A model generated the notes under the pieces. The model did not search any database and was not told the DNA's origin. It saw only the letters and a program-made list of their open reading frames with translations. From Candidatus Firestoneibacteriota bacterium (lineage in GTDB: Bacteria > Oederibacteriota > D2-FULL-39-29 > JBBTED01), in NCBI GenBank assembly GCA_038042445.1, contig JBBTED010000027.1, positions 1 to 64,000 of the forward strand: a DNA stretch of 64,000 nt, read 5' to 3'. Within the stretch, counting starts at the first letter, position 1, and the number at the start of each line of letters is the position of its first letter. Both the position numbers and the translations under genes were made by a program. Positions 1 to 64,000 of this stretch are shown in pieces.

Positions 1-33
1 TATTATTTTGCGTATAATGTGTAGTTATATCTA

Positions 34-795
34 TCATTTATTTGGGTTTGGCCCAAGAAAATTTTCTATCGCTGATTGAAGTTCATCTATGTTTACGCTG
101 GTATTAAAACAAGGTCCATAAGCTCTAATATTTACTATACCAAACACAGGTATTATACCTGAATCGTAAATTCCGCTTAGCAACTCACGTTCACAAGCTA
201 CTGCTACAACCGCTTTTGGAGCAAAGTCGTGAAGTAATTTTCTAGCAAGTGTTCCACCTGTAGCAATATTCATTTTTATTCCATATTTTTTCCCAAATTT
301 CACAATTTCTGAAATTTGACATTTGCCACAGAAATGACAATTTTCAATATTTATTGTAACTTTATGAATACATTCACTGTTTTGTATACATCGTGGAAGC
401 AAAAGTAATATTTCCTCGGGCAAAACACGTATATGCTGAAGTTTTATCAAAGAAGCATTAAATTCGAAAAAAGCCGCTTCTATTTTTTCACGTTTAATGT
501 TAAATACTTTTCCCCAGTAAAATGCAAATAAATTTAGAATTTTTAATGTTATTTTTTTTAGCTTCTCCAATTCTTTGGTATAAACAGCAAATACAGGAAT
601 ATACAAAGATAGTATCATTGAAAAAAGTGAAAAACCTATAACCGCTAAAAAAATAATAACTGCACCTAATACAACCCATGGAAGCAAATAAAAAATATGG
701 CTAAGACCTGGAAACATTATTTTAAATATAACAAGGGTTATTAACAAAACAGTAATATAGGCAAGTATTAAAAGTTTAACAAAGGTATTTTTCAT
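34..795 (-). CDS. DUF116 family membrane protein
   Basis: N-terminal TM helices; LLLPRC, CxxCGKC, TGGTLAR, AVACERELxxG and GPCxNT motifs. Confidence 0.75.
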   Translation of the reverse strand: MKNTFVKLLILAYITVLLITLVIFKIMFPGLSHIFYLLPWVVLGAVIIFLAVIGFSLFSMILSLYIPVFAVYTKELEKLKKITLKILNLFAFYWGKVFNIKREKIEAAFFEFNASLIKLQHIRVLPEEILLLLPRCIQNSECIHKVTINIENCHFCGKCQISEIVKFGKKYGIKMNIATGGTLARKLLHDFAPKAVVAVACERELLSGIYDSGIIPVFGIVNIRAYGPCFNTSVNIDELQSAIENFLGPNPNK

Positions 796-806
796 TTTGA
801 TTAGGC

Positions 807-2516
807 TTAAATAGAACTTATCAATTCTTTTATTTTTGGCACAATTTCTTCTTTTGATATTTTATATACTTCTTTGCTTTTTCTCACATACAATTCAACT
901 TTGCCTTCTTTTAAAGTTTTTGAACCTATTGTAATTCTTAAAGGTATGCCTATAAGATCTGCATCTTTTAGTTTTACACCAGCAGTTTCATCACGGTCAT
1001 CAAACAATATATCAAATTTTTCCTTAGATAAAATATTGTAGATTGTATCCGCAGTAGTTTTTATTTCATCGTCTTTAACATTCAGAGGTGTAATTAATAT
1101 CTGATACGGTGCAATTGATACAGGCCAGATAATTCCATTTTCATCATATTGTTGTTCAATAGACGCAGCTATTATTCGTGTAACACCAATACCATAACAA
1201 CCCATTACCATTATTTGATCTTTTCCCTGTTCATCTAAATATGTAGCATTTAATGCCTTACTGTATTTTGTCCCAAGTTTAAAAACATGGCCAACTTCTA
1301 TACCTCTTGTGAATACAAGCTTTTCACCACACAAATCACACAAATCACTTTCTTTAACAAGACGAATATCTCCAATTAAATCAATTTTGAAATCACGGTT
1401 TATGTTTACATTCATTAAATGTGTATCTGCTTCATTTGAACCTGTTATAAAATTAGACATATTTTTCACTGATTCATCAGCTATTATTTTTATATTTTTA
1501 AAACCTACAGGACCTGCAAAACCAATAGGTGCATTTGTAAGTTTTCTTATATCCTCTGCTTGGGCCATTGTTAATTCACAACAACCCAGAATATTTTTCA
1601 ATTTATTTATATTTATTTCATAATCTCCTCTTACTAATGCAGCAATATATTCTTTATCCGCTTTACAAATTATAGTCTTAACTAAATTTTTTGCGCTGCA
1701 ATTCAAAAATTTTGTTAATTCCTCTACTGTTTTAATATTCGGAGTATTGATTTTTTGTAAATTTTCTGTTTTGCCAGTTTTAGAAGTAACATCAGAATTT
1801 TTCCCGGATGCTTTTTCCAAATTAGCTGCATATTCACATTTACTACAGGAAACTATTACCTCCTCTCCTGAATCTGCCAACACCATAAATTCATGAGAAA
1901 ATGAACCGCCAATAGCACCTGTATCTGCTTCTACTGCTTTAAATTTTAAACCTAAACGTGAGAATATTTTGTAATATCCGTCATACATTTTTTTGTATGT
2001 CCTTTCTGCATTCGCTTCATCTCTATCAAAACTATATCCGTCTTTCATCATAAATTCTTTTGCACGCATTACTCCAAATCTTGGTCTTATTTCATCTCTG
2101 AATTTAATTTGTATCTGATACAAATTAATAGGAAGTTTTTTATACGTTTTTATTTCTTTTCGGACTAAATCAGTAATTATCTCTTCATGGGTTGGACCTA
2201 ACGCAAATTCACGGTTTTGCCTGTCTTTTATTCTAATAAGTTCTTTGCCATATACATCCCATCTTCCGCTTTCTTTCCACAATTCAGAAGGACTTAAAAT
2301 AGGAAGCAAAAGCTCACTCGCACCAGCATATTCCATTTCTTCACGAATGATTTTTTCTATTTTTTGCAGAATTTTAAATCCTAAAGGCAGTAATGAATAT
2401 ATACCAGAAGATAATTTTCTGATTATTCCCGCGCGCACCATTAATTTATGGCTTATAAGTTCTGCATCTGCAGGATTTTCTTTTAAAGTCGGAATTAAAG
2501 TTTGGCTCCATTTCAT
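807..2516 (-). CDS. proS: proline--tRNA ligase (bacterial type, with editing domain)
   Basis: LGPTHEE, FRDEIRPRFG, GIEVGHVFKLG and MGCYGIG motifs; 569 aa. Confidence 0.97.
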   Translation of the reverse strand: MKWSQTLIPTLKENPADAELISHKLMVRAGIIRKLSSGIYSLLPLGFKILQKIEKIIREEMEYAGASELLLPILSPSELWKESGRWDVYGKELIRIKDRQNREFALGPTHEEIITDLVRKEIKTYKKLPINLYQIQIKFRDEIRPRFGVMRAKEFMMKDGYSFDRDEANAERTYKKMYDGYYKIFSRLGLKFKAVEADTGAIGGSFSHEFMVLADSGEEVIVSCSKCEYAANLEKASGKNSDVTSKTGKTENLQKINTPNIKTVEELTKFLNCSAKNLVKTIICKADKEYIAALVRGDYEININKLKNILGCCELTMAQAEDIRKLTNAPIGFAGPVGFKNIKIIADESVKNMSNFITGSNEADTHLMNVNINRDFKIDLIGDIRLVKESDLCDLCGEKLVFTRGIEVGHVFKLGTKYSKALNATYLDEQGKDQIMVMGCYGIGVTRIIAASIEQQYDENGIIWPVSIAPYQILITPLNVKDDEIKTTADTIYNILSKEKFDILFDDRDETAGVKLKDADLIGIPLRITIGSKTLKEGKVELYVRKSKEVYKISKEEIVPKIKELISSI

Positions 2517-2597
2517 AATAAATTAAAAACTTTAAATTAAAAGCGAAAAATCATAACTAAAAATTTAAAACCTACATTAGTTCTACGTTTTTCGTTT

Positions 2598-2924
2598 TTA
2601 GCTTTGCGTTATTATTATTTCGTCTATCTGTTTAATAATATCTTCTTTAGATTGCATACCACTAATTCTTTTCACAATTTGACCGTTTTTAAATATTATT
2701 ATAGTAGGCACACTTAACACATCATTTGCAATTGCATATTTTTGGTTTTTACTTGCATCTAAAACTCCTATTTTGACTTTTCCTTTATATGGCTCTTCAA
2801 GACTTTCTATAACATAGGCAAATTTTTTACACGTAGGACACCACTCTGTCTTAAACTCCACAAGTACAGGAATATCTGATTTCAAAACTTCTATTTCAAA
2901 ATTCTCATCCGTCCATTCCAACAT
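2598..2924 (-). CDS. trxA: thioredoxin
   Basis: 108 aa, WCPTC active site, SVPT cis-Pro loop. Confidence 0.85.
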   Translation of the reverse strand: MLEWTDENFEIEVLKSDIPVLVEFKTEWCPTCKKFAYVIESLEEPYKGKVKIGVLDASKNQKYAIANDVLSVPTIIIFKNGQIVKRISGMQSKEDIIKQIDEIIITQS

Positions 2925-3035
2925 AAAACACCCCTCTATTTTAACAATTTAACTAATCTTACACCCTACAAATTTAATATGTCAATTTAAATTTACGTGG
3001 AGTTTTTCCCATTTTAAAAATTCACCTGTTGTTTT

Positions 3036-3114
3036 GTCATTCTGAGGCAATAGCCGAAGAATCTATCTTTTAATATACTTTTAAAACAAGATTCTTCACT
3101 TCGTTCAGAATGAC
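3036..3114. repeat. GTCAT...ATGAC palindromic repeat (family A)
   Basis: GTCATTCTGA...GAAGAATCT / AGATTCTTC...TCAGAATGAC; related copies at about 5692, 21270, 30275, 36492, 52521 and 56122. Confidence 0.85.
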
Positions 3115-3242
3115 ATAAAAATAACATAGTATTTTATCAATTTCTACTTTTTATTTTTACTTGATTTTAAAGGAGTTACATCATTTCATAATTAAATTTT
3201 GGAGGGACTCCTTAAATTTATAGGATTATAAAATAAAAGATT

Positions 3243-3271
3243 TTGACAAAGGCATACAATTTTAGTATTAT
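3243..3271 (+). promoter_or_regulatory. sigma70 promoter
   Basis: TTGACA-N17-TATTAT just upstream of the 3287 ATG. Confidence 0.6.
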
Positions 3272-3286
3272 TCTATATAATAAATT

Positions 3287-4894
3287 ATGAACGAAGGAAA
3301 AGCTAAAATATTAGTTGTTGATGATGAGCAAGGAATACGAGATTTATTGGCTTTTGAATTTAAATCTCAAGGATATTCTGTTGCAACAGCTTCCAATGGT
3401 GAAGAAGCTATTGAAAAAATACAACAAGAGAAATTTGATATTGTTATAAGTGATATTAAAATGCCTAAAAAAGATGGGATAGAAACTTTAGAAGCAATCA
3501 AGAATATAAGCCCTGATACAGAAGTTATTATGGCAACTGGATATGGAACTATAGAAACAGCAGTATCTGCTATGAAAAAAGGCGCTTATGACTTCATACA
3601 AAAGCCATTTGATATTGAAGAAGTTTTGATGTTAGTAGAAAAAGCGATTGAGAAACAAGAACTTAAAGTTATAATTGCTTTATATGAAACAAGTAAAGCT
3701 ATTTTTTCTACAATAAAATTTGAGGATTTATTAGAAATAACAGTTAATTTAGCATTAAAAGTATTGCACGCAGATGATATTTCAATTATGCTCATAGGAG
3801 ATGACGGAAAACTATATATTGCTGTTTCACGAGGTTTAAATAGCGATGTTAAAATTAAAACAAGATTAGCAATAGGTGAAAGAATATCAGGAAAAGTTGC
3901 ACAGTTGAAAGAACCTGTAATTATAAATGGAACGCTTTCAAATGACCCTCGTTTTAAAGATTTAGAACCTAAAGAAGGCATCAATTCATCACTTATACTC
4001 CCATTAATAGCTAATACAGAATTAGTAGGTGTATTAAATGCAACTCGAACTAATATTACAGAAAATTTCAGGCAAACGGATTTAAGAAATGGTTTAATTT
4101 TTTCTTCTCAACTCGCACAAGCCATACTTAACTCAACATTATATAAAAAATTAGAACAAAAAATTGCAGAATTAAAAGAAGCTTCTGAACATATTGAACA
4201 AAATCAGGTAGAACTTATTCATTCTGAGAAATTAGCGGCAATTGGAAGATTAATAGCAGGTGTAGCTCATGAATTAAATAGTCCATTAACCTCTGTAATA
4301 GGATATTCACAACTGATGTTAAATGCAAAAGTTTTACCTGAAGAACTAATAAAAGATATACAAATAATTCACAATGAAGCCAAACGATGTCGTGGAATAG
4401 TGCAGGATTTATTATTATTCTCACGTAAACGCGAACCAAAATGCGAACTAATAGATATAAATAAACCATTAGAAAATATGTTGGAATTAATTAAATATGA
4501 TTTTGAAAAAGCAGGTATTACTCTTGTTAAAGAATTGGATGTAAATTTACCCAAATTATACATAGATCCTCATCAAACAGAACAAGTATTTCTAAATCTG
4601 GCTAATAATGCACTGGATGCATTGAAGAATATTACAAATCCTAAATTGATTATAAAAACAGAATTGTCTTCCAATAAAGTTAATATACATTTCACAGATA
4701 ATGGTTGTGGGATTTCAGAAGAAAACCTCAAAAAAATATTTGAGCCGTTTTTTACTACTAAGAAATCAAGTAAAAGCAGTGGTTTAGGCTTAAGTATTTC
4801 ACATGGCATTATTAACAATCACAAAGGACGCCTTCTGGTTACAAGCAAAGAAATGAAAGGTTCCACTTTTACAATTGAACTACCAATAGAATAG
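3287..4894 (+). CDS. cytoplasmic hybrid kinase REC-GAF-HisKA-HATPase
   Basis: N-terminal receiver (VVDDE, D..MP, KPF), GAF-like middle, AHELNSP H-box, N/G boxes. Confidence 0.9.
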   Translation: MNEGKAKILVVDDEQGIRDLLAFEFKSQGYSVATASNGEEAIEKIQQEKFDIVISDIKMPKKDGIETLEAIKNISPDTEVIMATGYGTIETAVSAMKKGAYDFIQKPFDIEEVLMLVEKAIEKQELKVIIALYETSKAIFSTIKFEDLLEITVNLALKVLHADDISIMLIGDDGKLYIAVSRGLNSDVKIKTRLAIGERISGKVAQLKEPVIINGTLSNDPRFKDLEPKEGINSSLILPLIANTELVGVLNATRTNITENFRQTDLRNGLIFSSQLAQAILNSTLYKKLEQKIAELKEASEHIEQNQVELIHSEKLAAIGRLIAGVAHELNSPLTSVIGYSQLMLNAKVLPEELIKDIQIIHNEAKRCRGIVQDLLLFSRKREPKCELIDINKPLENMLELIKYDFEKAGITLVKELDVNLPKLYIDPHQTEQVFLNLANNALDALKNITNPKLIIKTELSSNKVNIHFTDNGCGISEENLKKIFEPFFTTKKSSKSSGLGLSISHGIINNHKGRLLVTSKEMKGSTFTIELPIE

Positions 4895-4938
4895 ACTAAA
4901 AACAAACTATAGATTTTTTAGTCTGAAGTCTAACGTAT

Positions 4939-5646
4939 ATGGATAATTTGTTAAAAAATCTTGCCCAATATTTACATACTGCGCCATTTTTGGCTTATGT
5001 AGCTGTTTTTATCGGTGGAATTATTTCCAGTCTTGAACCCTGTATTTATACAATGATTCCCATAACTGTAGGTTTTATAGGGCGATACAGCCAAGGTTCA
5101 AAATTAAAAAGCTTTATATTATCAATAATTTATGTTCTTGGAATAGCTGTAACTTATTCTGCATTAGGAGCAATTGCTGCATTAACAGGCAGTTTTTTTG
5201 GAGAAATAAGTTCCAACCCCATTGTATATTTTATACTTGGAAATGTCTGCTTGATTTTAGGGCTTTCTATGTTTGATGTATGGACAATAAAACTACCATC
5301 TTTTATTTCTAACATCCAACCTCGTGTTATAGGAAAAGGATTTATTTCAATTTTTCTTTTAGGAGTTTTATCAGGATTTGTTGCAGGTCCTTGCACAGCA
5401 GCAATTGTTGGTGTAATTCTTGCATTTGTTGCCACAAAACAAAATTTAGTATTTGGAGTTTCTTTATTATTTACCTATTCCATTGGAATGGGAATACTTC
5501 TAATAATTATTGGAACATTTACAGGTGTATTAATGTCTTTACCTAAAGCAGGACAATGGATGAATAAAATCAGAAAAGGTATGGGTTGGTTTTTACTTGC
5601 AATTGCCCAATATATGTTTTATATTATGGGCAAAATGTCTGTTTAA
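4939..5646 (+). CDS. ccdA: CcdA/DsbD-type transmembrane disulfide reductant
   Basis: about 6 TM helices with two PC motifs (EPCIY, GPCTA). Confidence 0.85.
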   Translation: MDNLLKNLAQYLHTAPFLAYVAVFIGGIISSLEPCIYTMIPITVGFIGRYSQGSKLKSFILSIIYVLGIAVTYSALGAIAALTGSFFGEISSNPIVYFILGNVCLILGLSMFDVWTIKLPSFISNIQPRVIGKGFISIFLLGVLSGFVAGPCTAAIVGVILAFVATKQNLVFGVSLLFTYSIGMGILLIIIGTFTGVLMSLPKAGQWMNKIRKGMGWFLLAIAQYMFYIMGKMSV

Positions 5647-5667
5647 AACTAAAAAAGCAGAGCTAAC

Positions 5668-5787
5668 GAGCCTGTACCAAAACCCTATTTTGTCATCCTG
5701 AACGAAGTGAAGGATCTTGTTTTTAAAAGACTTTAAAACGAGATTCTTCGGCTATCGCCTCAGAATGACAGCTTTTGGCACAAGCTC
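5668..5787. mobile_element. MITE type 1, copy 1
   Basis: TIRs GAGCCTGTACCAAAA / TTTTGGCACAAGCTC; 4-bp TSD TAAC (5664-5667, 5788-5791); carries a family A palindrome. Confidence 0.85.
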
Positions 5788-5836
5788 TAACGCTCTGCAG
5801 CTACAATAATAAATAAAACATAGGAGGTAAAACAAA

Positions 5837-6316
5837 ATGAAAAAAATATTAGTGTTGATTTTCGTTGTATTTTTTGCAGTAAATATTCTTTATGCCCAAG
5901 TAAATGTTGGAGATAAAGCTTTAGATTTTACTCTTACAGATTTGGATGGAAAACAAGTATCATTAAAGAATTTTACAAATAAAAGTGCTGTTCTTCTGGT
6001 TTTTAGTACTACATGGTGCAAATATTGTATTGAAGAAATACCAACATTGAATGAAATACAAAAAAATTATCAAAAAAAAGGGTTAAAAATTCTATCAATA
6101 GATGTAAATGAAAGTATTAAAAAAGTCGCATCATTTACTCAAAAGAAAAACATCATCTACACCGTATTACTTGATGAAAAAGGTGAAGTGGCAAAATTGT
6201 ATGATGTTTACGGATTTCCAACAAATTTAATAATTGATAAAAAAGGAATAATAAAATACAGAGATTATTCTTTACCTGAAAACTATAAATCCATACTCGA
6301 TCAAATTACTAAGTAG
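5837..6316 (+). CDS. TlpA/ResA-like exported thiol-disulfide oxidoreductase
   Basis: signal peptide, WCKYC, GFPT motif; follows ccdA. Confidence 0.85.
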   Translation: MKKILVLIFVVFFAVNILYAQVNVGDKALDFTLTDLDGKQVSLKNFTNKSAVLLVFSTTWCKYCIEEIPTLNEIQKNYQKKGLKILSIDVNESIKKVASFTQKKNIIYTVLLDEKGEVAKLYDVYGFPTNLIIDKKGIIKYRDYSLPENYKSILDQITK

Positions 6317-6363
6317 GGGCGAGTTTACTCGCCCAATAAATGGGCAGGTAAACCTGCCCCTAC
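6313..6363. repeat. GTAG...CTAC REP-like doublet between convergent genes (possible terminator)
   Basis: GTAGGGGCGAGTTTACTCGCCC...GGGCAGGTAAACCTGCCCCTAC. Confidence 0.8.
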
Positions 6364-6381
6364 ATATATTTTTCCGCCAAA

Positions 6382-6762
6382 CTACAATAAATTATTTATT
6401 TCCTTTAAGAGATTTCCTAAATCAACTGGTTTTTCCAGAACTTTTGCAACAGGAAGCCAGTCCTTATCAGGATTAAATCCAAATGATAAATCCATTTCTC
6501 TGCTAATACCAGTTATCATAATTACAGGTATCTTTTTCAATTTATCGTTATTAGAAATTTCATTACTTACATCAAAGCCTTCTGACCTCGTTGTCATCAT
6601 TACATCTAAAAGAACAAGATTAGGTGATTCATTTTTCATTTTATTCAATCCATCTTTTCCATTTTGAGAAGTTATTACTTCAAATCCTTTAGCTTCAAGA
6701 AAAATTTTTGTAGCTTCTACAAAATCAACATCATCATCTATTATTAATACTTTTTTTGCCAT
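6382..6762 (-). CDS. single-domain response regulator
   Basis: IIDDD, LDVMM and EKP receiver motifs; no output domain. Confidence 0.9.
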   Translation of the reverse strand: MAKKVLIIDDDVDFVEATKIFLEAKGFEVITSQNGKDGLNKMKNESPNLVLLDVMMTTRSEGFDVSNEISNNDKLKKIPVIMITGISREMDLSFGFNPDKDWLPVAKVLEKPVDLGNLLKEINNLL

Positions 6763-6771
6763 ATATCCCCC

Positions 6772-7233
6772 TTACTGTTTTAATTCAGGTAATACTAATT
6801 TTATAACTTGCTTGCAAATATCAGGAATTTTTTCCTGCAACTCTTCGCTAATTTCCAAACCAAATTCTATACTATATGGTTCTATTCCAACTATTTTAAC
6901 ATTCTTAATCTTTTTTAAACTACCAGCCAATCTTAAAGTTTCTTTTAATCCTATACTATGTGTAGAAACAGCATCTTTAAAACCATTCGAATTTATATCT
7001 TTAGGTGTAAAAATTTTAACTGTGCCGGGAGAAACTCCCATTTTTGCTGCATCTACAATAACTACACGATTATATTCAAAATATTTTATCAAATCAAGAC
7101 CGGCAATATCTCCTTGTATCCATTTCACATAAGAAGGAATGCCTATAGCTTCAAGAAATTCTATTACCCGAATACCTATTCCATCATCTTGGCGAAGTAT
7201 ATTCCCAATCCCAATGACTGCTGTAGTTTGCAT
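6772..7233 (-). CDS. hydrogenase maturation protease
   Basis: GIGNILRQDDGIG, VDAA and STH motifs. Confidence 0.92.
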   Translation of the reverse strand: MQTTAVIGIGNILRQDDGIGIRVIEFLEAIGIPSYVKWIQGDIAGLDLIKYFEYNRVVIVDAAKMGVSPGTVKIFTPKDINSNGFKDAVSTHSIGLKETLRLAGSLKKIKNVKIVGIEPYSIEFGLEISEELQEKIPDICKQVIKLVLPELKQ

Positions 7234-8574
7234 TTAATCTACAAACTCCACATCCAATAAATGGCAAGAGCAAGAAATACAAGGGTCATAAGCACGTACT
7301 AACATTTCTGCCTGTAAAGTTATTTCTTCTTTAGTCTTATGCAATATCTCAGGCACCATTTTTTGCAAATCCATATCAATATTTGCTAAATTCTGATTTG
7401 TAGGAATAACACAATTTGCTTTCTCAATTATACCCTCTGCATTAACTGTATAATCATGAAAAAGTATTCCCCTTGGCACTTCAACTGCACCAACACCTCT
7501 ACCTGATTTAAACGTAAATTTATTTTTTTCTAAACTACTTGGCCAGCTTGCAACTGCTTCTGACTGGTCAATTCCATTTTTTAAAAATCCATCTATTATT
7601 TCTATAGCATCATATAGACAATACGCAGTTTCAATAACCTGTGCAATTGAATTCATAAATGGGTTATAACAGGGAGCTTTTAAACCTAAACTCTTTGCAA
7701 TATCTAGTAATTTTTCAGGTAATTTTTTGTGATTAATATTAAATCGTGCCAAAGCACCTGTCATATAAGAATTTCTCTTATTTTTTGAATGCTTTGAAGC
7801 ACTGTGTTCAACATTTAGCTCATGAACAAAACTAAGATAATCACGTGGTGCAATTTCTTTTGCATCTGTTGAAGCAATATTTCCATCTAAAAATGCATAT
7901 TCATCAGGATGTGTAAGCGCAATATATTCAGTTTCTCTTTCAAATTCAGGAAGTTTTATAAGTTTTACAACCCCCAAAACTATCGCTAAATCTTTTTCCA
8001 GTTCCCCAAGAAGTTCTCTTGATTTTTCAAGTTCTTTTTTGCCTGGGATTTTTGTAAATCCGCGAACTGCAAGTGTAATAGGATGCGTATGTCTACCCAT
8101 CAAAATATCACATAAATCACTGCATGCTTTTTTCATTTTCAATGCAAGCAAAATCACATCTTTATGTGTTTGAATCATAGGAAAAACACTTTCAGCACCA
8201 AAAACATCTGGCGTAACAAGAAACAAAACATGTAATAAATGACTATCCAATGTCTCATAGTGCAAAGCTAATTTTCTAAGTTTTCGTGTCTGAACACTTG
8301 GAGTAAAACCAATAGCATCTTCAGTTGCTTTTATAGAAGCTAAAGAATGTCCTGTGGAACAAATACCACAAATACGTGAAGTAATATGTTGAACTTCAAA
8401 CATTGAACGACCACGAACCATAGCTTCAAAAAAACGCGGTGCTTCTATAACATTTAAATAACAGGCTTCTAATTTGCCATCCTTCATATTTATTTTGATA
8501 TGTCCATGCCCTTCAACACGTGTTAAATATTCAACGAAAATATTAAGGTCTTTCTTTTTAACTTGTTCAGCCAT
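7234..8574 (-). CDS. hydA: group 3b [NiFe]-hydrogenase large (alpha) subunit
   Basis: TRVEGHG, RICGIC (L1), DPCISC (L2) plus a short cleavable tail. Confidence 0.93.
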   Translation of the reverse strand: MAEQVKKKDLNIFVEYLTRVEGHGHIKINMKDGKLEACYLNVIEAPRFFEAMVRGRSMFEVQHITSRICGICSTGHSLASIKATEDAIGFTPSVQTRKLRKLALHYETLDSHLLHVLFLVTPDVFGAESVFPMIQTHKDVILLALKMKKACSDLCDILMGRHTHPITLAVRGFTKIPGKKELEKSRELLGELEKDLAIVLGVVKLIKLPEFERETEYIALTHPDEYAFLDGNIASTDAKEIAPRDYLSFVHELNVEHSASKHSKNKRNSYMTGALARFNINHKKLPEKLLDIAKSLGLKAPCYNPFMNSIAQVIETAYCLYDAIEIIDGFLKNGIDQSEAVASWPSSLEKNKFTFKSGRGVGAVEVPRGILFHDYTVNAEGIIEKANCVIPTNQNLANIDMDLQKMVPEILHKTKEEITLQAEMLVRAYDPCISCSCHLLDVEFVD

Positions 8575-9313
8575 TTTTCTCCTCCATCTTACATGAATTG
8601 TAAAGAGTAAATTTATCTTTAAGCATATTTACAGTTACTCCATATTTTTTAAGAACATCCATTTGCCCCTGCTGATTAAAATCTTCTAAAACACCACGAC
8701 AACCATAACAGGTATTTCCATTTGATGTACACCATGCACCACAACCAGCTCTTGTAACCGGCCCCATACAAACCTGACCTTTTTCATACAAACAAATATT
8801 TTCTTTGAGCTTACATTCAACACACACAGCATAAGTAGGAACTTTATATGCTACACCAAGTAACAAACATTTCAAAACTTCTGCAAATTCATTGTTATTA
8901 GTTGGACAGCCATGCACATAAGCATCAACTTTAACAACCTGGTCAACTGCTTTCACTTCACCAGTTTCAATTGGAAATTCCCTATCTGGATATACAATTT
9001 TTTTTGCTTCATCAATTGTGTATTTACGCCTTATGCCATTAACTCCGCCAATTGCAGCACAAGCACCATACGCAACTAATATTTTTGCACGTTCACGTAT
9101 CTTTTTAATACGCTCCACATCATAAGGTCTGGTAATAGAACCTTCAACAATTGCTACATCGTAATCATCTGATCTTTCATGCATTACTTCGCGAAAATTA
9201 ACTATATCACAATGTTTCAAAACATCAAGTAACGCCTCATTCAAATAAGTCAATTGCAGTTGACATCCTTCACAATCTGCAAAATCAAAAAAGGCAACAC
9301 GCACTTTGCTCAT
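8567..9313 (-). CDS. hydD: group 3b hydrogenase small (delta) subunit
   Basis: CEGC, GACA, GCP and distal Cys motifs; no Tat signal. Confidence 0.92.
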   Translation of the reverse strand: MSKVRVAFFDFADCEGCQLQLTYLNEALLDVLKHCDIVNFREVMHERSDDYDVAIVEGSITRPYDVERIKKIRERAKILVAYGACAAIGGVNGIRRKYTIDEAKKIVYPDREFPIETGEVKAVDQVVKVDAYVHGCPTNNNEFAEVLKCLLLGVAYKVPTYAVCVECKLKENICLYEKGQVCMGPVTRAGCGAWCTSNGNTCYGCRGVLEDFNQQGQMDVLKKYGVTVNMLKDKFTLYNSCKMEEKNG

Positions 9314-10131
9314 ATTGCACCCTCCACTTTCTTAATTTTATCGTATGAAAAAACAGGCCCGTCCTGACAGCAATACAATCCATTAATCTGACAGTGGCCA
9401 CATTTACCTAAACCACATTTCATCTTACGTTCAAGTGATACTAAAATCTGTTTATCCGGAATATTTTTTTCCATCAATTTCACCAAAACAAATTTATACA
9501 TTATAGGTGGTCCACAAACTATAGCATAGGTCTGCTTAACATCTATATCTATTCCCGGAATTAAATTAGTAATTAATCCTACATTACCTTTCCAATCAGG
9601 ATCTGCTCTGTCTACAGTACACCTAAATGAAATACCTGTAAGTTTTTCCCATTTTTTAAGCTCGTCTGTATATAAAAGCTGTTTTGGCTCTTTACATCCA
9701 AGAAGAATATTTACTTTTCCAAAATCCTTTCTTTGGTCAATAACATAATTTATAAGTGACCTAAGTGGTGCAATTCCCAAACCACCAGCTATAAAAAGAA
9801 GATCTTTACCTTTTAATTCATCAATAGGAAAACCATGTCCAAATGGACCTCGAATTCCAAGATTATCCCCTTCTTTTAGTTTATGCAATGCAGCAGTTAT
9901 TTTTCCAGCTTGCCTTACACAAAGCTCAAAATAACCACGTTGAGTTGGAGAAGATGATATAGAAATAGGAGCTTCCCCTAATCCTAATAACGATACTTCT
10001 ACAAATTGACCGGGATTATGATTCAAATCTTTTTTGTTTTCCAATTCTATTTTAAACCATTTTTCTGTAGCAGTCATCTGCTTCGTAGCAACAATAGTTG
10101 CTTTTATTGGATTATAAAGTGAATTGTTCAT
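9310..10131 (-). CDS. hydG: group 3b hydrogenase gamma subunit (FAD/NAD(P), 2Fe-2S)
   Basis: RGPFG, GGLGIAP, CGPP and CGLGKCGHC motifs. Confidence 0.92.
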   Translation of the reverse strand: MNNSLYNPIKATIVATKQMTATEKWFKIELENKKDLNHNPGQFVEVSLLGLGEAPISISSSPTQRGYFELCVRQAGKITAALHKLKEGDNLGIRGPFGHGFPIDELKGKDLLFIAGGLGIAPLRSLINYVIDQRKDFGKVNILLGCKEPKQLLYTDELKKWEKLTGISFRCTVDRADPDWKGNVGLITNLIPGIDIDVKQTYAIVCGPPIMYKFVLVKLMEKNIPDKQILVSLERKMKCGLGKCGHCQINGLYCCQDGPVFSYDKIKKVEGAI

Positions 10132-11168
10132 ATACTCTCCTTTGCTAGTGAGTTTATAGTCTCAATAAGACTAATTTTTGCCATACAGGTTCTTGAACAA
10201 CGACCACATCCAACGCAAAAATTTCTATTATATTTCTCAATAGGATATTTAAATTTTCTAAAAAGTCTGTGCTGTTGCCGTTTTTTTCTATCCTTGCGGA
10301 AATTTTCTCCACCTGCAACTTCAGCAAATTCCTTAAGCTGACAGGAATCCCACACTCTATACCGCCTGCCCTCTGTTACTGCAAGATTCACTTCATCGCG
10401 AACATCAAAACAATAGCAAGTTGGACAAACATTTGTACAATTTCCACATGAAAGACATCGTTTACCTATATCATCCCAAACAGGACTTTTTACTGTTCTT
10501 CCAAGCAATACACCAATTTCATTTTCAGCAACATTTAATTGTTTATTAAAAACATTAGTCTTATCTGTACGTATTCTATTCACTTTACTTATATATTCTG
10601 AATCTGCATCAACAAATATTTTGTCATTTGCAACAACATTTAACCCTTCTTGTGAATTCACGTGAACTAAATACTGATTGCCAATATCAGTCAACATTAA
10701 ATCATATCCACCTTTTGGATTATGTGTTCCCATAGTTACACAAGTAGCATATTCATCACAAGGTTTTAAACACTCTATTCCGATTATCAATATATTTTTA
10801 TTTCTTTCAAAAAAATTGTTATCTTTTGGCTCAATATCACAAGCATTCTCAAGACAAATCACACCTGCAATATCACAAGTATGTGCTCCAAATACTACAG
10901 TAAAATTGTTACTAACATCAACCTCTTTACCTTTAGTTTCTCCAAAAGAAAAGTTAAGTAAATTTTCCTCCTGTGGCAAATAATATTTTTTAAGTGCTAA
11001 AACAGGTGGTTTGTGTTCTAACTTTAACTCATCAGGAGAATCTAAATCTCCATATACAAACTGATTTTCTTTTGCTTTAGGTCCCACAACTTTATACTGC
11101 TTGTTTTTCAACCAGACTACTAACTCTGATATTTTCAGCTTCTCTATCAAACTATATTTCATAATCAC
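10128..11168 (-). CDS. hydB: group 3b hydrogenase beta subunit (4Fe-4S)
   Basis: CLSCGNCTNVCPTCYC and CVGCGRCSRTC. Confidence 0.92.
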   Translation of the reverse strand: MIMKYSLIEKLKISELVVWLKNKQYKVVGPKAKENQFVYGDLDSPDELKLEHKPPVLALKKYYLPQEENLLNFSFGETKGKEVDVSNNFTVVFGAHTCDIAGVICLENACDIEPKDNNFFERNKNILIIGIECLKPCDEYATCVTMGTHNPKGGYDLMLTDIGNQYLVHVNSQEGLNVVANDKIFVDADSEYISKVNRIRTDKTNVFNKQLNVAENEIGVLLGRTVKSPVWDDIGKRCLSCGNCTNVCPTCYCFDVRDEVNLAVTEGRRYRVWDSCQLKEFAEVAGGENFRKDRKKRQQHRLFRKFKYPIEKYNRNFCVGCGRCSRTCMAKISLIETINSLAKESI

Positions 11169-11248
11169 CTCTTGCTATAATTTTACATATTGTGAAAAGT
11201 TTTTAACAATATTCCTTTATTTCTTTAATTACATGTATTTTAAAATTT

Positions 11249-11299
11249 GTAGTCGCTCATTTATGAGCATAATTTAAAAGCCGATAAATCGGCAACTAC
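11249..11299. repeat. GTAG...CTAC REP-like element (GCCGATAAATCGGC subfamily)
   Basis: same subfamily at about 14577-14597, 25247-25288, 39674-39716 and 40761-40812. Confidence 0.8.
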
Positions 11300-11474
11300 A
11301 AAAAACTTAATACGTTTGTATTAGTTTGCTTTTAATCCCCTGTTTTAAGTTCCCTCTCCCTTATGAAAGAGATTTAACCTTTATTTATCAGTATTTATGA
11401 AATTTTCTTTCATAAAACTTTTTACATTACCTAATTTTATGATTTATGGTTACACCATTCCCTTTGGTTACTGG

Positions 11475-12815
11475 TTAAACAATTGGCAAACTAACAGTAA
11501 ACACTGTTCCTTTACCAAGTTCGCTTTTTACTTCTATTCTTCCACCATATACTTCAACTATTTTTTTTGCAATTGTAAGTCCAAGGCCTGTTCCTTCTTT
11601 TTCCTCCTTTTTTGCATTTTCAGTTCTATAAAATTCATCAAAAATATAAGGTATTTCACTTTCCTGTATTCCTATTCCACTATCTTTTATTTCTATTTTT
11701 ATATTGTCATCTGTTTTACCTGTAATCTCTATAACACCTGAAGAAGGTGTATATTTTATTGCATTATCAATTATATTTATTAAGCTTCCTTCAATTTCAT
11801 CATAACTTGCAAGAATATAAGGCAGGGCAGAATTTAATTTTAAATTCAAATCTATCTTTTTTTCATTTGCTTTTTCCTTCATAAATTCTACAACTTTTGG
11901 TAACATAACATTCAAATCAACTCTTTCCTTCTGCTTAACTATTTTTAGCTCCTCAACTTTAGCCAAATGAAGTAAATCATTTATTAAATCTATAAGTTCT
12001 TTAATTCTGCTTTCAGCTTTTTTTAGCATATCTATTTGTTTTTCAATCGGGCCATAACCGCCAATTACAACAGTCATACAGCTCTTAACAGCATTTATTG
12101 GTGCTCTAAGCTGATGCACTACTTTTCTTACAAATTCTGATTTCATCTTATCCATTTCTTGCAATTGCAAATAGCTATTTTCCAGTTTCTTGTTTATTTT
12201 TTGAAGCTGAGAAGTTGTTTCTCCAACAATAAAAGAAACTGCAAAAATCGTGATTATTAAAAATAATAGCATTATTCTTTTATTTTTATATATTTCTTTA
12301 TCTACTGTTTTTAAAGAAACTACTACATCTAAAATTCCCAAGATTTTCTTTTTACTATTGTGACATTTAAAACAAGATTCTTCATTATATATTGGCTGCA
12401 TAACCCCTATAAATCTCTCTTTGTCTTTTCCATCATAAAGTCTTGTCATATCAGTTTGACTCTCTTTTAACCCATCACTTTTATGACAACTTATACATCC
12501 CTCTGAATTTTTATCAACTAAACACCCTTCTTTTTCTATTATAGAAGATACTGTTATTTTGCCTTCTTTGTTTAAAATTCTAACTTCTGTAATTTGCTTA
12601 TTTTCTCCAATATTTTTGATAATCCATTTAACATACTCCTGTTGATTCTCAAGCATATGATATTTAACACTTCTTCTAATTGTATCTGAATACTGAATTG
12701 CATTTTGCTTAATCAATTTTAATATAGTTTTCTCCTGTGATTTAACTATAATAAAAGAAGTAGCTATTAAAATAGCAACAATTGCACCTACAATGTAAAA
12801 AACTGTTTTGTTCAT
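11475..12815 (-). CDS. membrane sensor histidine kinase with a diheme c periplasmic domain
   Basis: TM-(CISCH, CFKCH)-TM; HQLRAP H-box; GTGLGL. Confidence 0.88.
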   Translation of the reverse strand: MNKTVFYIVGAIVAILIATSFIIVKSQEKTILKLIKQNAIQYSDTIRRSVKYHMLENQQEYVKWIIKNIGENKQITEVRILNKEGKITVSSIIEKEGCLVDKNSEGCISCHKSDGLKESQTDMTRLYDGKDKERFIGVMQPIYNEESCFKCHNSKKKILGILDVVVSLKTVDKEIYKNKRIMLLFLIITIFAVSFIVGETTSQLQKINKKLENSYLQLQEMDKMKSEFVRKVVHQLRAPINAVKSCMTVVIGGYGPIEKQIDMLKKAESRIKELIDLINDLLHLAKVEELKIVKQKERVDLNVMLPKVVEFMKEKANEKKIDLNLKLNSALPYILASYDEIEGSLINIIDNAIKYTPSSGVIEITGKTDDNIKIEIKDSGIGIQESEIPYIFDEFYRTENAKKEEKEGTGLGLTIAKKIVEVYGGRIEVKSELGKGTVFTVSLPIV

Positions 12816-12921
12816 AGCTTTGTTAAATTTTGCCCCACTAACTGGTTATTCTGAAATTTTAACAGCTTATACTCTTTGCAAATTGTGTCATAACTGAATA
12901 AATATTAGAATTAATCAATAT

Positions 12922-13908
12922 TTATCCTCCAATCTGACACATAATATTTTTAGAGTATTCTGGAAACGAATGTTTCTCTAAATAATTTCCTTCTGGTTTT
13001 AAATTAATACCAGAAATTATCATATCTTTGAGTTCATTAAAAGATGCATTCGCTCTTAATGGAGTTTTCAAATCTACTTGCTTTGATGAATGCAAACATA
13101 ATTTTAATTTTCCATCAGCAGTTAATCTTAATTTATTGCATTTACTACAAAAAGAATTGCTTACTGGGCTAATAACGCCTATTGTCCCAAGTGCTCCCTG
13201 AAACTTAAAATATTGGGCATGACCAGCACCTGTTATATGATCTGTCTTATACAATTTACCAAATACCATTAACTTTGCTTTTATTTCAGCACTCGAGATA
13301 AATTTGTCTTTGTCCCAACCAATACTATTTTGAGTTGGCATATACTCTATAAACCTAATTTCATAAGGATTCTCAATACTCAATCTTGCGAAATCAAGAA
13401 TTTCATCATCATTTATTCCTCTAATAACAACTGTATTAATTTTGACAGGAGAAAATTTCAATTTTCTGACCTCATTAAGACCATCAAGTACTTCTCTTAA
13501 TTTATCTGCACCTGTTATATATCTAAATTTATCTTTATCCAAAGTATCTATGCTAATATTTAGTCTTCTTAATCCTGTTTTTCTTAGAGCATAAGCATAA
13601 TCCTTTAGCAAAATACCATTTGTTGTAATTGATACATCTTTTATAGCATTTATATTAAAAACTTTAGCAATAAAATCTATTATCCCTTTCCTAAAGAGAG
13701 GTTCTCCACCTGTTATTTTGATTTTCTTTATCCCAAGTGATACAAAAACTGTAAGAAGTTTTAAAATCTCTTCAAACCTTAATATCTCATCGTGTTTTTT
13801 CTGAATAAACCCTAAAGAAGGAACACAATAGATACATCTCAAATTACATCTATCTGTAACTGAAATCCTTAAATAATCTATTTTCCTATTAAATTTATCT
13901 GTAAGCAT
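12922..13908 (-). CDS. moaA: GTP 3',8-cyclase MoaA (paralog 1)
   Basis: CNLRCIYC, C-terminal CxxC...C and IGG end. Confidence 0.95.
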   Translation of the reverse strand: MLTDKFNRKIDYLRISVTDRCNLRCIYCVPSLGFIQKKHDEILRFEEILKLLTVFVSLGIKKIKITGGEPLFRKGIIDFIAKVFNINAIKDVSITTNGILLKDYAYALRKTGLRRLNISIDTLDKDKFRYITGADKLREVLDGLNEVRKLKFSPVKINTVVIRGINDDEILDFARLSIENPYEIRFIEYMPTQNSIGWDKDKFISSAEIKAKLMVFGKLYKTDHITGAGHAQYFKFQGALGTIGVISPVSNSFCSKCNKLRLTADGKLKLCLHSSKQVDLKTPLRANASFNELKDMIISGINLKPEGNYLEKHSFPEYSKNIMCQIGG

Positions 13909-13928
13909 AAGATATTATTAGAAGTATA

Positions 13929-13954
13929 GCATTATGTCAAATTAAACATAACGC
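13929..13954. promoter_or_regulatory. putative ModE box next to the moaA1 promoter
   Basis: GCATTATG-N10-CATAACGC (CxTTAT-N12-ATAACG); extended -10 TGCTATACT on the minus strand overlaps its edge. Confidence 0.6.
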
Positions 13955-13964
13955 TGTAAAAAAA

Positions 13965-14366
13965 TTATTTACGAAACACTTTTTTGAATTTTAAGTTTAC
14001 CATTTCATTGATACCTTTTCTAAATAGTTCATAACGTTTTAAAAATTCTTTTCCCTCTTCAGTTAAGGTTGCTCCGCCTCCGTATTTACCGCCTATTTTG
14101 TATCGAAGAAATTTAACCTTTAAACGTTTTTCTGAAGTTTTAATATATGCCCACGCATGTCTATAAGAGATATTCAGCTTATGTACAGCTTTATTTATAG
14201 AACCAGTCTCCTCTATTGCCTTAAAAAGCTCAACCCTACCATCGCCAAATACTAAATGTCCTTTTTTTTCTATCCAGATTTTTGAACAAGGATATAAATC
14301 CAGCTCTTGCGTGCAAGGGCTGGACAAATTACTTTTTTCTTTCACTGGCTTACTTTTTCTTCTCAT
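13965..14366 (-). CDS. modE: ModE-family HTH regulator (no MOP domains)
   Basis: [19 protein letters not shown]...ISYRHAW and [11 protein letters not shown]. Confidence 0.88.
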
Positions 14367-14538
14367 TCTTCGCTGCTTCTTTTACATCATTATTATTCAT
14401 AATTTCTTTTCCTGCGTTTTTAAATTCCTTTATTGCTTTTCCTAAACTCTTAGCAATCTCAGGTAATCGTGAAGCACCAAAGATAAGAAATACAATAATC
14501 AAAATAACTACTAATTCCGGCATTCCAAGTCCAAACAT
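14350..14538 (-). CDS. tatA: Tat translocase subunit TatA (copy 1)
   Basis: [35 protein letters not shown] before the 14538 ATG. Confidence 0.93.
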
Positions 14539-14672
14539 TTTTAAAACCTCCTTTAAAAATAGGATTATAAAAAACTGCCGATAAATCGGCAACTACAACA
14601 ACCCAATAAATTTTCTCTCTTATGGTTTATGGTTTTAAGGCAAACCATAAATTGGGTAATTACATACAACAT

Positions 14673-15539
14673 TTATAGAAAAGGATTTTTGTATCCTTTA
14701 CTTATAGCAAGGGTATCTAAATGATAAGTGATATTATCTTCTATTTCCAGATTAACATTCCTGCCTAACAACTTTTCATCTATGGTTTTAATGTACTTAT
14801 TACATACCTTACAAATATCCACCCGATAAACTTTATTACCATTAGCATAAAAATATTCTAACGTATCTTGAGAATTATTTCCACAATAAGCACAACTAAT
14901 CCTTGGAACCAACCATTCTGTCCAACATAAAAAACAAGCAAGTATTCTTTTTCCATCTTCTCTGTTTAATCTACTCATTTTAGGCAAATTACCACATAAC
15001 GGACAAATTGCCTTCGTCCAATACGTTTTGTAATCTATACCATTAAATATTTCCGCTGTCTTCTTATAAAAAACACTTAATGTATGCCATAAAACATAAC
15101 TTAATGTATCTTTCTCAGATTGTGTAATATCTTCTTTGTCTTTTATTACGAAGTCCATTAATTCTGGAAATTTAGTTGGAATCAAATCAGAAATATTCAA
15201 AAATAACTTTTCAAATTTGTCTGTATTTTCTCCTCTTTGTTTCAAAATTTTAATTAGGTCTTTAAATATATTTTCAAAGGAATTTTTATCTATGGACCAG
15301 GTAATAGATTCCATTAAATACCTGCCAGACTTAAGTTCTTGAATAATATCTTCTTTAGATGACAAAATTAATGATGTTTGTCTAATATATTGTTCCTTTA
15401 GATTAAAAACAGAATAAAAAAAATCTAATAACTCAGTGAGTTGGGGCTTTTGTTTTTTGTAATCGTTAATAGCATTTTCTACTTCAATTTTTGAGGCTTT
15501 CATTTTTTGATAGTAGTTTGTCTTTTTCCACCAAACCAC
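14673..15539 (-). CDS. fdhE: formate dehydrogenase accessory protein FdhE (start may be 15503)
   Basis: four CxxC pairs (CPLCG, CFLC.TEW, CAYCG, CKVC..YIK). Confidence 0.9.
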   Translation of the reverse strand: MVWWKKTNYYQKMKASKIEVENAINDYKKQKPQLTELLDFFYSVFNLKEQYIRQTSLILSSKEDIIQELKSGRYLMESITWSIDKNSFENIFKDLIKILKQRGENTDKFEKLFLNISDLIPTKFPELMDFVIKDKEDITQSEKDTLSYVLWHTLSVFYKKTAEIFNGIDYKTYWTKAICPLCGNLPKMSRLNREDGKRILACFLCWTEWLVPRISCAYCGNNSQDTLEYFYANGNKVYRVDICKVCNKYIKTIDEKLLGRNVNLEIEDNITYHLDTLAISKGYKNPFL

Positions 15540-15553
15540 ATTTTCTTAAGAAA

Positions 15554-16696
15554 TTACTCACTGTTTTCCACTTCATGAAAAACATTGAAATATTTTACTA
15601 TTATTCTAAACGCTAATAATCCGCCAGCGATTACTCCAATAGTTATAAAAAATTCAATCAATGATGGAAAATAAACAGTATTGGATTGTCTCATAAGACC
15701 AATAATACTAACATTTATTCTGTTAGTAATAACTCCGATGATAATCATAATGGAAGAAACAAATATCGGTGTAGAACTGTTTTTAAACATTGACATAAAC
15801 AGTAACACAACAGGTATAATCAATCCTATTATAACTTCGAATAAGAACATATTACTTTCTAAACCTCCAGTAAAAACAAAAGGTAATGCTCCTCTATTAA
15901 CTATGTCAATTATTTTAAAAATTAAATATCCTGATAATACAAAAACTTCAAATTTCACAAGTCCAGAAATAATATCTGAATTCAACTTGATATTAAATAT
16001 TTTAGAACTTGTAAAAGATTCAAAAATTACCATTGCTATTCCAACCATCACTGCAGAAAACAAAAATAGGTATGGCAACAATGACGTATACCAAAGCGGA
16101 TGCAATTTATTAGGAAGTATTAAGAAAAGTGAACCTAATGATGATTGATGAAGTGTTGAAAGTATAATACCAGCCATCACAAGTGGAATTGTAACAGCGT
16201 GAATAATTTTAATTAGTTTCGACATCTTAAATCTTTCTAATAAAATAGGGCAAAACTCCAATGCTAATACTGTAGTATATAACATAACACACCATGTAAC
16301 TTCAAAAAGCACAGAATGATGCTGCCACATTACTATAGGATGCCAGAATCTAAAAGAGCGACCTATTTCAAGAAACAGAATTATACTAAACGAAATATAA
16401 CCTAAAAGCCCCATAAGAATTGCACGACGCAAAACAAGATGATACTTTTTAAAATTAAAAATATATACCAACGCTGCAAAAGTAAATCCACATCCTGATA
16501 AAGCAACTAAAGAAAGATCCATACCAATCCATAATCCCCATGGAACCTTATCACTAAGATTAGTAGTTGCTCCTAATCCAACGACAAGTCTGTATATGGC
16601 AGATATTACACCCAATGCAGCCAAAAACATCAATATAATAGTCCCAAAAGTAAACAATGGAATTTTTTTATTATCCATTACTGTAATAGTCTCCAT
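15554..16696 (-). CDS. NrfD/HybB-like membrane anchor
   Basis: about 10 TM; GLGATTNLSD, PWGLW and HQSSLG motifs typical of HybB. Confidence 0.88.
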   Translation of the reverse strand: METITVMDNKKIPLFTFGTIILMFLAALGVISAIYRLVVGLGATTNLSDKVPWGLWIGMDLSLVALSGCGFTFAALVYIFNFKKYHLVLRRAILMGLLGYISFSIILFLEIGRSFRFWHPIVMWQHHSVLFEVTWCVMLYTTVLALEFCPILLERFKMSKLIKIIHAVTIPLVMAGIILSTLHQSSLGSLFLILPNKLHPLWYTSLLPYLFLFSAVMVGIAMVIFESFTSSKIFNIKLNSDIISGLVKFEVFVLSGYLIFKIIDIVNRGALPFVFTGGLESNMFLFEVIIGLIIPVVLLFMSMFKNSSTPIFVSSIMIIIGVITNRINVSIIGLMRQSNTVYFPSLIEFFITIGVIAGGLLAFRIIVKYFNVFHEVENSE

Positions 16697-16699
16697 ATT

Positions 16700-17494
16700 T
16701 TACCCCTCACTTTTATGCGTTTTCTCTAATTTATTAACTTCTTCTTTTCTCTTAGTGATAAACCATAATCCGCTAAGTACTACTGCCAGTCCACCAACTA
16801 CATACGGTATTTTTACAAGTGACTTCCATGTTAAATTAGGTAATGCTTCTTTTGACAGTTGAGTTTTGAAACCTAATTTATCAAAAGAAATACCTGATAT
16901 ATATAACCATGATGTTCCACCAACTTCATCTTTACCATATATATAATTAATATATTTATTAGGATTACTATTTATTCTATTTTCCGCCTCTTTTAAAATA
17001 ATATCATACTCTCCAAATTGTAAAGCATCTGACGGACAAGTTTTTACACAAGAAGGAGTTTCACCTTCAGAAATTCTATCTGCACAGAATGTACATTTTT
17101 TAACAAGTGGAAATGCTTTATTCCATTCAAAAGTAGGAATACTGAAAGGACATGCAAGCATACAATACCTGCAACCAATACACTTTCCACTATCATAAGT
17201 TACAGGACCTTCAGGAGATTTCTTCAATGAGCCAACAAGACACGCTGAAACACAAGCAGGTTCCTTACAATGCATACATTGCGTCTTAATAAAGCCCCAG
17301 AAAAATTTATTGTTTTCTTCTCCCTCAACAAAACGAATTTTTGTATATGTATTGCTTTTAAGAGCTGGTGGATTTTCATAACTGCCTTCACAGGTTGTTA
17401 CCTCTGCATCCAAACCATTCCATTGTTTACATGATACCTGACATCCACGACACCCAATACACTTAGTTAAATCAACTAATACTCCCTTAGGCAT
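16700..17494 (-). CDS. 4x[4Fe-4S] subunit (FdnH/HybA-like) with C-terminal TM
   Basis: CIGCRGC, CMHC..PAC, CIGCRYC, KCTFC. Confidence 0.9.
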   Translation of the reverse strand: MPKGVLVDLTKCIGCRGCQVSCKQWNGLDAEVTTCEGSYENPPALKSNTYTKIRFVEGEENNKFFWGFIKTQCMHCKEPACVSACLVGSLKKSPEGPVTYDSGKCIGCRYCMLACPFSIPTFEWNKAFPLVKKCTFCADRISEGETPSCVKTCPSDALQFGEYDIILKEAENRINSNPNKYINYIYGKDEVGGTSWLYISGISFDKLGFKTQLSKEALPNLTWKSLVKIPYVVGGLAVVLSGLWFITKRKEEVNKLEKTHKSEG

Positions 17495-17505
17495 ACAAAC
17501 CTCCT

Positions 17506-20500
17506 TTATGTTTTACGAATATCACAGAGAAAAACTTTATATTCTGGAATCATAGTGTTACCGTCACCTACATTTGCAGTTAATTGATTTGCAGCATAAT
17601 TCTTGTTATCCGGGCCACCTGTAACATAACCAAAAAAACCAAAATGCCATGGTAATGCAACAACTTCTGTTAATTTACCATCAACATTTAATGCTTGAAT
17701 CCTATCTGTAATACACGCCCTTGCCATACAGTCTCCTCTTAAATTCACAATCTTCACCCATTCACCATTATTTATATTTTTTGCTTTTGCCAATGCAGGG
17801 CTAAGTTCAACGAACATCTCAGGCATAAGTTCTGCAAGCCAAGGCAGGTTACGAGTCATAGGCCCTGCCTGCCAGTGTTCTGTGAGTCTATATGTTGTAG
17901 CAATTATAGGAAACTCTTTTGAATCTATCTGTGCTCTTTTATCCAAATCCGCATCCCATATTTTTATTACTGGATTAATCTGTTGAGACGAAAGTAAGTT
18001 TTTAACTGGACTTTCAAATGGCTCATAGTGCTCTGGAAATGGTCCTTCTTTAGTTGCTCCTTTTGGAACAAAAAATCTTGCATGAAGTTCTGGAAGCATT
18101 ATATATGGTGCTTGTGCAGATTTTTCTGGTGGAACCATATTTCCTGTTTTTGCATCTTTCCATCCAAAATCAGGAATATCATTATTTACCCACTGATTAG
18201 AAACACTATCCCAGTTTACCAATGCTTTTTTATTATTCCATGGCTTACCATTTGTATCCGCTGAACAACGGTTATATATAATTCGTCTGTTAAGTGGCCA
18301 TGCATACGCCCAACCAGAGTATAAACCCAAATTAGATTTGTCTTCTTTATTTCTTTGTGAAGCTTTATTATCCTTTTTATCAGGTCCTGGATAAAAACCA
18401 GACATAATCCAATTTCCGCATGCAGTTGAACCATCATCAGCTAATTTTGTAAAATTTAACAATTGTATCTTATCAGCAACAGTATACCCATTTATTTCTT
18501 TAGCAACCAAATGAACATCTGGTTCATCTCCGTAATCCCAATTTAAGTTTACTATTGGATCTGGAAAAACTGCTTTATTATCTTTCTTGTATAATTTTTT
18601 TAATTCTTTATGTAATTTATTTAGGTACCATAGATCACTTTTTGCATCACCAACAGGTTCTATAGCTTTATATCTCCATTGTATCCATCGTCCGCTATTT
18701 GATATGCTACCTTCTTTTTCAACTGAAGAAGCAGCAGGAAATAGAAATACTTCTGTTTTTATACTTGATGGATCCGCTCCTGGTCTATTCCAGAAAGATG
18801 ATGTTTCTGTTTCCCATAGACTAAAATCAACAAGAAAATCTAAATTCTCTAAACCTTTGAGAGTTAAATTGCTATTTGGACCGCTTACAGCAGGATTCAT
18901 TCCCCAATTTATCAAACCTTTAATTTTACCATCATACATAGCTTCAAATAAAGCAATCCAGGAATAACCGCCTCCCTTATATCCAGAGCCAATTTTAGGA
19001 AGATAATCGTAGCAAAAATCATTTGCCTTTGTTGCTTTATCACCCCAGAATGCTTTTAATAGACTTACAAAAAACTTTGGCTTGTTTGACCAAAAACTTG
19101 TATATGGTGTTTCCTTCTCAAGATATTTTGCTAATGTTGGATGATCAACTGCCTTTGGGCTACTCATATATCCGGGAACAAGATGAAATAGAAGTGCCAT
19201 ATCTGTTGAACCTTGAACATTTGATTCGCCACGCATAGCATTTATTCCACCACCAGGCATACCCATATTACCCAAGAGTAATTGAAGAATTGCATACGAA
19301 CGTATATATTGTGTTGCAGTTGTATGTTGAGTAGCACCCATAGCATAAAGAATTGTTCCTGATTTACCAGATTTTCCAGTTTCACAAAATGCTTTTGCAA
19401 GCTCTTCAAATTTTTCTTTTGTAATACCTGTTATTTTCTGAACTACATTTAGTGTATATCTTGAGTAGTGTTTCTTCATTAACTGAAATACACACTGAGG
19501 ACTCTGTAGTGTTACATCAACTGAAGGTTTTCCCTGCTCATTCTTCTGATAATCCCATGTTGTAACATCATAAGCTCGTTTTTTACTATCATATCCACCA
19601 AACAACCCATCATTAAAACTAAAATTCGGGTCAACCAAAAATGACGCATTTGTATATTCTTTTACATATTGCTCGTGATAAAGTTTGTTTTTAATACAAT
19701 AGTTTATAATACCACCGATTAATGCAATATCTGTTCCCGGTCTTAAACGAACGTATATGTCTGATTTAGAAGCTGATCGTGTAAACCTTGGATCTGCTAC
19801 CAATATTTTTGCTCCGTTTTCTTTAGCCTTCATTATCCACTTAAAAGCCATTGGATGATTTTCAGCTGGATTAGAACCAATAATAAATACGCAATCAGAA
19901 TTTTTTATATCTATCCAATGATTTGTCATAGCACCTCTTCCAAATGAAGGACCAAGTGCAGCCACAGTAGAAGAATGACACAGTCTTGCTTCATGTTCAA
20001 AATATACAACACCTAATGCCCTTGTAAGTTTAGTAATTAGATAGCACTCTTCATTATTTAATGCAGCTCCACCAATACTTGCAATAGCTTCAGTTCTATT
20101 CACTGTAACACCTGCAGGATCAACAGGTATAAAAGATTTGTCTCGAGCAGCTTTTATTCTTTTTGCTACTTCGGAAATAGCCCAGTCTAAATCTTTTTCT
20201 TCCCATACATTGCTTTTAGGTGCACGATATAACATCTTTGTAAGTCTACGAGCATTATTTGGTATTTGATATACAGCACTACCTTTACTACATAGAGAAC
20301 CTTCATTTATAGGATGATCAGAATCACCCTCTGTATTTATTACTTTGCCATCTTCTGTATGAACTATTATTCCACATCCTACTGCGCAAAATGGACAAAT
20401 TGTTGTTGTCTCTTTTGCATATTTAATTTTATAATCAGTTGTTGTTGACTCAGCAGAAAGTAAACTTGGCAATCCAATAACAGCCGGTATGGCACCTCCT

Positions 20501-20538
20501 GTAAATTTGAAAAATTCTCTACGTGTTATATTATTCAT
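17506..20538 (-). CDS. fdnG: Tat-exported formate dehydrogenase alpha subunit (Cys form)
   Basis: TRREFFK, CPFCAVGC, ARLCHSST (TGT codon at 19978-19980), RGESNVQG. Confidence 0.93.
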   Translation of the reverse strand: MNNITRREFFKFTGGAIPAVIGLPSLLSAESTTTDYKIKYAKETTTICPFCAVGCGIIVHTEDGKVINTEGDSDHPINEGSLCSKGSAVYQIPNNARRLTKMLYRAPKSNVWEEKDLDWAISEVAKRIKAARDKSFIPVDPAGVTVNRTEAIASIGGAALNNEECYLITKLTRALGVVYFEHEARLCHSSTVAALGPSFGRGAMTNHWIDIKNSDCVFIIGSNPAENHPMAFKWIMKAKENGAKILVADPRFTRSASKSDIYVRLRPGTDIALIGGIINYCIKNKLYHEQYVKEYTNASFLVDPNFSFNDGLFGGYDSKKRAYDVTTWDYQKNEQGKPSVDVTLQSPQCVFQLMKKHYSRYTLNVVQKITGITKEKFEELAKAFCETGKSGKSGTILYAMGATQHTTATQYIRSYAILQLLLGNMGMPGGGINAMRGESNVQGSTDMALLFHLVPGYMSSPKAVDHPTLAKYLEKETPYTSFWSNKPKFFVSLLKAFWGDKATKANDFCYDYLPKIGSGYKGGGYSWIALFEAMYDGKIKGLINWGMNPAVSGPNSNLTLKGLENLDFLVDFSLWETETSSFWNRPGADPSSIKTEVFLFPAASSVEKEGSISNSGRWIQWRYKAIEPVGDAKSDLWYLNKLHKELKKLYKKDNKAVFPDPIVNLNWDYGDEPDVHLVAKEINGYTVADKIQLLNFTKLADDGSTACGNWIMSGFYPGPDKKDNKASQRNKEDKSNLGLYSGWAYAWPLNRRIIYNRCSADTNGKPWNNKKALVNWDSVSNQWVNNDIPDFGWKDAKTGNMVPPEKSAQAPYIMLPELHARFFVPKGATKEGPFPEHYEPFESPVKNLLSSQQINPVIKIWDADLDKRAQIDSKEFPIIATTYRLTEHWQAGPMTRNLPWLAELMPEMFVELSPALAKAKNINNGEWVKIVNLRGDCMARACITDRIQALNVDGKLTEVVALPWHFGFFGYVTGGPDNKNYAANQLTANVGDGNTMIPEYKVFLCDIRKT

Positions 20539-20550
20539 ACTACATCCTCC

Positions 20551-21195
20551 TCATTCCACATACGGTTCTTTTAAAGCGTGAATTCCATGAATCAGATATT
20601 TTTTGAAATCAAAGTTTGGACTATGTTCTTTTATGTGACATTCCAAACACATTTTCTTAGTTACTTTTGTATTTATATGCGCCTTTTTTTCTTTCAATGT
20701 CTCAGAATTACGAGATGCCATAATATGAAGACTACCAGGGCCATGACAATTTTCACAATTTACATTCTTTAAATCTTCATTATCTTTACCAATTTCATAA
20801 CCACCCGGAAGATTTAAACCAGTAACATGACACTCAAGACATTTTGGATCATTCTCAGACTTTTTTCCCAAAAGCAAATAAAACGCTCTTGCGTGTGGTG
20901 TCTCGGTCCACTGTTTATACTGTTGCAAATGACATATTTTACATGATATACTTCCTACATAATTTACAACCGCATCTGTATTTACCGTTTTATCCGCTTC
21001 TGAAAGTCCTTCTTTTAAATATTTCTGACCTATTTTATTTAAAACTGGTCCTCCTGCAGGATTTGTGTGACAAACTACACATCCTACTTTTTCCTTACGG
21101 CTAAATTCAGGATATGCAAACACACAAACAACACTAAAAACTAAAAATAATGCTGCAATCATTCCAGATAAAATAATTTTATTTTTTGTAGCCAT
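20551..21195 (-). CDS. periplasmic pentaheme cytochrome c
   Basis: signal peptide; CVVCH, CKICH, CLECH, CENCH, CLECH. Confidence 0.88.
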   Translation of the reverse strand: MATKNKIILSGMIAALFLVFSVVCVFAYPEFSRKEKVGCVVCHTNPAGGPVLNKIGQKYLKEGLSEADKTVNTDAVVNYVGSISCKICHLQQYKQWTETPHARAFYLLLGKKSENDPKCLECHVTGLNLPGGYEIGKDNEDLKNVNCENCHGPGSLHIMASRNSETLKEKKAHINTKVTKKMCLECHIKEHSPNFDFKKYLIHGIHALKEPYVE

Positions 21196-21246
21196 TCTTA
21201 CCTCCTACTATAATTTTCCGTATTAGAAATGTAGTGCAAGTCTTTA

Positions 21247-21390
21247 GAACCTGTGCCAAAACCCTATTTTGTCATCCTGAACACATTCGTTCCACTCAGT
21301 GTAAACTCCGTGAAGAATCTTGTTTTTAAAAGACTTTAAGACGAGATTCTTCGGCTATCGCCTCAGAATGACAGCTTTTGGCACAAGCTC
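21247..21390. mobile_element. MITE type 1, copy 2
   Basis: GAACCTGTGCCAAAA / TTTTGGCACAAGCTC; TSD TTTA (21243-21246, 21391-21394). Confidence 0.85.
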
Positions 21391-21411
21391 TTTAACCTTG
21401 TTAAAACAATT

Positions 21412-22425
21412 TTAAAACTTTAATTCTAACTGTACTAATACCTCGTTATCATTTGCAGCTATTTCATCTTGAATATAATTATAATTCACCTGTAATCTTG
21501 TATATTTATTCAACCCAAAGTTCAACCCTGGTGTTACAACATTTACTTTATAATCAGCATTAAAAACATCTGCTGTATATTGTTGATATCTTAATACTGG
21601 TTCAATGAATTGTTCATCAAGTTTAAATATGTATGAACCTGTAATATAGAAATTATCTGTTGCTAATTTTCCTACACTTTTTTCACGTTCCTGATAAAAA
21701 TATTCACTGACTAATTTAAAGCTGTCTATTTCACACTTTGCTGTAGCTATCAAACGTTTTCTTGCTATATAAGTAGCACTTACTTCTCTTCCAGACATAG
21801 CACCTACTCCAAGATTTAATTCTTTAAATGGCGCCACAGTTACACGTGCTAAAATATCTTTATTGTTATTATCATCAGCAATATTAATTCCATTTCCATT
21901 AACTACTCCTAATGCATAACCTATAGTGTTATCTAACATCTTTCCATCTAATACAATACCTGTTTCCCTATCAGCAAAAGTAATAGTGCTATATCCTGTT
22001 TTTTTGTAAAGGTATCCCTCATAAATTATAGGACCGTTAATTAAATTATTTGCAGCAGTTCCCCAAATAATCCCTGCCTCAGAAATAGGAATTTTGAACT
22101 GTCCTACTGTAATAGCCATTCCCAAAGGTAAATTTGAATATTTTATAAACGCATCTCTTAAACCACTTGTGGCTAATCTTAAGTCATACTGAAATCTATA
22201 TGAAACATCAGGTACAACTGATCCTGATAAAATAAGACGTGCTCTTACTACAGCAAATGCATCTGGATTATCGTAAGACGTATAACTATATCTTGTATGA
22301 ACATAACCACTTACAGTAAGACTCCCTTCTCCAACTTTAACTGCAATAGCTTCTTCTGCTGCATTAACAGATATAGACAAGAATAATCCTACTATAACTA
22401 TCAACATATATATTACCTTATTCAT
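21412..22425 (-). CDS. OprO/OprP-like outer-membrane porin
   Basis: signal peptide, RARL..SG, GQFKIP, amphipathic strands, C-terminal Phe. Confidence 0.8.
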   Translation of the reverse strand: MNKVIYMLIVIVGLFLSISVNAAEEAIAVKVGEGSLTVSGYVHTRYSYTSYDNPDAFAVVRARLILSGSVVPDVSYRFQYDLRLATSGLRDAFIKYSNLPLGMAITVGQFKIPISEAGIIWGTAANNLINGPIIYEGYLYKKTGYSTITFADRETGIVLDGKMLDNTIGYALGVVNGNGINIADDNNNKDILARVTVAPFKELNLGVGAMSGREVSATYIARKRLIATAKCEIDSFKLVSEYFYQEREKSVGKLATDNFYITGSYIFKLDEQFIEPVLRYQQYTADVFNADYKVNVVTPGLNFGLNKYTRLQVNYNYIQDEIAANDNEVLVQLELKF

Positions 22426-22448
22426 AACTTCACCATCCCCCTTTTTAT

Positions 22449-22485
22449 TTAAATTAGCTATTCCAAAATGGAATAGCTAATTTAA
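22449..22485. other. perfect 17-bp stem hairpin in the porin leader
   Basis: TTAAATTAGCTATTCCA-AAA-TGGAATAGCTAATTTAA. Confidence 0.8.
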
Positions 22486-22499
22486 TTCCTTATAATATA

Positions 22500-22516
22500 T
22501 GCAAGTTCTATGCCAA
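22500..22516 (-). promoter_or_regulatory. sigma54 -24/-12 promoter of the porin-fdh operon
   Basis: TTGGCATAGAACTTGCA (GG-N10-GC). Confidence 0.88.
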
Positions 22517-22596
22517 CTATTAAAAACAATAAAATGATTGAAATAATTGTAGTTATACAAAGCAAACAATTCAAATGTGTTACTTTTTATGGATTA

Positions 22597-22614
22597 TGTT
22601 ACCTTTAGGTAACA
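22597..22614. promoter_or_regulatory. putative enhancer (UAS) for the adjacent sigma54 activator
   Basis: palindrome TGTTACC-TTTA-GGTAACA about 80-100 bp upstream of the -24 box; a half-site TGTTAC at about 22578. Confidence 0.65.
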
Positions 22615-22616
22615 AA

Positions 22617-23960
22617 TTAGAGGTTGTATGCCTTTATTTTTTTCCAGAGAGTTTTTCTACTTATACCAAGTTTTTTAGCAGCTTCACTTTTTTTACCATC
22701 ACATTCTTTTAAAGCTTTTATAATTTGCTTTTTCTCCATTTCAATTTTAGCATAAGAAATTGACAAATTTTTGTCATCTAAAGTATATTTCGGATTTGTT
22801 ATAAATTCAGGCAAATGTTCTGTCCTTATTTCTTTTGCATCAGTCAAAATAATAGCTCTTTCTATTACATTTTCTAATTCGCGAACATTACCCTGCCAGT
22901 TATATTCTAACATTACAGATAAAGCATTTTTTGAAATAGTTTTTATGTCTTTATTTATTTTATCAGAACATTTTTTAATGAAATGATATATTAATAATGG
23001 AATATCGTCTTTTCTTTCTCTTAAAGAAGGTAAGTGAATACTAATAACATTAAGTCTATAAAATAAATCCTCTCTGAATTTATCATTTTTTACTTCTTGC
23101 AATAATTCTTTTTTAGTGGCAGCAATTATTCTAACATCAACTTTTTTTGTTTCAGAACCCCCTACTCTTTCAAATTCTCTTTCCTGCAATACCCTCAACA
23201 ATTTTACCTGCACTACAAGACTCATATCGTCAACATCATCTAAGAATAAAGTCCCTGTATCAGCTAATTCAAACCTTCCTTTTTTTGTAGCAATTGCACC
23301 TGTAAAACTTCCTTTCTCATGACCAAATAATTCACTCTCAAGCAAGGTTTCCGGTAAACTCGCACAACTAATTTTTATAAACGGTCTATCTTTTCGCAAA
23401 CTCAAATGATGAATTGCATGAGCTACAAGTTCCTTTCCCGTTCCACTTTCTCCTAAAATCAGAACTGTTGAATCTACAGGTGCTACAATATTTATTAAAT
23501 TATAAATCTCCTGCATTTTTTTATTTTTGCCTATTATATTTACAAGTTTGTATCTTTCTTCTAATTCACTATGTAGCAATTCATTTTCTTCAACAACTTC
23601 TTTGTATCTTAAAATTCTGTTTATCTTAAGTAATAATTCATCTGTGGAAAATGGTTTTGTAATATAATCATACGCTCCAATTTTCATTGCAGATACAGCA
23701 CTTTCTATTGTTCCATACGCAGTCATTATTATAACCTCTGTATCTGAAGATATTTTTTTTACTTCTTCCAATAATTTAATTCCATCTATTCCAGGAAGTT
23801 TAAGGTCAGTTATAATAATATCGTATTTTTCTTTTTTTATTTTTTCTAAAGCTAAAACTCCATCCTCACAGGAATCAACTTCATAATTTTTAAGTTTAAG
23901 TGCATCTACCAATGTTATAAGCTTTATCTTTTCATCATCTACAACAAGAATTTTAACCAT
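22617..23960 (-). CDS. NtrC-family sigma54-dependent response regulator
   Basis: REC, GESGTGKE, GSFTGA, FREDLFYRL, C-terminal Fis-type HTH. Confidence 0.95.
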   Translation of the reverse strand: MVKILVVDDEKIKLITLVDALKLKNYEVDSCEDGVLALEKIKKEKYDIIITDLKLPGIDGIKLLEEVKKISSDTEVIIMTAYGTIESAVSAMKIGAYDYITKPFSTDELLLKINRILRYKEVVEENELLHSELEERYKLVNIIGKNKKMQEIYNLINIVAPVDSTVLILGESGTGKELVAHAIHHLSLRKDRPFIKISCASLPETLLESELFGHEKGSFTGAIATKKGRFELADTGTLFLDDVDDMSLVVQVKLLRVLQEREFERVGGSETKKVDVRIIAATKKELLQEVKNDKFREDLFYRLNVISIHLPSLRERKDDIPLLIYHFIKKCSDKINKDIKTISKNALSVMLEYNWQGNVRELENVIERAIILTDAKEIRTEHLPEFITNPKYTLDDKNLSISYAKIEMEKKQIIKALKECDGKKSEAAKKLGISRKTLWKKIKAYNL

Positions 23961-25200
23961 TTGAATTTTTAGGTAATATTATTGTGAATTTTGAACCCTT
24001 TGACAATTCACTTTCAACAGTTATACTTCCACTGTGTTCTTTTATTATTCCCAAACTTATAGCTAAACCAAGACCTGTTCCCTTACCTATTTTTTTTGTA
24101 GTAAAAAATGGATCGAAAATTTTGTCCAAGTTTTCCTTTGGTATTCCACAACCAGTATCAGATATTGAAATAATCATTGCGTCTATATTTGAAACAGTAG
24201 TTATTGAAATTTTCCCACCCTCTAATATTGCATCTATGGAATTTAATATGATATTTAAAAATACCTGATTTAGTGCTTCAGGATCTGCAAAAATTTCCGA
24301 AGCAGAAGAAAAATGTTTTTTTAAAATTATTCTAGTGATTTTTAAATTTTCTTCTACAAGTGCAATTGTTTTTTTAAGAATTTCATTAATATGGACATTG
24401 CGAAAAAGTTTGCTATGTGGTTTTGCAAAATCCAGTAATCTTTGCACAGTATTCTCAATTCTAATTAATCCCTCCTGAACTAATAAAAGATACCTATTTA
24501 TAAGCTCAGTGTTTTTAGGATTTTCAATTATAGCCCTGACACAATTTTGAATTCCATCCAAAGGATTATTAATTTCATGTGCTATACCTGCTGCAAGTTT
24601 TCCAATTGCAACCATTTTTTCTGATTGTATAAGTTTTTCCTGTGTATTCTTCATTTCTTTATAGAGTTTATCCAAAGCTTTTTTATCTTTTTTTTCTTTT
24701 TCAGAGATAAGTCCTAATGATATTCCAACAAGCCAAAAAAATGATAATCTTAATCCAAAATCTGTCCAATAAATACTATTAGAATATTCTAAACCTCCTT
24801 GTAAAAAATACAGCAAGGAAGATATTAATGCAACAAAAATTCCTGTTTTTAATCCATAATAAAAGGAATGTAGAGCAATTAGCAGATAAAATGCCAAATA
24901 AAAATTACTGTTTAATCCACCTGTTTCTTCAATTATAAAAAATATAAATATTAAATCTAAAAATAAAGCAGAAAAATAAAGTGTCCTTATTTTATTAGGG
25001 AATAAAAAAATTAAAGCATAGAGAATACTACTATACACACAAAAAAATACAAATATATTAACTAAAGTTTCTTTGCTTTCCAGCAAAACAGGAGAGAAAT
25101 AAATCCAAAGAAAACCACCTATTATAGTAAGAACCCTTAAAAAAGCAAATGTTAAATCAATAAAATCATAACGTTTTAATTTGTCTTTAAATCCTTCCAT
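23953..25200 (-). CDS. membrane-embedded sensor histidine kinase
   Basis: about 5 TM N-terminus, AHEINNP, GTGLGL; overlaps the regulator start. Confidence 0.92.
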   Translation of the reverse strand: MEGFKDKLKRYDFIDLTFAFLRVLTIIGGFLWIYFSPVLLESKETLVNIFVFFCVYSSILYALIFLFPNKIRTLYFSALFLDLIFIFFIIEETGGLNSNFYLAFYLLIALHSFYYGLKTGIFVALISSLLYFLQGGLEYSNSIYWTDFGLRLSFFWLVGISLGLISEKEKKDKKALDKLYKEMKNTQEKLIQSEKMVAIGKLAAGIAHEINNPLDGIQNCVRAIIENPKNTELINRYLLLVQEGLIRIENTVQRLLDFAKPHSKLFRNVHINEILKKTIALVEENLKITRIILKKHFSSASEIFADPEALNQVFLNIILNSIDAILEGGKISITTVSNIDAMIISISDTGCGIPKENLDKIFDPFFTTKKIGKGTGLGLAISLGIIKEHSGSITVESELSKGSKFTIILPKNSNG

Positions 25201-25339
25201 AAATACAATGTTAGTTTATTTGTAGATTATTTTCAAGATTTATATTGTAGTTGCCCATTTATGGGCATGCTGATAAATCAGCAACTACAAAAAATATTAT
25301 TTTGGAAAATTTCTGTTGAAAAATAAGTTTACTTATAGG

Positions 25340-26533
25340 TTATGCTGAATTTTTTTTATCCCAGGCAGGTAATATGCAAAGCAAAATAGTAAGAATTAAA
25401 ACTGGGAAAAGTAAAATAATAGCGCTAATAAATAGCCCTTCTTTACCAATAAATTCTAATTTGTATGAAGTAAATCCCTTTAAACTTTTTGAAAATAATT
25501 GTCCACCAACAACAACATTCCACCTCATAGCAAATATTCCCAAAAGTGTTAACAAACTTGAAATCAAATATATTGATTTTTTTATTCCGGAATTAATTTT
25601 TATTAACTGTAATAAACCCAATAAAATTATAGGAGTTAAAGTTCCTATACATATCTGAATTATAAATAGTGTTATATACAATTTCCCTGACATTAAAAGT
25701 GCTAACACGCTAAATGATTCATCTGCTTCATATAAACGATGAATAAGATCAAGACTTTCCAGTGAAAAATCTATTATAAATGCGTATAAAAGATATTTGC
25801 CTATTGTATCAAGACAAATCATATCAATAGGCATTTTGCGAACCCAGGATATTACCATATAAATTAGCATAACTAATGCAATACCTGAAACCATTGCTGA
25901 AAATATAAATATCACAGGCATAAGAGAAGAAGACCACCATGGATTGGCTTTAATTGAACCAAATATAAAACCTACATAACCATGCAATAAAATAGCAGAT
26001 GGAATACCTATTATTGTAATAAATTTTCCTATTTTATCATCCAATTTTAACGCATTTTCAGAGATATTATCACATCCTAAAGAAAGTATTTTATAAAACA
26101 GTTTTAAAATACCTTTTTTCTCTTGTGACCATATTACAAAATCTTTTCTATATTCAAACCATATTTCCAAAAGTAAAACAACCATAAGATACCATATATA
26201 CACAAATCCAAATACAGCCATTGCAGAAGTTAAATGAGGAGTAGCAAATATCTCAAATGCTCTTTGGGGTTGTGTCAAATGCAAATTCAAAGGTATAGTT
26301 GCCACCAAAAGAAAAGATAAAGCAGTAAGCAAAGAAAGTTTATAAGTAGGTTTTACTTGGGTAACATCAAATACACGCTCAAGTGACGCTAATATAAATG
26401 CACCAGCTACCAATCCTGTTATATATGGATAAAGCACTATTAAAATACTCCAGTGCAATTCTATATCATTAGGATAAATATATCCCTGAATTTTATGAAA
26501 AACTTCGTATAAATTTATAACTACTTCATGCAT
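25340..26533 (-). CDS. NrfD/PsrC-family quinol-interacting membrane subunit
   Basis: multi-TM; LYPYITGLVAGAF, HGYVGFIF and RWNVVVGGQ. Confidence 0.85.
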   Translation of the reverse strand: MHEVVINLYEVFHKIQGYIYPNDIELHWSILIVLYPYITGLVAGAFILASLERVFDVTQVKPTYKLSLLTALSFLLVATIPLNLHLTQPQRAFEIFATPHLTSAMAVFGFVYIWYLMVVLLLEIWFEYRKDFVIWSQEKKGILKLFYKILSLGCDNISENALKLDDKIGKFITIIGIPSAILLHGYVGFIFGSIKANPWWSSSLMPVIFIFSAMVSGIALVMLIYMVISWVRKMPIDMICLDTIGKYLLYAFIIDFSLESLDLIHRLYEADESFSVLALLMSGKLYITLFIIQICIGTLTPIILLGLLQLIKINSGIKKSIYLISSLLTLLGIFAMRWNVVVGGQLFSKSLKGFTSYKLEFIGKEGLFISAIILLFPVLILTILLCILPAWDKKNSA

Positions 26534-26587
26534 AATTTTTTCCTAAATCCCCCTTAATTCCCCTTTATTAAAAGGGTAGGGGGATTT

Positions 26588-27364
26588 TTAAATTACCTCT
26601 TTATCCATTCCTTTATAATATATTTTTGGCTTAGTTCCCAAATGGGGTTTTAATACCTGCACATTATTAGAATTTATAAATTTATTAATTTCACTGTTTT
26701 TGTCTTTAAGATTTCCGAAAATTCTTGCTTTTACAGGACATACTTCAACACATGCAGGCAATAAACCATTAGTTATTCTGTGATAGCACAAAGTACATTT
26801 ATCCACCACTTTAAGCACAGGATGAATATATCTTGCACCATAAGGACATGCCTGTATGCAATACCTGCATCCGATACAATATTTCCTATCCACTAATACT
26901 ACACCGTCTTCACTCTTATATGTAGCACCTACAGGACACACCTGAACACAAGGTGCGTGCTCACAATGATTACACATTTTAGGCACAAAATATTTCTTTA
27001 CTAATGGCTTACCTTTATAAATGTCGTTAAATCCATATCTGCCACCACCAGGAGAATCTATCTTTACTTCATCATTTTCAAAAATTGCATATCTTTCTAC
27101 CCATGTTCTAAAATAAAATGGATCATTAGGCACATCATTTTCTTTTTTGCAGGCATCAACACATTTACCACAACCTATGCATTTAGTTATATCTATCCCA
27201 TAACCATATAGATATTTTTCAATATCATATCTGAATTTAGGATCATACGAGGTAGCTTCTGCAAAACCAGAAAATGATTTACCAAATTTTGCATATTTTG
27301 CAAATCCAACCACTAAAACAATTTTCCCAAGTGCTTTTAAAAACTTTCGCCTGTTATATTTCAT
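26588..27364 (-). CDS. Tat-exported NrfC/DsrO-like 4Fe-4S protein
   Basis: NRRKFLK; CIGCGKC, CNHC..APC, CIGCRYC, KCTLC. Confidence 0.88.
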   Translation of the reverse strand: MKYNRRKFLKALGKIVLVVGFAKYAKFGKSFSGFAEATSYDPKFRYDIEKYLYGYGIDITKCIGCGKCVDACKKENDVPNDPFYFRTWVERYAIFENDEVKIDSPGGGRYGFNDIYKGKPLVKKYFVPKMCNHCEHAPCVQVCPVGATYKSEDGVVLVDRKYCIGCRYCIQACPYGARYIHPVLKVVDKCTLCYHRITNGLLPACVEVCPVKARIFGNLKDKNSEINKFINSNNVQVLKPHLGTKPKIYYKGMDKEVI

Positions 27365-27421
27365 AATTTTTTCCAAATCCCTCTTAATCCTCCTTAATTA
27401 AAGGGGTAGGTAGATTTAATT

Positions 27422-27889
27422 TTACAATGGGTCATGAGGATCATGACAACTAACACATTTTTCTTCAGTGTTATGTTTTTTTATGTCTACCTGTGGAAAA
27501 TCTTTTCTCCTGACAGTATTGATACTATGACATAAAATACATGATTCTTTACTTGTAGGTCTAATAATACTTTTAATTGTTTCTCTATGAATCTTTTTAA
27601 CTTCTACAATATGATTTACTCCAGGACCATGACAAGTTTCACAATTTACCCCTTTATGTTTTGAGTTAGTTTTAGTGTTATATATACTCTCGTGACATTC
27701 TTTACAAACATAATGCCCCATATATTTAATGGGTATTTCCATATTTTCCTGTACAGAATCACCTCTATAATGCCCAAACCTTCCAAATGATTCAGGGACA
27801 AGCAATGTCTTTACTACTAAGCCTACACCTAAAAATACAATTGCCACCACTGCTAATCTTGTTAAATGTTTAAAATCATTATATTTCAT
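27422..27889 (-). CDS. membrane-anchored tetraheme cytochrome c
   Basis: N-terminal TM; CKECH, CETCH, CILCH, CVSCH. Confidence 0.88.
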   Translation of the reverse strand: MKYNDFKHLTRLAVVAIVFLGVGLVVKTLLVPESFGRFGHYRGDSVQENMEIPIKYMGHYVCKECHESIYNTKTNSKHKGVNCETCHGPGVNHIVEVKKIHRETIKSIIRPTSKESCILCHSINTVRRKDFPQVDIKKHNTEEKCVSCHDPHDPL

Positions 27890-27899
27890 AATTTCTTCT

Positions 27900-27972
27900 C
27901 TTATGGTTGACATTTTTTCCATCAGACCATAATTCTTTCCCTTATGGTTGACATTTTTTCCATCAGACCATA
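27900..27972. repeat. tandem 32-bp perfect direct repeat, period 41
   Basis: CTTATGGTTGACATTTTTTCCATCAGACCATA at 27900-27931 and 27941-27972. Confidence 0.9.
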
Positions 27973-28043
27973 TGTATTTTGCTTAATATAATACTTTATC
28001 TATATAGTTTTTACAATATTTATATGAATAATGAAAGTAGGGA

Positions 28044-28078
28044 AATTATTGAGCAATGTAAGGTAAAACACTATGATT
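28044..28078. promoter_or_regulatory. putative NarL-family operator (copy A)
   Basis: 28/35 identical to 40876-40910; core ATGTAAGGTAAA. Confidence 0.55.
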
Positions 28079-28160
28079 AAAAAATTAGTTTCAAAAAATT
28101 CTTGCATAGAGTTTATTTTTGAGATATACTTTATTATAAACTTCAATTTTAAAGGAGGAA

Positions 28161-29075
28161 ATGGTAAATATGAAAATAAAATTATACCTTGAAGAATTAC
28201 GCGCACCATTTTTTACAGCAAGTATTATTCCAGTTATTCTTGGAACACTTATTGCATGGCATATAACCGGAACAATCAATTGGACATATTTTATATTAAC
28301 CTTAATTGGTGGAATACTACTGCACGCTGGCACAAATGTAGCAAATGATTATTTTGATCACAAATCCGGCAATGACGAAGCTAATACAGAATATATAAGG
28401 CCATTTACAGGAGGCAGCAGATTAATACAAAAAAAATTGCTTACTCCTAAAGAAGTCCTATCAGAATCTCTTATATGTTTCGCTTTAGGTAGTTTAATAG
28501 GTTTATATCTATATTCTCAATTAGGTGTTTTTATTCTTGTTTTAGGTTTAATTGGAATAATATCAGGTTTCTTTTACTGTGCACCACCATTTAAATGGGT
28601 ACACAGAGGAATCGGCGAATTAATAGTAGGTCTTAATTTTGGAACTCTTATGTGTTTAGGCGCATATTATGTACAAACACAAACAATAAGTATTGTCCCT
28701 GTTATTGCATCTTTACCAGTAGCCTTATTAATTGCACTTGTTTTGTATATAAATGAGTTTCCTGATTATAATGCAGACAAATCAGTTGGGAAAAACCATT
28801 TAGTAATTCGATTCGGTAAAGAAAAAGCAGTTACGGGTTATATTATAGCTATGGTTATGGTTTATGTAATTATTATAGCAGGTGTCCTTTCAGGAGCTAT
28901 ACCAATACTTGGCCTTTCTGCACTATTAACACTGACTTTAGCAATAAAAGCTATGAAAACACTTAAAGAAAATTTTGCTGGACCATCACTAAAATTACTT
29001 CCCGCAAATGCCCTAACAGTGCAACTTCATCTTCTTATCGGCTTATTACTTTCTATTAGTTATTTTATAAGATAA
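28161..29075 (+). CDS. menA: 1,4-dihydroxy-2-naphthoate prenyltransferase
   Basis: NDYFD, GGSR, NEFPDYNADKSVGK UbiA/MenA motifs. Confidence 0.9.
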   Translation: MVNMKIKLYLEELRAPFFTASIIPVILGTLIAWHITGTINWTYFILTLIGGILLHAGTNVANDYFDHKSGNDEANTEYIRPFTGGSRLIQKKLLTPKEVLSESLICFALGSLIGLYLYSQLGVFILVLGLIGIISGFFYCAPPFKWVHRGIGELIVGLNFGTLMCLGAYYVQTQTISIVPVIASLPVALLIALVLYINEFPDYNADKSVGKNHLVIRFGKEKAVTGYIIAMVMVYVIIIAGVLSGAIPILGLSALLTLTLAIKAMKTLKENFAGPSLKLLPANALTVQLHLLIGLLLSISYFIR

Positions 29076-29117
29076 GTATTTTTTGTTTTAAGGATTTTTA
29101 AAATCTTGCATATTTGC

Positions 29118-29387
29118 TTAATAAACTTCATCATGGCTACCGATATCTATTAACAATACTTCTGTTTTATTTGTAAATTTAAAAACAACACGGTAATCAT
29201 ATGTAATACTAAACGCCCACAATCCAGCAAGTTCACCAGACAGCTTATGTGTTCGCAATTGAATTTGAAAAGGATCTTTTGTAAATAATCTAATTGTTTT
29301 CCAAAGTCTATCTTTTAATATTTCATTGTTTTTAATTTTCTTTTTATAGATTCTTTTAAATCCATCATCCCAAATTACATTAAGCAT
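29118..29387 (-). CDS. RelE/YafQ-family mRNA interferase toxin
   Basis: LRTHKLSG, DYRVVF, DIGSHDEVY. Confidence 0.9.
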   Translation of the reverse strand: MLNVIWDDGFKRIYKKKIKNNEILKDRLWKTIRLFTKDPFQIQLRTHKLSGELAGLWAFSITYDYRVVFKFTNKTEVLLIDIGSHDEVY

Positions 29388-29595
29388 TTTCTAAATCCTT
29401 ATGTAAATTCTCTATAGTGCCTTTTTTAAATAAACCTTTTTTAACATTATTTTCAGCTTCTTTTGCCCTTAGAAGTATACATTGCCTTTTTTTTTCAATT
29501 AATTGTTTTTTTATAACCTCAATCGTATATTCCTCATCTTCTAAAGGTAATTTGTTAAACTCTTCAATCACTTTGTCTACTGTTATACCTTTCAT
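29380..29595 (-). CDS. putative antitoxin
   Basis: 71 aa, overlaps the toxin start; RBS GGAGG and TTGACA-N17-TAAAAT promoter at 29620-29648. Confidence 0.75.
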   Translation of the reverse strand: MKGITVDKVIEEFNKLPLEDEEYTIEVIKKQLIEKKRQCILLRAKEAENNVKKGLFKKGTIENLHKDLENA

Positions 29596-29730
29596 ATCTC
29601 TTCAACCTCCATTATAGCCATTTTACTTTTTAAAAAACAATTTGTCAATCTATCAAATGTATGAGGTTCTTTTGTATTGGATTATTACTTACTCTTAGTT
29701 ATTTTATATCGTAAGAATTAGTTTCTAGTT

Positions 29731-30120
29731 TTATGTTGATTGCTTTATGGATTTTTTCCAGTTTTTGATTTTTTTAGCCAATGCCCTCGCTGTCTCATAA
29801 AGAAACTTCTGATCATTAGCAGAAAAATTGCTGATTAGTTCTGAAATTTTTGTCTGCCATTCAGATAAATTTTTCACACCTAATTTATCCGTATCTTCAG
29901 CAAAAAGTTTTCCTGTTGTAATATTTAAAGCTTTTGCAACACATTGAATTGTAACAATACTTGCCTTTTTCGTTCCTCTTTCAATCTGACCTAAAAAAGC
30001 GGGATGTATGGATATTTTTTCTGCTAATTCTTCCTGCGTAAGTCCTAATTTTTTTCTTTCTTCCCGAATCCTTTTACCTATAGTTATATAAATCCTTTCT
30101 TCTATTATTTTACCTTTCAT
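29731..30120 (-). CDS. XRE-family HTH regulator
   Basis: IGKRIREERKKLGLTQEELAE...GQIERG. Confidence 0.9.
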   Translation of the reverse strand: MKGKIIEERIYITIGKRIREERKKLGLTQEELAEKISIHPAFLGQIERGTKKASIVTIQCVAKALNITTGKLFAEDTDKLGVKNLSEWQTKISELISNFSANDQKFLYETARALAKKIKNWKKSIKQST

Positions 30121-30164
30121 CTTAAGGTTATTTTAAAGTAGTATCCATTTTAATTCCAGATACA

Positions 30165-30234
30165 AAAAGGTTTATATTATACAAACCTTTTAGACTATAT
30201 TTTGATTGACAACACAAATGCAAAGTCGTAATAT
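30165..30234 (+). promoter_or_regulatory. palindromic operator plus sigma70 promoter in the divergent XRE/lipoprotein spacer
   Basis: AAAAGGTTT-N9-AAACCTTTT (30165-30191); TTGACA-N17-TAATAT (30206-30234). Confidence 0.55.
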
Positions 30235-30274
30235 TTGTAATGTTTGAAAATAGTTTAGCTGCCACCCGACAACT

Positions 30275-30366
30275 GTCATTCCCGAGGTTTTAATCGGGAA
30301 TCCAGAGTATTGTTTTATCAGTGTTTTAAAGACACTGGATTCCCGCTAACTAATTGCGGGAATGAC
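30275..30366. repeat. GTCATTCCCG...GGGAATGAC palindromic repeat
   Basis: GGGAATCCAG / CTGGATTCCC arms; half copies near 60860-60889 and 62424-62455. Confidence 0.8.
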
Positions 30367-30384
30367 AAATAAATAGATATTTAA

Positions 30385-31572
30385 ATGAAAAAAATAATTA
30401 TAAAAACGATAGGTTTCTTAACGATAACTTTATTAATATCAAGTTGTGCAAAAAAAGCTTTAGACAGAACTAATCCACTTGACCCGCAAAATCCTAAAAA
30501 AGCTAATATATCAGGTAAAACTTATGACTCTGTAACAAACGTTGCGATATCAGATGTAAGTGTTTCCATAGTTTCAAGTGATAGTAAAACAGTAACAACC
30601 TTATCTTCTTCTACAGGCAATTATTCATATACAGATTTAGCTCCTGGAATATATTACTTACATGCTACAAAAATTGGATATACTGATAAAAATCAGACAG
30701 ATGTTCAGCTTAAAAGTGAAGCAGACAATATTTATGATTTATCTTTAGATGCCGTAGTGCCAACCACTACAACAACAACTACTACTGATACAACTAGCAG
30801 CAATAAAATTTTGGATAGTCTTTTAAAAGGTTCATATTCTGAAGAAGTCAATTATATATTATCCCTTAACAATAGCCCATACAATGTTACAGACAATGTT
30901 AGCTTTATTAATTATTATGAAGGAAGAACTACTCTAACAATTGAGCCTGGAGTAATCATAAAATTTGCCGCCTCCTATCATTTCATTGTAGACTGTCCCG
31001 TTACTGCTAATGGTACTTCATCAAATCCAATAAAATTTACTTCAGGTAAATCAGCACCAACTGCTAATGATTATCAAGAGATTAAATTCGGTGATAGTTT
31101 CAATAAAACTACAACAATTTTAAATTATATAATATTTGAATATGGCTCGATACAAAACATCTATGGTAATAGCAATTCAAAAATGACCAATTGCACCTTT
31201 ACAAATTATAATTCATCTTACCCAACTTTATTTACAAACGGGGAAGTTAAAAATTGCAATTTTCAAAAGACTGGTTCTTCTGTATTTATCGCTGTAGGAT
31301 CCCCTATAATTTCTTATTGCAATATTACAGGTGAAATTGAAACATTTCTTGGAGCTGGACAATACAAAATTAATTACTGCAATTTAACTAAAGGAACTGG
31401 CACAATACTTACAAATAAAGCTAGTTACACAATTGATGTTACAAATAACTGGTGGGGAACAATTGATTCAAGTACAATACAAAACTATATTGATTCATCA
31501 TATTATGGAGCAGGAATTGTAAATTATTCTCCTTATGCTTCTTCTTTAATTTCTACTGCTGGACCACAATAA
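30385..31572 (+). CDS. surface lipoprotein (carboxypeptidase-regulatory-like domain, Thr linker, beta-helix-like domain)
   Basis: lipobox LLISSC, RTNPLDP, poly-Thr run, LTIEPGV.I.F and NNWWG motifs. Confidence 0.7.
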   Translation: MKKIIIKTIGFLTITLLISSCAKKALDRTNPLDPQNPKKANISGKTYDSVTNVAISDVSVSIVSSDSKTVTTLSSSTGNYSYTDLAPGIYYLHATKIGYTDKNQTDVQLKSEADNIYDLSLDAVVPTTTTTTTTDTTSSNKILDSLLKGSYSEEVNYILSLNNSPYNVTDNVSFINYYEGRTTLTIEPGVIIKFAASYHFIVDCPVTANGTSSNPIKFTSGKSAPTANDYQEIKFGDSFNKTTTILNYIIFEYGSIQNIYGNSNSKMTNCTFTNYNSSYPTLFTNGEVKNCNFQKTGSSVFIAVGSPIISYCNITGEIETFLGAGQYKINYCNLTKGTGTILTNKASYTIDVTNNWWGTIDSSTIQNYIDSSYYGAGIVNYSPYASSLISTAGPQ

Positions 31573-31610
31573 TAAAATGAGTAATTTGTAAAAAAATAAA
31601 GGAGGTTGTT

Positions 31611-32198
31611 ATGAATCCAATTTTCACTTTACCATATTCTGAATATGCTGTTGCTATGGCATTACGTAAGCATTTCAAAAAGAAGGATCAGTTTTCAATA
31701 TTAATCCCATTAAGCCGACAACAAAAAGGCTATGATTTATTACTATATAATAACAAATCAAAAAAATGTGTAACTTTACAGATAAAGAGTTCAAGGAACT
31801 ACGAACACCAAAAAACATACAAAGGAGTAGATGTATCTTTAAAAAATCATCTTTGGTTTAATAGGTTTAAAATTAAAAAGGGGTCTGCAGATTATTATAT
31901 TTTCTTTGCACCATATCTCAAAAACAAAGTTGAAGGAAAAAAATTAAACAAGGACAGAAAAATATCAAAATGGTATGATAAGTTAATTCTTGTTTTTACG
32001 GAAAGTGAGATGAGTAAATTTGTAAAAAAATTAAAGAATAAAACTAACAACAAGCAGAGCAATTACTTTAGTTTTGCTTTTGACAGAGAAGAAGATGTTC
32101 ATCTTACACGAGGACGAGGGAATAAAAATCCAGTTAAAGCAGATAAATATTTATTTGATAATAAAATCCGTGAAATTTTTCGCAGGTTACATAAATAA
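31611..32198 (+). CDS. putative PD-(D/E)XK nuclease
   Basis: SEYAVA...GYDLL...LQIKSSR pattern; very basic protein. Confidence 0.55.
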   Translation: MNPIFTLPYSEYAVAMALRKHFKKKDQFSILIPLSRQQKGYDLLLYNNKSKKCVTLQIKSSRNYEHQKTYKGVDVSLKNHLWFNRFKIKKGSADYYIFFAPYLKNKVEGKKLNKDRKISKWYDKLILVFTESEMSKFVKKLKNKTNNKQSNYFSFAFDREEDVHLTRGRGNKNPVKADKYLFDNKIREIFRRLHK

Positions 32199-32342
32199 TT
32201 ATTTGCCCTGCCAAACAAACAATTTTATTGACGACTCGCCATATATTGTGTATATTTAATAAAGAAATTAAGTATTTCAGTAAACAAGCTTATTAAGTGA
32301 AGTGTGTAAAAAAATGCATAAACATATACAGGAGGCATAATT

Positions 32343-32624
32343 ATGGTAATTACTAAAACATTTATTCGACAGCATTATTTAATTACTCTACCCAAAGAAG
32401 TAAGGGAAAATACGTCTATTGAAGTTGGAGATCCAATAGAAATACTTGTTTCAGATAATGGACAAATTCTTCTCAAACCATTAAAAACTATAGATGCATC
32501 TCAATCTTGGTTTTGGACAAAAGAACATCAGCAGGTAGAAAAAGAAGCCGAAAAAGAATTAAAAACAGGAAAAATGAAATCATCCAAAAATGTCAAACAT
32601 TTAATTTATGAACTCAACAAATAA
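32343..32624 (+). CDS. AbrB/MazE-fold antitoxin
   Basis: ITLPKEVRE...GDPIE...ILLKP and QSWFWT. Confidence 0.85.
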   Translation: MVITKTFIRQHYLITLPKEVRENTSIEVGDPIEILVSDNGQILLKPLKTIDASQSWFWTKEHQQVEKEAEKELKTGKMKSSKNVKHLIYELNK

Positions 32625-32877
32625 TTTTTTTTGGTCATCTCGTTTTGAACACAATTATAAAAAACTTTCTACAGAAAATAAAGAAAAAATAAATAAAGCA
32701 CTACTTAAAATGGAAGAAAATTTATATTACTCTTCACTGGGCGTTAAAAAAATTAAGGGTGTACCCAATATATGGGAAGCAAGAGCTTCTCAATCCCTAA
32801 GAATCACTTTTACTTTAGAAAAAAATGGGGTTTACTTGCGTACAGTAGGACAACACAATATTCTTAAAAATCCTTAA
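32608..32877 (+). CDS. RelE/ParE-family toxin
   Basis: SLGVKKIKG, IWEARAS..LRITF, LRTVGQH. Confidence 0.85.
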   Translation: MNSTNNFFWSSRFEHNYKKLSTENKEKINKALLKMEENLYYSSLGVKKIKGVPNIWEARASQSLRITFTLEKNGVYLRTVGQHNILKNP

Positions 32878-32966
32878 AAAAGTCATTCCTGCGAAAACAA
32901 AAATCCAGAAACATTTTGTCTTTCTTGTTTTTTCTCGCAGGCTAAAGCCTGCGCCTACACCAAAAA

Positions 32967-33476
32967 TTAAGGTTTTTTTAAAAATTGTTTTTCAATTAGG
33001 TCTACAAGTTTTTTGGGCTGGTGAAAAGTAAAACAGGGGATTGTTTTAAAGTTATCTTTTAGGTAAAGTTTTTTACCTGTATTATTAACTATAGCAATTA
33101 GATTATCATTTTTGGTGCATAATAATTCCCCAGAACGTGTTACTTCAATTTTGGGATTACTTTCTTTCTTATAACCCTCAGTTATAATAATATCTACGTC
33201 AGTCAATAATTCTTTAGAAATTTTGCTAACTTTATATTCAGAGGTTAAATTCTTTATCATAGCCATTTTGTTATGCGAAGCGATAATTGTTGTTTGTGCT
33301 CCTGCTTTGTTTATTCTCCATGTATCTTTGCCTTTATAATCCATTTCAAAATGATGAACATCATGTTTTATTGCACCAATTTTATATCCTCTTTTTTTTA
33401 ACTGTGGAATAATTTTTTCAAGTAATGTTGTTTTCCCGCTATTTGATTTTCCAACAAATGAAATTATAGGTATCAT
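32967..33476 (-). CDS. mobB: molybdopterin-guanine dinucleotide biosynthesis protein B
   Basis: GKSNSGKTT, IKHD.H, GKDTWR, EGYK. Confidence 0.92.
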   Translation of the reverse strand: MIPIISFVGKSNSGKTTLLEKIIPQLKKRGYKIGAIKHDVHHFEMDYKGKDTWRINKAGAQTTIIASHNKMAMIKNLTSEYKVSKISKELLTDVDIIITEGYKKESNPKIEVTRSGELLCTKNDNLIAIVNNTGKKLYLKDNFKTIPCFTFHQPKKLVDLIEKQFLKKP

Positions 33477-33478
33477 AT

Positions 33479-34477
33479 TTAAATTAGTTTTTTTAATAAG
33501 AAACTACAAGACAATCCCACTCCTATTGCTACACTCATATCAGAAACAACACATAATAATCCAACAGCTGTTGCAAAAAATAATTTTTCCTTTTGCCCAA
33601 ATAAATCTTGTATCAATTGTGCATGTTTAATTCCTGTATATATCAAAAGACTCCCTAATATTGAAAATGGTATTAAAGAAAAAATGTTGGCTATTGATTT
33701 GCCTAAAAAAATTGCTGCTATAATAAAAATACTGCCCAACATTATATTAGCTCCGCCTGTTCTTGCGCCAAATTTGTAATGAGCTGTTAAACCACCTGCT
33801 CCATGACAAACAGGCATACCACCTAATACACCTGATATGATATTCGCTATACCCAAAGAAGTAGTAATTGCAACAGATGTAACTTTTGAAGATTTTTCAT
33901 TAAAATATTTTTGTGCTGTATCAACTGTTGCAATAACTGAATTACCGATTGTTACAGGTAATTGAGGTAATACAAGTGTAGAAAAAGCCAAAACAAAACT
34001 TTGTATATCAGGAAAACCAAAATTAGGAATAACAAATCCGAATGATAACGGAAAAATATTATGCGATTGGTGATTTCCAATAATTAATTTTATTCCATTT
34101 ATAATAAGCATAATACCCAACCCAAATTGTATTCCTCTAACTATAGGCAATGTAAATAACTTATGTATAAAATTTATTAGTTTTGTTACAGATAACAGAA
34201 TAAGGATTATTCCCATAATAATACCTGCAGCAGACAAAACCTCAGGTTTTGCATTTGTAACAATAGCAATAACAGCCATTGCTTTCATAGGCTGGACAGG
34301 AAATGGAATTTTAAAGTATATGCCTGTTATAAAATATAGTAGTCCTACTACAAAAAATAGAGATGTAGGATTTACACCATTTAGTAAAATAAGCGCAACA
34401 GATAAAGGTATAAGAACACCTAAATCACCTAAACTTCCTATAAATTCTTTTAAGTTAAATTTATAGTCTTTGAACAT
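33479..34477 (-). CDS. MOT1-family molybdate (oxyanion) transporter
   Basis: GSLGDLG, PFPVQPMKA, GGMPVCHGAGGL..HY.FGARTG. Confidence 0.88.
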   Translation of the reverse strand: MFKDYKFNLKEFIGSLGDLGVLIPLSVALILLNGVNPTSLFFVVGLLYFITGIYFKIPFPVQPMKAMAVIAIVTNAKPEVLSAAGIIMGIILILLSVTKLINFIHKLFTLPIVRGIQFGLGIMLIINGIKLIIGNHQSHNIFPLSFGFVIPNFGFPDIQSFVLAFSTLVLPQLPVTIGNSVIATVDTAQKYFNEKSSKVTSVAITTSLGIANIISGVLGGMPVCHGAGGLTAHYKFGARTGGANIMLGSIFIIAAIFLGKSIANIFSLIPFSILGSLLIYTGIKHAQLIQDLFGQKEKLFFATAVGLLCVVSDMSVAIGVGLSCSFLLKKLI

Positions 34478-35451
34478 TATCCACCAACCTGACACATAAT
34501 GTTTTCATTATGATAAGAATTGAAAAATTTGCCTGTTGATTTTAAGCTAACTGCAGAAAGTATTGTGTTTTTTATTTCATTATCCGTATGTTTATTTCTC
34601 AATAAAGTTTTTAAGTCCACCTCTTCCGGAGAATGCAAACATAATTTTAATTTGCCATCAGCAGTTAATCGCAAACGATTACAGGAAAAACAAAAATATG
34701 AGGAAATAGGTCCTATGAACCCAACAGCTCCACCTTTAACCTGAAAATATTTTGCAGGACCTCCACCTGAAATTGTATCCATTGGAGTAAGATTCCAGTA
34801 TTTACTACATATGTTTTTTATTTCCTCTATTGAAACAAATTTGTCATTGCTCCAACCAAGACTATTATAAGTAGGCATATATTCTATAAATCTAACTATA
34901 TATGGATTTTCTATACAGAGCCGTATAAAATCCAGGATTTCATCATCATTTATATTTTTAATTACTACTGTATTAATTTTAATAGGTGAAAAATTTAACT
35001 TCTGCACTTCATCAATACCAGCTAATACCTGTGACAAACTACATCCTCTTGCTATCTTAATAAATTTATCATTATGTAATGTATCCAGACTTATGTTTAT
35101 ACGCTTTAAACCCGCATTTTTTAAATCTCTTGCATATTCTTTCAATAAAATACCATTAGTAGTAAGAGATATATCTTCTAAACCATTAATAGAATATATT
35201 TTTTTTATGAATTCTATTACTCCTTTTCTTACTAATGGTTCACCACCTGTTATTTTTATTTTTTTAATTCCCAATGACACAAGAATTCCAATCATTTTTT
35301 CCAATTCTTCAAAACTCAATATTTCATTTTTAGATTTTGGAATAACAGGTTTGTCCGGCATACAATAGATACAATTTAGATTACACCTATCTGTTATTGA
35401 AACTCTTAAATAGTCTATTTTTCTACCTAATGAATCTATTAGCATAGTCAA
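34477..35451 (-). CDS. moaA: GTP 3',8-cyclase MoaA (paralog 2)
   Basis: CNLNCIYC, CFSC...CL, VGG end. Confidence 0.95.
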   Translation of the reverse strand: MTMLIDSLGRKIDYLRVSITDRCNLNCIYCMPDKPVIPKSKNEILSFEELEKMIGILVSLGIKKIKITGGEPLVRKGVIEFIKKIYSINGLEDISLTTNGILLKEYARDLKNAGLKRINISLDTLHNDKFIKIARGCSLSQVLAGIDEVQKLNFSPIKINTVVIKNINDDEILDFIRLCIENPYIVRFIEYMPTYNSLGWSNDKFVSIEEIKNICSKYWNLTPMDTISGGGPAKYFQVKGGAVGFIGPISSYFCFSCNRLRLTADGKLKLCLHSPEEVDLKTLLRNKHTDNEIKNTILSAVSLKSTGKFFNSYHNENIMCQVGG

Positions 35452-35456
35452 TTTAT

Positions 35457-35522
35457 CCTACAGGACAAGAATGTCCCGCCTATCGTACAAATCATGATAG
35501 GTTGGGTTTTCTAACCCAACAA
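35457..35522. repeat. CAGGACAAGAATGTCC / GGTTGGGTTTTCTAACCCAAC double-hairpin repeat
   Basis: direct copies at 35709-35772 and 43958-44011. Confidence 0.85.
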
Positions 35523-35546
35523 ACTGTTTTTTGGGGCCACTTTAAA

Positions 35547-35589
35547 CAAAAAAACCAGCACCTCTTTATTTTCAAGAGAAGCTGGTTTC
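35547..35589 (-). terminator. intrinsic terminator (riboswitch expression platform)
   Basis: AAACCAGCTTCTCTT-GAAAATA-AAGAGGTGCTGGTTT followed by a U-tract on the minus strand. Confidence 0.8.
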
Positions 35590-35596
35590 TTTCCAG

Positions 35597-35697
35597 TTCT
35601 CCTTTCCAAATATGAGGAGGCAGAACAATTTCTCGTTCTACCCGAATCGGCGCTATTCCATACCTAAAAAGGATTAGGAAATAGAGCTCGGAGAATT
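35597..35697 (-). ncRNA. Moco/Tuco riboswitch aptamer (P3-less variant)
   Basis: minus strand TTCTCCGAGC...CCTAA...TATGG...GCC-GATTC-GGGTAGAACGA-GAAA-TTGTTCTGCCTCC...TGGAAAGGAGAA, upstream of moaA-MOT1-mobB. Confidence 0.85.
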
Positions 35698-35760
35698 CCT
35701 TAATTTAATGCAGGACAAGAATGTCCTGCCTATCGTACAAATTACAATAGGTTGAGTTTT

Positions 35761-35940
35761 CTAACCCAACAAACTATCTTTAATTTTATTTTCTTCTTCG
35801 TTTACTTCTTTAATTGATTTTTTGAATTCACCAATACTTTTGCCTATTCCTTTAGCTATATCAGGAAGTCTTTTAGCACCAAAAATCAAAAATGCTATTA
35901 CCAATATAACCAATAATTCTGGCATTCCTATATGTCCCAT
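35761..35940 (-). CDS. tatA: TatA (copy 2, 59 aa, missing from the ORF track)
   Basis: manual translation [59 protein letters not shown]. Confidence 0.88.
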
Positions 35941-35941
35941 T

Positions 35942-36472
35942 TTAATTCACCCCCGCTAAATTTTTAGATTCTGACTCTATAGAAATAATATTCTTTGTAA
36001 ATAAAGCAATATCGCGATAAAATGCAGTTTTAGCATTTTTTATCACATCATTACAAAAATCTGGCACCCATTGGGCAAGATGTTCCTGCACAAAAGTATT
36101 TTTTGCTTCAGATAAATTATATTTCCACAAATAACTCATAAATTCTAATTCTATACCTATGTGATCATCAAGATAATTTTGTGTGTTTAGAACTAAACCT
36201 GCATCTCTATAAAATTTTCTAACTTCTAACAAAGGCTCCTGACAGACAAGTTTTAAAGGTGAGTTGTATACAGATTCCCAGGGCGGTGCCAAAAGTTTGT
36301 GTGGACCTATAAAAAGTTGCGTATAATCCATTTTTAAATTAAACACATCAGCATCAGAAGATATATCTATTACATCTTGAACATCAGCAATTAACTGTTC
36401 ATCTGGAATTTTAAGAAAAGACAAACTCAATATGTGATAAACCTGAATATTTTTCATTTGTATTGTATTCAT
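35942..36472 (-). CDS. TorD/DmsD-family maturation chaperone
   Basis: [31 protein letters not shown]. Confidence 0.9.
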
Positions 36473-36491
36473 TGTTTAAAATTCCATATCC

Positions 36492-36558
36492 GTCATTGCG
36501 AACGAAGTGAAGCAATCTTATTTTTGGATTGCTTCGTCGTTTCACTTCTCGCAATGAC
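36492..36558. repeat. GTCATTGCGA...GCAATGAC palindromic repeat
   Basis: GAAGCAATC / GATTGCTTC inner arms. Confidence 0.8.
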
Positions 36559-36566
36559 GCCTTGCG

Positions 36567-37196
36567 TCATCTTAATACAACTTCTTTGAGATCATTAGAA
36601 GTCTTACGTGCTGGCTTAAATCTTGTAGAAGGTTTTGTATCTGATGGATCAGGAAAACCCGTTAATTGTTTAATTGTTCCTGATATTTTTTCATTTTCTG
36701 CTAATTTATCCCATTCAAGTGCTAATCCTAAACAAGTCTGAACACATGCAGGCTTTAAACCTTCATCAACACGTGGATAACAACCTATACATTTCTCATA
36801 TCTTTTCTTACCTTTAGATGGACTTTCATTAATCTGAGGAATACTGTATGGACAAGCATTTTTACAATTTCCACAGGACACACAAGTAACTTTTTCATAA
36901 TTAAGTGTGCCATCAGTATTTAAAGAAATATCATTATAAACTACAAGCCCATCTTTTTCTCTTTTTTCAATTCTCTTTACAGGACACACTTCAATACAAG
37001 CTGGCTCTTCACAATGATTACAACCTAAAGATAAATAACAAGTAATTGGATTTGGATATTTTCCACCTTCTAAAGTATGAACCTTTCTGTATCTTACTGT
37101 TACATCAACATTCCACTGCTGCTTACAAGCACCTTCGCAAGCGCGACATCCTATACAATTATCCTGATTGAAATAAAATCCTAATTGATTTTTCAT
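36567..37196 (-). CDS. DmsB/ArrB-like 4Fe-4S subunit
   Basis: CIGCRAC, CNHC..PAC, CVSCGNC, KCIGC. Confidence 0.9.
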   Translation of the reverse strand: MKNQLGFYFNQDNCIGCRACEGACKQQWNVDVTVRYRKVHTLEGGKYPNPITCYLSLGCNHCEEPACIEVCPVKRIEKREKDGLVVYNDISLNTDGTLNYEKVTCVSCGNCKNACPYSIPQINESPSKGKKRYEKCIGCYPRVDEGLKPACVQTCLGLALEWDKLAENEKISGTIKQLTGFPDPSDTKPSTRFKPARKTSNDLKEVVLR

Positions 37197-37251
37197 ATTT
37201 TCCCTCCAATTAATAAGCAAAGCTAAAGCTTTGCCCTACATAAATTTAAAC

Positions 37252-39639
37252 TTATGCTTTGTAAATTTTCACACCAACTTCTTTTGTAATAGCCTGGCCT
37301 GAAATAGCTTCTGCTTTACCAGGAAAAAATTGGCCATCTGCTACACCTTTACCTTTTGCAACAGAACCAAGTGCCCAGTGACCATAGCCATGATGTAAAC
37401 CAACAACTTCAGGATGAATTCCCTCTGTAAGATGAACTTTTCCTTTTGCTTTTGATATAGGAGATTCTATCCATACTTCATCACCATCATTTAAACCCAA
37501 TTTTTTTCCTGTATCAGTATTCATCCATAAAGGATTATCGGATTTCATTTCCATAAGCCATTCATTATTAAATGTTCTTGTATGAGTATGCTCTGCTTGT
37601 TTCCAACCAATAAGATAAAATGGATATTCTGATGTCGGCTTATCTTCCGGTTCAGTATACACTGGCAATGGATCATATCCTTTGTCTTTAAGCTGTTTAC
37701 TATAGAACTCTATTTTGCCAGATGGTGTCTTAAATCCATTTACAACCCAAAACCCATTACTCACTCCTATATATTTACCATCTTTGTCTTTAACTACTTT
37801 TGTGTCTGTATTAACAACAGCACCTTCTGGAACTTTAGCAGACTTTGAATATTTTTCATAAGTAGTTTTACCACCAATCCATGTAGCTCCATCCATAGCT
37901 CTTAATTCTGCTATAGAAATATTTATACCTGCTTTTAATTCTTCATTCATAGCTTCTTCATCTGTCTTCTCAAAACCTTTTCCATTTTTATCTTTCAATC
38001 CAAGTTTTTTTCCTACTGCTTTTACAAATTCATACTCTGTCATTCCATTTATCCATGATTTAACAACAGGCTGTCTTAAACCTAAAGCAGGAAATGTTAC
38101 CCAATTAGAATTCAAATCATATCTCTCTAAAAAATTACTTCCAGGGACAATCAAATCAGCTAACTCTGCTGTCTCTGAAAGATGTGTGTCAACTACTATT
38201 ACAAATTCCATATTCTTAATTGCTTCAAGATTTTTTGCTGTATTTGGAACTGACATAACCCAATTCTGAAAAACAAAAACAGCAGCTTTAACAGGATATG
38301 GTTTACCTGTTAACATTGCCTCACGTGCTTCTATATATATTCCAGAACCATGACCAAATGGATATTTTGTTCCAAGTCCATCTACACGTTGAGCTTTGGA
38401 TTTATCAACAGAAAATTTTATGTGTTTACCACCTTTTTTATCCGGACTAATCATTGTGCCTGATTTATCATAAAATCCAAGAAGTGCTGGTATCATAGCA
38501 ACAGCTCTTGAACCTTGTGTAGCATTTGTATGATGTCCAGGACCACTCCATACATCTATAACTGCTGATTTAGAAGATGCAAGTTCTCTCGCTATTCTTC
38601 TTACTACATCAGCAGGAACTGATGTGATTTTTTCCTGCCATTCAGGTGTTTTATCTGCAATAAATTTTTCATATTCATCAAATCCTATTGTCCAATTTTC
38701 AATAAAATCCTTGTTATACAGCTTTTCAGTAACAATAACATTGCCTATAGCAAGTGCCATAGCACCATCTGTTCCAGGTCGTAGTGAAATCCATTCATCT
38801 GCTTTAGCAGCTGTAGCTGAAAATACAGGGTCTACAACAACTAATTTTGCGCCTTTTTCTCTGCCTCTGTTTATAATAGCAGGCAAATGTGCCCATTTCA
38901 TTGCACCAAGAGGATTCCAGCCAAATAGTAATACATAATCAGCATTTTGAAAATCAGCTAAAGGTCTTTCATCTCCCATAACTGTAGAAAAACCTCTTTT
39001 TCTTGATACATCGCATAAATTTGCATGATTGTGATAATTAGGTGTGCCGAATAAATCACAAAAATCTATTTGTATATGTGTAAATGAATGGTCTTCAGAA
39101 AACCATACAAGAGATTCTGCACCATATTTTTTCTTTATTTCAGTTAATTTTGACGCAGCTTCTTCTATTGCTTGTTCCCATGTTATTGGTTCCCATTGCC
39201 CACTTCCTCTTTCACCTATTCGTTTCATAGGAGTTTTCAATCTATCCGGATCATACAAAGATTTTATAGCAGAATTACCTTTTGGACACATTCTGCCACC
39301 ACGTGATTTTTCATTTACAAAATCATTATATATATTAGCCACACCTATAGGATTATGTTCATTTGGTTCAATTTTGCGAATAACACCATCTATTACATTT
39401 ACCTTTATACCAGTTTGTCCACCACACATATTACAACAGGTATAAATCCACGTCCCTGTCTTTGCTTCTTTTTCTGCTGCAGTAGCTTCCCTGAATATAC
39501 CTAATTTGTTATCCAGGAATAAACCACTTGCAATAGCTGCAGTTCCTGTTACAGAACTCCACTTTAAAAATTCTCTTCTGGTAAATTTTTTTCCTGTAAC
39601 TTCAGAAAATAGATTTTTTTCTTTCTTCAAAATTTCCAT
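37252..39639 (-). CDS. Tat-exported Mo/W-bis-PGD oxidoreductase catalytic subunit (Psr/Arr/Srr-like branch)
   Basis: TRREFLK; CCNMC...MCPKG; NHANLCD (Cys ligand position); RPGTDGA; SETAELAD. Confidence 0.85.
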   Translation of the reverse strand: MEILKKEKNLFSEVTGKKFTRREFLKWSSVTGTAAIASGLFLDNKLGIFREATAAEKEAKTGTWIYTCCNMCGGQTGIKVNVIDGVIRKIEPNEHNPIGVANIYNDFVNEKSRGGRMCPKGNSAIKSLYDPDRLKTPMKRIGERGSGQWEPITWEQAIEEAASKLTEIKKKYGAESLVWFSEDHSFTHIQIDFCDLFGTPNYHNHANLCDVSRKRGFSTVMGDERPLADFQNADYVLLFGWNPLGAMKWAHLPAIINRGREKGAKLVVVDPVFSATAAKADEWISLRPGTDGAMALAIGNVIVTEKLYNKDFIENWTIGFDEYEKFIADKTPEWQEKITSVPADVVRRIARELASSKSAVIDVWSGPGHHTNATQGSRAVAMIPALLGFYDKSGTMISPDKKGGKHIKFSVDKSKAQRVDGLGTKYPFGHGSGIYIEAREAMLTGKPYPVKAAVFVFQNWVMSVPNTAKNLEAIKNMEFVIVVDTHLSETAELADLIVPGSNFLERYDLNSNWVTFPALGLRQPVVKSWINGMTEYEFVKAVGKKLGLKDKNGKGFEKTDEEAMNEELKAGINISIAELRAMDGATWIGGKTTYEKYSKSAKVPEGAVVNTDTKVVKDKDGKYIGVSNGFWVVNGFKTPSGKIEFYSKQLKDKGYDPLPVYTEPEDKPTSEYPFYLIGWKQAEHTHTRTFNNEWLMEMKSDNPLWMNTDTGKKLGLNDGDEVWIESPISKAKGKVHLTEGIHPEVVGLHHGYGHWALGSVAKGKGVADGQFFPGKAEAISGQAITKEVGVKIYKA

Positions 39640-39725
39640 TCATAAACCTCCTTGAGTATGTAAATTCTTAATTGTAGTTGCTGATTTATCAGCATTGCCC
39701 ATAAATGGGCAACTACAGTAAATTT

Positions 39726-40745
39726 TTAAAAGTTAATCAACATATGTGTATAAATAACATTCGCGTTAGTTTGACCGGCATTACCTTCATATTTAACTTG
39801 TTGATTATCTACTGTGATTTTTATACCATCTGCAATATCATAACCAATTCCATAAATAGCTCTGTAGTGCGTATCTTCTGTTTTATTGTTATCTGGATCA
39901 AACCAATCGTATCTTGCAAAAGCAGATAAATTACCAAATAATTTATAAAAACCCCATCCAGAATAACCCCGGCCCACAGTATTAGTTCCACCCTGACTTG
40001 ATTGATCTATAGTATATAAATATTCTCCTGCTACAGTATAATTATCCTGTTCTAAACTCACAAATCCCATTGAACGATCTCTTTTTTGATTTGCATTGAC
40101 AAGTCCAGCTCTATGATGTGCTGCAATTTTCAAACCTTTCAAAGTATCAGGCATCGGAGTTAATCTAACCAAAGCATAACCATCTTTTGTTTTGTTTGCT
40201 TCAGGTCTGGCATAACCTTCGCCATTTGCAAGAACAAGATAGTATTCTAAATATTTGCTGATCAATTCGCCTCCAAGTTTTATTCCCAAATCACTTGATG
40301 TTTGTTTGCCTTCTGTATCTGCAAATATTGTACTTACAAAACGATGTTTCCATGTTCCCTCAACAACTGAATGCCATGGTAAACCTAATATACCAATAGA
40401 AAGTGTTGAAGAAGGCAATACATCCTTTATATCAATATAAGCAGTTTTAACAAAAACCTGTAATGAATTAGGATTTAGTGCAGACCATCTTCCTGAATCC
40501 AGTGTTAAGCTTAATCCAATTTTTTCTGCTAAATTGCTTTTAAAAGTCAAATATGTTCTTGTTAATTCAAATGCATTATAATCTGCTCCTTTTTCTGTTA
40601 AATCATAAGAATATTGAGAAAAAACAACGCCTGAAACTTTAATATCCTTTAACTTAACATCTGCCGCAAAAACAAAACTAACCATACATATTAGTACTAT
40701 TGGTACTAATATTGCTATTTTTTTATTTTTATGCATTTCTACCAT
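39726..40745 (-). CDS. outer-membrane porin
   Basis: signal peptide, FELTRTYL, NGEGY, FARYDWFDP, C-terminal Phe. Confidence 0.78.
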   Translation of the reverse strand: MVEMHKNKKIAILVPIVLICMVSFVFAADVKLKDIKVSGVVFSQYSYDLTEKGADYNAFELTRTYLTFKSNLAEKIGLSLTLDSGRWSALNPNSLQVFVKTAYIDIKDVLPSSTLSIGILGLPWHSVVEGTWKHRFVSTIFADTEGKQTSSDLGIKLGGELISKYLEYYLVLANGEGYARPEANKTKDGYALVRLTPMPDTLKGLKIAAHHRAGLVNANQKRDRSMGFVSLEQDNYTVAGEYLYTIDQSSQGGTNTVGRGYSGWGFYKLFGNLSAFARYDWFDPDNNKTEDTHYRAIYGIGYDIADGIKITVDNQQVKYEGNAGQTNANVIYTHMLINF

Positions 40746-40875
40746 CTCCTTTTTTTATATGTAGTTGCTGATTTATCAGCTGTCTTTTTATTGCCGATAA
40801 ATCGGCAACTACATTGATTTTTTTACAAAAGATATAAATTTTTATCAATTTTTCCAAAATATTTATAGTCAGAAT

Positions 40876-40910
40876 AATTATTGGGGTATGTAAGGTAAAT
40901 TCCTATAATT
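40876..40910. promoter_or_regulatory. putative NarL-family operator (copy B)
   Basis: 28/35 identical to 28044-28078; about 130 bp upstream of the porin start. Confidence 0.55.
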
Positions 40911-41523
40911 TAAAAAGGCCTGTTTTTATTGCATAATCAGTAAGTTCTGAACGGCCTGTCACACCTAATTTCTCCATAATTCTTGCTCTGTATGTTTCCA
41001 CGGTTTTAATACTTAAATCAAGTTTTTCTGCTATTTCCTTATTTACAAAACCTTTTGCAAGAAAGGTCAAAACTTCTTTTTCTCTTGGGCTTAATTTTTG
41101 CTCCGCTTCTTTTTCTTTTAACAATTTTGCCATACTGGAATGTATAAAAATATTTCCCTGCGAAATTGTTCTTATAGCATTTATAAGCGCAGCATCTGCT
41201 GCTTTTTTTGGCACATATCCTTTTGCACCAATTTTAATAAACTCCTGAAAGTATTCTGGCTCCTCATGCATTGTGAGGACAAGTATTTTAATCAATTGAT
41301 TCTGTTGCAAAAGTTTTTTTGCTACCTCAAGCCCATTCATATCAGGCATAGTGATATCAAGTAAAATAATATCCGGATTCAGTGTTTTACTTTTTATAAG
41401 AGCTTCTTTACCATTTGATGCTTCTCCAATTATATGTATATCCTGCTCTTTCTCAAGTAGCATCTTTAATCCTGCTCTTAAAATTGCATGGTCATCTACT
41501 ATTAAAACTTTAATTTTTACCAT
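40903..41523 (-). CDS. NarL/NreC-family response regulator
   Basis: VDDHAILRAG receiver plus LuxR HTH (LSPREKEV...KTVETYR). Confidence 0.93.
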   Translation of the reverse strand: MVKIKVLIVDDHAILRAGLKMLLEKEQDIHIIGEASNGKEALIKSKTLNPDIILLDITMPDMNGLEVAKKLLQQNQLIKILVLTMHEEPEYFQEFIKIGAKGYVPKKAADAALINAIRTISQGNIFIHSSMAKLLKEKEAEQKLSPREKEVLTFLAKGFVNKEIAEKLDLSIKTVETYRARIMEKLGVTGRSELTDYAIKTGLFKL

Positions 41524-42969
41524 TTAAGCTTCCTCTTTAATTGGAACTTTAATATAGATTTCTGTTCCCTTATTTATATCAGATTTTATATTAAACTTGC
41601 CACCAAGAATATATATTCTTTCCTGCATTCCAAATAAACCGATTGGTTTTCTACCAGATGTAGTTTTTATCTTATCCATATCAAAACCCACACCATCATC
41701 TGTAATTGTAAGAATTAAATCAGATTTTTTTTTCTGAAGAGTTATATTCACTTTATCAGCCTTTGCATGTTTTATAATATTTGTAAATGCTTCCTGAATT
41801 ACCCTATACAAACCTATTTCAAGAGAAGATAGTAATTTAGTATTTTCGGAAAATCCTGAAGTTTTATATTCTACTTTTACAGGAAATGTATTTTCAAATT
41901 CTTCCACATATTTCCTCACTGCTTTCAAAAAACCAAAATCATCAAGTAAAGGAGGTCTTAATTCAACTGCCAAATTATGTATATCTTCTAACGAACTATT
42001 TAAAAGTGTTCTGAAACTTTCTAATTTATTTTTCATATCATCTTTTTCAATACCTGACTCAAAAGATTTAAGACCAATTTTAAGCGATGTCAAAGTTTGA
42101 CCTGTTTTATCATGTAATTCTCTTGCAATTCTGTTTCTTTCATCTTCCTGTGTATAAATAATTTTTTCTATTAATTTTTGTCTCATTTCCTCATTTTGTT
42201 TTAATTCTAACTGATTTTTTTCTAAATTTTCGACCATACTGTTAAATACTTTACCAAAACTCCCGAACTCGTCATTTGTTATGATATTAACACGGGTTTT
42301 AAGATTACCAGTGCTTACTTCATTCACTGCAAAGATTAATTTAGATAATGGCATATTTAAAATATACGTAAGAAAATACGATATAAAAATACCTATGAAC
42401 GCCATTATTATTATTGCAATTAAAAGATGCTTCGTGGCTTTTTGTAATGCTTCCCGCAAAGGAGCATCCACCAAACCTATTCTGACAACCCCGAGTCTAC
42501 CTTCAAATACAGAAACCAAAATATCAAGGATTTTTCCTTCTTCTGTATTAAGTATCTCCAGATTATACGGCACAAATTTCTCTTCAAAATTCACCTTCAC
42601 AAGTTCTTCTGAAACTCTATGTTCAAATGTATGAGCAACTATATGCCCATTTTTATCAAGAACAAGTATATATCGTATATCCTTATGGCTCTGGGTTGTT
42701 TCTTTTAATAATTCGTATATTCCAAATAAATTCCCAGTTAGAAGAGGTGATGCCAACCTTGATGCCAAATCTTTAGTTATTGCAATACCTTTTTCTTCAA
42801 CCTGATTTTTTAAGGATTTATAAAGCAGCACTCTTGTCTCAATTAAAGCCCCTATGCAAAATAACACAATTAAACCAAATGCTATACCCATTATTTTAAA
42901 AAATATAGGTACAGCTAACGCTTTTTCTATAAATTTACTGAAAAATTTTTTTGTTTCCAGAAACTTCAC
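41524..42969 (-). CDS. HAMP HisKA_3 sensor kinase
   Basis: 2 TM, HAMP, ERNRIARELHD, QEAFTNIIKHA, DDGVGF. Confidence 0.92.
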   Translation of the reverse strand: MKFLETKKFFSKFIEKALAVPIFFKIMGIAFGLIVLFCIGALIETRVLLYKSLKNQVEEKGIAITKDLASRLASPLLTGNLFGIYELLKETTQSHKDIRYILVLDKNGHIVAHTFEHRVSEELVKVNFEEKFVPYNLEILNTEEGKILDILVSVFEGRLGVVRIGLVDAPLREALQKATKHLLIAIIIMAFIGIFISYFLTYILNMPLSKLIFAVNEVSTGNLKTRVNIITNDEFGSFGKVFNSMVENLEKNQLELKQNEEMRQKLIEKIIYTQEDERNRIARELHDKTGQTLTSLKIGLKSFESGIEKDDMKNKLESFRTLLNSSLEDIHNLAVELRPPLLDDFGFLKAVRKYVEEFENTFPVKVEYKTSGFSENTKLLSSLEIGLYRVIQEAFTNIIKHAKADKVNITLQKKKSDLILTITDDGVGFDMDKIKTTSGRKPIGLFGMQERIYILGGKFNIKSDINKGTEIYIKVPIKEEA

Positions 42970-43898
42970 TGAATTGCACCTATTTCTTCTAATATTGTTT
43001 TTGCAGAATTATATATTTTACTGTCAGGGATAATAAATTTTTCTACAAAGATTTTATTTAGAATTTTTTTGCCTTCTTCATCCTTGTTCATATTTAAAAA
43101 TGCATCTTGTAATTTCTTTTTAATCTCATGATTGATTTTGCTTCCTGTTACAACAGGAGGAATTCCAAAAGATGGAGATTTATTAATAATTTTTGTTTTT
43201 AATGCACAGATATCTTTTTGCTTTATTAAAATATCGTATACAATACTATCTACACAAGCAGCATCTGTTATTTTTTCTGCTACTGATTTTATTGAATTAT
43301 CATGACTACCTGTAAATATAAATTTACTAAAGAAGTTATCTGGTGTCCAGCCTGATTTAAACAGACAATATTTAACATAAAAATATCCTGTTAGAGAAAG
43401 TGGATCGCAAAAAGCAAAACTTTTGTTTTTCAAATCATTTAAATTTGTTAGTTCACTGTTTTTTTCTACTATTATATATGAATAGTAATAAGGTTCTCCT
43501 TCAACTACAGGAACAGCTAAAATATCCAATGTAAAATCAACATTTGCCCTAATGTAAGCGCCTGTACAAATAAATGCCACATCACATTCAGAATTTCTAA
43601 GTAACTCATTAACTTCCCCATAAGTATTCTTCTGCACAAGTTGAATATTTACTTCCATTTTTTTTCTGAGATATTCTATTAAATCAGCATATAGAATTAA
43701 TGAAGCTTTTGGAGAAACAACAGAAGCAATAGCAAGTTTAATAGTATTATTTTTATAATCTTTATTTAATAAATCGGTAGAGTCTACTGGCTTAAGTCTG
43801 ACTTTTTTATATTCTGGAGTTTTATCGCATCCTAAAAATAGAAGCAAAAAGCATAAAATCAAAATTTTAAAATATTCTATTTTTTTGACTATTAGCAT
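42966..43898 (-). CDS. PhnD-fold oxyanion-binding lipoprotein (AioX/ArxX-like)
   Basis: lipobox LFLGC; AFICTGAY, YYSYIIV, DPLSLTG, GSHDNSI; overlaps the kinase start; no ABC permease or ATPase nearby. Confidence 0.8.
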   Translation of the reverse strand: MLIVKKIEYFKILILCFLLLFLGCDKTPEYKKVRLKPVDSTDLLNKDYKNNTIKLAIASVVSPKASLILYADLIEYLRKKMEVNIQLVQKNTYGEVNELLRNSECDVAFICTGAYIRANVDFTLDILAVPVVEGEPYYYSYIIVEKNSELTNLNDLKNKSFAFCDPLSLTGYFYVKYCLFKSGWTPDNFFSKFIFTGSHDNSIKSVAEKITDAACVDSIVYDILIKQKDICALKTKIINKSPSFGIPPVVTGSKINHEIKKKLQDAFLNMNKDEEGKKILNKIFVEKFIIPDSKIYNSAKTILEEIGAIQ

Positions 43899-44022
43899 AG
43901 CAATGATTTAAAATTCATATACCTTTAAGTAAAGAACCCAGGATTAAAACCAATTTATCCTGCAGGACAAGAATGTCCTGCCTATAGGTTGGGTTTTCTA
44001 ACCCAACCTATAGGGTTTTTGA

Positions 44023-44217
44023 CTAATTTAGCTTTGCTATATCTTTAATTTTATTTTCCTCTTCCTTTACTTCTTTATTAATTTCTTTCATTGAATTTTT
44101 AAATTCACCTATACTTTTGCCGATTCCCTTAGCTATTTCAGGTAATTTTTTTGCACCAAAAATCAAAAATGCTATTGCTAATATAACTAATAATTCTGGC
44201 ATTCCTATATTCCCCAT
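44023..44217 (-). CDS. tatA: TatA (copy 3)
   Basis: [27 protein letters not shown]. Confidence 0.93.
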
Positions 44218-44237
44218 TTAACTCACCTCCATTTCAA

Positions 44238-44327
44238 CTACATAATACTTCCTAACCATAAAATAAAAATTATTGCAATTATATGTAAGATCCACCATCC
44301 AGGTTTATACATCATAAATCTGTACAT
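44238..44327 (-). CDS. 29-aa single-TM microprotein
   Basis: MYRFMMYKPGWWILHIIAIIFILWLGSIM*; GAGGAG RBS 7 nt upstream; resembles the C-terminus of 44331-44831. Confidence 0.65.
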   Translation of the reverse strand: MYRFMMYKPGWWILHIIAIIFILWLGSIM

Positions 44328-44330
44328 ACA

Positions 44331-44831
44331 TTAACTCCTCAAGAATATATTGCCTACTATATAAACAATTGAAATGGCAATCAAATGTAGCAACCACCAC
44401 CCCATATTTGGGTAACGAAAAAATCTGTCTTTGCGCTTCAATTCAGAACTTGTATTCATTATATCCAATTCAAAAATAGCTTTTCCAAATGCAAATTTTC
44501 CAAATAATAAAATTATATCTGGTAAAGTAGTTTTTAGTATTAAATTTGAAGGTGTTATTACTTCCGGCAAATTTAAAAGTGAAAAATGTGCCATTGTAAT
44601 TGTTCCTATAATCACTAACATACCATTTATCACATAAGCATATTGTGTAGTTTTAGTATAAAAAAATAATACAGGTATAGCAAGGACACTTATAATACCT
44701 GATATAAAAGGTATTAAATGCTGTGATTCTTCAAAAGGTGGATGTATACGCAAATGCAAAAACCATCCTCCTAAAGAAATAAAAAATAACCCACTTATCA
44801 ATACTATTCGTACATTTTGCTTTTGCGTCAT
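44331..44831 (-). CDS. hypothetical multi-pass membrane protein with His residues in or near TM segments
   Basis: GGWFLHLRIH, TMAHF, GWWLLHL. Confidence 0.7.
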   Translation of the reverse strand: MTQKQNVRIVLISGLFFISLGGWFLHLRIHPPFEESQHLIPFISGIISVLAIPVLFFYTKTTQYAYVINGMLVIIGTITMAHFSLLNLPEVITPSNLILKTTLPDIILLFGKFAFGKAIFELDIMNTSSELKRKDRFFRYPNMGWWLLHLIAISIVYIVGNIFLRS

Positions 44832-44859
44832 ATATTCTAAATATTTATTGAATTTAAAG

Positions 44860-44913
44860 GTAGTCGCAGGCTTTAGCCTGCGGTTCTTTCCGCAAGCTAA
44901 AGCTTGCGGCTAC
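44860..44913. repeat. GTAG...CTAC REP-like doublet (GCAGGCTTTAGCCTGC subfamily)
   Basis: near-identical copy at 58958-59022; half copy at about 32936-32959. Confidence 0.85.
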
Positions 44914-44925
44914 CAATTCACCGTC

Positions 44926-45561
44926 CTAAAGTTTACTGTTTTTTAAATATATTTGCTTTGCCTTACTATAATTATCAAGTGTGTTTATATTAAAAAATGA
45001 AAGTAATTGTGTGTCAAATTGTTTTATTTCTCTTAAAGATATATTTTTTTTAATGATTTTAGCAAAAAAATTGGTTATTTTCAAATTAGTTTTCTCTAAT
45101 TGCTTTTCTATAGGTTTTATGCAATTTTTAGAATAAAATGCAAATAATGGTTCATATCCTTTTTGAAAAAAAGGAATAATAGCATCATATTTTTTATCTT
45201 TTGTAAACTTTTTCATATATTCAAGTAATTGGACATTCAAAAATGGCATATCACAAGCAGTAACAAAATTATAAAGTGTCTTTGAATACATTAAACCTGA
45301 ATAAAGCCCACCAATAGAACCTTTATCTTTGATATAATCACATACAACTTTTAAATGCAAGTCTTTATTTTTAAAAGAATTAACAATTGGTTCAATTTCT
45401 TTTTCGCGCATTTTAGAATTTACAACTACAATAATATTTTTGAAAATTTTTGCTAGTAGATTTATTCTACGTTCAAGCATTGTTTTATTTGCAAAAGGAA
45501 GGAATATTTTGTTTGTATTGATACGCGTGCTTTTTCCACCAGCAAGAATAATTGCTGTCAT
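44926..45561 (-). CDS. mobA: molybdenum cofactor guanylyltransferase
   Basis: ILAGGKSTR, GGLYSGL, ACDMPF, EPLFA.Y, FFNINT. Confidence 0.92.
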   Translation of the reverse strand: MTAIILAGGKSTRINTNKIFLPFANKTMLERRINLLAKIFKNIIVVVNSKMREKEIEPIVNSFKNKDLHLKVVCDYIKDKGSIGGLYSGLMYSKTLYNFVTACDMPFLNVQLLEYMKKFTKDKKYDAIIPFFQKGYEPLFAFYSKNCIKPIEKQLEKTNLKITNFFAKIIKKNISLREIKQFDTQLLSFFNINTLDNYSKAKQIYLKNSKL

Positions 45562-46004
45562 AGGACAGATATTTTATCTCCAGTTTTTATTTCGCCGCCT
45601 TGCAGTACTTTGGCAAATATACCTTCTTTTGGCATCACACAATCACCAACAGCATAATATATAGCGCAGTGAGAATGACAAACCTTTCCAATTTGTGTAA
45701 CTTCCAATAGAATATTTTCGCCGATTTGTATTTTGGTTCCAATTAAAAGATCTTTTAAATTTATCCATTCTGTAGTGATATTTTCTGCAAAATCTCCGGG
45801 CTTTACTTGTAAACCCTTCTCAATTATTTTATTTATACTTTCTTGAGCAAGCAAGCTTATTTGCCTATGCCAATCACCTGAATGTGCATCTCCAACAATT
45901 CCAAAGTTTTCTTTAAGACAAGCAAAAGGAATATTTTGTTTTTTTTCGCCTTTATTTTTACTTATAGATATTGCAATTATACTACCTGTTTGTTCACAAT
46001 TCAT
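45558..46004 (-). CDS. MOSC domain protein
   Basis: GDAH, RQISLL, PGDFAENI, QIGKVCH..CAI...GDCVMP. Confidence 0.9.
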   Translation of the reverse strand: MNCEQTGSIIAISISKNKGEKKQNIPFACLKENFGIVGDAHSGDWHRQISLLAQESINKIIEKGLQVKPGDFAENITTEWINLKDLLIGTKIQIGENILLEVTQIGKVCHSHCAIYYAVGDCVMPKEGIFAKVLQGGEIKTGDKISVL

Positions 46005-47637
46005 GACATTGCCTACATTCTTTTTTTGACATTTTTAAACGGACATCTTTATGCTGGCCAAATTCATGACAACTTATACAATCCAAACCAGCTTCAAGAT
46101 GTTTTAGATGCGGCATAATTTTATTTCCATATTTTACTGTTTCCGAAGGAATTTTGATATTCAATTTTGAATGACACATAGTCATACAAAATCTTCCGTT
46201 AATCAGTATATTTTCATTCATAGAAGGTAATTCTTTTTTAAGTAAATTACCTATTTTATCCAAAGATTTATTTGCTACCTGTAAAATCTGAACAGAATAA
46301 TAGATATTATGCAAACCACGTTTTTCTGATATAAACTGTATATTGTATCGGACATCTGAAAGCAATGTATTAGCATTATTGAAATCCGTTGAATTTTTAG
46401 GAATGGATTTAACCAAATCTTCTGCAATTTTTGATTTTGAATTAATTTCATCTAATGCATCATTTAAAATCTTTTTCCATTCTAATACCAAACCAGTATA
46501 TTTTTCACCATGACATTTAACACATGCATCTTCTTTATATTTGTATGTACTTCCATCAAATTTTGTGTTGCCATGAATTTGTTCTGAAATATGACAACCT
46601 ACACAATCCACATTTGCAAGATACATAGCACTTGGCATATCTGGAACTCCTTTTGCACCTATACCTTTATAAATCTGCTGAACACCTGTATGTTTATCTG
46701 TATGACATTTAGCACAATTAAGAGAAGTCATTTCTTTTTTAGATATAGTAGTTATAGAATGCCTCATTTCCTTATGACAATGAAAACAAGCTACATTCCT
46801 TTTTGTGATATGCTGCTCATGAATAAATTTCAAATCATTGTATTTTTGCAGTTTCTCAGGCTGATTATGACAGGTGTAACATCTTTCCTGTGGAGCTTCA
46901 CCATCCCCTTGAATAACATCTAAATGACACTTTTTACAACTCACATCTTTACCTTTTGCTGAAACAAAATTTTTGTGATTATAAACTATATTCCCTATTG
47001 TAAAATCTGTTTCAGGAACTTTATGGCAAGAAATACATCCACCAATAGGATTAATATCACGTGCCGTTTTCTTACCCTTAAAATGGCAAAGGTAACAGGT
47101 GTCCCATGTTACTTCAACATGTTTACCAACAACCATTTGTGAATGGCAAGAAGTACATCTAAGATGTCTACCACGACGTTCTTCAGTTAAATGATGCCTG
47201 TGGTTAAACATTATGCCTTTTTTTGTAGTAATTTTTCCTTCTAATAATCTGGTTGAATGACAACCTACCCTCAAACAAGAAGTATCTTCTATTTCAGCAT
47301 AAGGTTTAGATGAATATGTCCGTGTGACATATTTGGCAACTTGTGATAAAGCCTGAAATTTTTTCCATAATATTGTTTTAGGTTCACCAGGTGGATAGTG
47401 ACATTCTACACAAGCAACATTATTATGTTTTGAATTTTTCCATGCATCATAATATGGTTTCATTATATGACAGGATTTACAAAAAGATGGAGTGGTAGAA
47501 TATTTTGCCAACCCAAGTAAAATTACAACAAGTAATATTAATAATAAACCTATTAATTTAAAAAATCTTTTTTTAAAACTAATATACCATTTTTTATCTG
47601 GTGAAATTTCTATTCCTAAAAAAGAAAGTAAGTTCAT
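45994..47637 (-). CDS. membrane-anchored NapC/NirT-like multiheme cytochrome (13 CxxCH plus 2 atypical motifs)
   Basis: N-terminal TM, FCKSCH.M; 13 canonical motifs, plus CLRVGCH and CMTMCH. Confidence 0.85.
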   Translation of the reverse strand: MNLLSFLGIEISPDKKWYISFKKRFFKLIGLLLILLVVILLGLAKYSTTPSFCKSCHIMKPYYDAWKNSKHNNVACVECHYPPGEPKTILWKKFQALSQVAKYVTRTYSSKPYAEIEDTSCLRVGCHSTRLLEGKITTKKGIMFNHRHHLTEERRGRHLRCTSCHSQMVVGKHVEVTWDTCYLCHFKGKKTARDINPIGGCISCHKVPETDFTIGNIVYNHKNFVSAKGKDVSCKKCHLDVIQGDGEAPQERCYTCHNQPEKLQKYNDLKFIHEQHITKRNVACFHCHKEMRHSITTISKKEMTSLNCAKCHTDKHTGVQQIYKGIGAKGVPDMPSAMYLANVDCVGCHISEQIHGNTKFDGSTYKYKEDACVKCHGEKYTGLVLEWKKILNDALDEINSKSKIAEDLVKSIPKNSTDFNNANTLLSDVRYNIQFISEKRGLHNIYYSVQILQVANKSLDKIGNLLKKELPSMNENILINGRFCMTMCHSKLNIKIPSETVKYGNKIMPHLKHLEAGLDCISCHEFGQHKDVRLKMSKKECRQCHEL

Positions 47638-47689
47638 ATTTTAACAGTTTTTAAATTTTTCAGTGGGTGATTTCTTTCTAAAATCCCCC

Positions 47690-49540
47690 TTAGTCCCCCT
47701 TTTTCAAAGGGGGATTTATTATTTTTTCATTATCAATTTTTTTTCCTGTAATCCATTGCCAACTCATTGGATAGATTTCCGGGTCAAAAATTGTCCAGTA
47801 AAAATGCCAGATAATAATTGCAACAGTAGCAAGTATTGCTTCATAAAAATGAATTAGTGTGGCTAAATCAGTAATCCATAATGGCAGATATTTTAAAGTT
47901 ATATTTTCAAATAAAAGCAAAATTCCTGTTACTATCATTATAATAGAACCCCATATAAGTGCCCAATATTCAAATTTTTCCATATAATTGTACTCACGAA
48001 ATTGTGGTTTTTCTTTACACAAACCAATATTATATCCAATAAATTTAAATGCATCAGTGATATCTTTGAATACAGGAAATAATTGTGTTACTCTCTTTCT
48101 GCCTGCTTTTGTAAATACAAGATAAAAAACGTGGAATATTGCAAATAGAATAAATATAAATGCTGTCCAGTGATGAATTTCACTCCTTATTTGTGAACCT
48201 TCCTCTAAAATTCTAAATGGATATGCCCACCAACTTTCAGGATATTTTACTGCAAAACCAGTATAAGCAAGTACTGAAAAACAAATCAAAAGTCCAAAGT
48301 GTTGTATTCTTTCATTAATACTCATTCTTTTATCATTCGCTTCTTTTTTACATTTTTTGTAATGTTCTCGTAAATTTTTTAAAAAATGAATTGCATTATG
48401 AAAAATCATACCACCAATTGTTAAAAGTATTAATGATATATAGAATATTTTAACATAATATATAATTAAATTTTTTTCTTTTGAATCTTTAGTATGTATA
48501 GAACCTGAAGCAAGCATTGCACCTGCACCAGGATGACATTTTCCACACGTCTTCGGTAGATTTACTTTATTTATGGAGGAAAGTTTATTATCTGACATCA
48601 AAATATCATGAAATCCATGACAAGAAGCACAATTAGCTACTCTTAAATCACCAGCTTTACCTGATAATCCATGAAATGAATCTAAATATGTTTGAACTCT
48701 ATCTGCAGGCAATCCAAATTTCGTAACAATTTTTTCAGAAGCATGACACCCTGAACAGGTTTTGGTTATTGCACCAATATATACAGATGATTCTTTGTCT
48801 TTAACAGCACGTATTGTATGTTCACCATGACAATCAATACATACTGGTGCTTCTTTAACACCTGCTTTTGAAACCACACCATGAATACTTCTTTCATATA
48901 CTTTAAATACATTTTCATGACATTTACTACAAGTAACTGGAATATTCTTATGAAATATTTTTGACATAGAGTTTGATGAACCATATATGTTGTGAGACCC
49001 ATGACAATCAGTACATACTGCTGCATTCATTTCTCCATTTTTCAATGCCTGGCCATGAATACTGTTTCTATAAGATTTATATGGTTCCTTTTGTGTAAGG
49101 TGAAATTTTTCCATTTTGCCTGAATTCCCATGGCAGTGTGTACAAGTATCAGGAATGTTTTTATGATAAACCGGAGATTTTGGATTTCTGCTATTCAAAA
49201 TAGTATGTGTGCTACCATGACAAGCTTTACAAGTAGCTGCTTCATTTATACCTTTAAGCTGTGCTTTTCCATGATCACTATTTAAATAGATTTCTGATTC
49301 TATTCTATGGCAGTCTTTACAAGATACAGGTTTTAATTTTTCATTATGCGGCAATTCCTTAATATCACTATGGCAAGAAATACACAGATTATTTCCATGT
49401 ATGGATTTTCCAAAAGCATTTGAATTAACCAATGGTGCGCCACTTTCTTTATCTTTATGACACACCATACATTCTTCATTTTCCTGTGCATATAGCAACG
49501 AAGATACAAATATAAAAAAAATAAAAATCTTTGTTTTCAC
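47690..49540 (-). CDS. CbcL-like cytochrome: 11 CxxCH plus a cytochrome b membrane domain (start likely GTG 49540)
   Basis: 11 heme motifs counted; C-terminal ERIQH, EKFEYWAL.WG and IHFYEA.LA. Confidence 0.85.
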   Translation of the reverse strand: MKTKIFIFFIFVSSLLYAQENEECMVCHKDKESGAPLVNSNAFGKSIHGNNLCISCHSDIKELPHNEKLKPVSCKDCHRIESEIYLNSDHGKAQLKGINEAATCKACHGSTHTILNSRNPKSPVYHKNIPDTCTHCHGNSGKMEKFHLTQKEPYKSYRNSIHGQALKNGEMNAAVCTDCHGSHNIYGSSNSMSKIFHKNIPVTCSKCHENVFKVYERSIHGVVSKAGVKEAPVCIDCHGEHTIRAVKDKESSVYIGAITKTCSGCHASEKIVTKFGLPADRVQTYLDSFHGLSGKAGDLRVANCASCHGFHDILMSDNKLSSINKVNLPKTCGKCHPGAGAMLASGSIHTKDSKEKNLIIYYVKIFYISLILLTIGGMIFHNAIHFLKNLREHYKKCKKEANDKRMSINERIQHFGLLICFSVLAYTGFAVKYPESWWAYPFRILEEGSQIRSEIHHWTAFIFILFAIFHVFYLVFTKAGRKRVTQLFPVFKDITDAFKFIGYNIGLCKEKPQFREYNYMEKFEYWALIWGSIIMIVTGILLLFENITLKYLPLWITDLATLIHFYEAILATVAIIIWHFYWTIFDPEIYPMSWQWITGKKIDNEKIINPPLKKGD

Positions 49541-49567
49541 CCGAAAATCTCCCATTTTATTGTTTCT

Positions 49568-49623
49568 GTAGCTGCAAAGCAATAGCTTTGCTTTTTTTTT
49601 GCAGAGCTTCGCTCTGCCGCTAC
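49568..49623. repeat. GTAGCTGC REP-like doublet
   Basis: GTAGCTGCAAAGCAATAGCTTTGC...GCAGAGCTTCGCTCTGCCGCTAC. Confidence 0.8.
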
Positions 49624-49664
49624 ACTGCCAACTGACCAAAATTTACAACTATAAATATTCTTAC

Positions 49665-52409
49665 TTATTTATATGCAAATAGCATAGCATAAATAATCCA
49701 TATTACCACGCTAAAACCAAGGACTAAAGCAGTCCAACCAAATATACGTATTGCCCTTATAACAATCGGCTGATATGGTTCTACAAGATATTTTTCAAGT
49801 TCTCCACTTGCAACTAATTCTTCATATTCTTCAGGTCTGTCATTTTTTAATTCTTCAACAGAAACACGACCTGTAAAAATACTGGTATCCATTGGAAATT
49901 TTTCCGGACGCCAGTGTGTATTAAAAAAATGCACTGTAAATATAAACCCTGCGGCAAGTAACGCCTCATCACTATGAATAATAGTTGCAACATTTATAAA
50001 CCAACCTGGCAAAAACTGTGTAAAAAACTCTGAAAACCACAGAAAAACACCTGTAAAACCAATAATAGCAATTCCCCAGAATACTGCAAAGTAATCAAAT
50101 TTTTCCCAATATGTCCACCTTCCATATCTTGGCCTTTTTCCCAAACCCAAAAACCACTTTATGGATCCAATTAAATCCAGTAAATCTTTTTTTGTAGGAA
50201 GCATAGTGTTTGTTCCTGATAACAAATTTTTCCATGTTTTAAATTCTTTACGTTTTTTTTGAAAAATATTAAAAAGATGCGTAAAGAAAATAATAAAAAG
50301 TAAAATTGCGGCAACACGATGTATATAACCTGCTGTTTCAAAACCACCGAGAAAATGCGATACAATTGATGACCATTTTGTATATGAGAATTTTAATGTC
50401 ATACCTGTAAATGCCAGACTTATAAAACTCACAATCATTGTAATGTGTAAAATTCGTTCTAAACGTGAAAACCTCACAATCTGTTTTTCTGTTGAATATA
50501 TATCTGCTTTTGGAAATTCCTTTTTATTTTTCATAGAACGTGAAAACCATAAAAGCGTATGAACACCACTAAAAAAGAAAGTGGTGACAAGAAGAGTTGT
50601 CATCCCCCAAAAAACCCAGAAAAGATACGGATATTTTTTAGGGTCATGATGTGTTGCATGTGTTAAATATCCTGCAAAACGTCTATTTGCACCTGAATGA
50701 CATTTCTGACAAGTTTGGACAATATTCTTACGGCTTAAGTGCGAGTTTGAATCAACAACAGATAAAATATCATGTGCCCCATGACAATCATAACATTTAG
50801 CTGTCTTTGTATAACCCAATTTCGAAATCTTGCCATGATATGTATCAAAATATGTTTTGGCAATTTCCTCATGGCATTTTCCACACACATTCATAATATT
50901 AAGCTTAAAACCATCTTCTCCTGCCCGCCTAATAGTATGAGCAGTATGACAATCCTTACACACAGGTAATTCCTTGTCTGTTTTATTATGCAATGGGGAA
51001 TGAACACTCTGGACAAATTGTTCGTAGACACCATAATGACAACGCCCACATGTTTCAGCAACCTTGTCTTTATGAATACTTGACCCAATATCACTATGTG
51101 GAAGTTCATGATGAGCTGTATGGCAATCCGAACAAGTTGCAGTAACAAGCAACCCACTTTTAAGAAGTCCCTTACCGTGAATACTCTCAGTGTAATTTTC
51201 AACAATTCTATGTTCTGTGCCAGTATATCGGATAGCTGATTTTTGTCCTGTTCTATGACACTTACCACAAAGATTTGGAACATTTAAAGGAAATATAGGT
51301 GATTTCGAATTTGTTTTTCCCATGATACCATGCGTTCCATGACATTCTTTGCAATTTGGAACATTTGGATCATTTTTAGCAAATAATTTTCCATGGATGC
51401 TATCTTTATATTCCTCAACAACTTCAGCATGACAATTTCCACAATCAACTTTTGTTTTTATACTTTCACAAGCACGATATTTAGAAGGATTCACATTTGA
51501 ATGGCATTTACTGCAGGCAATTTTTGTGTGTTTAGAAGAAGTTAATTCCTGATAATTTACATAAAGAGAATGTCCATCTCTTGATGCTTTTAAATCCTGT
51601 TTTGAGTGACATTTTAGACAATCCTTATCAGCCATTCCCTCTTCATAAAAAACCTTACGCACTTTATGTGGCTGATGGCAATCTACACAAGCGGGTAAAA
51701 CAGAATCCTCTTTTTCCCACAACTCACCTTTGATAATTTTTCTGTGTACATCTTCAATTTGCGTATGGCATTTATAGCATGTTGAAGCAATATTTTTACG
51801 AGATATTGAAGAACGCAAATCAGTGTGAGGTAAAATAAAATGTGATGTATGACACGATGTGCAAGTGGCAGTAACTGACAAACCCTTTTTTAGCAATCCT
51901 TCTCCATGAATACTCTCAGAATAATTCTCAAGAATTTTTGACTGATGAATGTTGCGTTGACTTTGAACAGGAGCGCCTTCTTGATGACACTTTCCACAAA
52001 CAAATGGCACTTTAATTGGTGATACTGCTGAGTTTTTATCCTTAACTTTTAATATATCGTGTGTTCCGTGACAATCTTGACAAAGCGGAGCCAATTTATC
52101 GCCTTTGGCAACTGCTTTTCCATGTAAGCTTTCAGAATATAATTTCTGTTGCTCTAAATGACAATTACCGCAACTAACTTTTAATGGTTTATCATGTGGA
52201 AAATCCTTCCCTTTTAGATCACTATGGCAGGAAATACATAGATTATTTTCATGTATAGATTTTTCAAAAACATTTGAATTAACTAATGGTGCGCCACTTT
52301 CTTTATCTTTATGACACACCATACATTCTTCATTTTCCTGTGCCTGCAAAAACATTGGTACACAGCATAAAAGGAAAATTATACTTATTTTTTGTATTCG
52401 TGAGTTCAT
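49665..52409 (-). CDS. CbcL-like cytochrome: 19 CxxCH plus a cytochrome b membrane domain
   Basis: 19 heme motifs counted; YWEKFDYFAVFWG, IHSDEALLA, HFFNTH.RPEKFPMD. Confidence 0.88.
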   Translation of the reverse strand: MNSRIQKISIIFLLCCVPMFLQAQENEECMVCHKDKESGAPLVNSNVFEKSIHENNLCISCHSDLKGKDFPHDKPLKVSCGNCHLEQQKLYSESLHGKAVAKGDKLAPLCQDCHGTHDILKVKDKNSAVSPIKVPFVCGKCHQEGAPVQSQRNIHQSKILENYSESIHGEGLLKKGLSVTATCTSCHTSHFILPHTDLRSSISRKNIASTCYKCHTQIEDVHRKIIKGELWEKEDSVLPACVDCHQPHKVRKVFYEEGMADKDCLKCHSKQDLKASRDGHSLYVNYQELTSSKHTKIACSKCHSNVNPSKYRACESIKTKVDCGNCHAEVVEEYKDSIHGKLFAKNDPNVPNCKECHGTHGIMGKTNSKSPIFPLNVPNLCGKCHRTGQKSAIRYTGTEHRIVENYTESIHGKGLLKSGLLVTATCSDCHTAHHELPHSDIGSSIHKDKVAETCGRCHYGVYEQFVQSVHSPLHNKTDKELPVCKDCHTAHTIRRAGEDGFKLNIMNVCGKCHEEIAKTYFDTYHGKISKLGYTKTAKCYDCHGAHDILSVVDSNSHLSRKNIVQTCQKCHSGANRRFAGYLTHATHHDPKKYPYLFWVFWGMTTLLVTTFFFSGVHTLLWFSRSMKNKKEFPKADIYSTEKQIVRFSRLERILHITMIVSFISLAFTGMTLKFSYTKWSSIVSHFLGGFETAGYIHRVAAILLFIIFFTHLFNIFQKKRKEFKTWKNLLSGTNTMLPTKKDLLDLIGSIKWFLGLGKRPRYGRWTYWEKFDYFAVFWGIAIIGFTGVFLWFSEFFTQFLPGWFINVATIIHSDEALLAAGFIFTVHFFNTHWRPEKFPMDTSIFTGRVSVEELKNDRPEEYEELVASGELEKYLVEPYQPIVIRAIRIFGWTALVLGFSVVIWIIYAMLFAYK

Positions 52410-52496
52410 TTGATTATATTAACTATATATATCTATCATAACAGATAACAGATTTTACGTAGGGCAAGGCTTTACCTTGCGAATGGCAAACCTAAA

Positions 52497-52621
52497 GAGC
52501 CTGTGTCAAAACCCTATTTTGTCATCCTGAGGCAGTAGCCGAAGGATCTCATTTTTAAAGGGCTTTAAAGCGAGATTCTTCGGCTACTGCCTCAGAATGA
52601 CACCTTTTTTGGTACAAGTTC
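52497..52621. mobile_element. MITE type 1, copy 3, inside the REP doublet 52459-52637
   Basis: GAGCCTGTGTCAAAA / TTTTGGTACAAGTTC; TSD TAAA (52493-52496, 52622-52625). Confidence 0.85.
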
Positions 52622-52651
52622 TAAAGGTTTGCCCTACAATGACTTTTCCTA

Positions 52652-54796
52652 TTATGTTTTATTTTTAAAAGCTAAAATATAAACATAAAAAGTTGCGCCC
52701 TTTCCTGTTTCAGATTCTACATCTATATGCCCTTCATGCCTTCTTATTATAGAATAAACTGTTGCAAGTCCTAAACCACTACCTCTTGATTTTGTTGTCC
52801 AATAAGGATCAAATATTTTTGTTATATTCTCTTTTGCTATGCCAACTCCCTCATCTTTTATCGCTATTTTTACATATTCACCATCTTTAATTAATAAATC
52901 CCCTTTAATGTCAATATTCTCTGCATTAATCTGCACCACACCGCCTTCAGGCATAGATTCTACTGCATTTATAATTAAATTATTAATTACCTGAATCATC
53001 TGCCCTTCATCAAATTCAACTGACCATAGATTATCAGAAATTATAGTATCAAATTTTACCTTAGAATTTCTTGTCAAATATTTAACTGTATCATTTAATA
53101 TTTTTGAAATTGACAAAACTTTTTTTATTGATTCTCCGCCCCTAGCAAAACTTGATAATTGTTTCGTTAATTCTTTTGCCTGCAAAGACGCTTTTTCAGC
53201 ATCAGCCAGTAATTCACCCAATTCCCCAGGATTTTGCAAATGCCTCTTCGCTAAAGAAATATTCCCTAAAATTGAAGTCAACATATTATTAAAATCATGG
53301 GCAATACCACCTGCAAAAACTCCTATTGATTCTACTTTTTGTGACTTTACAAACTCTATTTCTATTTTTTTCTGCTGTTCTTTTATTAAAAGAACATTTT
53401 GAATGTTAGATATCGCCGCTTCAAGTGAATCTTTTAATAAATTTAACCCATTAAGTTCATCTTTATAAAACATATCCCCAGAAAATTTATTACCTAATAA
53501 AATACAACCTTTTATTCCCCCATTTTTATTTACAGCAATCATTACCGCGTAATCCCCTGCATTCATTCCATCAAATATTTTCATTTCTGAGTCAGTAAGC
53601 ACTCTTCCTATTTCTATTTTTTTCTGAAGTTCATCTCTTATTATTATTTCTTCTTTACCCTCAAAACAATTCAAAAATACACTTTGATTGCTTTTTGTCT
53701 CCTTCATTGTATAAGATTTTTTATTTGAATCTTTACATTCAAATTCTCCTTCTATTATTGCTCCTGTTTTTCCAAATATTCTGATTGAACCTTTTTCTAC
53801 AAGAAAAATCTGAGGTATTTCCTTTAATAAATATTCAACAAGTTGGTTTTCATCTAATATACTTCTAATCTTTGATGTAAGCAATTGAATTGATTTAACA
53901 AAATCAATATTTTTTGCATAAAACTTTGCATTTATAAATGTACGAATTTTGCCACTAAATACTTTCAGGAATATAAAAGTAACAAATGTAATACAAGCTA
54001 AAGTTGGAAGGAAAAATGTCCTATGAAAATGAGAGGAAGGAAGTAGTATAAATACTATAATTATATTTAGTATTACCGTAGATGATAATATTGCCAAATA
54101 TTCCAATATTTTTCGCAATAAATATTGCAGGTTCACCATTTTTATGCGGATAAATGCATAAGCAATAGCTATAGTGTAAAATAAACTTGTTAAGTTCCCA
54201 AATGGATAAAATTCTATACCAAATGTAGGCAAAAAATTTGTTACTCCTCCCAATGCGCCTAAAAATGTTCCCCAGAAAATATATTTATATTGTTGTCTTT
54301 TTTGTCCTGAAGAAATCTTTATTAATTTAAAGATTAAAACTTGTGCATAGGTTATGTAAAAAGAGAAAACTACACTATATATCAAATCCCCTATATTTAC
54401 CAATGGATAATATCCCCAGAAATATTTTTTTAACTCATTACTTAAAATATTGCATTTAAAGTGTAACAATAAAAATAAAAAACTAAAAAAATAAGCAAGA
54501 TAAAGCAAAGTTTTATTTAATTTGGTTTTTATGTTTGCAACATTATAAACAAAATGAAAGGTTGTAGAAAAAATAAATATTGTTCCTGAAATTAATATAT
54601 GATTATATTTAACTGCTAACAAATATTCAGAAGTATTATACAACAAAAAGAAACCTAAATTCCATACAGCCATTGATAAATTCCAGAAAATATAAGCCAG
54701 AGTAATATTTTTATTTCTATTATTAATTAATATAAGTAATATTAGAGATATATTAAGAATAAATGCTACTAATGGCTGTATTGAATAAATTGTCAT
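52652..54796 (-). CDS. 7TM-type membrane sensor histidine kinase
   Basis: multi-TM N-terminus (WNLG, YFWGYYP..G, YPFGN), GAF-like region, AHDFNN, GSGLGL. Confidence 0.88.
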   Translation of the reverse strand: MTIYSIQPLVAFILNISLILLILINNRNKNITLAYIFWNLSMAVWNLGFFLLYNTSEYLLAVKYNHILISGTIFIFSTTFHFVYNVANIKTKLNKTLLYLAYFFSFLFLLLHFKCNILSNELKKYFWGYYPLVNIGDLIYSVVFSFYITYAQVLIFKLIKISSGQKRQQYKYIFWGTFLGALGGVTNFLPTFGIEFYPFGNLTSLFYTIAIAYAFIRIKMVNLQYLLRKILEYLAILSSTVILNIIIVFILLPSSHFHRTFFLPTLACITFVTFIFLKVFSGKIRTFINAKFYAKNIDFVKSIQLLTSKIRSILDENQLVEYLLKEIPQIFLVEKGSIRIFGKTGAIIEGEFECKDSNKKSYTMKETKSNQSVFLNCFEGKEEIIIRDELQKKIEIGRVLTDSEMKIFDGMNAGDYAVMIAVNKNGGIKGCILLGNKFSGDMFYKDELNGLNLLKDSLEAAISNIQNVLLIKEQQKKIEIEFVKSQKVESIGVFAGGIAHDFNNMLTSILGNISLAKRHLQNPGELGELLADAEKASLQAKELTKQLSSFARGGESIKKVLSISKILNDTVKYLTRNSKVKFDTIISDNLWSVEFDEGQMIQVINNLIINAVESMPEGGVVQINAENIDIKGDLLIKDGEYVKIAIKDEGVGIAKENITKIFDPYWTTKSRGSGLGLATVYSIIRRHEGHIDVESETGKGATFYVYILAFKNKT

Positions 54797-56049
54797 AAGT
54801 ATTTTTTTAATAATAATACTGCATTTACACCTGAAAATCCAGAGGAATTTTGCATTGCAATATTTACTTCTTTTTTTCTTGCTTTATTTGGCACATAATC
54901 CAAATCACATTCTGGGTCAGGATATTCATAATTTATAGTTGGTGGAATAATATTATCTTCTATTATAAGACAATTTGTTATAGTCTGAAAAGCGCCTGCT
55001 GGTCCTAAAGAATGGCCTATCATTGATTTTAAACCACTTATTGGCACTTTATATGCATATTCTCCAAATGCTTTTTTAATAGCAAGTGTTTCTGTTTTTT
55101 CATTTAATTGTGTAGAACTTCCATGTGCCTGTATATAATCAACATTTTCAGGTTTAATATTTGCATTTTTCATTGCTATTTTCATTGCTCTTGCTGATTG
55201 CACCCCATCTGGAGCAGGAGCTGTCATATGATACGCATTACAAGTAGTTCCATAACCAATAACTTCAGCATATATATGTGCATTTCTTTTTATAGCATGT
55301 TCTAATTCTTCCATAATAACTATACCTGAGCCTTCTCCCATAACAAATCCATCTCTTTCTTTATCAAAAGGTCTTGAAGCTTTTTCCGGCTCATTATTTC
55401 TCGTAGACAATGCTTTTATTGCGCAAAATGAATACATTGTTAAAGGAGCAATTGGAGCCTCTGTTCCACCTGCAAAAATAATATCTGCAATTCCTTGTTG
55501 TATAGATGTATATGCATTACCTATAGCTACTGTTCCTGCTGTGCATCCTGTTGATATTACATTGTTATATCCAACTATGCCTAAGTCTATTGAAATCTGG
55601 CCAACTGAAGCGCAACAAAATACTGCAATCGTAGTAAAAGTGCTTACTCCTCTTAAACCATTCAATCTATAGTTTGTAAATTGTTTCTCTGCAAAATCCA
55701 TTCCGCTTACTGCAATACCAATAACTAACCCAATTCTTTCAGGATCTTCGTTTTTTATATTTAATTTTGCATCTATTAAAGCCAATTTAGCAGCACCCAT
55801 AGCATATTGTGTAGATAAATCAGTTCTTCTAATTTGCTTTGGATCCATATATTTTTTGGGATCAAAATTATCTATTTCAGCAGCTATTTGCGAAGGATGT
55901 TGGGAAGCATCAAATCTCGTAATTTTGCGTGTCCAAGATTTACCTGCTATTGTATTTTCCCAGAATTCCTGTTTTCCTATACCACTTGGAGCAACAACTC
56001 CAAGCCCTGTTATAACAACTCGTCTTTTATTTTCTTTAGTATCATTCAT
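54793..56049 (-). CDS. beta-ketoacyl synthase II fold, type II PKS KS-alpha-like
   Basis: RRVVITGLG, STGCTAG, SRPFDKERDGFV, AHGSST, KSMIGHSLG. Confidence 0.85.
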   Translation of the reverse strand: MNDTKENKRRVVITGLGVVAPSGIGKQEFWENTIAGKSWTRKITRFDASQHPSQIAAEIDNFDPKKYMDPKQIRRTDLSTQYAMGAAKLALIDAKLNIKNEDPERIGLVIGIAVSGMDFAEKQFTNYRLNGLRGVSTFTTIAVFCCASVGQISIDLGIVGYNNVISTGCTAGTVAIGNAYTSIQQGIADIIFAGGTEAPIAPLTMYSFCAIKALSTRNNEPEKASRPFDKERDGFVMGEGSGIVIMEELEHAIKRNAHIYAEVIGYGTTCNAYHMTAPAPDGVQSARAMKIAMKNANIKPENVDYIQAHGSSTQLNEKTETLAIKKAFGEYAYKVPISGLKSMIGHSLGPAGAFQTITNCLIIEDNIIPPTINYEYPDPECDLDYVPNKARKKEVNIAMQNSSGFSGVNAVLLLKKYL

Positions 56050-56154
56050 TTTATAATAAATTAAGTCGTTCTGATTCGCCTGTAACAAATTAGCCAAAAT
56101 AAATTTCGCTACGCAATAATTGTCATCCTGAGCGTTAGTGAAGGATCTCGTCTT

Positions 56155-56295
56155 GTAACAGATTAGCCATTCTAAAAATACACATTATTATTGTAGCTGC
56201 AGAGCAAAGCTCTGCTAAAAAACAGCAAAGCTTTCGCTTTGCGGCTACATAAACCATACAAAATCCATTAAATCTTAGAATGGCCAACCTATTAC
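56155..56295. mobile_element. MITE type 2, copy 1, inside the family A palindrome 56122-56334
   Basis: TIRs GTAACAGATTAGCCATTCTAA / TTAGAATGGCCAACCTATTAC; 8-bp TSD CTCGTCTT. Confidence 0.85.
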
Positions 56296-56372
56296 CTCGT
56301 CTTTATATAGATTCTTTATTTCATTCAGAGTGACAAAAAAGGTTGTTGAAAAACTTCCACTCCATTTGCATC

Positions 56373-56957
56373 TTACACATCTTTAACACCAGTTTTAAAT
56401 ATTGGAATAGGGAAAAATGCCCATACTTCTTTTTTGTATTTTAGATATTCTTCACCAAATTTTTTAATTAGTGCTTTTTCCTCAAAAATAAATCTTAAAA
56501 TAATAAGTGGAACAAATGTAATTACAATCAAAAAAAATGAATAATAAGCATTTGCTATTAAAGGTAGACCCAAAATTTCACAAAATAAAAACAAATAATG
56601 TGGATGCCTCATATATTTATAAGGACCTTTTTTAATTAAAGGATGGACATCTCTTATTTCTATTTCTACAGTCCAGTATTTATCTAAAGTCTTTATTGCC
56701 CAAATAGAAAGCATCCAACCCAGAATATACAAAACAAAAGCAATACCAGAAATATAATAATTTATATTTCTTTCAATAATAAAAAATTCTATAGGCGAAA
56801 CAAAAATTGGTAATATATAAAAAATATATATTGATTTAGTTATCCATTGAAATGAAATTTCCCCTTCTATTTTTTTGATTTTATGTATTTTAGAAGTAAT
56901 AAAGAACTTATTTATAAATACAAGAATTGCGAAAATTAAATAAATATTTTCAAACAT
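56373..56957 (-). CDS. ICMT-family membrane methyltransferase
   Basis: LDKYWTVEI, LIKKGPYKYMRHPHY, EEKAL...GEEY. Confidence 0.88.
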   Translation of the reverse strand: MFENIYLIFAILVFINKFFITSKIHKIKKIEGEISFQWITKSIYIFYILPIFVSPIEFFIIERNINYYISGIAFVLYILGWMLSIWAIKTLDKYWTVEIEIRDVHPLIKKGPYKYMRHPHYLFLFCEILGLPLIANAYYSFFLIVITFVPLIILRFIFEEKALIKKFGEEYLKYKKEVWAFFPIPIFKTGVKDV

Positions 56958-56966
56958 TTAGTTTAT

Positions 56967-58334
56967 TTATTTTGGAGCTTTTGCCTTTGGATAAGAATAA
57001 GCTACATAATGCGAAGATAAATTTGCTATTATAGGAAATATTCTCTCATTTAACCTCACATTATTTTCATTCCAATTATTATACAATTTCATAAGCCTGT
57101 TAAAAACAGTATTTAATTCAAATAGTTCCTGAAAAGCCCAGCAATAACCATTTTCCAAATCCTTTTCAGACATATTTTTTGGTTTATAACATACATGACA
57201 ACAATCAAAATATGCCCAACTTTTATTTAATATTCTTTTTTCTTTTTCAAGTTTAAAAAATAATTGTGTTCCAGGCAAAGGTGTAAGAATATTTACAAAA
57301 CAATTGCCAATACCAGAATCTTTTATAAAATTAACTGTTCTTTCAAATACATTTATATCATCATCATCAAACCCAAATATAAATGAACCAAGAATAATAA
57401 TACCTTTTGATTGAATTTTTCCTATTGCTTTATAATATAAATCAACTTTGTATTGATTGCCTTTATGAACTTCTGCTAAATTTTTTTGGTTAATTGATTC
57501 AAACCCTATTAAAATACTTAAACAACCACTTGCTACTAATAAATCAAGCAATTCATCATCTTCATATATCTCAATGGTTGCCTGTATTGTATAAGGTGTT
57601 TTAAGTGGTATCATTGCTTTTAAAAGTTCTTTTGCTCTTTTTTTATCAACTAAAAAATTATCATCACAAAAGAAAATCAATTTTTTATCAATTGAATTTA
57701 CAAATTCTATTTCTTTTATTACTTTTTCAACTGATTTACATCTGTATTTTTTACCAAAATATGTCTGAACAGAACAAAATTCGCAATTATAAGGACATCC
57801 GCGTGTTGTTTGAAGTATATGAAAATTATATTTTTTATTATTTAATAAATCGTATCTGGGAATAGGAGATAAATTTATATCAGGTTTTTCAGGAGATTCG
57901 TATATTTTTTTTAGATTATTATTTTTAAAATCTTCTATTACCTGCTTCCATATATTTTCTGCTTCTCCTTTTACAATAGTATCTGCATGTAAAAGCCCTT
58001 CTTCTGGAAGCATAGAAGTATGAATTCCACCAATTACAACTTGGACATTTCTTTTTCTGAATTCATCAGCAATTTCATAGGCACGAGTAGCCAAAGATGT
58101 ATTGGCACTTATTCCAACTAAATCAACTTTTTCATCAAAGTTAATATCCTCTATGTTTTCATCTTTGATAATTATATTTACATCTTCTGGTGTAAGCGCT
58201 GCTATAACAGGTATTGAAGCTATCATAGCACTGTATTTTTTTACTCCAAAAACAATTGATTGAAATTGTCCTCCCCAGTTTTCTAATTCTGTATCAGCAG
58301 TTTTTCGTTTGGGAACAATCAGCTTTAAAATCAC
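56967..58334 (-). CDS. B12-binding radical SAM protein
   Basis: GGIH, RGCPYNCEFC, DDNF, GFES, TPLPGT. Confidence 0.9.
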   Translation of the reverse strand: MILKLIVPKRKTADTELENWGGQFQSIVFGVKKYSAMIASIPVIAALTPEDVNIIIKDENIEDINFDEKVDLVGISANTSLATRAYEIADEFRKRNVQVVIGGIHTSMLPEEGLLHADTIVKGEAENIWKQVIEDFKNNNLKKIYESPEKPDINLSPIPRYDLLNNKKYNFHILQTTRGCPYNCEFCSVQTYFGKKYRCKSVEKVIKEIEFVNSIDKKLIFFCDDNFLVDKKRAKELLKAMIPLKTPYTIQATIEIYEDDELLDLLVASGCLSILIGFESINQKNLAEVHKGNQYKVDLYYKAIGKIQSKGIIILGSFIFGFDDDDINVFERTVNFIKDSGIGNCFVNILTPLPGTQLFFKLEKEKRILNKSWAYFDCCHVCYKPKNMSEKDLENGYCWAFQELFELNTVFNRLMKLYNNWNENNVRLNERIFPIIANLSSHYVAYSYPKAKAPK

Positions 58335-58924
58335 TCTACATCCTTTCTTGCTATTGCAATTTTAGGAAAAAATCTATTCACCTCTTGTTTATAACTTATA
58401 TATTTTTCTTTTAATGTTTCAAGCATTGCTTTTTCTTCTATGATTGAACGTAAAATAATTATTGGAAAATATGTAATTAAAAATATAGTGAGAAAATAAT
58501 AGGAATTTGGAATCAAAGTAATTCCTAATACTTCAAGTAAGTGAAAAACATTATTTGGGTGTCTCATATATTTATATGGACCATTTTTTATTAACTCGTG
58601 ATTATCTCGTATTTCAATATCCACACTCCAGTATTTCCCAAGCGAATTAAATGCCCACTGCCTTCCAAAAAGACCTATAGAATATAGCATAATTCCTGCA
58701 CAACTTACAAACAAATTCATATTTCTTTTTGCAACAAAATATTCTATAAAACTACCAAAAAGTATAATAAGGTAGACATAAAATATATATTTGGATGTCC
58801 ATTTAGCAATAACCTTGCCTTTGAGTTTTTCGGATTTCAAAGTTTTTTTTCTGATTGTGGACCTTATATGAAATGTAACTGCAAAAAATATAATATAAAA
58901 TATTGTGAAATAAATGTTATTCAT
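58331..58924 (-). CDS. ICMT-family membrane methyltransferase
   Basis: LGKYWSVDI, LIKNGPYKYMRHPN, EEKAM. Confidence 0.88.
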   Translation of the reverse strand: MNNIYFTIFYIIFFAVTFHIRSTIRKKTLKSEKLKGKVIAKWTSKYIFYVYLIILFGSFIEYFVAKRNMNLFVSCAGIMLYSIGLFGRQWAFNSLGKYWSVDIEIRDNHELIKNGPYKYMRHPNNVFHLLEVLGITLIPNSYYFLTIFLITYFPIIILRSIIEEKAMLETLKEKYISYKQEVNRFFPKIAIARKDVE

Positions 58925-58942
58925 TATTTTTAATAGTACTCA

Positions 58943-59063
58943 ATCTATGTCATAATGGTAGCCGCAGGCTTTAGCCTGCGAAAAAATTGTAAAAAATACC
59001 GCAAGCTAAAGCTTGCGACTACCACTACAGAGAAAATCGCAAAAAACGAATTATGACACAGTC
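58943..59063. mobile_element. degenerate MITE type 3 enclosing a GTAG REP doublet
   Basis: ends CTATGTCATAAT / ATTATGACACAGTC; no clear TSD. Confidence 0.5.
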
Positions 59064-59500
59064 TAAATGACTCCTTCCAATTTGTTCTTTAAACCAAGCA
59101 AAACATTTCTTGTAAGCTTGTCAATTGCGGGTTTTGCTATGAATTTGGATAAAATCCAGCCTAAAACAGGTGGATTTAAGCTTAATCTGTGTGTTATTGT
59201 TAATTTCGTGCCTTCAGGAACTTCTTCAAATAGCCACTCGATTTTCATTCCTTTTAATCTGCCTTCAATTTGTTCAAATTCTATTGTTTTATTGATATTA
59301 AATTTTACTTTTGACTTCCACTTCATTATTTTACCTTTTATTTCTGCAACTCTTTCAACAATCATTCCACCATCTTCTGTTTTTATAAGCTTTGATGGTT
59401 TATACCCCGGTATATAGGTATGAGAGTTTTCAATATCCTGTGCAATTTTATATACTTCAGGTAAATTTCTTTTTATTATAATTGTATCTTTTGTAATCAT
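59063..59500 (-). CDS. SRPBCC/START-fold polyketide aromatase-cyclase-like protein
   Basis: AQDIE...IP, W.S, FEQIEG.LKGM..EW.F, GT.LTITH. Confidence 0.78.
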   Translation of the reverse strand: MITKDTIIIKRNLPEVYKIAQDIENSHTYIPGYKPSKLIKTEDGGMIVERVAEIKGKIMKWKSKVKFNINKTIEFEQIEGRLKGMKIEWLFEEVPEGTKLTITHRLSLNPPVLGWILSKFIAKPAIDKLTRNVLLGLKNKLEGVI

Positions 59501-60264
59501 ATTATTGCTACCACTCTGCACCAGCCGGCACTTGCTTTTTCAATTTTAACAGGAAAACAAATTATTTTAAAGCCGAAAGGTTTGGGAATCTTATCCAAAT
59601 TAGCAAGTTTTTCTATATGACAGTATTCAATTTTTTTCCCAACAAAATGTGCAGGAAATATAAAAGTATTATCTTTGGTTTTAAGAAAATCCTGCAACAT
59701 ATTAATTGCAGGTCTGTCAAAACCCCATGCATCTATCCCAAGTATTTTAACACCTTGTTTTAAAATATATTCTGTCCCTTCGGCACTCATTCCAGAATGT
59801 GCTGAAAAATAATTATCTTTTTCAAAATATTTGTCTGCACCTGTCATTATCAATACAATATCATAGGGCTTTATTTTATAGTTTATTTTATCTAATGCTT
59901 TTTGCACATCTATCTGCAAAATTGCATCACCTTGTTGTTTATGCCTAAAATCAAGAAGGACACCATCATTATAACACCATTCTAAAGGAATCTCATCAAC
60001 TGTTATTGCTTTTTTACCATTAATCTGCGAAGTAAAATGCCAAGGAGCATCAAGATGTGTTCCTGAATGTGTATCTAATATTATTTCTTCATTTGCAAGA
60101 CCTCTACCATCAGGAAAATCTTTTTCAGTTATTTGAGTTTTAAAAATATTACTCGCAGCAGCACTAAGATTTTTTGCACCCTCTATATGATTAAAATATT
60201 TTATTTTGGGTGACTCAGGCTCCGGTGTATTATTTTTAATAGGTAAACTCAAGTCAATAAGCAT
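59497..60264 (-). CDS. cyclase family protein (kynurenine formamidase/polyketide cyclase fold)
   Basis: HSGTHLDAPWHF, GIDAWGFDRP, PAH, HIEKLANL, FPVKI..ASAGW.RVVA. Confidence 0.85.
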   Translation of the reverse strand: MLIDLSLPIKNNTPEPESPKIKYFNHIEGAKNLSAAASNIFKTQITEKDFPDGRGLANEEIILDTHSGTHLDAPWHFTSQINGKKAITVDEIPLEWCYNDGVLLDFRHKQQGDAILQIDVQKALDKINYKIKPYDIVLIMTGADKYFEKDNYFSAHSGMSAEGTEYILKQGVKILGIDAWGFDRPAINMLQDFLKTKDNTFIFPAHFVGKKIEYCHIEKLANLDKIPKPFGFKIICFPVKIEKASAGWCRVVAII

Positions 60265-60272
60265 TTTATTTT

Positions 60273-60677
60273 TTACAAATCTTTTTTATGAACCATAAAT
60301 GGTTTTTGACCTACAAACTCACCATTTGCAAATATCCTGAATGCATATTTGCCTGGCTCATTAAAAACTATGCCGTGCAAATTAAATACTAATTCATAAC
60401 TTGCCAGTTTATCAACTACATCAATTTCAGGTATTTCTGTCTTAGCAACAACTATATCTGTATCAAAATTAACGAATTCTAAAGCAAATTTATATATTCC
60501 CAATGCATCAGTAAATTTTACAAACACACTCAAAGATGGATGTGCGCAGGGAAAAGAAGATGCTGAGATATTTTCAAATAATCCAATTAAACTCTTCTTA
60601 TTTGTTCCAACTTCAGTAATTACTGTATCGCATATAAGCATTGCATTCAAATGCGGTTTTAGATTTGAAGTATTCAT
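60273..60677 (-). CDS. hypothetical protein (DUF6941-like)
   Basis: CD.V...NKKSLIGLF...PG.Y pattern. Confidence 0.55.
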   Translation of the reverse strand: MNTSNLKPHLNAMLICDTVITEVGTNKKSLIGLFENISASSFPCAHPSLSVFVKFTDALGIYKFALEFVNFDTDIVVAKTEIPEIDVVDKLASYELVFNLHGIVFNEPGKYAFRIFANGEFVGQKPFMVHKKDL

Positions 60678-60709
60678 ATTTTTACCTTCTCACTACTGTT
60701 ACATTTAAA

Positions 60710-60848
60710 GTAACATTAGCCATTCTAAGAATATACATTATTATTGTAGCTGCAGAGCAAAGCTCTGCTAAAAACCAGCAAAGCTTTCGCTTTGCGGCTA
60801 CATAAACTATACAAAATCCATTAAATATTAGAATGGCTAACCTATTAC
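60710..60848. mobile_element. MITE type 2, copy 2
   Basis: near-identical to 56155-56295; 8-bp TSD CATTTAAA (60702-60709, 60849-60856). Confidence 0.85.
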
Positions 60849-60895
60849 CATTTAAAAGACTTTGGTTCCCCGATTACTCGGGAATGACAGAATTT

Positions 60896-62383
60896 TTACT
60901 TTACAACTGCTGGAGTTGATTTTTGTATTATCTCTGCACCTTTTAGCACATCTATTGCTCGTAGGACAACAGGATCTTCAGACAAAGCAGTAACCTGCGC
61001 AGCATCGTCATTTTTCAATAAGCGAACAATTTCCATTTTAATAGAACGACTTATAAAAGATTTACCTTTTGATGCATCATCATCACTAATAGTATATCCA
61101 TTTGCCTTTGCAAAACTAATAAAATCCTGAATAATTTTTTCGCTAATTTTAATATCAACAGTAATATCTTTATGTTCTTCTATATATTTTTTTGCATAAT
61201 GGATAAAATGTTCATAGTATTGTAATTTCCATACAGATTCCGGTATAAATGGTTCATCTTCTACTAGAACATCCGGAGCTATTCCTTTTTCATGAATAAG
61301 TCTTCCACTTGGCGTATAATAATATGCAGTTGTAAGTTTTAACCCAGCTCCATTATTCATCGGATATATACTTTGCACAGAACCTTTGCCAAAAGTTTGG
61401 CTTCCTATTATTACTCCTCTTCCACTATCTTGTATTACACCTGTTACAATTTCAGAAGCACTTGCACTACCTTTATTAACCAATACAACCAATGGCTCAG
61501 GATGAGGTGCAGCACCACTATCTGCATAATAATTTCTGTTTTGTTCTTTAATTCTACCTTTTGTATAAACTATTAATTTACCATCACCAATAAATTTACA
61601 AGAAACATCAACTGCAGAAGAAAGTAATCCACCAGGATTACCACGTAAATCTAAAATTAATGCTTTAACTTTTGAAGTTTCTAAATCCTTTAATGCTTTT
61701 TCCAAATCTGCACTTGTTTTCTCCATAAAACTTCGGACACGAACATATCCAATATCGCCATTTAAAACATAAGACTGAACACTTATCATTTTAATTGTTT
61801 CTCTTGTAACTATAATATCAAATGGTTCTTTAACACTTTCACGTAATATTGTTATAGTAACTTGAGTCCCTCTTGGACCTCTTAATTTTTTTACAGCCTC
61901 GTTTATTGTAATATCTTTTGTAGTTTCTCCATTTATTTTTATTATTTTATCTCCTGATTTTACACCTGCTTTATACGCAGGAGTTCCTTCAATAGGAGAT
62001 ACTACAGTAAGCACATCACTTCGTATTGATATTTCTATTCCAAGTCCTTCAAAAGAACCACCTGTATCTGTTTGAAGCTCTTTATATTCCTCTGCATCCA
62101 TAAACTGGCTATGTGGATCAAGTGTAGAAACCATACCCTTAATTGCTCCCTGAATTAATTTTTGCGAATCAGCTTTGTCAACATCTACATAAGATTGCTG
62201 TATTTGTGAAAGAACATCTACAAACGGAACCATATCCTGATATGTCTTTTCTATAATTTCTCTTGGTTTATCCTGACCAATTGCACCAATTGAAAATCCA
62301 ACCAGAATAGCTAATATCCCTATACCACTCACTTTGTTCGGGTATAGGGCATGCCCTATTACTTTTAATATTCTTTTATACAT
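60896..62383 (-). CDS. ctpA: S41 carboxyl-terminal processing protease
   Basis: LDPHS, PDZ, DLRGNPGG, SASASEI, TFGKGSVQ. Confidence 0.93.
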   Translation of the reverse strand: MYKRILKVIGHALYPNKVSGIGILAILVGFSIGAIGQDKPREIIEKTYQDMVPFVDVLSQIQQSYVDVDKADSQKLIQGAIKGMVSTLDPHSQFMDAEEYKELQTDTGGSFEGLGIEISIRSDVLTVVSPIEGTPAYKAGVKSGDKIIKINGETTKDITINEAVKKLRGPRGTQVTITILRESVKEPFDIIVTRETIKMISVQSYVLNGDIGYVRVRSFMEKTSADLEKALKDLETSKVKALILDLRGNPGGLLSSAVDVSCKFIGDGKLIVYTKGRIKEQNRNYYADSGAAPHPEPLVVLVNKGSASASEIVTGVIQDSGRGVIIGSQTFGKGSVQSIYPMNNGAGLKLTTAYYYTPSGRLIHEKGIAPDVLVEDEPFIPESVWKLQYYEHFIHYAKKYIEEHKDITVDIKISEKIIQDFISFAKANGYTISDDDASKGKSFISRSIKMEIVRLLKNDDAAQVTALSEDPVVLRAIDVLKGAEIIQKSTPAVVK

Positions 62384-62468
62384 AAATTTCCTCCCTAATT
62401 AAACCTGTTGCATTTAAAAGACTCTGGATTCCCGATAGAAACATTCGGGAATGACAAAATACTATTTA

Positions 62469-63656
62469 TTATTTGTTTTTTAACCACTTAAGTGGATCCA
62501 ATGGAGTTCCTTGTTTTCTTATTTCAAAATATAATGCAGCTCCATATAACGAACTTGTATCACCTACTAAACCTATGCTTTTTCCAATTTCCACTCTTTC
62601 TCCAAGTGACACAGTTATTTCTGAAAGATGCCCGTAAATTGTATAATAATTTGCTCCATGGTCTAAGATAATCATTTTCCCATATCCCTTAAACCAATCA
62701 GCATATATTACTACACCTGTACTTACTGTATCTACTGATTGACCAATAGAAGACGATATTTCTATACCTTTATTAAAAACACTTATATTAAATTTTTTAT
62801 GCTTTTGCGAGCCAAAATTAGAAACAACCTTTCCCTTAACAGGCCACATAAGCTTACCTTTAGATTTTTCAAATCCGAGCTTAGCAAGGGTTTTTTGTTC
62901 TTCATAAGAACCAACTTGTGTTTCTAATTTCTTTACTAATGTTAATAATTCCTTACTTGCTTCCTCCAGTTCAGCTATTGCCTGCTGATATGCCTGTTTT
63001 TCTTTTCTTATTTTAACAAGCAAAACTTCTTTTCGTTTTTTCTCAACAGTTGCTTCGCTTTGCTTCTTTAAAGTTAATTCTTTAAGTATTTTATAACGTG
63101 CTTTTTTATATTCAAGTTCTCGTTTTTTATTCTCAATTTTTATTTTCTGATCTTCAACTTCTTTTTTCAACTCAGCAGTATTTTTTAATACATCCTGCAT
63201 AAACTTGTAACGATTTAAAAACTGACTGATAGTTTGTGAAGTTAAAAGTATTTCCCACCAATAAAGTTTTCCATGTTTATAAAGAACCCTTAATCTCTGA
63301 TGTAATTTTTTTCTAATTTTTGAAAGCTTATCATTTGCTTCTTGCAGTTCATTTTCTGTTATTTTTATTTTTTCTTCTGTTACAGTTAATTCAAGATTAT
63401 AAGTTGCTATTTGTTTTTCCAGAAAATCTATCTGCTTTTCTACTTTTTCTAATTCACCCAGTATTCCTTTTTCTTTTATTTCTGCTTGCTGTTTTTTTGT
63501 TTCTTCAGCTTCTATTTTTTTTTCAAGCTTATTGAAATTTTCTTTGGTTTTTTCTATTGACCCTTTATAATCATCTATTTTTTTATCAAGGTCAACAGCA
63601 AATACAAAAGGCACAGAAATAAAAATTGCAATTATTAAAGTTATTACATCCTTCAT
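62469..63656 (-). CDS. envC: murein hydrolase activator (coiled coil plus M23 domain)
   Basis: signal peptide, long coiled coil, WPVKG, YGHL, LYFEIR; ATG overlaps the ftsX stop. Confidence 0.88.
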   Translation of the reverse strand: MKDVITLIIAIFISVPFVFAVDLDKKIDDYKGSIEKTKENFNKLEKKIEAEETKKQQAEIKEKGILGELEKVEKQIDFLEKQIATYNLELTVTEEKIKITENELQEANDKLSKIRKKLHQRLRVLYKHGKLYWWEILLTSQTISQFLNRYKFMQDVLKNTAELKKEVEDQKIKIENKKRELEYKKARYKILKELTLKKQSEATVEKKRKEVLLVKIRKEKQAYQQAIAELEEASKELLTLVKKLETQVGSYEEQKTLAKLGFEKSKGKLMWPVKGKVVSNFGSQKHKKFNISVFNKGIEISSSIGQSVDTVSTGVVIYADWFKGYGKMIILDHGANYYTIYGHLSEITVSLGERVEIGKSIGLVGDTSSLYGAALYFEIRKQGTPLDPLKWLKNK

Positions 63657-64000
63657 GCCTTGAGGAATCTTCCTATTGCTAATGAACTTCCTAAAATCCC
63701 AAGACCTGTTCCAAATCCAAGTATTATCCATACTATGGTTATATTAAAAACAAGTATTTTCATACCCAAAAAAGAATTGATTTCTTTTAATCCAAGTGAA
63801 CTTGCAATAAATAAAATTACTATAGCAGCAATACCACCAATTAACCCACTTAACATACCTTCAATAATAAATGGCAATCTTATAAACCAATTTGTAGCAC
63901 CTAAAAGCTTCATTGTTTTTATTTCTTCCCTGCGAGCATATAATGCAAGCCTTGTAGTATTTGCTACAATAAATACTGCAGATATAAATACCAATGCAGT
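63653..64000 (-). CDS. ftsX: cell division permease FtsX (3' part; runs off the window)
   Basis: NTTRLALYARREEI..MKLLGATNWFIRLPF..EG. Confidence 0.9.
   Translation of the reverse strand, partial: TALVFISAVFIVANTTRLALYARREEIKTMKLLGATNWFIRLPFIIEGMLSGLIGGIAAIVILFIASSLGLKEINSFLGMKILVFNITIVWIILGFGTGLGILGSSLAIGRFLKA

Follow-up and report, generated by a model that had tools for sequence, protein, structure and literature searches.

Which substrate is served by a Mo/W enzyme around which a whole gene set for sensing and respiring has been brought together? The question is raised by a locus of a groundwater bacterium in which that set is complete around one such enzyme, and which we analysed in a 64,000-nucleotide stretch of its DNA (the window). 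The module at 32967–44831 lies wholly on the minus strand, as do all features described below, and every gene that a first-pass annotation had listed was recovered there (ORFs, Pfam, NCBIfam). It also runs past 44831, with genes for MobA, a MOSC-domain protein and a NapC/NrfH-type cytochrome continuing upstream. We tentatively suggest that these genes form a periplasmic respiratory system under its own control, in which an arsenate-sensing reductase acts on an oxyanion of group 15, with arsenate as the leading candidate; which ligand is bound, which way the reaction runs, which metal is used, how electrons travel and how regulation is linked to the substrate are all things that we infer.

The module carries an XSR triad, consisting of a PhnD-fold periplasmic lipoprotein (X, 42966–43898; PF12974, 187 bits), a membrane sensor histidine kinase (S, 41524–42969; periplasmic Cache-type, HAMP, HisKA_3 and HATPase domains in Pfam) and a NarL/LuxR-type response regulator (R, 40903–41523; PF00072, 102.5 bits; PF00196, 75.6 bits). 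A 4-base overlap of the kinase and binding-protein genes suggests translational coupling. The N-terminus of the binding protein reads ...LLFLGC, and the column of this Cys, inspected by eye, is Cys in most of 14 aligned relatives, which fits a predicted lipoprotein. The protein had been described as lacking ABC partners, and no ABC-transporter domain was found by Pfam in the 15 module proteins and 33 other ORFs within 34–54796, a scan that left out 12 of the 44 ORFs of at least 90 aa outside the module, 10 of them beyond 54796. Among solved structures it is closest to ArrX (179.6 bits, E 8.4e-52), with which it aligns nearly gap-free over residues 51–306 at about 43% identity (by eye from the alignment), ahead of AioX (118–121 bits) and PtxB (63 bits). 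The Cys motif AFICTG was confirmed in the translation, and all seven positions of the AioX pocket are kept, with one Ser replaced by Thr: Y93, C111, Y138, S168, T170, H199 and D217 correspond to AioX Y88, C106, Y131, S161, S163, H192 and D210. Six of the seven are invariant when the window protein is aligned with 14 family-adjacent binding proteins. The window protein has the short loop of ArrX, in contrast to the longer hydrophobic signalling loop of AioX. The XSR analogy drawn in the first-pass annotation thus holds. ArrX binds arsenate with a Kd of 1 µM, and in the ligand tests described in the same report ArrX bound no selenate and neither ArrX nor AioX bound thiosulfate or tetrathionate; the ArrX panel described there does not include antimonate (PMC5908839).

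Binding proteins of the AioX/ArrX type occur in 38 of 125 non-redundant loci of the enzyme family defined below, in many phyla, where they pair with regulators of different types (NarL, sigma-54, LytTR). The same pocket also adjoins TtrA/SrdA-lineage and other enzymes, and the binding proteins of family loci are scattered over their tree (17 label changes in 27 rows), so that the sensor does not single out a ligand.

The catalytic subunit A (37252–39639; Molybdopterin, Molydop_binding and Fe4S4 domains in Pfam) is a Mo/W-bis-PGD protein of 795 aa with a Tat signal, TRREFLK, and Cys209 as the metal ligand, within the motif NHANLCD noted earlier and confirmed by translation. It falls below the cut-off of every NCBIfam model: the best match, PhsA, gives 449.5 bits (cut-off 694), and the ArrA model gives 215 bits (cut-off 1600), compared with 1062–1193 bits for the ArrA-like proteins of arsenate respirers. 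Its best solved relative is PsrA of T. thermophilus (2VPW), with 313 bits from the single sequence and 386 bits against the family profile. In the tree the enzyme's family is monophyletic (support 100/100) and lies outside the ArrA/ArxA-like, TtrA/SrdA-like and PhsA sequences sampled, a comparison made without AnrA, SrrA, W. succinogenes PsrA or SreA. Together with the sub-threshold scores, this placement bears out the earlier proposal of an uncharacterised clade. All 125 non-redundant loci in the family sample come from MAGs, except those of two cultured Bacilli. Carriers include Methanoperedens (L039, L086) and Brocadiales (L043, L044), and Leu et al. (2020, mBio) describe Methanoperedens proteins that cluster with a Ca. 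Brocadiales protein whose function is unknown (PMC7327174). Judging by the taxa named and not by sequences, the family is probably the 'Unk' CISM clade of that study.

The genomic surroundings point towards arsenic. At least one of ArsC(LMWP), Acr3, ArsP and ArsA is encoded in 25 of the 125 family loci (Acr3 in 14), compared with 4/14 Arr/Arx-type loci, 2/56 binding-protein loci that have no MopB enzyme, and an expectation of about 1.2% for an equally long random stretch of the genome that the window comes from. A representative Acr3 reaches 454.6 bits (cut-off 282.8). An ArrA-like gene (E <= 1e-120) was found in one of 40 main-family genomes and was missing in the other 39. All four Firmicutes-type genomes have such a gene. 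None is among the three MopB matches of the window's own genome. That genome has no ars gene near the module, its only Acr3/ArsP locus lying at the end of another contig. The first-pass annotation had proposed that the enzyme reduces an oxyanion of As, Sb, Se or S, and these counts support the proposal and narrow it towards As/Sb.

The same evidence weighs on the automatic KO label, by which the enzyme would simply reduce polysulfide, thiosulfate or sulfur. The nearest HMM and solved relatives, PhsA and T. thermophilus PsrA, agree with that label, as do the JGI annotation of many members as 'thiosulfate/polysulfide reductase chain A', a PsrC-like anchor in the B-NrfD-A subclade, and, among the neighbours, a TauE gene and two genes for rhodanese-fused oxidoreductases. 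We nevertheless regard it as very unlikely: the PhsA score is far under its cut-off, E. coli plasmid PhsA lies outside both the family and its sister group, the position of PsrA His145 is occupied by Glu, neighbours are enriched in ars genes, and the sensor belongs to the arsenic type, whose ArrX and AioX representatives bound no thiosulfate or tetrathionate in the tests described (PMC5908839).

The active site is in part that of ArrA. ArrA His189, Cys193 and Lys198 have their counterparts in H205, C209 and K214. Opposite RGRY, the ArrA motif with the arsenate-binding Arg, the window enzyme has S-E-D-H, with the E and D conserved in 34/34 main-family members, and E-D-H stands where every other sampled group has a basic residue. 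As read from the alignment, this charge reversal would sit poorly with ArrA-like anion binding. The FS0 motif is CxxCxxxT, with Thr as the third Cys, and that position is Ser or Thr in 30/34 main-family members.

Both features could be explained if the reaction ran in reverse: the enzyme would oxidise arsenite (or antimonite) anaerobically, with c-type cytochromes as its electron acceptors, and bind neutral As(OH)3 at the acidic pair. The arsenite site of Aio contains a Glu, and the altered FS0 motif could produce a high-potential cluster of the [3Fe-4S]-like kind that AioA has. The partners in the A-B-TorD subclade are cytochromes c, and Arr and Arx are described as reversible in vitro (PMC13685797). 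We consider an oxidase distinctly unlikely, as the sensor is closer to the arsenate binder ArrX than to AioX and has ArrX's short loop, and Methanoperedens, which needs electron acceptors, is among the carriers. Cytochromes of the NapC/NrfH type, moreover, usually feed reductases.

The acidic pair may also be read as favouring antimonate, with the family being, or including, the Anr type of respiratory Sb(V) reductase. The sensor would then bind Sb(OH)6-, and the E-D pair would accept hydroxo hydrogen bonds, a charge-reversed site being better suited to a hydroxo-anion than to a tetrahedral oxo-anion. The ars context is compatible, since the functions of Acr3 and ars operons extend to Sb(III). 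Antimonate falls outside the ArrX panel as described (PMC5908839), and Desulfuribacillus stibiiarsenatis, for which AnrA was first proposed (Abin and Hollibaugh 2019), has a basal family member that shares 42% identity with the window enzyme (OEH84995.1 / BHU72_07340). However, the biochemically supported AnrA is reported from Geobacter sp. SVR (Kambara 2024). No family member was found with the family profile at E <= 1e-120 in 124 Geobacteraceae genomes, among which Geobacter sp. SVR was not confirmed, and the best match there to the D. stibiiarsenatis protein is 35% identical. The anrA gene of D. stibiiarsenatis, moreover, is presumably BHU72_07145 and not BHU72_07340, and in Firmicutes-type members the active-site motif and the sensor pocket both depart from those of the window locus. 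On balance antimonate seems unlikely.

These Firmicutes-type members bear also on selenium. In Mesobacillus selenatarsenatis SF-1 and Anaerobacillus arseniciselenatis, X-S-R-B-NrfD-A (the family enzyme) is directly followed by a second B-NrfD-A unit whose A is a 1047/1048-aa enzyme of the TtrA/SrdA lineage, as that lineage is assigned in PMC7331816; the unit matches the srdBCA gene order and is a probable selenate reductase operon. This adjacency, with a weak match of the window binding protein to the model of a putative selenate-binding protein (TIGR04553, 90.8 bits, cut-off 250), would favour a reductase for selenate or selenite. Yet the Firmicutes binding proteins lack the AioX/ArrX pocket (Cys replaced by Tyr/Asp, His by Val/Tyr) that the window protein keeps, and selenate was not bound by ArrX in the tests described (PMC5908839). 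No selenium-specific genes are among the frequent neighbours. Nor was any protein of Bacillus selenitireducens, which we take to be the source of SrrA, among the best 120 relatives in each of three sequence searches, and a selenium substrate appears highly improbable.

Subunit B (36567–37220; PF13247, 70.7 bits; DmsB-type TIGR02951, 136.6 bits, below cut-off) is a four-cluster ferredoxin-type electron-transfer protein, its four Cys groups visible in the translation, and D is a TorD/DmsD-family Tat-proofreading chaperone (35942–36472; PF02613, 98.9 bits). Of two TatA genes, copy 2 (35761–35940, an ORF) is a diverged duplicate of copy 1 (44023–44217; PF02416, 72.6 bits; TIGR01411, 70.3 bits, above cut-off); its 3' end enters a hairpin element, and the two regions, downstream hairpins included, align with 83% mean column identity. 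The 339-aa, 16-strand outer-membrane porin (39726–40745), presumably the substrate entry route, has an AlphaFold model (pLDDT 70.8, pTM 0.68) that matches 16-strand general porins in Foldseek (E about 1e-11, TM 0.62–0.68), among them VhChiP, PorB, OmpT, OmpC, anion-selective Omp32 and OprP. Homologues occur in 9/125 family loci, and OprO/P-type porins in 4/125. The 547-aa multihaem cytochrome (45994–47637; NapC/NirT/NrfH-type N-terminus, PF03264, 36.8 bits; TIGR03153, 63.7 bits, below cut-off) has 13 CxxCH motifs and shares 29% identity across 472 aa (E 5e-57) with a cytochrome of a Geobacteraceae locus, L220. The L220 gene lies between those of an ArrX-like binding protein and an ArrA-like enzyme, in the order SBP-cytochrome-ArrA-like-B-TorD-MoaA-MOSC. 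The A/B enzyme has no anchor subunit, and the window cytochrome probably hands it electrons from the quinol side. A hydrophobic 166-aa membrane protein (44331–44831, an ORF) has no Pfam or NCBIfam match and no homologue in 82 related loci.

Cofactor supply is encoded alongside, by moaA for GTP 3',8-cyclase (34477–35451; TIGR02666, 365.5 bits, cut-off 284), a MOT1-family (MFS) molybdate-type transporter gene (33479–34495; PF16983, 175.8 bits) and mobB (32967–33476; PF03205, 154.2 bits; TIGR00176, 128.9 bits, above cut-off), whose product is a GTP-binding adaptor in bis-PGD synthesis. Upstream lie MobA, the guanylyltransferase that makes the bis-PGD form (44926–45561; PF12804, 108 bits; NF001457, 119 bits, below the cut-off of 164), and the MOSC-domain protein, a cofactor-related accessory (45558–46004; PF03473, 44.6 bits; NF011069, 214.6 bits across the MOSC half) with homologues in 4/82 related loci. 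Ahead of moaA-MOT1-mobB stands a Moco-family riboswitch aptamer (35583–35705; RF01055, 79.5 bits, gathering score 36, E 4.1e-18) in which the P3 helix is deleted in the RF01055 alignment. P3-less RNAs of this family are described as correlating with Tuco metabolism and have been proposed to be tungsten-cofactor sensors (PMC2408646).

In the proposed mechanism, the oxyanion would cross the outer membrane through the dedicated porin and be bound by the lipoprotein in its AioX/ArrX-type pocket, and the Cache/HAMP kinase would relay the signal to the NarL regulator, which would switch on the porin-A-B-TorD operon. Subunit A, folded with TorD, would be exported by Tat, for which the extra tatA copies would be supplied, and its Cys-ligated Mo (or W) bis-PGD centre would reduce the oxyanion. 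Electrons would run from the quinol pool through the NapC/NrfH-type cytochrome and subunit B, the model being CymA, which feeds ArrAB in Shewanella. The moaA-MOT1-mobB genes, under riboswitch control, would provide the cofactor together with mobA and MOSC.

The arguments for arsenate are the sensor, synteny, the ars context, the lack of ArrA-like genes in nearly all main-family genomes, the shared cytochrome and the kept active-site residues. Those against are the missing ars gene near the module, the S-E-D-H reversal, the occurrence of the sensor pocket beside other enzymes, an ArrX panel without antimonate, the probable srdBCA beside basal members, and nearest solved and HMM relatives that are sulfur enzymes. 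If the arsenic (or possibly antimony) reading is true, a large uncharacterised family would escape standard arsenic gene surveys, since it is the sensor type and the neighbours that point to these elements.

Among known systems, AnrA (D. stibiiarsenatis; Geobacter sp. SVR), compared by description only, is likewise a respiratory enzyme of the DMSO reductase family that acts on an oxyanion of group 15. PsrABC (T. thermophilus, 2VPW) and PhsABC (Salmonella/E. coli) share similar length, domain order and the Cys ligand, whereas the window module has no PsrC/PhsC anchor, has the FS0 motif CxxCxxxT and carries an arsenic-type sensor. The AioX/ArxX/ArrX subfamily, as described by Badilla et al. (2018; PMC5908839), has the same fold, the pocket with its Cys, no ABC partner, and genes adjoining a two-component system and a MopB enzyme, although the window protein stands beside an enzyme of another clade and its ligand is a prediction from sequence. 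ArrXSR-ArrAB(D) of Chrysiogenes arsenatis and Shewanella sp. ANA-3 shares the sensor fold and pocket, the kinase and the regulator, a Tat-exported, Cys-ligated bis-PGD A subunit with the His189, Cys193 and Lys198 equivalents, a four-cluster B and a TorD-type chaperone; both systems lack an anchor, and a NapC-family cytochrome is the likely donor. Unlike ArrA, the window enzyme falls outside the Arr/Arx clade, with S-E-D-H for RGRY and Thr for the third FS0 Cys, and, unlike Arr, its module carries its own porin and cofactor genes.

The genes of interest all lie on the minus strand of an AT-rich stretch (approximately 30% G+C). ORF calls and domain models recovered every gene listed in the first-pass annotation, both motifs it had singled out (AFICTG in the binding protein and NHANLCD in the enzyme) were found, and no ABC-transporter domain was detected in the 48 window proteins scanned, confirming its picture of a sensor and respiration module whose binding protein has no ABC partner. 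The module reaches approximately 2.8 kb further upstream than that annotation had placed it. In transcription order it begins with a 13-haem NapC/NrfH-type cytochrome of 547 amino acids (45994–47637), followed by a MOSC protein (45558–46004) and MobA (44926–45561), both assigned from domain and family models, a 166-residue membrane protein without assignment (44331–44831), a first TatA (44023–44217), the PhnD-fold lipoprotein that would serve as the sensor (SBP; 42966–43898; PF12974, 187 bits), a Cache/HAMP/HisKA_3 kinase (41524–42969) and a NarL regulator (40903–41523). Next come a 339-residue outer-membrane protein (39726–40745), the molybdopterin enzyme or A subunit (795 amino acids, with a Tat signal; 37252–39639), an FeS subunit (B) with four clusters (36567–37220), a TorD chaperone (35942–36472), a second TatA (35761–35940), a Moco-class riboswitch (RF01055; 35583–35705), MoaA (34477–35451), the transporter MOT1 (33479–34495) and, last, MobB (32967–33476). 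The outer-membrane protein had no match in the family-model search; structure modelling (pLDDT 70.8) gives it a barrel of 16 strands that resembles general and anion-selective porins.

Promoter-like sites occur at chance level (76 found, 80.3 expected), and terminator-like hairpins are above it (16 vs 5.7), in part through a repeated palindrome. This 20-base palindrome is present three times (35501–35520, 35751–35770 and 43988–44007; none expected), two of the copies flanking the riboswitch. The tatA gene is duplicated together with two downstream hairpins (35700–35990 and 43940–44260, minus strand; 83% mean column identity), and in the second copy a deletion joins the 3' end of the ORF to the hairpin.

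The window enzyme scores below the cut-offs of the ArrA model NF041714 (215.1 bits, cut-off 1600), on which ArrA-like proteins of arsenate-respiring Bacilli and relatives reach 1062–1193 bits, of the TtrA model (130 bits, cut-off 1750) and of its best curated model, PhsA NF012032 (449.5 bits, cut-off 694). Among solved structures it matches Thermus thermophilus PsrA best (313 bits), ahead of acetylene hydratase (218) and ArrA (188); with a profile of its family, the clade of Cys-ligated MopB enzymes described below, the order is PsrA (386), ArrA (291) and acetylene hydratase (267). The best 120 database relatives, 55–81% identical and all metagenomic, are named only generically or labelled by KO as 'thiosulfate/polysulfide reductase chain A'. 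Such matches and labels are what an ordinary polysulfide or thiosulfate reductase would show, a reading that we consider very unlikely; in the phylogeny, PhsA of an E. coli plasmid (PGAP-annotated, L230) lies outside both the family and its sister group, on a long branch that makes its exact position unsure.

That phylogeny was an IQ-TREE maximum-likelihood tree (LG+G4, 58 rows). For it, the main family of window-like members was cut from 34 rows to 21, with the locus L174 swapped for the near-identical row P0143; two D. cuneatus rows and three second MopB genes from outside the family were left out, and seven rows labelled as Firmicutes type, the basal and divergent members, were added, one of which (P0151, Chloroflexi) grouped with the main family. 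The references were ArrA-like, Arr/Arx-like, TtrA/SrdA-like and PhsA proteins, W. succinogenes PsrA, SrrA and the published AnrA not being among the rows. The family forms its own clade (100/100 support, branch 0.50), sister (94/89) to a supergroup of ArrA-like, Methanoperedens Arr/Arx-like, TtrA/SrdA-like and other sensor-adjacent enzymes. The Arr/Arx-like rows sit in this supergroup, with the window enzyme outside their clade, and the TtrA-like rows form a clade of their own (100/100), which contains a 1048-residue protein of Mesobacillus selenatarsenatis SF-1. The first-pass suggestion of a possibly uncharacterised clade thus stands in that the enzyme falls within none of the Arr/Arx, TtrA/SrdA or PhsA groups sampled in this 58-row tree (100/100).

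A profile-guided scan of species-representative genomes returned 192 relatives, the best 80 of which are all from MAGs, with hosts among Nitrospirota, Armatimonadota, Planctomycetota/Brocadiales, Methylomirabilota, Chloroflexota, Acidobacteriota, Bacteroidota, Omnitrophota, Methanoperedens and others. Altogether the family comprises at least 125 non-redundant loci in more than 15 phyla, most of them in MAGs from groundwater and sediment without an ArrA-like gene. Since 40 genomes of the window organism's own class and phylum hold no close homologue (best 31% identical), its gene appears to have been acquired laterally. Three subgroups are apparent: an A-B-TorD type that includes the window and usually has a small three-haem cytochrome ahead of it (26 of 83 clustered loci, counting the window's), a B-NrfD-A type with NrfD between B and A (32 of the 83, counted likewise), and the basal Firmicutes type. 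Leu et al. 2020 (PMC7327174) report that Methanoperedens proteins group with a Brocadiales protein whose function is not known; judged by the taxa, this is probably the same family.

The active site sets the family apart. In ArrA the arsenate-binding motif is reported as R-G-R-Y (residues 163–166 of the ANA-3 enzyme; PMC13685797), and this position is occupied in the window enzyme by S181-E182-D183-H184. All 34 main-family rows have [S/T]-E-D-x here; RGRY is found in 6/6 ArrA-like rows, SGRN(R/Q)G in three Methanoperedens Arx-like rows, G-R in all seven TtrA-like rows tabulated, and a nearby Lys in the single E. coli PhsA row. The alignment is validated by the Methanoperedens motif, which reproduces the published one. 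The family thus reverses the charge at this position, its E-D standing in for the basic residue present in every relative sampled. The Cys metal ligand and the flanking His and Lys are kept (H205, C209 and K214, equivalent to ArrA H189, C193 and K198). At the first FeS cluster, FS0, the motif is C-x2-C-x3-(S/T) in 30 of the 34 main-family rows and C-x2-C-x3-C in the other four; the window version (residues 68–76) is CC-x2-C-x3-T, with Thr76 and an extra Cys68, and the main-family cluster could be a [3Fe-4S] or Ser-ligated one. Because the Cys, His and Lys are kept while [S/T]-E-D-x replaces RGRY and the third FS0 Cys is mostly Ser or Thr, the family has a Cys-ligated metal but departs from its relatives in the chemistry of the substrate pocket and in a first cluster that is non-canonical.

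The sensor points to arsenic. Among solved structures the SBP matches ArrX of C. arsenatis best (179.6 bits, E 8.4e-52), with an alignment nearly free of gaps over residues 51–306, followed by AioX (118–121 bits), PtxB (63) and PhnD (58). The AioX pocket as listed by Badilla et al. 2018 (PMC5908839; Tyr88, Cys106, Tyr131, Ser161, Ser163, His192, Asp210) corresponds to Y93, C111, Y138, S168, T170, H199 and D217 in the SBP, six of the seven being invariant across the window SBP and the 14 family-adjacent SBPs aligned. The SBP thus has the full AioX/ArrX-type pocket, including the Cys (C111), in line with the first-pass comparison with AioX. The gene context is likewise the one seen for AioX, ArxX and ArrX, having kinase, regulator and MopB enzyme genes adjacent and no ABC partner, and the SBP would dock on the periplasmic domain of the kinase. 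According to the same paper (PMC5908839), ArrX binds arsenate (Kd 1 µM) and phosphate (150 µM), and within its ligand set, which did not extend to antimonate, showed no binding of arsenite, antimonite, selenate, sulfate, molybdate, thiosulfate or tetrathionate. A selenium oxyanion reductase, in keeping with the cultured selenate-associated carriers discussed below and at odds with the lack of selenate binding by ArrX, seems highly improbable.

SBPs of the same kind occur in 38 of the 125 non-redundant family loci, a count limited by flank length, and the family-adjacent ones pair with kinases and with NarL, sigma-54 or LytTR regulators, so that the SBP is the constant partner across differing regulators. 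The SBP subfamily is broader than this enzyme: at least 567 relatives were found in the scan, and a MopB enzyme is present in 36 of the 80 SBP loci kept. In five of these it belongs to the family; the rest include near-canonical ArrA-like proteins (ArrA-model scores of 1167–1307 bits), Arr/Arx-like ones from Methanoperedens and many from the TtrA/SrdA lineage. The SBP tree tracks host taxa more than enzyme type (17 label changes for 27 family-adjacent SBPs), and whether the neighbouring enzyme is ArrA-like, Arx-like, TtrA-like or of the family, the pocket does not differ. As subfamily and pocket are common to several enzyme types, the sensor argues for an arsenic-type ligand in general, and by itself does not separate As(V), As(III) and Sb. 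An antimonate reductase is in our view unlikely.

Several other sensor arrangements were seen. SBPs with the full AioX/ArrX pocket adjoin 1000–1200-residue TtrA/SrdA-lineage enzymes in 19 loci, mostly in Chloroflexota (for example L112, L116, L127 and L137 among the SBP-centred loci L097–L169), and these enzymes are possibly the bacterial equivalents of the 'archaeal' lineage of arsenate reductases. Loci of Nitrospirota and some further ones (L019, L020, L022, L026, L030, L034, L037, L042, L047 and L088) encode a tandem sensor with two PhnD-like domains in one protein of approximately 575 amino acids (range about 528–618). A close SBP homologue is also common in Geobacteraceae (28 high-scoring matches across 124 genomes), and in nine of 14 fetched loci (L216, L218, L219, L221, L222 and L226–L229) it is coupled to a kinase of approximately 810 residues with no MopB enzyme nearby.

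Clustering all ORFs around family members and annotating the frequent clusters identified the arsenic-resistance genes ACR3 (454.6 bits, above cut-off), LMWP-type ArsC, an ArsP-family permease, ArsA and ArsR; OprO/P-type porins, FmdE and cofactor genes were also frequent. ArsC, Acr3, ArsP or ArsA are found in 25 of 125 deduplicated family loci of mean length 16 kb (Acr3 in 14), in 4/14 Arr/Arx-type loci, in 2/19 TtrA/SrdA-type loci and in 2/56 SBP loci lacking a MopB enzyme. A random stretch of equal length in the window's own genome is expected to carry one in approximately 1.2% of cases (binomial tail 6e-23), which is a rough control as the loci are related. In the window genome (G000), a single Acr3/ArsP locus is located on a different contig, at the very end of C95 (62331–63766), and a further ArsP-like match on a third contig. 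The Acr3/ArsP locus holds the organism's sole Acr3 gene and a partial ArsP; the Acr3 shares 72% identity with one adjoining a family locus of Nitrospirota, and C95 also bears the third MopB gene of the genome (29306–31252). An ArrA-like gene (E ≤ 1e-120) is present in only 1 of 40 main-family genomes vs 4/4 Firmicutes-type genomes (the MAGs being possibly incomplete and AioA outside the search), and none of the three MopB genes in the window genome is ArrA-like; hence the enzyme seems to behave as a stand-in for Arr in these lineages.

We tentatively favor, with confidence a little below even, the reading of the module as an arsenate-sensing, porin-fed periplasmic respiratory reductase. Pfam models found no NrfD or cytochrome b gene (the PsrC/PhsC anchor) between 32967 and 47637, and the small three-haem cytochrome is likewise absent; the 547-residue NapC/NrfH-type cytochrome is present. 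Over 472 residues it shares 29% identity (E 5e-57) with a cytochrome in a Geobacteraceae cluster, where the counterpart is flanked by an ArrX-like SBP gene on one side and an ArrA-like A-B-TorD-MoaA-MOSC set on the other. Upstream of the module (47690–52409, minus strand) are a 649-residue multihaem cytochrome-b561 (Ni_hydr_CYTB) fusion (47690–49639) and an MtrC-like multihaem cytochrome of 914 amino acids, which could conduct electrons from membrane to periplasm or outward. The NapC/NrfH-type cytochrome, its counterpart in the ArrA-like cluster and these upstream cytochromes favor a flow of electrons that would run from quinol through the cytochrome to B and then A, the direction of a reductase. 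The same enzyme could instead work as an arsenite or antimonite oxidase, for which the acidic pair in the active site and the possible [3Fe-4S]-like FS0 speak; as the sensor loops are ArrX-like and the donor is of NapC type, we hold this to be quite unlikely. The 'alternative arsenite oxidase' of a Thioalkalivibrio paper concerns SoeABC and is irrelevant here. Elsewhere in the window, a second respiratory complex (13965–21195, minus strand) consists of a cytochrome c554-like protein, a 1010-residue MopB enzyme, an FeS subunit and NrfD, and a separate FeS and NrfD pair (25340–27376, minus strand) adjoins a sigma-54 regulator and kinase.

The riboswitch stands ahead of moaA-MOT1-mobB and matches the full RF01055 model (79.5 bits, Rfam gathering threshold 36) with its P3 helix absent. 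As the P3-less class was correlated with tungsten-cofactor metabolism (Regulski et al. 2008, PMC2408646), the module's enzyme may use tungsten. Acetylene hydratase, a tungsten enzyme, is among the nearest solved structures, and FmdE genes accompany 18 related loci.

Using a divergent member from Peptococcaceae BICA1-8 as a lead, we found three family proteins in cultured metalloid respirers: OEH84995.1 (BHU72_07340) of D. stibiiarsenatis, 42% identical to the window enzyme, BKP35_08570 of Anaerobacillus arseniciselenatis, and WP_041965251.1 of M. selenatarsenatis SF-1. In the latter two (L241 5050–17690 and L242 5013–17658, respectively) the order is X-S-R (binding protein, kinase, regulator), B-NrfD-A with A the family enzyme, directly then a second B-NrfD-A whose A subunit (1047 or 1048 amino acids) belongs to the TtrA/SrdA lineage as assigned in PMC7331816, and then MoeA; the second unit is probably srdBCA. 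The SBPs of both strains have Tyr for Cys111 and Val for His199, so that the arsenic pocket is absent, and those of the Peptococcaceae BICA1-8 and Clostridiaceae BRH_c20a MAGs have Asp and Tyr at these positions. Firmicutes-type enzymes carry S-E-(N/S)-S and C-S-A vs S-E-D-H and C-D-V in the window enzyme. With sensor pocket and enzyme motifs both differing, the Firmicutes-type systems may act on another substrate.

The D. stibiiarsenatis protein raises the question of AnrA. The biochemically studied AnrA is reportedly that of Geobacter sp. SVR. A family-profile search (E ≤ 1e-120) found no member in 124 Geobacteraceae genomes, a sample in which the presence of SVR is unconfirmed, and the D. 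stibiiarsenatis protein as query gave at best 35% identity there, which argues indirectly against BHU72_07340 being the published AnrA. The anrA of D. stibiiarsenatis is, we presume, BHU72_07145, in the gene order anrXSRBAD. No paper citing the BHU72 tags was found in the literature searched, and the supplements of two papers using an anrA HMM give no accession for AnrA.

Arsenic release into aquifers is followed through the markers arrA, arxA and aioA, and the family, if our reading holds, escapes surveys based on them. A separate enzyme family is here wired to an arsenic-type sensor and adjoins arsenic-resistance genes; should arsenic or antimony be respired, a large share of metalloid-mobilizing organisms has been overlooked. 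As basal members occur in three cultured Bacilli, part of the question is open to bench testing now. The kind of system is already known, namely an XSR-regulated, Cys-ligated MopB module for oxyanion respiration; no description of this enzyme lineage, its active-site signature or its breadth was found in the literature searched. The acidic pair, the Ser/Thr at FS0 and perhaps the tungsten would, if the reading is true, be a new solution in the DMSO-reductase superfamily. We suggest, as a proposal held at just under even confidence, that the family is one more lineage, phylogenetically very broad, of arsenic (or antimony) oxidoreductases with a dissimilatory role, marked by a charge-reversed site, usually a three-Cys FS0 and possibly tungsten. 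It would be what respires arsenic in groundwater Nitrospirota, Methylomirabilota, Planctomycetota, Chloroflexota, Omnitrophota and Methanoperedens, which have no arrA, and would join Aio, Arr/Arx and the archaeal enzyme of TtrA type.

What the first reader, a model, noticed from the sequence alone, without database searches (positions are those of the whole stretch)
52652..60677. Type II PKS-like mini-cluster in an anaerobe, ending in its own 7TM receptor kinase
Seen: one co-oriented run of DUF6941-like, cyclase, SRPBCC aromatase, ICMT, B12 radical SAM, ICMT, KS and 7TM kinase genes. Known: SRPBCC aromatases (TcmN type) and this cyclase family (SnoaM/DpsY type) fold type II polyketides, and ICMT-family enzymes (BpsB/SrsB type) O-methylate phenolic lipids and alkylpyrones. 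Inference: the cluster makes a methylated aromatic polyketide or phenolic lipid, possibly a signal or a quinone-like electron shuttle for the neighbouring multiheme machinery. I do not recognise this gene combination as a characterised pathway.
Basis: partly seen in the sequence, partly recalled or inferred. Interest (0 to 1): 0.85.

Follow-up and report, generated by a model that had tools for sequence, protein, structure and literature searches.

The report
Lone ketosynthase cassette with membrane sensor
A groundwater bacterium carries a conserved gene set that looks like an aromatic-polyketide factory missing two parts thought essential, joined to a membrane sensor; it probably makes a small methylated molecule that the sensor reads, and it may resemble the ancestor of type II polyketide synthases.

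Summary
All eight genes are real, intact and co-oriented. This is not a type II PKS as defined: no chain-length factor (CLF) is found in the 90%-complete genome, and no ACP in the cluster. The ketosynthase (KS) is not a copy of the genome's own FabF (AU p=0.001). It branches beside KSα and CLF, outside both crowns (order unresolved), and combines KSα-type catalytic motifs with a CLF-type helix.

The core of cyclase, SRPBCC, ICMT, lone KS and 7TM receptor recurs on one contig in 7 of 16 KS-carrying genomes of another phylum (probably Desantisbacteria). Seven genomes there have only the housekeeping FabF and ACP besides. DUF6941 and the multiheme neighbours are not conserved partners.

Best reading (0.45): a KS homodimer borrows the fatty-acid ACP and makes a short polyketide that is cyclised, methylated and sensed by the kinase. 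Against it: the SRPBCC lacks the aromatase arginine, and the cyclase family includes catabolic hydrolases.

This scan found KS–7TM pairs before on other DNA; I found no paper describing them.

The parts
60273..60677 (-). DUF6941 protein; co-oriented, 8 nt from the cyclase, but probably a passenger
   Evidence: PF22091 E=4e-21; 0 hits in 25 related loci; a paralog on C155 lies in an unrelated setting
59497..60264 (-). PF04199 cyclase/metal-hydrolase-family protein with intact H-x-G-T-H-x-D-x-P-x-H motif; core part
   Evidence: 52-56% to cyclases of the other phylum's cassettes and 42-50% to anaerobe type II PKS cyclases; 9 contig lengths shared between the KS and cyclase homolog lists
59063..59500 (-). 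SRPBCC (helix-grip) protein, 145 aa; aromatase-like fold, Val65 at the aromatase Arg site and a conserved Arg50 instead; core part
   Evidence: start overlaps the cyclase stop
58945..59030 (.). Genome-wide palindromic repeat in the SRPBCC-ICMT gap; not specific to the cassette
   Evidence: 139 blastn hits on 47 contigs
58331..58924 (-). ICMT-family membrane methyltransferase 1; core part
   Evidence: PF04140 E=5e-15; 48% to ICMT 2; stop overlaps the radical SAM start
56967..58334 (-). B12-binding radical SAM enzyme (CxxxCxxC at 180-187, DUF4070); optional tailoring part
   Evidence: not seen in the PocR-GGDEF-KS cassettes; 4 of its 16 closest matches in other genomes of the own phylum lie next to a HisKA_7TM gene
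56373..56957 (-). ICMT-family membrane methyltransferase 2; core part
   Evidence: PF04140 E=4e-18; an ICMT lies directly before the KS in L087
56162..56296 (.). 135-nt dispersed repeat in the ICMT-KS gap (second copy 60715-60849); no ACP here
   Evidence: (23 hits on 14 contigs)
54793..56049 (-). Lone elongating ketosynthase, 418 aa, Cys169/His309/Lys341/His346 intact; KSalpha-type catalytic motifs plus a CLF-type helix; core part
   Evidence: start taken from the called gene P0001
52652..54796 (-). HisKA_7TM-like membrane domain + GAF-like domain + histidine kinase (His500); no receiver domain, no response regulator next to it; start overlaps the KS stop; core part
   Evidence: residues 1-470 have only 6 relatives at E<=1e-10 among 8000 candidates scored, best 48%, the rest 22-29%
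52501..52610 (.). Genome-wide hairpin repeat between the kinase and the multiheme genes
   Evidence: inverted repeat I3; 54 hits on 22 contigs

Best explanation
A self-contained 'make and sense' cassette built on a CLF-less ketosynthase. Shown: the gene set, its recurrence, the absence of a CLF and of a dedicated ACP, intact catalytic residues, and the KS's place beside KSalpha and CLF. Inferred: (1) the KS works as a homodimer, each subunit giving both an active site and the helix that a CLF gives in the heterodimer; (2) it takes malonyl and starter units from the housekeeping ACP; (3) with no ketoreductase in the cassette it makes a short unreduced polyketide; (4) the SRPBCC and PF04199 proteins fold it into a phenol-, resorcinol- or pyrone-type ring system; (5) the ICMTs O-methylate it in the membrane, and the B12 radical SAM adds an optional C-methyl or similar change; (6) the 7TM domain binds the product and controls the kinase, or a c-di-GMP phosphodiesterase in relatives.
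For: Recurrence: cyclase+SRPBCC+KS+ICMT+7TM on one contig in 7 of 16 fused-KS genomes among 25 genomes of G100's phylum; most of the other 9 are cut by contig ends. L087 has ICMT-KS(62%)-7TM kinase. The KS and cyclase homolog lists (120 each) share 9 contig lengths against a chance mean of 0.8 and maximum 6; 8 of the 9 involve the window's KS clade. No partner: 7 genomes (G509, G513, G515, G524, G527, G529, G531) show just two KS-family matches (cassette KS and FabF) and one ACP, next to FabF; an ACP profile hits 1 of 30 related loci and not the window, while both type II PKS control loci ring. KS: outside the FabF (100*), KSalpha (99*) and CLF (99*) groups, in one node with KSalpha+CLF (97*, 85). 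It carries 7 of 21 KSalpha-diagnostic residues, mostly around the active site, 2 of 16 CLF-diagnostic ones (Phe144, Ala147) and 2 of 3 shared ones, and lacks the KSalpha insertion. Receptor: the 7TM+GAF part stays while the output changes between kinase and HD-GYP, and the KS is itself fused to PocR-GGDEF in relatives. KS and 7TM identities correlate (rho 0.68, n=13; kin share this). FadL-type genes lie near several cassettes. SRPBCC fold: ZhuI Z=20.9 (rmsd 2.1, 143 aligned), TTHA0849 Z=20.3 (2.9, 144), TcmN Z=19.2 (2.4, 142).
Against: No product, expression or binding is shown. The KS/CLF is described as an obligate heterodimer (PMC12664062, section 7). By sequence and fold the KS's best solved matches are FabFs, and it passes the TIGR03150 FabF cut-off; it keeps 7 of 17 FabF-diagnostic residues. 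AU tests do not reject window clade+KSalpha (p=0.52), +CLF (0.36), +all FabF (0.28), all lone KSs as one clade (0.30), or nesting within KSalpha (0.069, 0.056), and the careful tree did not finish. The SRPBCC lacks the Arg that the review calls critical. The cyclase keeps the metal-hydrolase motif, its solved relatives are hydrolases, and catabolic members nest close to it. Many KS-7TM pairs have no cyclase or SRPBCC (L090, L120, L132, L150, L216, L217, L237, L239-L241), so ring closure is not needed for the pairing. G516 has the enzymes with no 7TM gene in the stretches fetched. KS-cyclase co-variation within the other phylum alone is not significant (rho 0.22, p=0.13). All genomes are incomplete.
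Confidence: 0.45

Rival explanations
1. Same make-and-sense logic, simpler chemistry: the KS does one or two condensations on an acyl-ACP. The product is a beta-keto or branched acid, its methyl ester, or an alkylpyrone. The ICMTs act as carboxyl- or O-methyltransferases, the PF04199 protein as a hydrolase or decarboxylase that releases the chain, and the SRPBCC as a carrier of the lipophilic product.
For: SRPBCC lacks the aromatase Arg and ties with TTHA0849; the cyclase's solved relatives are isatin and other metal hydrolases; many KS-7TM pairs lack both folding proteins and have other methyltransferases, SDRs or a FeeM-like acyltransferase; precedent for a ketosynthase-made pyrone signal (PpyS/PluR, PMC4235431, passages).
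Against: The KS's KSalpha-like active-site motifs and its node with KSalpha+CLF. Cyclase and SRPBCC are the same two protein types that accompany true KS-CLF-ACP clusters in anaerobes and Priestia.
Confidence: 0.3
2. Membrane-lipid tailoring with a co-inherited regulator: the enzymes make a structural phenolic or methylated lipid, and the kinase senses something else (envelope or redox state) and controls the operon.
For: BpsA/BpsB-type ICMT partners are tied to membrane phenolic lipids (PMC9827899, passages); the KS is fused to a sensor module in relatives; no response regulator is adjacent, so the output is unknown.
Against: The sensor region diverges fast (22-29% to most relatives) while the KS stays at 50-82%; its identity tracks the KS's; 7TM genes sit beside quite different small-molecule enzymes, including ThiF-like and FeeM-like ones.
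Confidence: 0.13
3. A reduced or split type II PKS: the KS is a KSalpha whose CLF and ACP were lost or lie in the unassembled 10% of the genome.
For: The genome is 90% complete; window clade+KSalpha is not rejected (p=0.52); a second ACP-like ORF exists on C160.
Against: The same CLF-less, ACP-less layout recurs in many genomes, 7 of them with no third KS; all genes are intact; the KS lacks the KSalpha insertion and 14 of 21 KSalpha-diagnostic residues.
Confidence: 0.07
4. The product is a quinone-like electron shuttle for the adjacent multiheme cytochromes.
For: [quoted passage not shown]
Against: 0 of 32 related loci carry a multiheme protein; a repeat hairpin separates the two blocks; no oxygenase, prenyltransferase or exporter in the cassette; the cassette is a lineage-specific insert behind envC-ctpA.
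Confidence: 0.05

Closest known systems
Type II aromatic PKS (actinorhodin KS/CLF 1TQY; Photorhabdus AntD/AntE 6SMO; uncharacterised anaerobe KS-CLF-ACP clusters of Omnitrophota)
   Same: Cys-His-His elongating KS with KSalpha-type active-site motifs; helix-grip protein and PF04199 cyclase beside it; one tree node with KSalpha and CLF.
   Different: No CLF, no dedicated ACP, no ketoreductase, no exporter; SRPBCC lacks the aromatase Arg; ICMT-type methyltransferases; joined to a 7TM receptor. Published catalogues require a KS and a CLF within 2 kb (PMC10132072, passages), so they cannot list it.
Housekeeping FabF (KAS II)
   Same: Highest-scoring solved relatives by sequence and fold; passes TIGR03150; presumably a homodimer on the same ACP.
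   Different: A separate FabF sits in the fab operon at 51-59% identity; separate clade; changed acyl-pocket helix and active-site motifs.
BpsA/BpsB and DquA/DquB (type III PKS + ICMT-family methyltransferase; alkylpyrones and resorcinols)
   Same: A lone condensing enzyme plus an ICMT-family O-methyltransferase (PMC9827899, passages).
   Different: Type III PKSs have a Cys-His-Asn triad and fold their own product; here the KS is Cys-His-His with separate folding proteins. BpsB itself was not aligned; plasmid ICMT hits were 23-34%.
Photopyrone signalling (PpyS/PluR); also CqsA/CqsS and PhcB/PhcS synthase-kinase pairs (the last two recalled, not tested)
   Same: A condensing or methylating enzyme makes a small lipophilic signal read by a matched receptor (PMC4235431, passages).
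   Different: The receptor is a HisKA_7TM-GAF protein with kinase or HD-GYP output, not LuxR; PpyS was not compared by sequence; no ligand for this receptor family was found in the searches.

Membership tests
Type II aromatic PKS | Active elongating KS with Cys-His-His triad and conserved Lys | tested here: met
   Cys169, His309, Lys341, His346 invariant in 20 of 20 aligned clade members
Type II aromatic PKS | CLF gene beside the KS (obligate heterodimer) | tested here: not met
   Only KS-family hits in G000 are this KS, split FabF and a thiolase-like ORF; one KS per cassette in relatives; genome 90% complete
Type II aromatic PKS | Dedicated ACP in the cluster | tested here: not met
   ACP profile over six frames: no hit in the window, 1 of 30 related loci, both controls positive; Pfam PP-binding finds 2 ACPs elsewhere in G000
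Type II aromatic PKS | KS inside the KSalpha clade | tested here: inconclusive
   Outside the KSalpha crown (99*), but sisterhood (p=0.52) and nesting (p=0.069, 0.056) are not rejected
Type II aromatic PKS | Makes a poly-beta-ketone that is cyclised to an aromatic core | not testable with these tools
   needs biochemistry
TcmN/ZhuI/WhiE-type aromatase | Helix-grip fold closest to solved ARO/CYC | tested here: met
   Model pLDDT 90; ZhuI Z=20.9 rmsd 2.1 aligned 143, tied with TTHA0849 Z=20.3
TcmN/ZhuI/WhiE-type aromatase | Conserved pocket Arg (TcmN R69, ZhuI R66; PMC12664062) | tested here: not met
   Arg in 8 of 8 PKS-linked domains, 0 of 12 cassette proteins; Arg50 on the neighbouring strand in 10 of 12 cassette proteins and 0 of 8 PKS ones. 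Column matched by alignment; see also the WhiE alignment
DpsY/SnoaM-type later-ring cyclase | PF04199 member of the subfamily found in type II PKS clusters | tested here: inconclusive
   37-50% to cyclases in KS-CLF clusters but 33-47% to catabolic ones; DpsY and SnoaM themselves were not available, their family assignment is recalled
Housekeeping FabF | Score above TIGR03150 cut-off | tested here: met
   523.5 against 493.75 bits
Housekeeping FabF | Inside the FabF clade and in the fab operon with acpP/fabG | tested here: not met
   FabF group split off at 100*; union with own FabF rejected p=0.001; the fab operon is on C19/C29. Sisterhood to all FabFs is not rejected (p=0.28)
Type III PKS + BpsB | Cys-His-Asn chalcone-synthase-type enzyme | tested here: not met
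   Cys-His-His and PF00109/PF02801 only
HisKA_7TM sensor kinase | N-terminal PF16927-type membrane domain | tested here: inconclusive
   No Pfam hit; E=1e-41 to a profile of 11 Pfam-confirmed members built without the window; hydropathy shows 5 segments over threshold
Synthase-receptor signalling pair | The receptor responds to the product of the linked synthase | not testable with these tools
   only linkage and co-variation are shown

The most novel reading that the evidence does not exclude
The cassette is a living pre-duplication type II PKS: one FabF-derived ketosynthase that works as a homodimer on the fatty-acid ACP, makes an aromatic polyketide with the help of an aromatase-like and a cyclase-like protein, and serves as the signal synthase for HisKA_7TM receptors. 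KSalpha/CLF pairs would then descend from a signalling enzyme family of uncultivated bacteria, and the product would be a first ligand for these receptors.
Probability: 0.25. Interest if true: 0.92.

Novelty: new variant of a known kind. Interest (0 to 1): 0.74.

Why it matters
KS-CLF pairs are thought to come from an ancient duplication of a FabF-like gene (PMC6638757 and PMC10132072, passages), and the review read calls the pair obligate. A lone, intact KS that branches beside both subunits, carries features of both and travels with the folding enzymes makes it directly testable whether a homodimer can build aromatic polyketides. One enzyme using the host ACP would also be simple to express. 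Second, the cassette offers a matched candidate ligand for HisKA_7TM receptors, which are common in uncultivated phyla (49 of 99 genomes of the own phylum) and for which only 2 papers surfaced, both as listings. Mining pipelines that demand a CLF within 2 kb miss the whole family.

Tried and rejected
Collection scans with the KS alignment were swamped by FabF: of 160 loci kept, only L087 was an ortholog. The KS at E<=1e-150 was not found in 98 other genomes of the own phylum, nor the cyclase at E<=1e-20 in 40 relatives. No KS ortholog in 401 Omnitrophota genomes (one hit, a FabF); no cassette-type cyclase in those 401 (E<=1e-84) or in 146 genomes of G101's phylum (E<=1e-70); these two searches had no positive control. 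No Elusimicrobiota genome could be reached, so the neighbourhoods of the closest KSs (P0002-P0012) are known only from shared contig lengths. Promoter and terminator scans were at chance level (59 against 52.5; 4 against 2.9); Rfam found nothing in 44-64 kb. No RNA holder was listed. The careful mixture-model tree did not finish. The 2015 evolutionary study of type II PKS clusters (recalled) could not be read. No paper supplements were read. Rejected: DUF6941 as a core gene, a hidden ACP in the 323-nt gap, a link to the multiheme block, and recent duplication of the genome's own FabF.
Full report
Observation. Cyclase/SRPBCC, ICMT/radical SAM and KS/kinase overlap by four bases; DUF6941/cyclase and radical SAM/ICMT are 8 and 9 bases apart. 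The two larger gaps and both ends hold repeats found across the genome. The kinase is not hit by Pfam's HisKA_7TM model, but a profile of 11 Pfam-confirmed members, built without the window, matches its first 229 residues at E=1e-41, and a GAF-like region follows. It has no receiver domain and no adjacent regulator. Ten listed runs from 4 studies hold the stretch or part of it; those with a label are groundwater metagenomes. 'Anaerobe' is only an inference, since a divergent heme-copper oxidase pair is also encoded.

What is missing. A minimal type II PKS needs KS, CLF and ACP, and the KS/CLF is described as an obligate heterodimer (PMC12664062, section 7 part 1 and passages). The genome (90% complete) has only this KS, a FabF split over contigs C19/C29 beside acpP and fabG, and a thiolase-like ORF. 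It has two ACP-like ORFs, neither in the window. There is no ketoreductase in the cassette.

Recurrence. The KS has about 20 relatives at 57-82%, named Elusimicrobiota where a name is given. Their contigs could not be read, but the KS and cyclase homolog lists, 120 entries each, share 9 contig lengths against 0.8 expected and 6 at most in 2000 shuffles. Eight of the 9 fall in the window's KS clade, two of these on contigs of about 5 kb. One ortholog locus was read: L087, ICMT-KS-7TM kinase. In the 25 genomes of G100's phylum (probably Desantisbacteria, from the source name of a near-identical cyclase), 16 have a close cyclase and 16 have a long fused KS. The fusion is PocR-GGDEF-KS in the 5 scanned. 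Cyclase, SRPBCC, KS, ICMT and a 7TM gene lie on one contig in 7 of those 16 (G509, G511, G512, G513, G523, G524, G531). Of the other 9, seven are cut or split by contig ends, G516 lacks a 7TM gene in the stretches fetched, and G518 has only KS and 7TM. Seven genomes show only two KS-family matches and one ACP, the fatty-acid one. So the lack of CLF and ACP is a design, not an assembly gap, though all these genomes are incomplete. The receptor keeps 7TM+GAF and switches output between kinase and HD-GYP.

Core and extras. DUF6941 was found in 0 of 25 related loci. The radical SAM is optional: it is not seen in the fused cassettes, a different B12 enzyme sits in KS-rSAM-ICMT-7TM at L241, and 4 of the 16 closest matches in the own phylum lie beside HisKA_7TM genes, with no KS in the short flanks read for two of them. 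No multiheme protein occurs in 32 related loci totalling 354 kb. In the own class envC-ctpA is conserved, but the next gene belongs to the cassette in 0 of the 9 relatives where it can be seen. The KS was not found in 98 other genomes of the phylum. The cassette is therefore a lineage-specific insert.

The ketosynthase. Cys169, His309, Lys341 and His346 are invariant in 20 aligned clade members. By score it passes as FabF. In trees with FabF, FabB, actinomycete and anaerobe KSalpha/CLF pairs (101, 55 and 42 rows), FabFs stand apart (100*), KSalpha and CLF each form a 98-99* group, and the lone KSs lie between. The window's clade shares a node with KSalpha and CLF (97*, 85, unresolved). AU tests reject union with the own FabF (p=0.001) and nesting among anaerobe CLFs (p=0.012). 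They do not reject sisterhood to KSalpha (0.52), CLF (0.36) or all FabFs (0.28), monophyly of lone KSs (0.30), or nesting in KSalpha (0.069, 0.056). The careful tree did not finish, and characterised reference enzymes such as ActI and AntD were not in the trees. Column analysis shows a mosaic: 7 of 21 KSalpha-diagnostic, 2 of 16 CLF-diagnostic, 2 of 3 shared and 7 of 17 FabF-diagnostic residues. The KSalpha residues cluster around the catalytic Cys and His. The CLF ones (Phe144, Ala147) lie in the helix before the conserved G-Q-I-S-I motif, and the KSalpha insertion before that helix is absent. CLF residues F109, T112 and F116 set chain length in actinorhodin (PMC4383371, passages). Mapping them to Met117, Ala120 and Phe124 rests on my recall of the actinorhodin sequence; if right, bulky residues there suggest a short chain.

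Folding and tailoring proteins. The SRPBCC model (pLDDT 90) matches ZhuI, TTHA0849 and TcmN best. It keeps Tyr33, Trp61 and Ser63 but has Val65 where 8 of 8 PKS-linked domains have Arg; 10 of 12 cassette proteins have Arg50 on the neighbouring strand instead. Whether Arg50 faces the pocket is inferred from the strand pattern, not measured. The cyclase keeps the metal-binding motif and forms a clade (94) with the other cassette cyclases. Type II PKS cyclases branch outside it and catabolic members nearby (contexts). Its solved relatives are hydrolases. The two ICMTs are 48% identical; BpsB of this family O-methylates phenolic lipids (PMC9827899, passages).

Mechanism. Most likely (0.45) the KS homodimer draws on the fatty-acid ACP and builds a short unreduced chain. 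SRPBCC and cyclase close it, the ICMTs and the radical SAM methylate it, and the 7TM domain reads it. The main rival (0.30) keeps the signal logic with one or two condensations and a hydrolase/carrier role for the two folding proteins. Lipid tailoring under an unrelated sensor (0.13), a broken type II PKS (0.07) and an electron shuttle (0.05) fit worse. Support for sensing is indirect: tight linkage, exchange of output domains, fast divergence of the sensor, and correlated KS and 7TM identities (rho 0.68, n=13), which shared ancestry alone could give. KS-cyclase correlation is weaker (rho 0.31, n=20, p=0.002; 0.22, p=0.13 within one phylum). A ketosynthase-made signal has precedent in PpyS/PluR (PMC4235431, passages).

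Known or new. KS-CLF pairs are held to derive from a duplicated FabF-like gene (PMC6638757, passages), and catalogues keep only KS-CLF pairs within 2 kb (PMC10132072, passages). Nine searches of the open library listed no title or abstract start on a CLF-less KS with cyclases or on KS-7TM cassettes; subscription journals are mostly not covered and no supplements were read. This scan has reported KS-7TM pairs, the PocR-GGDEF-KS fusion and the Omnitrophota type II operon before on other DNA; I saw the KS-7TM pairing, before those look-ups. What this window adds is the cyclase- and SRPBCC-bearing form, the evidence that it runs without CLF and dedicated ACP, and the KS's position and mosaic. Verdict: real, conserved, not a member of the type II PKS family, a new variant with an untested product; interest 0.74.

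Noticed in passing
window 53803-53922, 54799-55998, 59866-59933 (run X5): A strain variant differs unevenly: 14 listed changes pile up where the kinase's membrane part begins and the contig ends there; the KS's first half has 42 differences in 470 bases against 2 in 996 for the radical SAM. Weak hint (single contigs) that KS and sensor alleles are exchanged together.
   Followed up: partly
L198, L199, L204, L209, L026 and other loci of G100's phylum: PocR-GGDEF-ketosynthase fusions paired with 7TM-GAF-HD-GYP proteins, linking the cassette to c-di-GMP; FadL-type genes often lie upstream.
   Followed up: partly
L044, L056, L068, L100, L115, L131, L165, L166, L215; L213: Conserved anaerobe type II PKS operon (KS-CLF-ACP-cyclase-SRPBCC, B12 radical SAM, CoA ligase, methylthioribose-type genes) in Omnitrophota, and a KS-CLF-ACP cluster in G516.
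   Followed up: partly
L239, L240: FadL-KS-class I methyltransferase followed by a stand-alone 7TM-domain ORF (225-233 aa) and then a 7TM kinase.
   Followed up: no
L233 (G000:C45:1-2269): The genome's second HisKA_7TM gene follows a ThiF-like adenylyltransferase and an unassigned ORF: possibly a second make-and-sense unit.
   Followed up: no
L253, L258 and G081, G082: The window's radical SAM subfamily sits next to HisKA_7TM genes; no ketosynthase in the short flanks read for L253 and L258.
   Followed up: partly
window 49555-49624, 52501-52610, 56162-56296, 58945-59030, 60715-60849: At least three families of palindromic intergenic repeats, 23-139 blastn hits each across the genome; no Rfam match.
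   Followed up: partly
window 6772-52409: A long respiratory block: NiFe hydrogenase, two molybdopterin oxidoreductases with NrfD-type subunits, Mo-cofactor genes, and three multiheme cytochromes, two fused to cytochrome b domains.
   Followed up: no
L232 (G000:C49:90-2766): Divergent heme-copper oxidase subunit I and II genes, far below all NCBIfam cut-offs, with a short subunit-I-like ORF behind them.
   Followed up: no
G000 contigs C2, C18, C181: Runs of several B12-type radical SAM homologs (5 hits on C2, 6 on C18 among those printed).
   Followed up: no
P0058, L106: A PilZ-ketosynthase fusion, and a KS-ACP-(PilZ-radical SAM) set between two 7TM genes.
   Followed up: no
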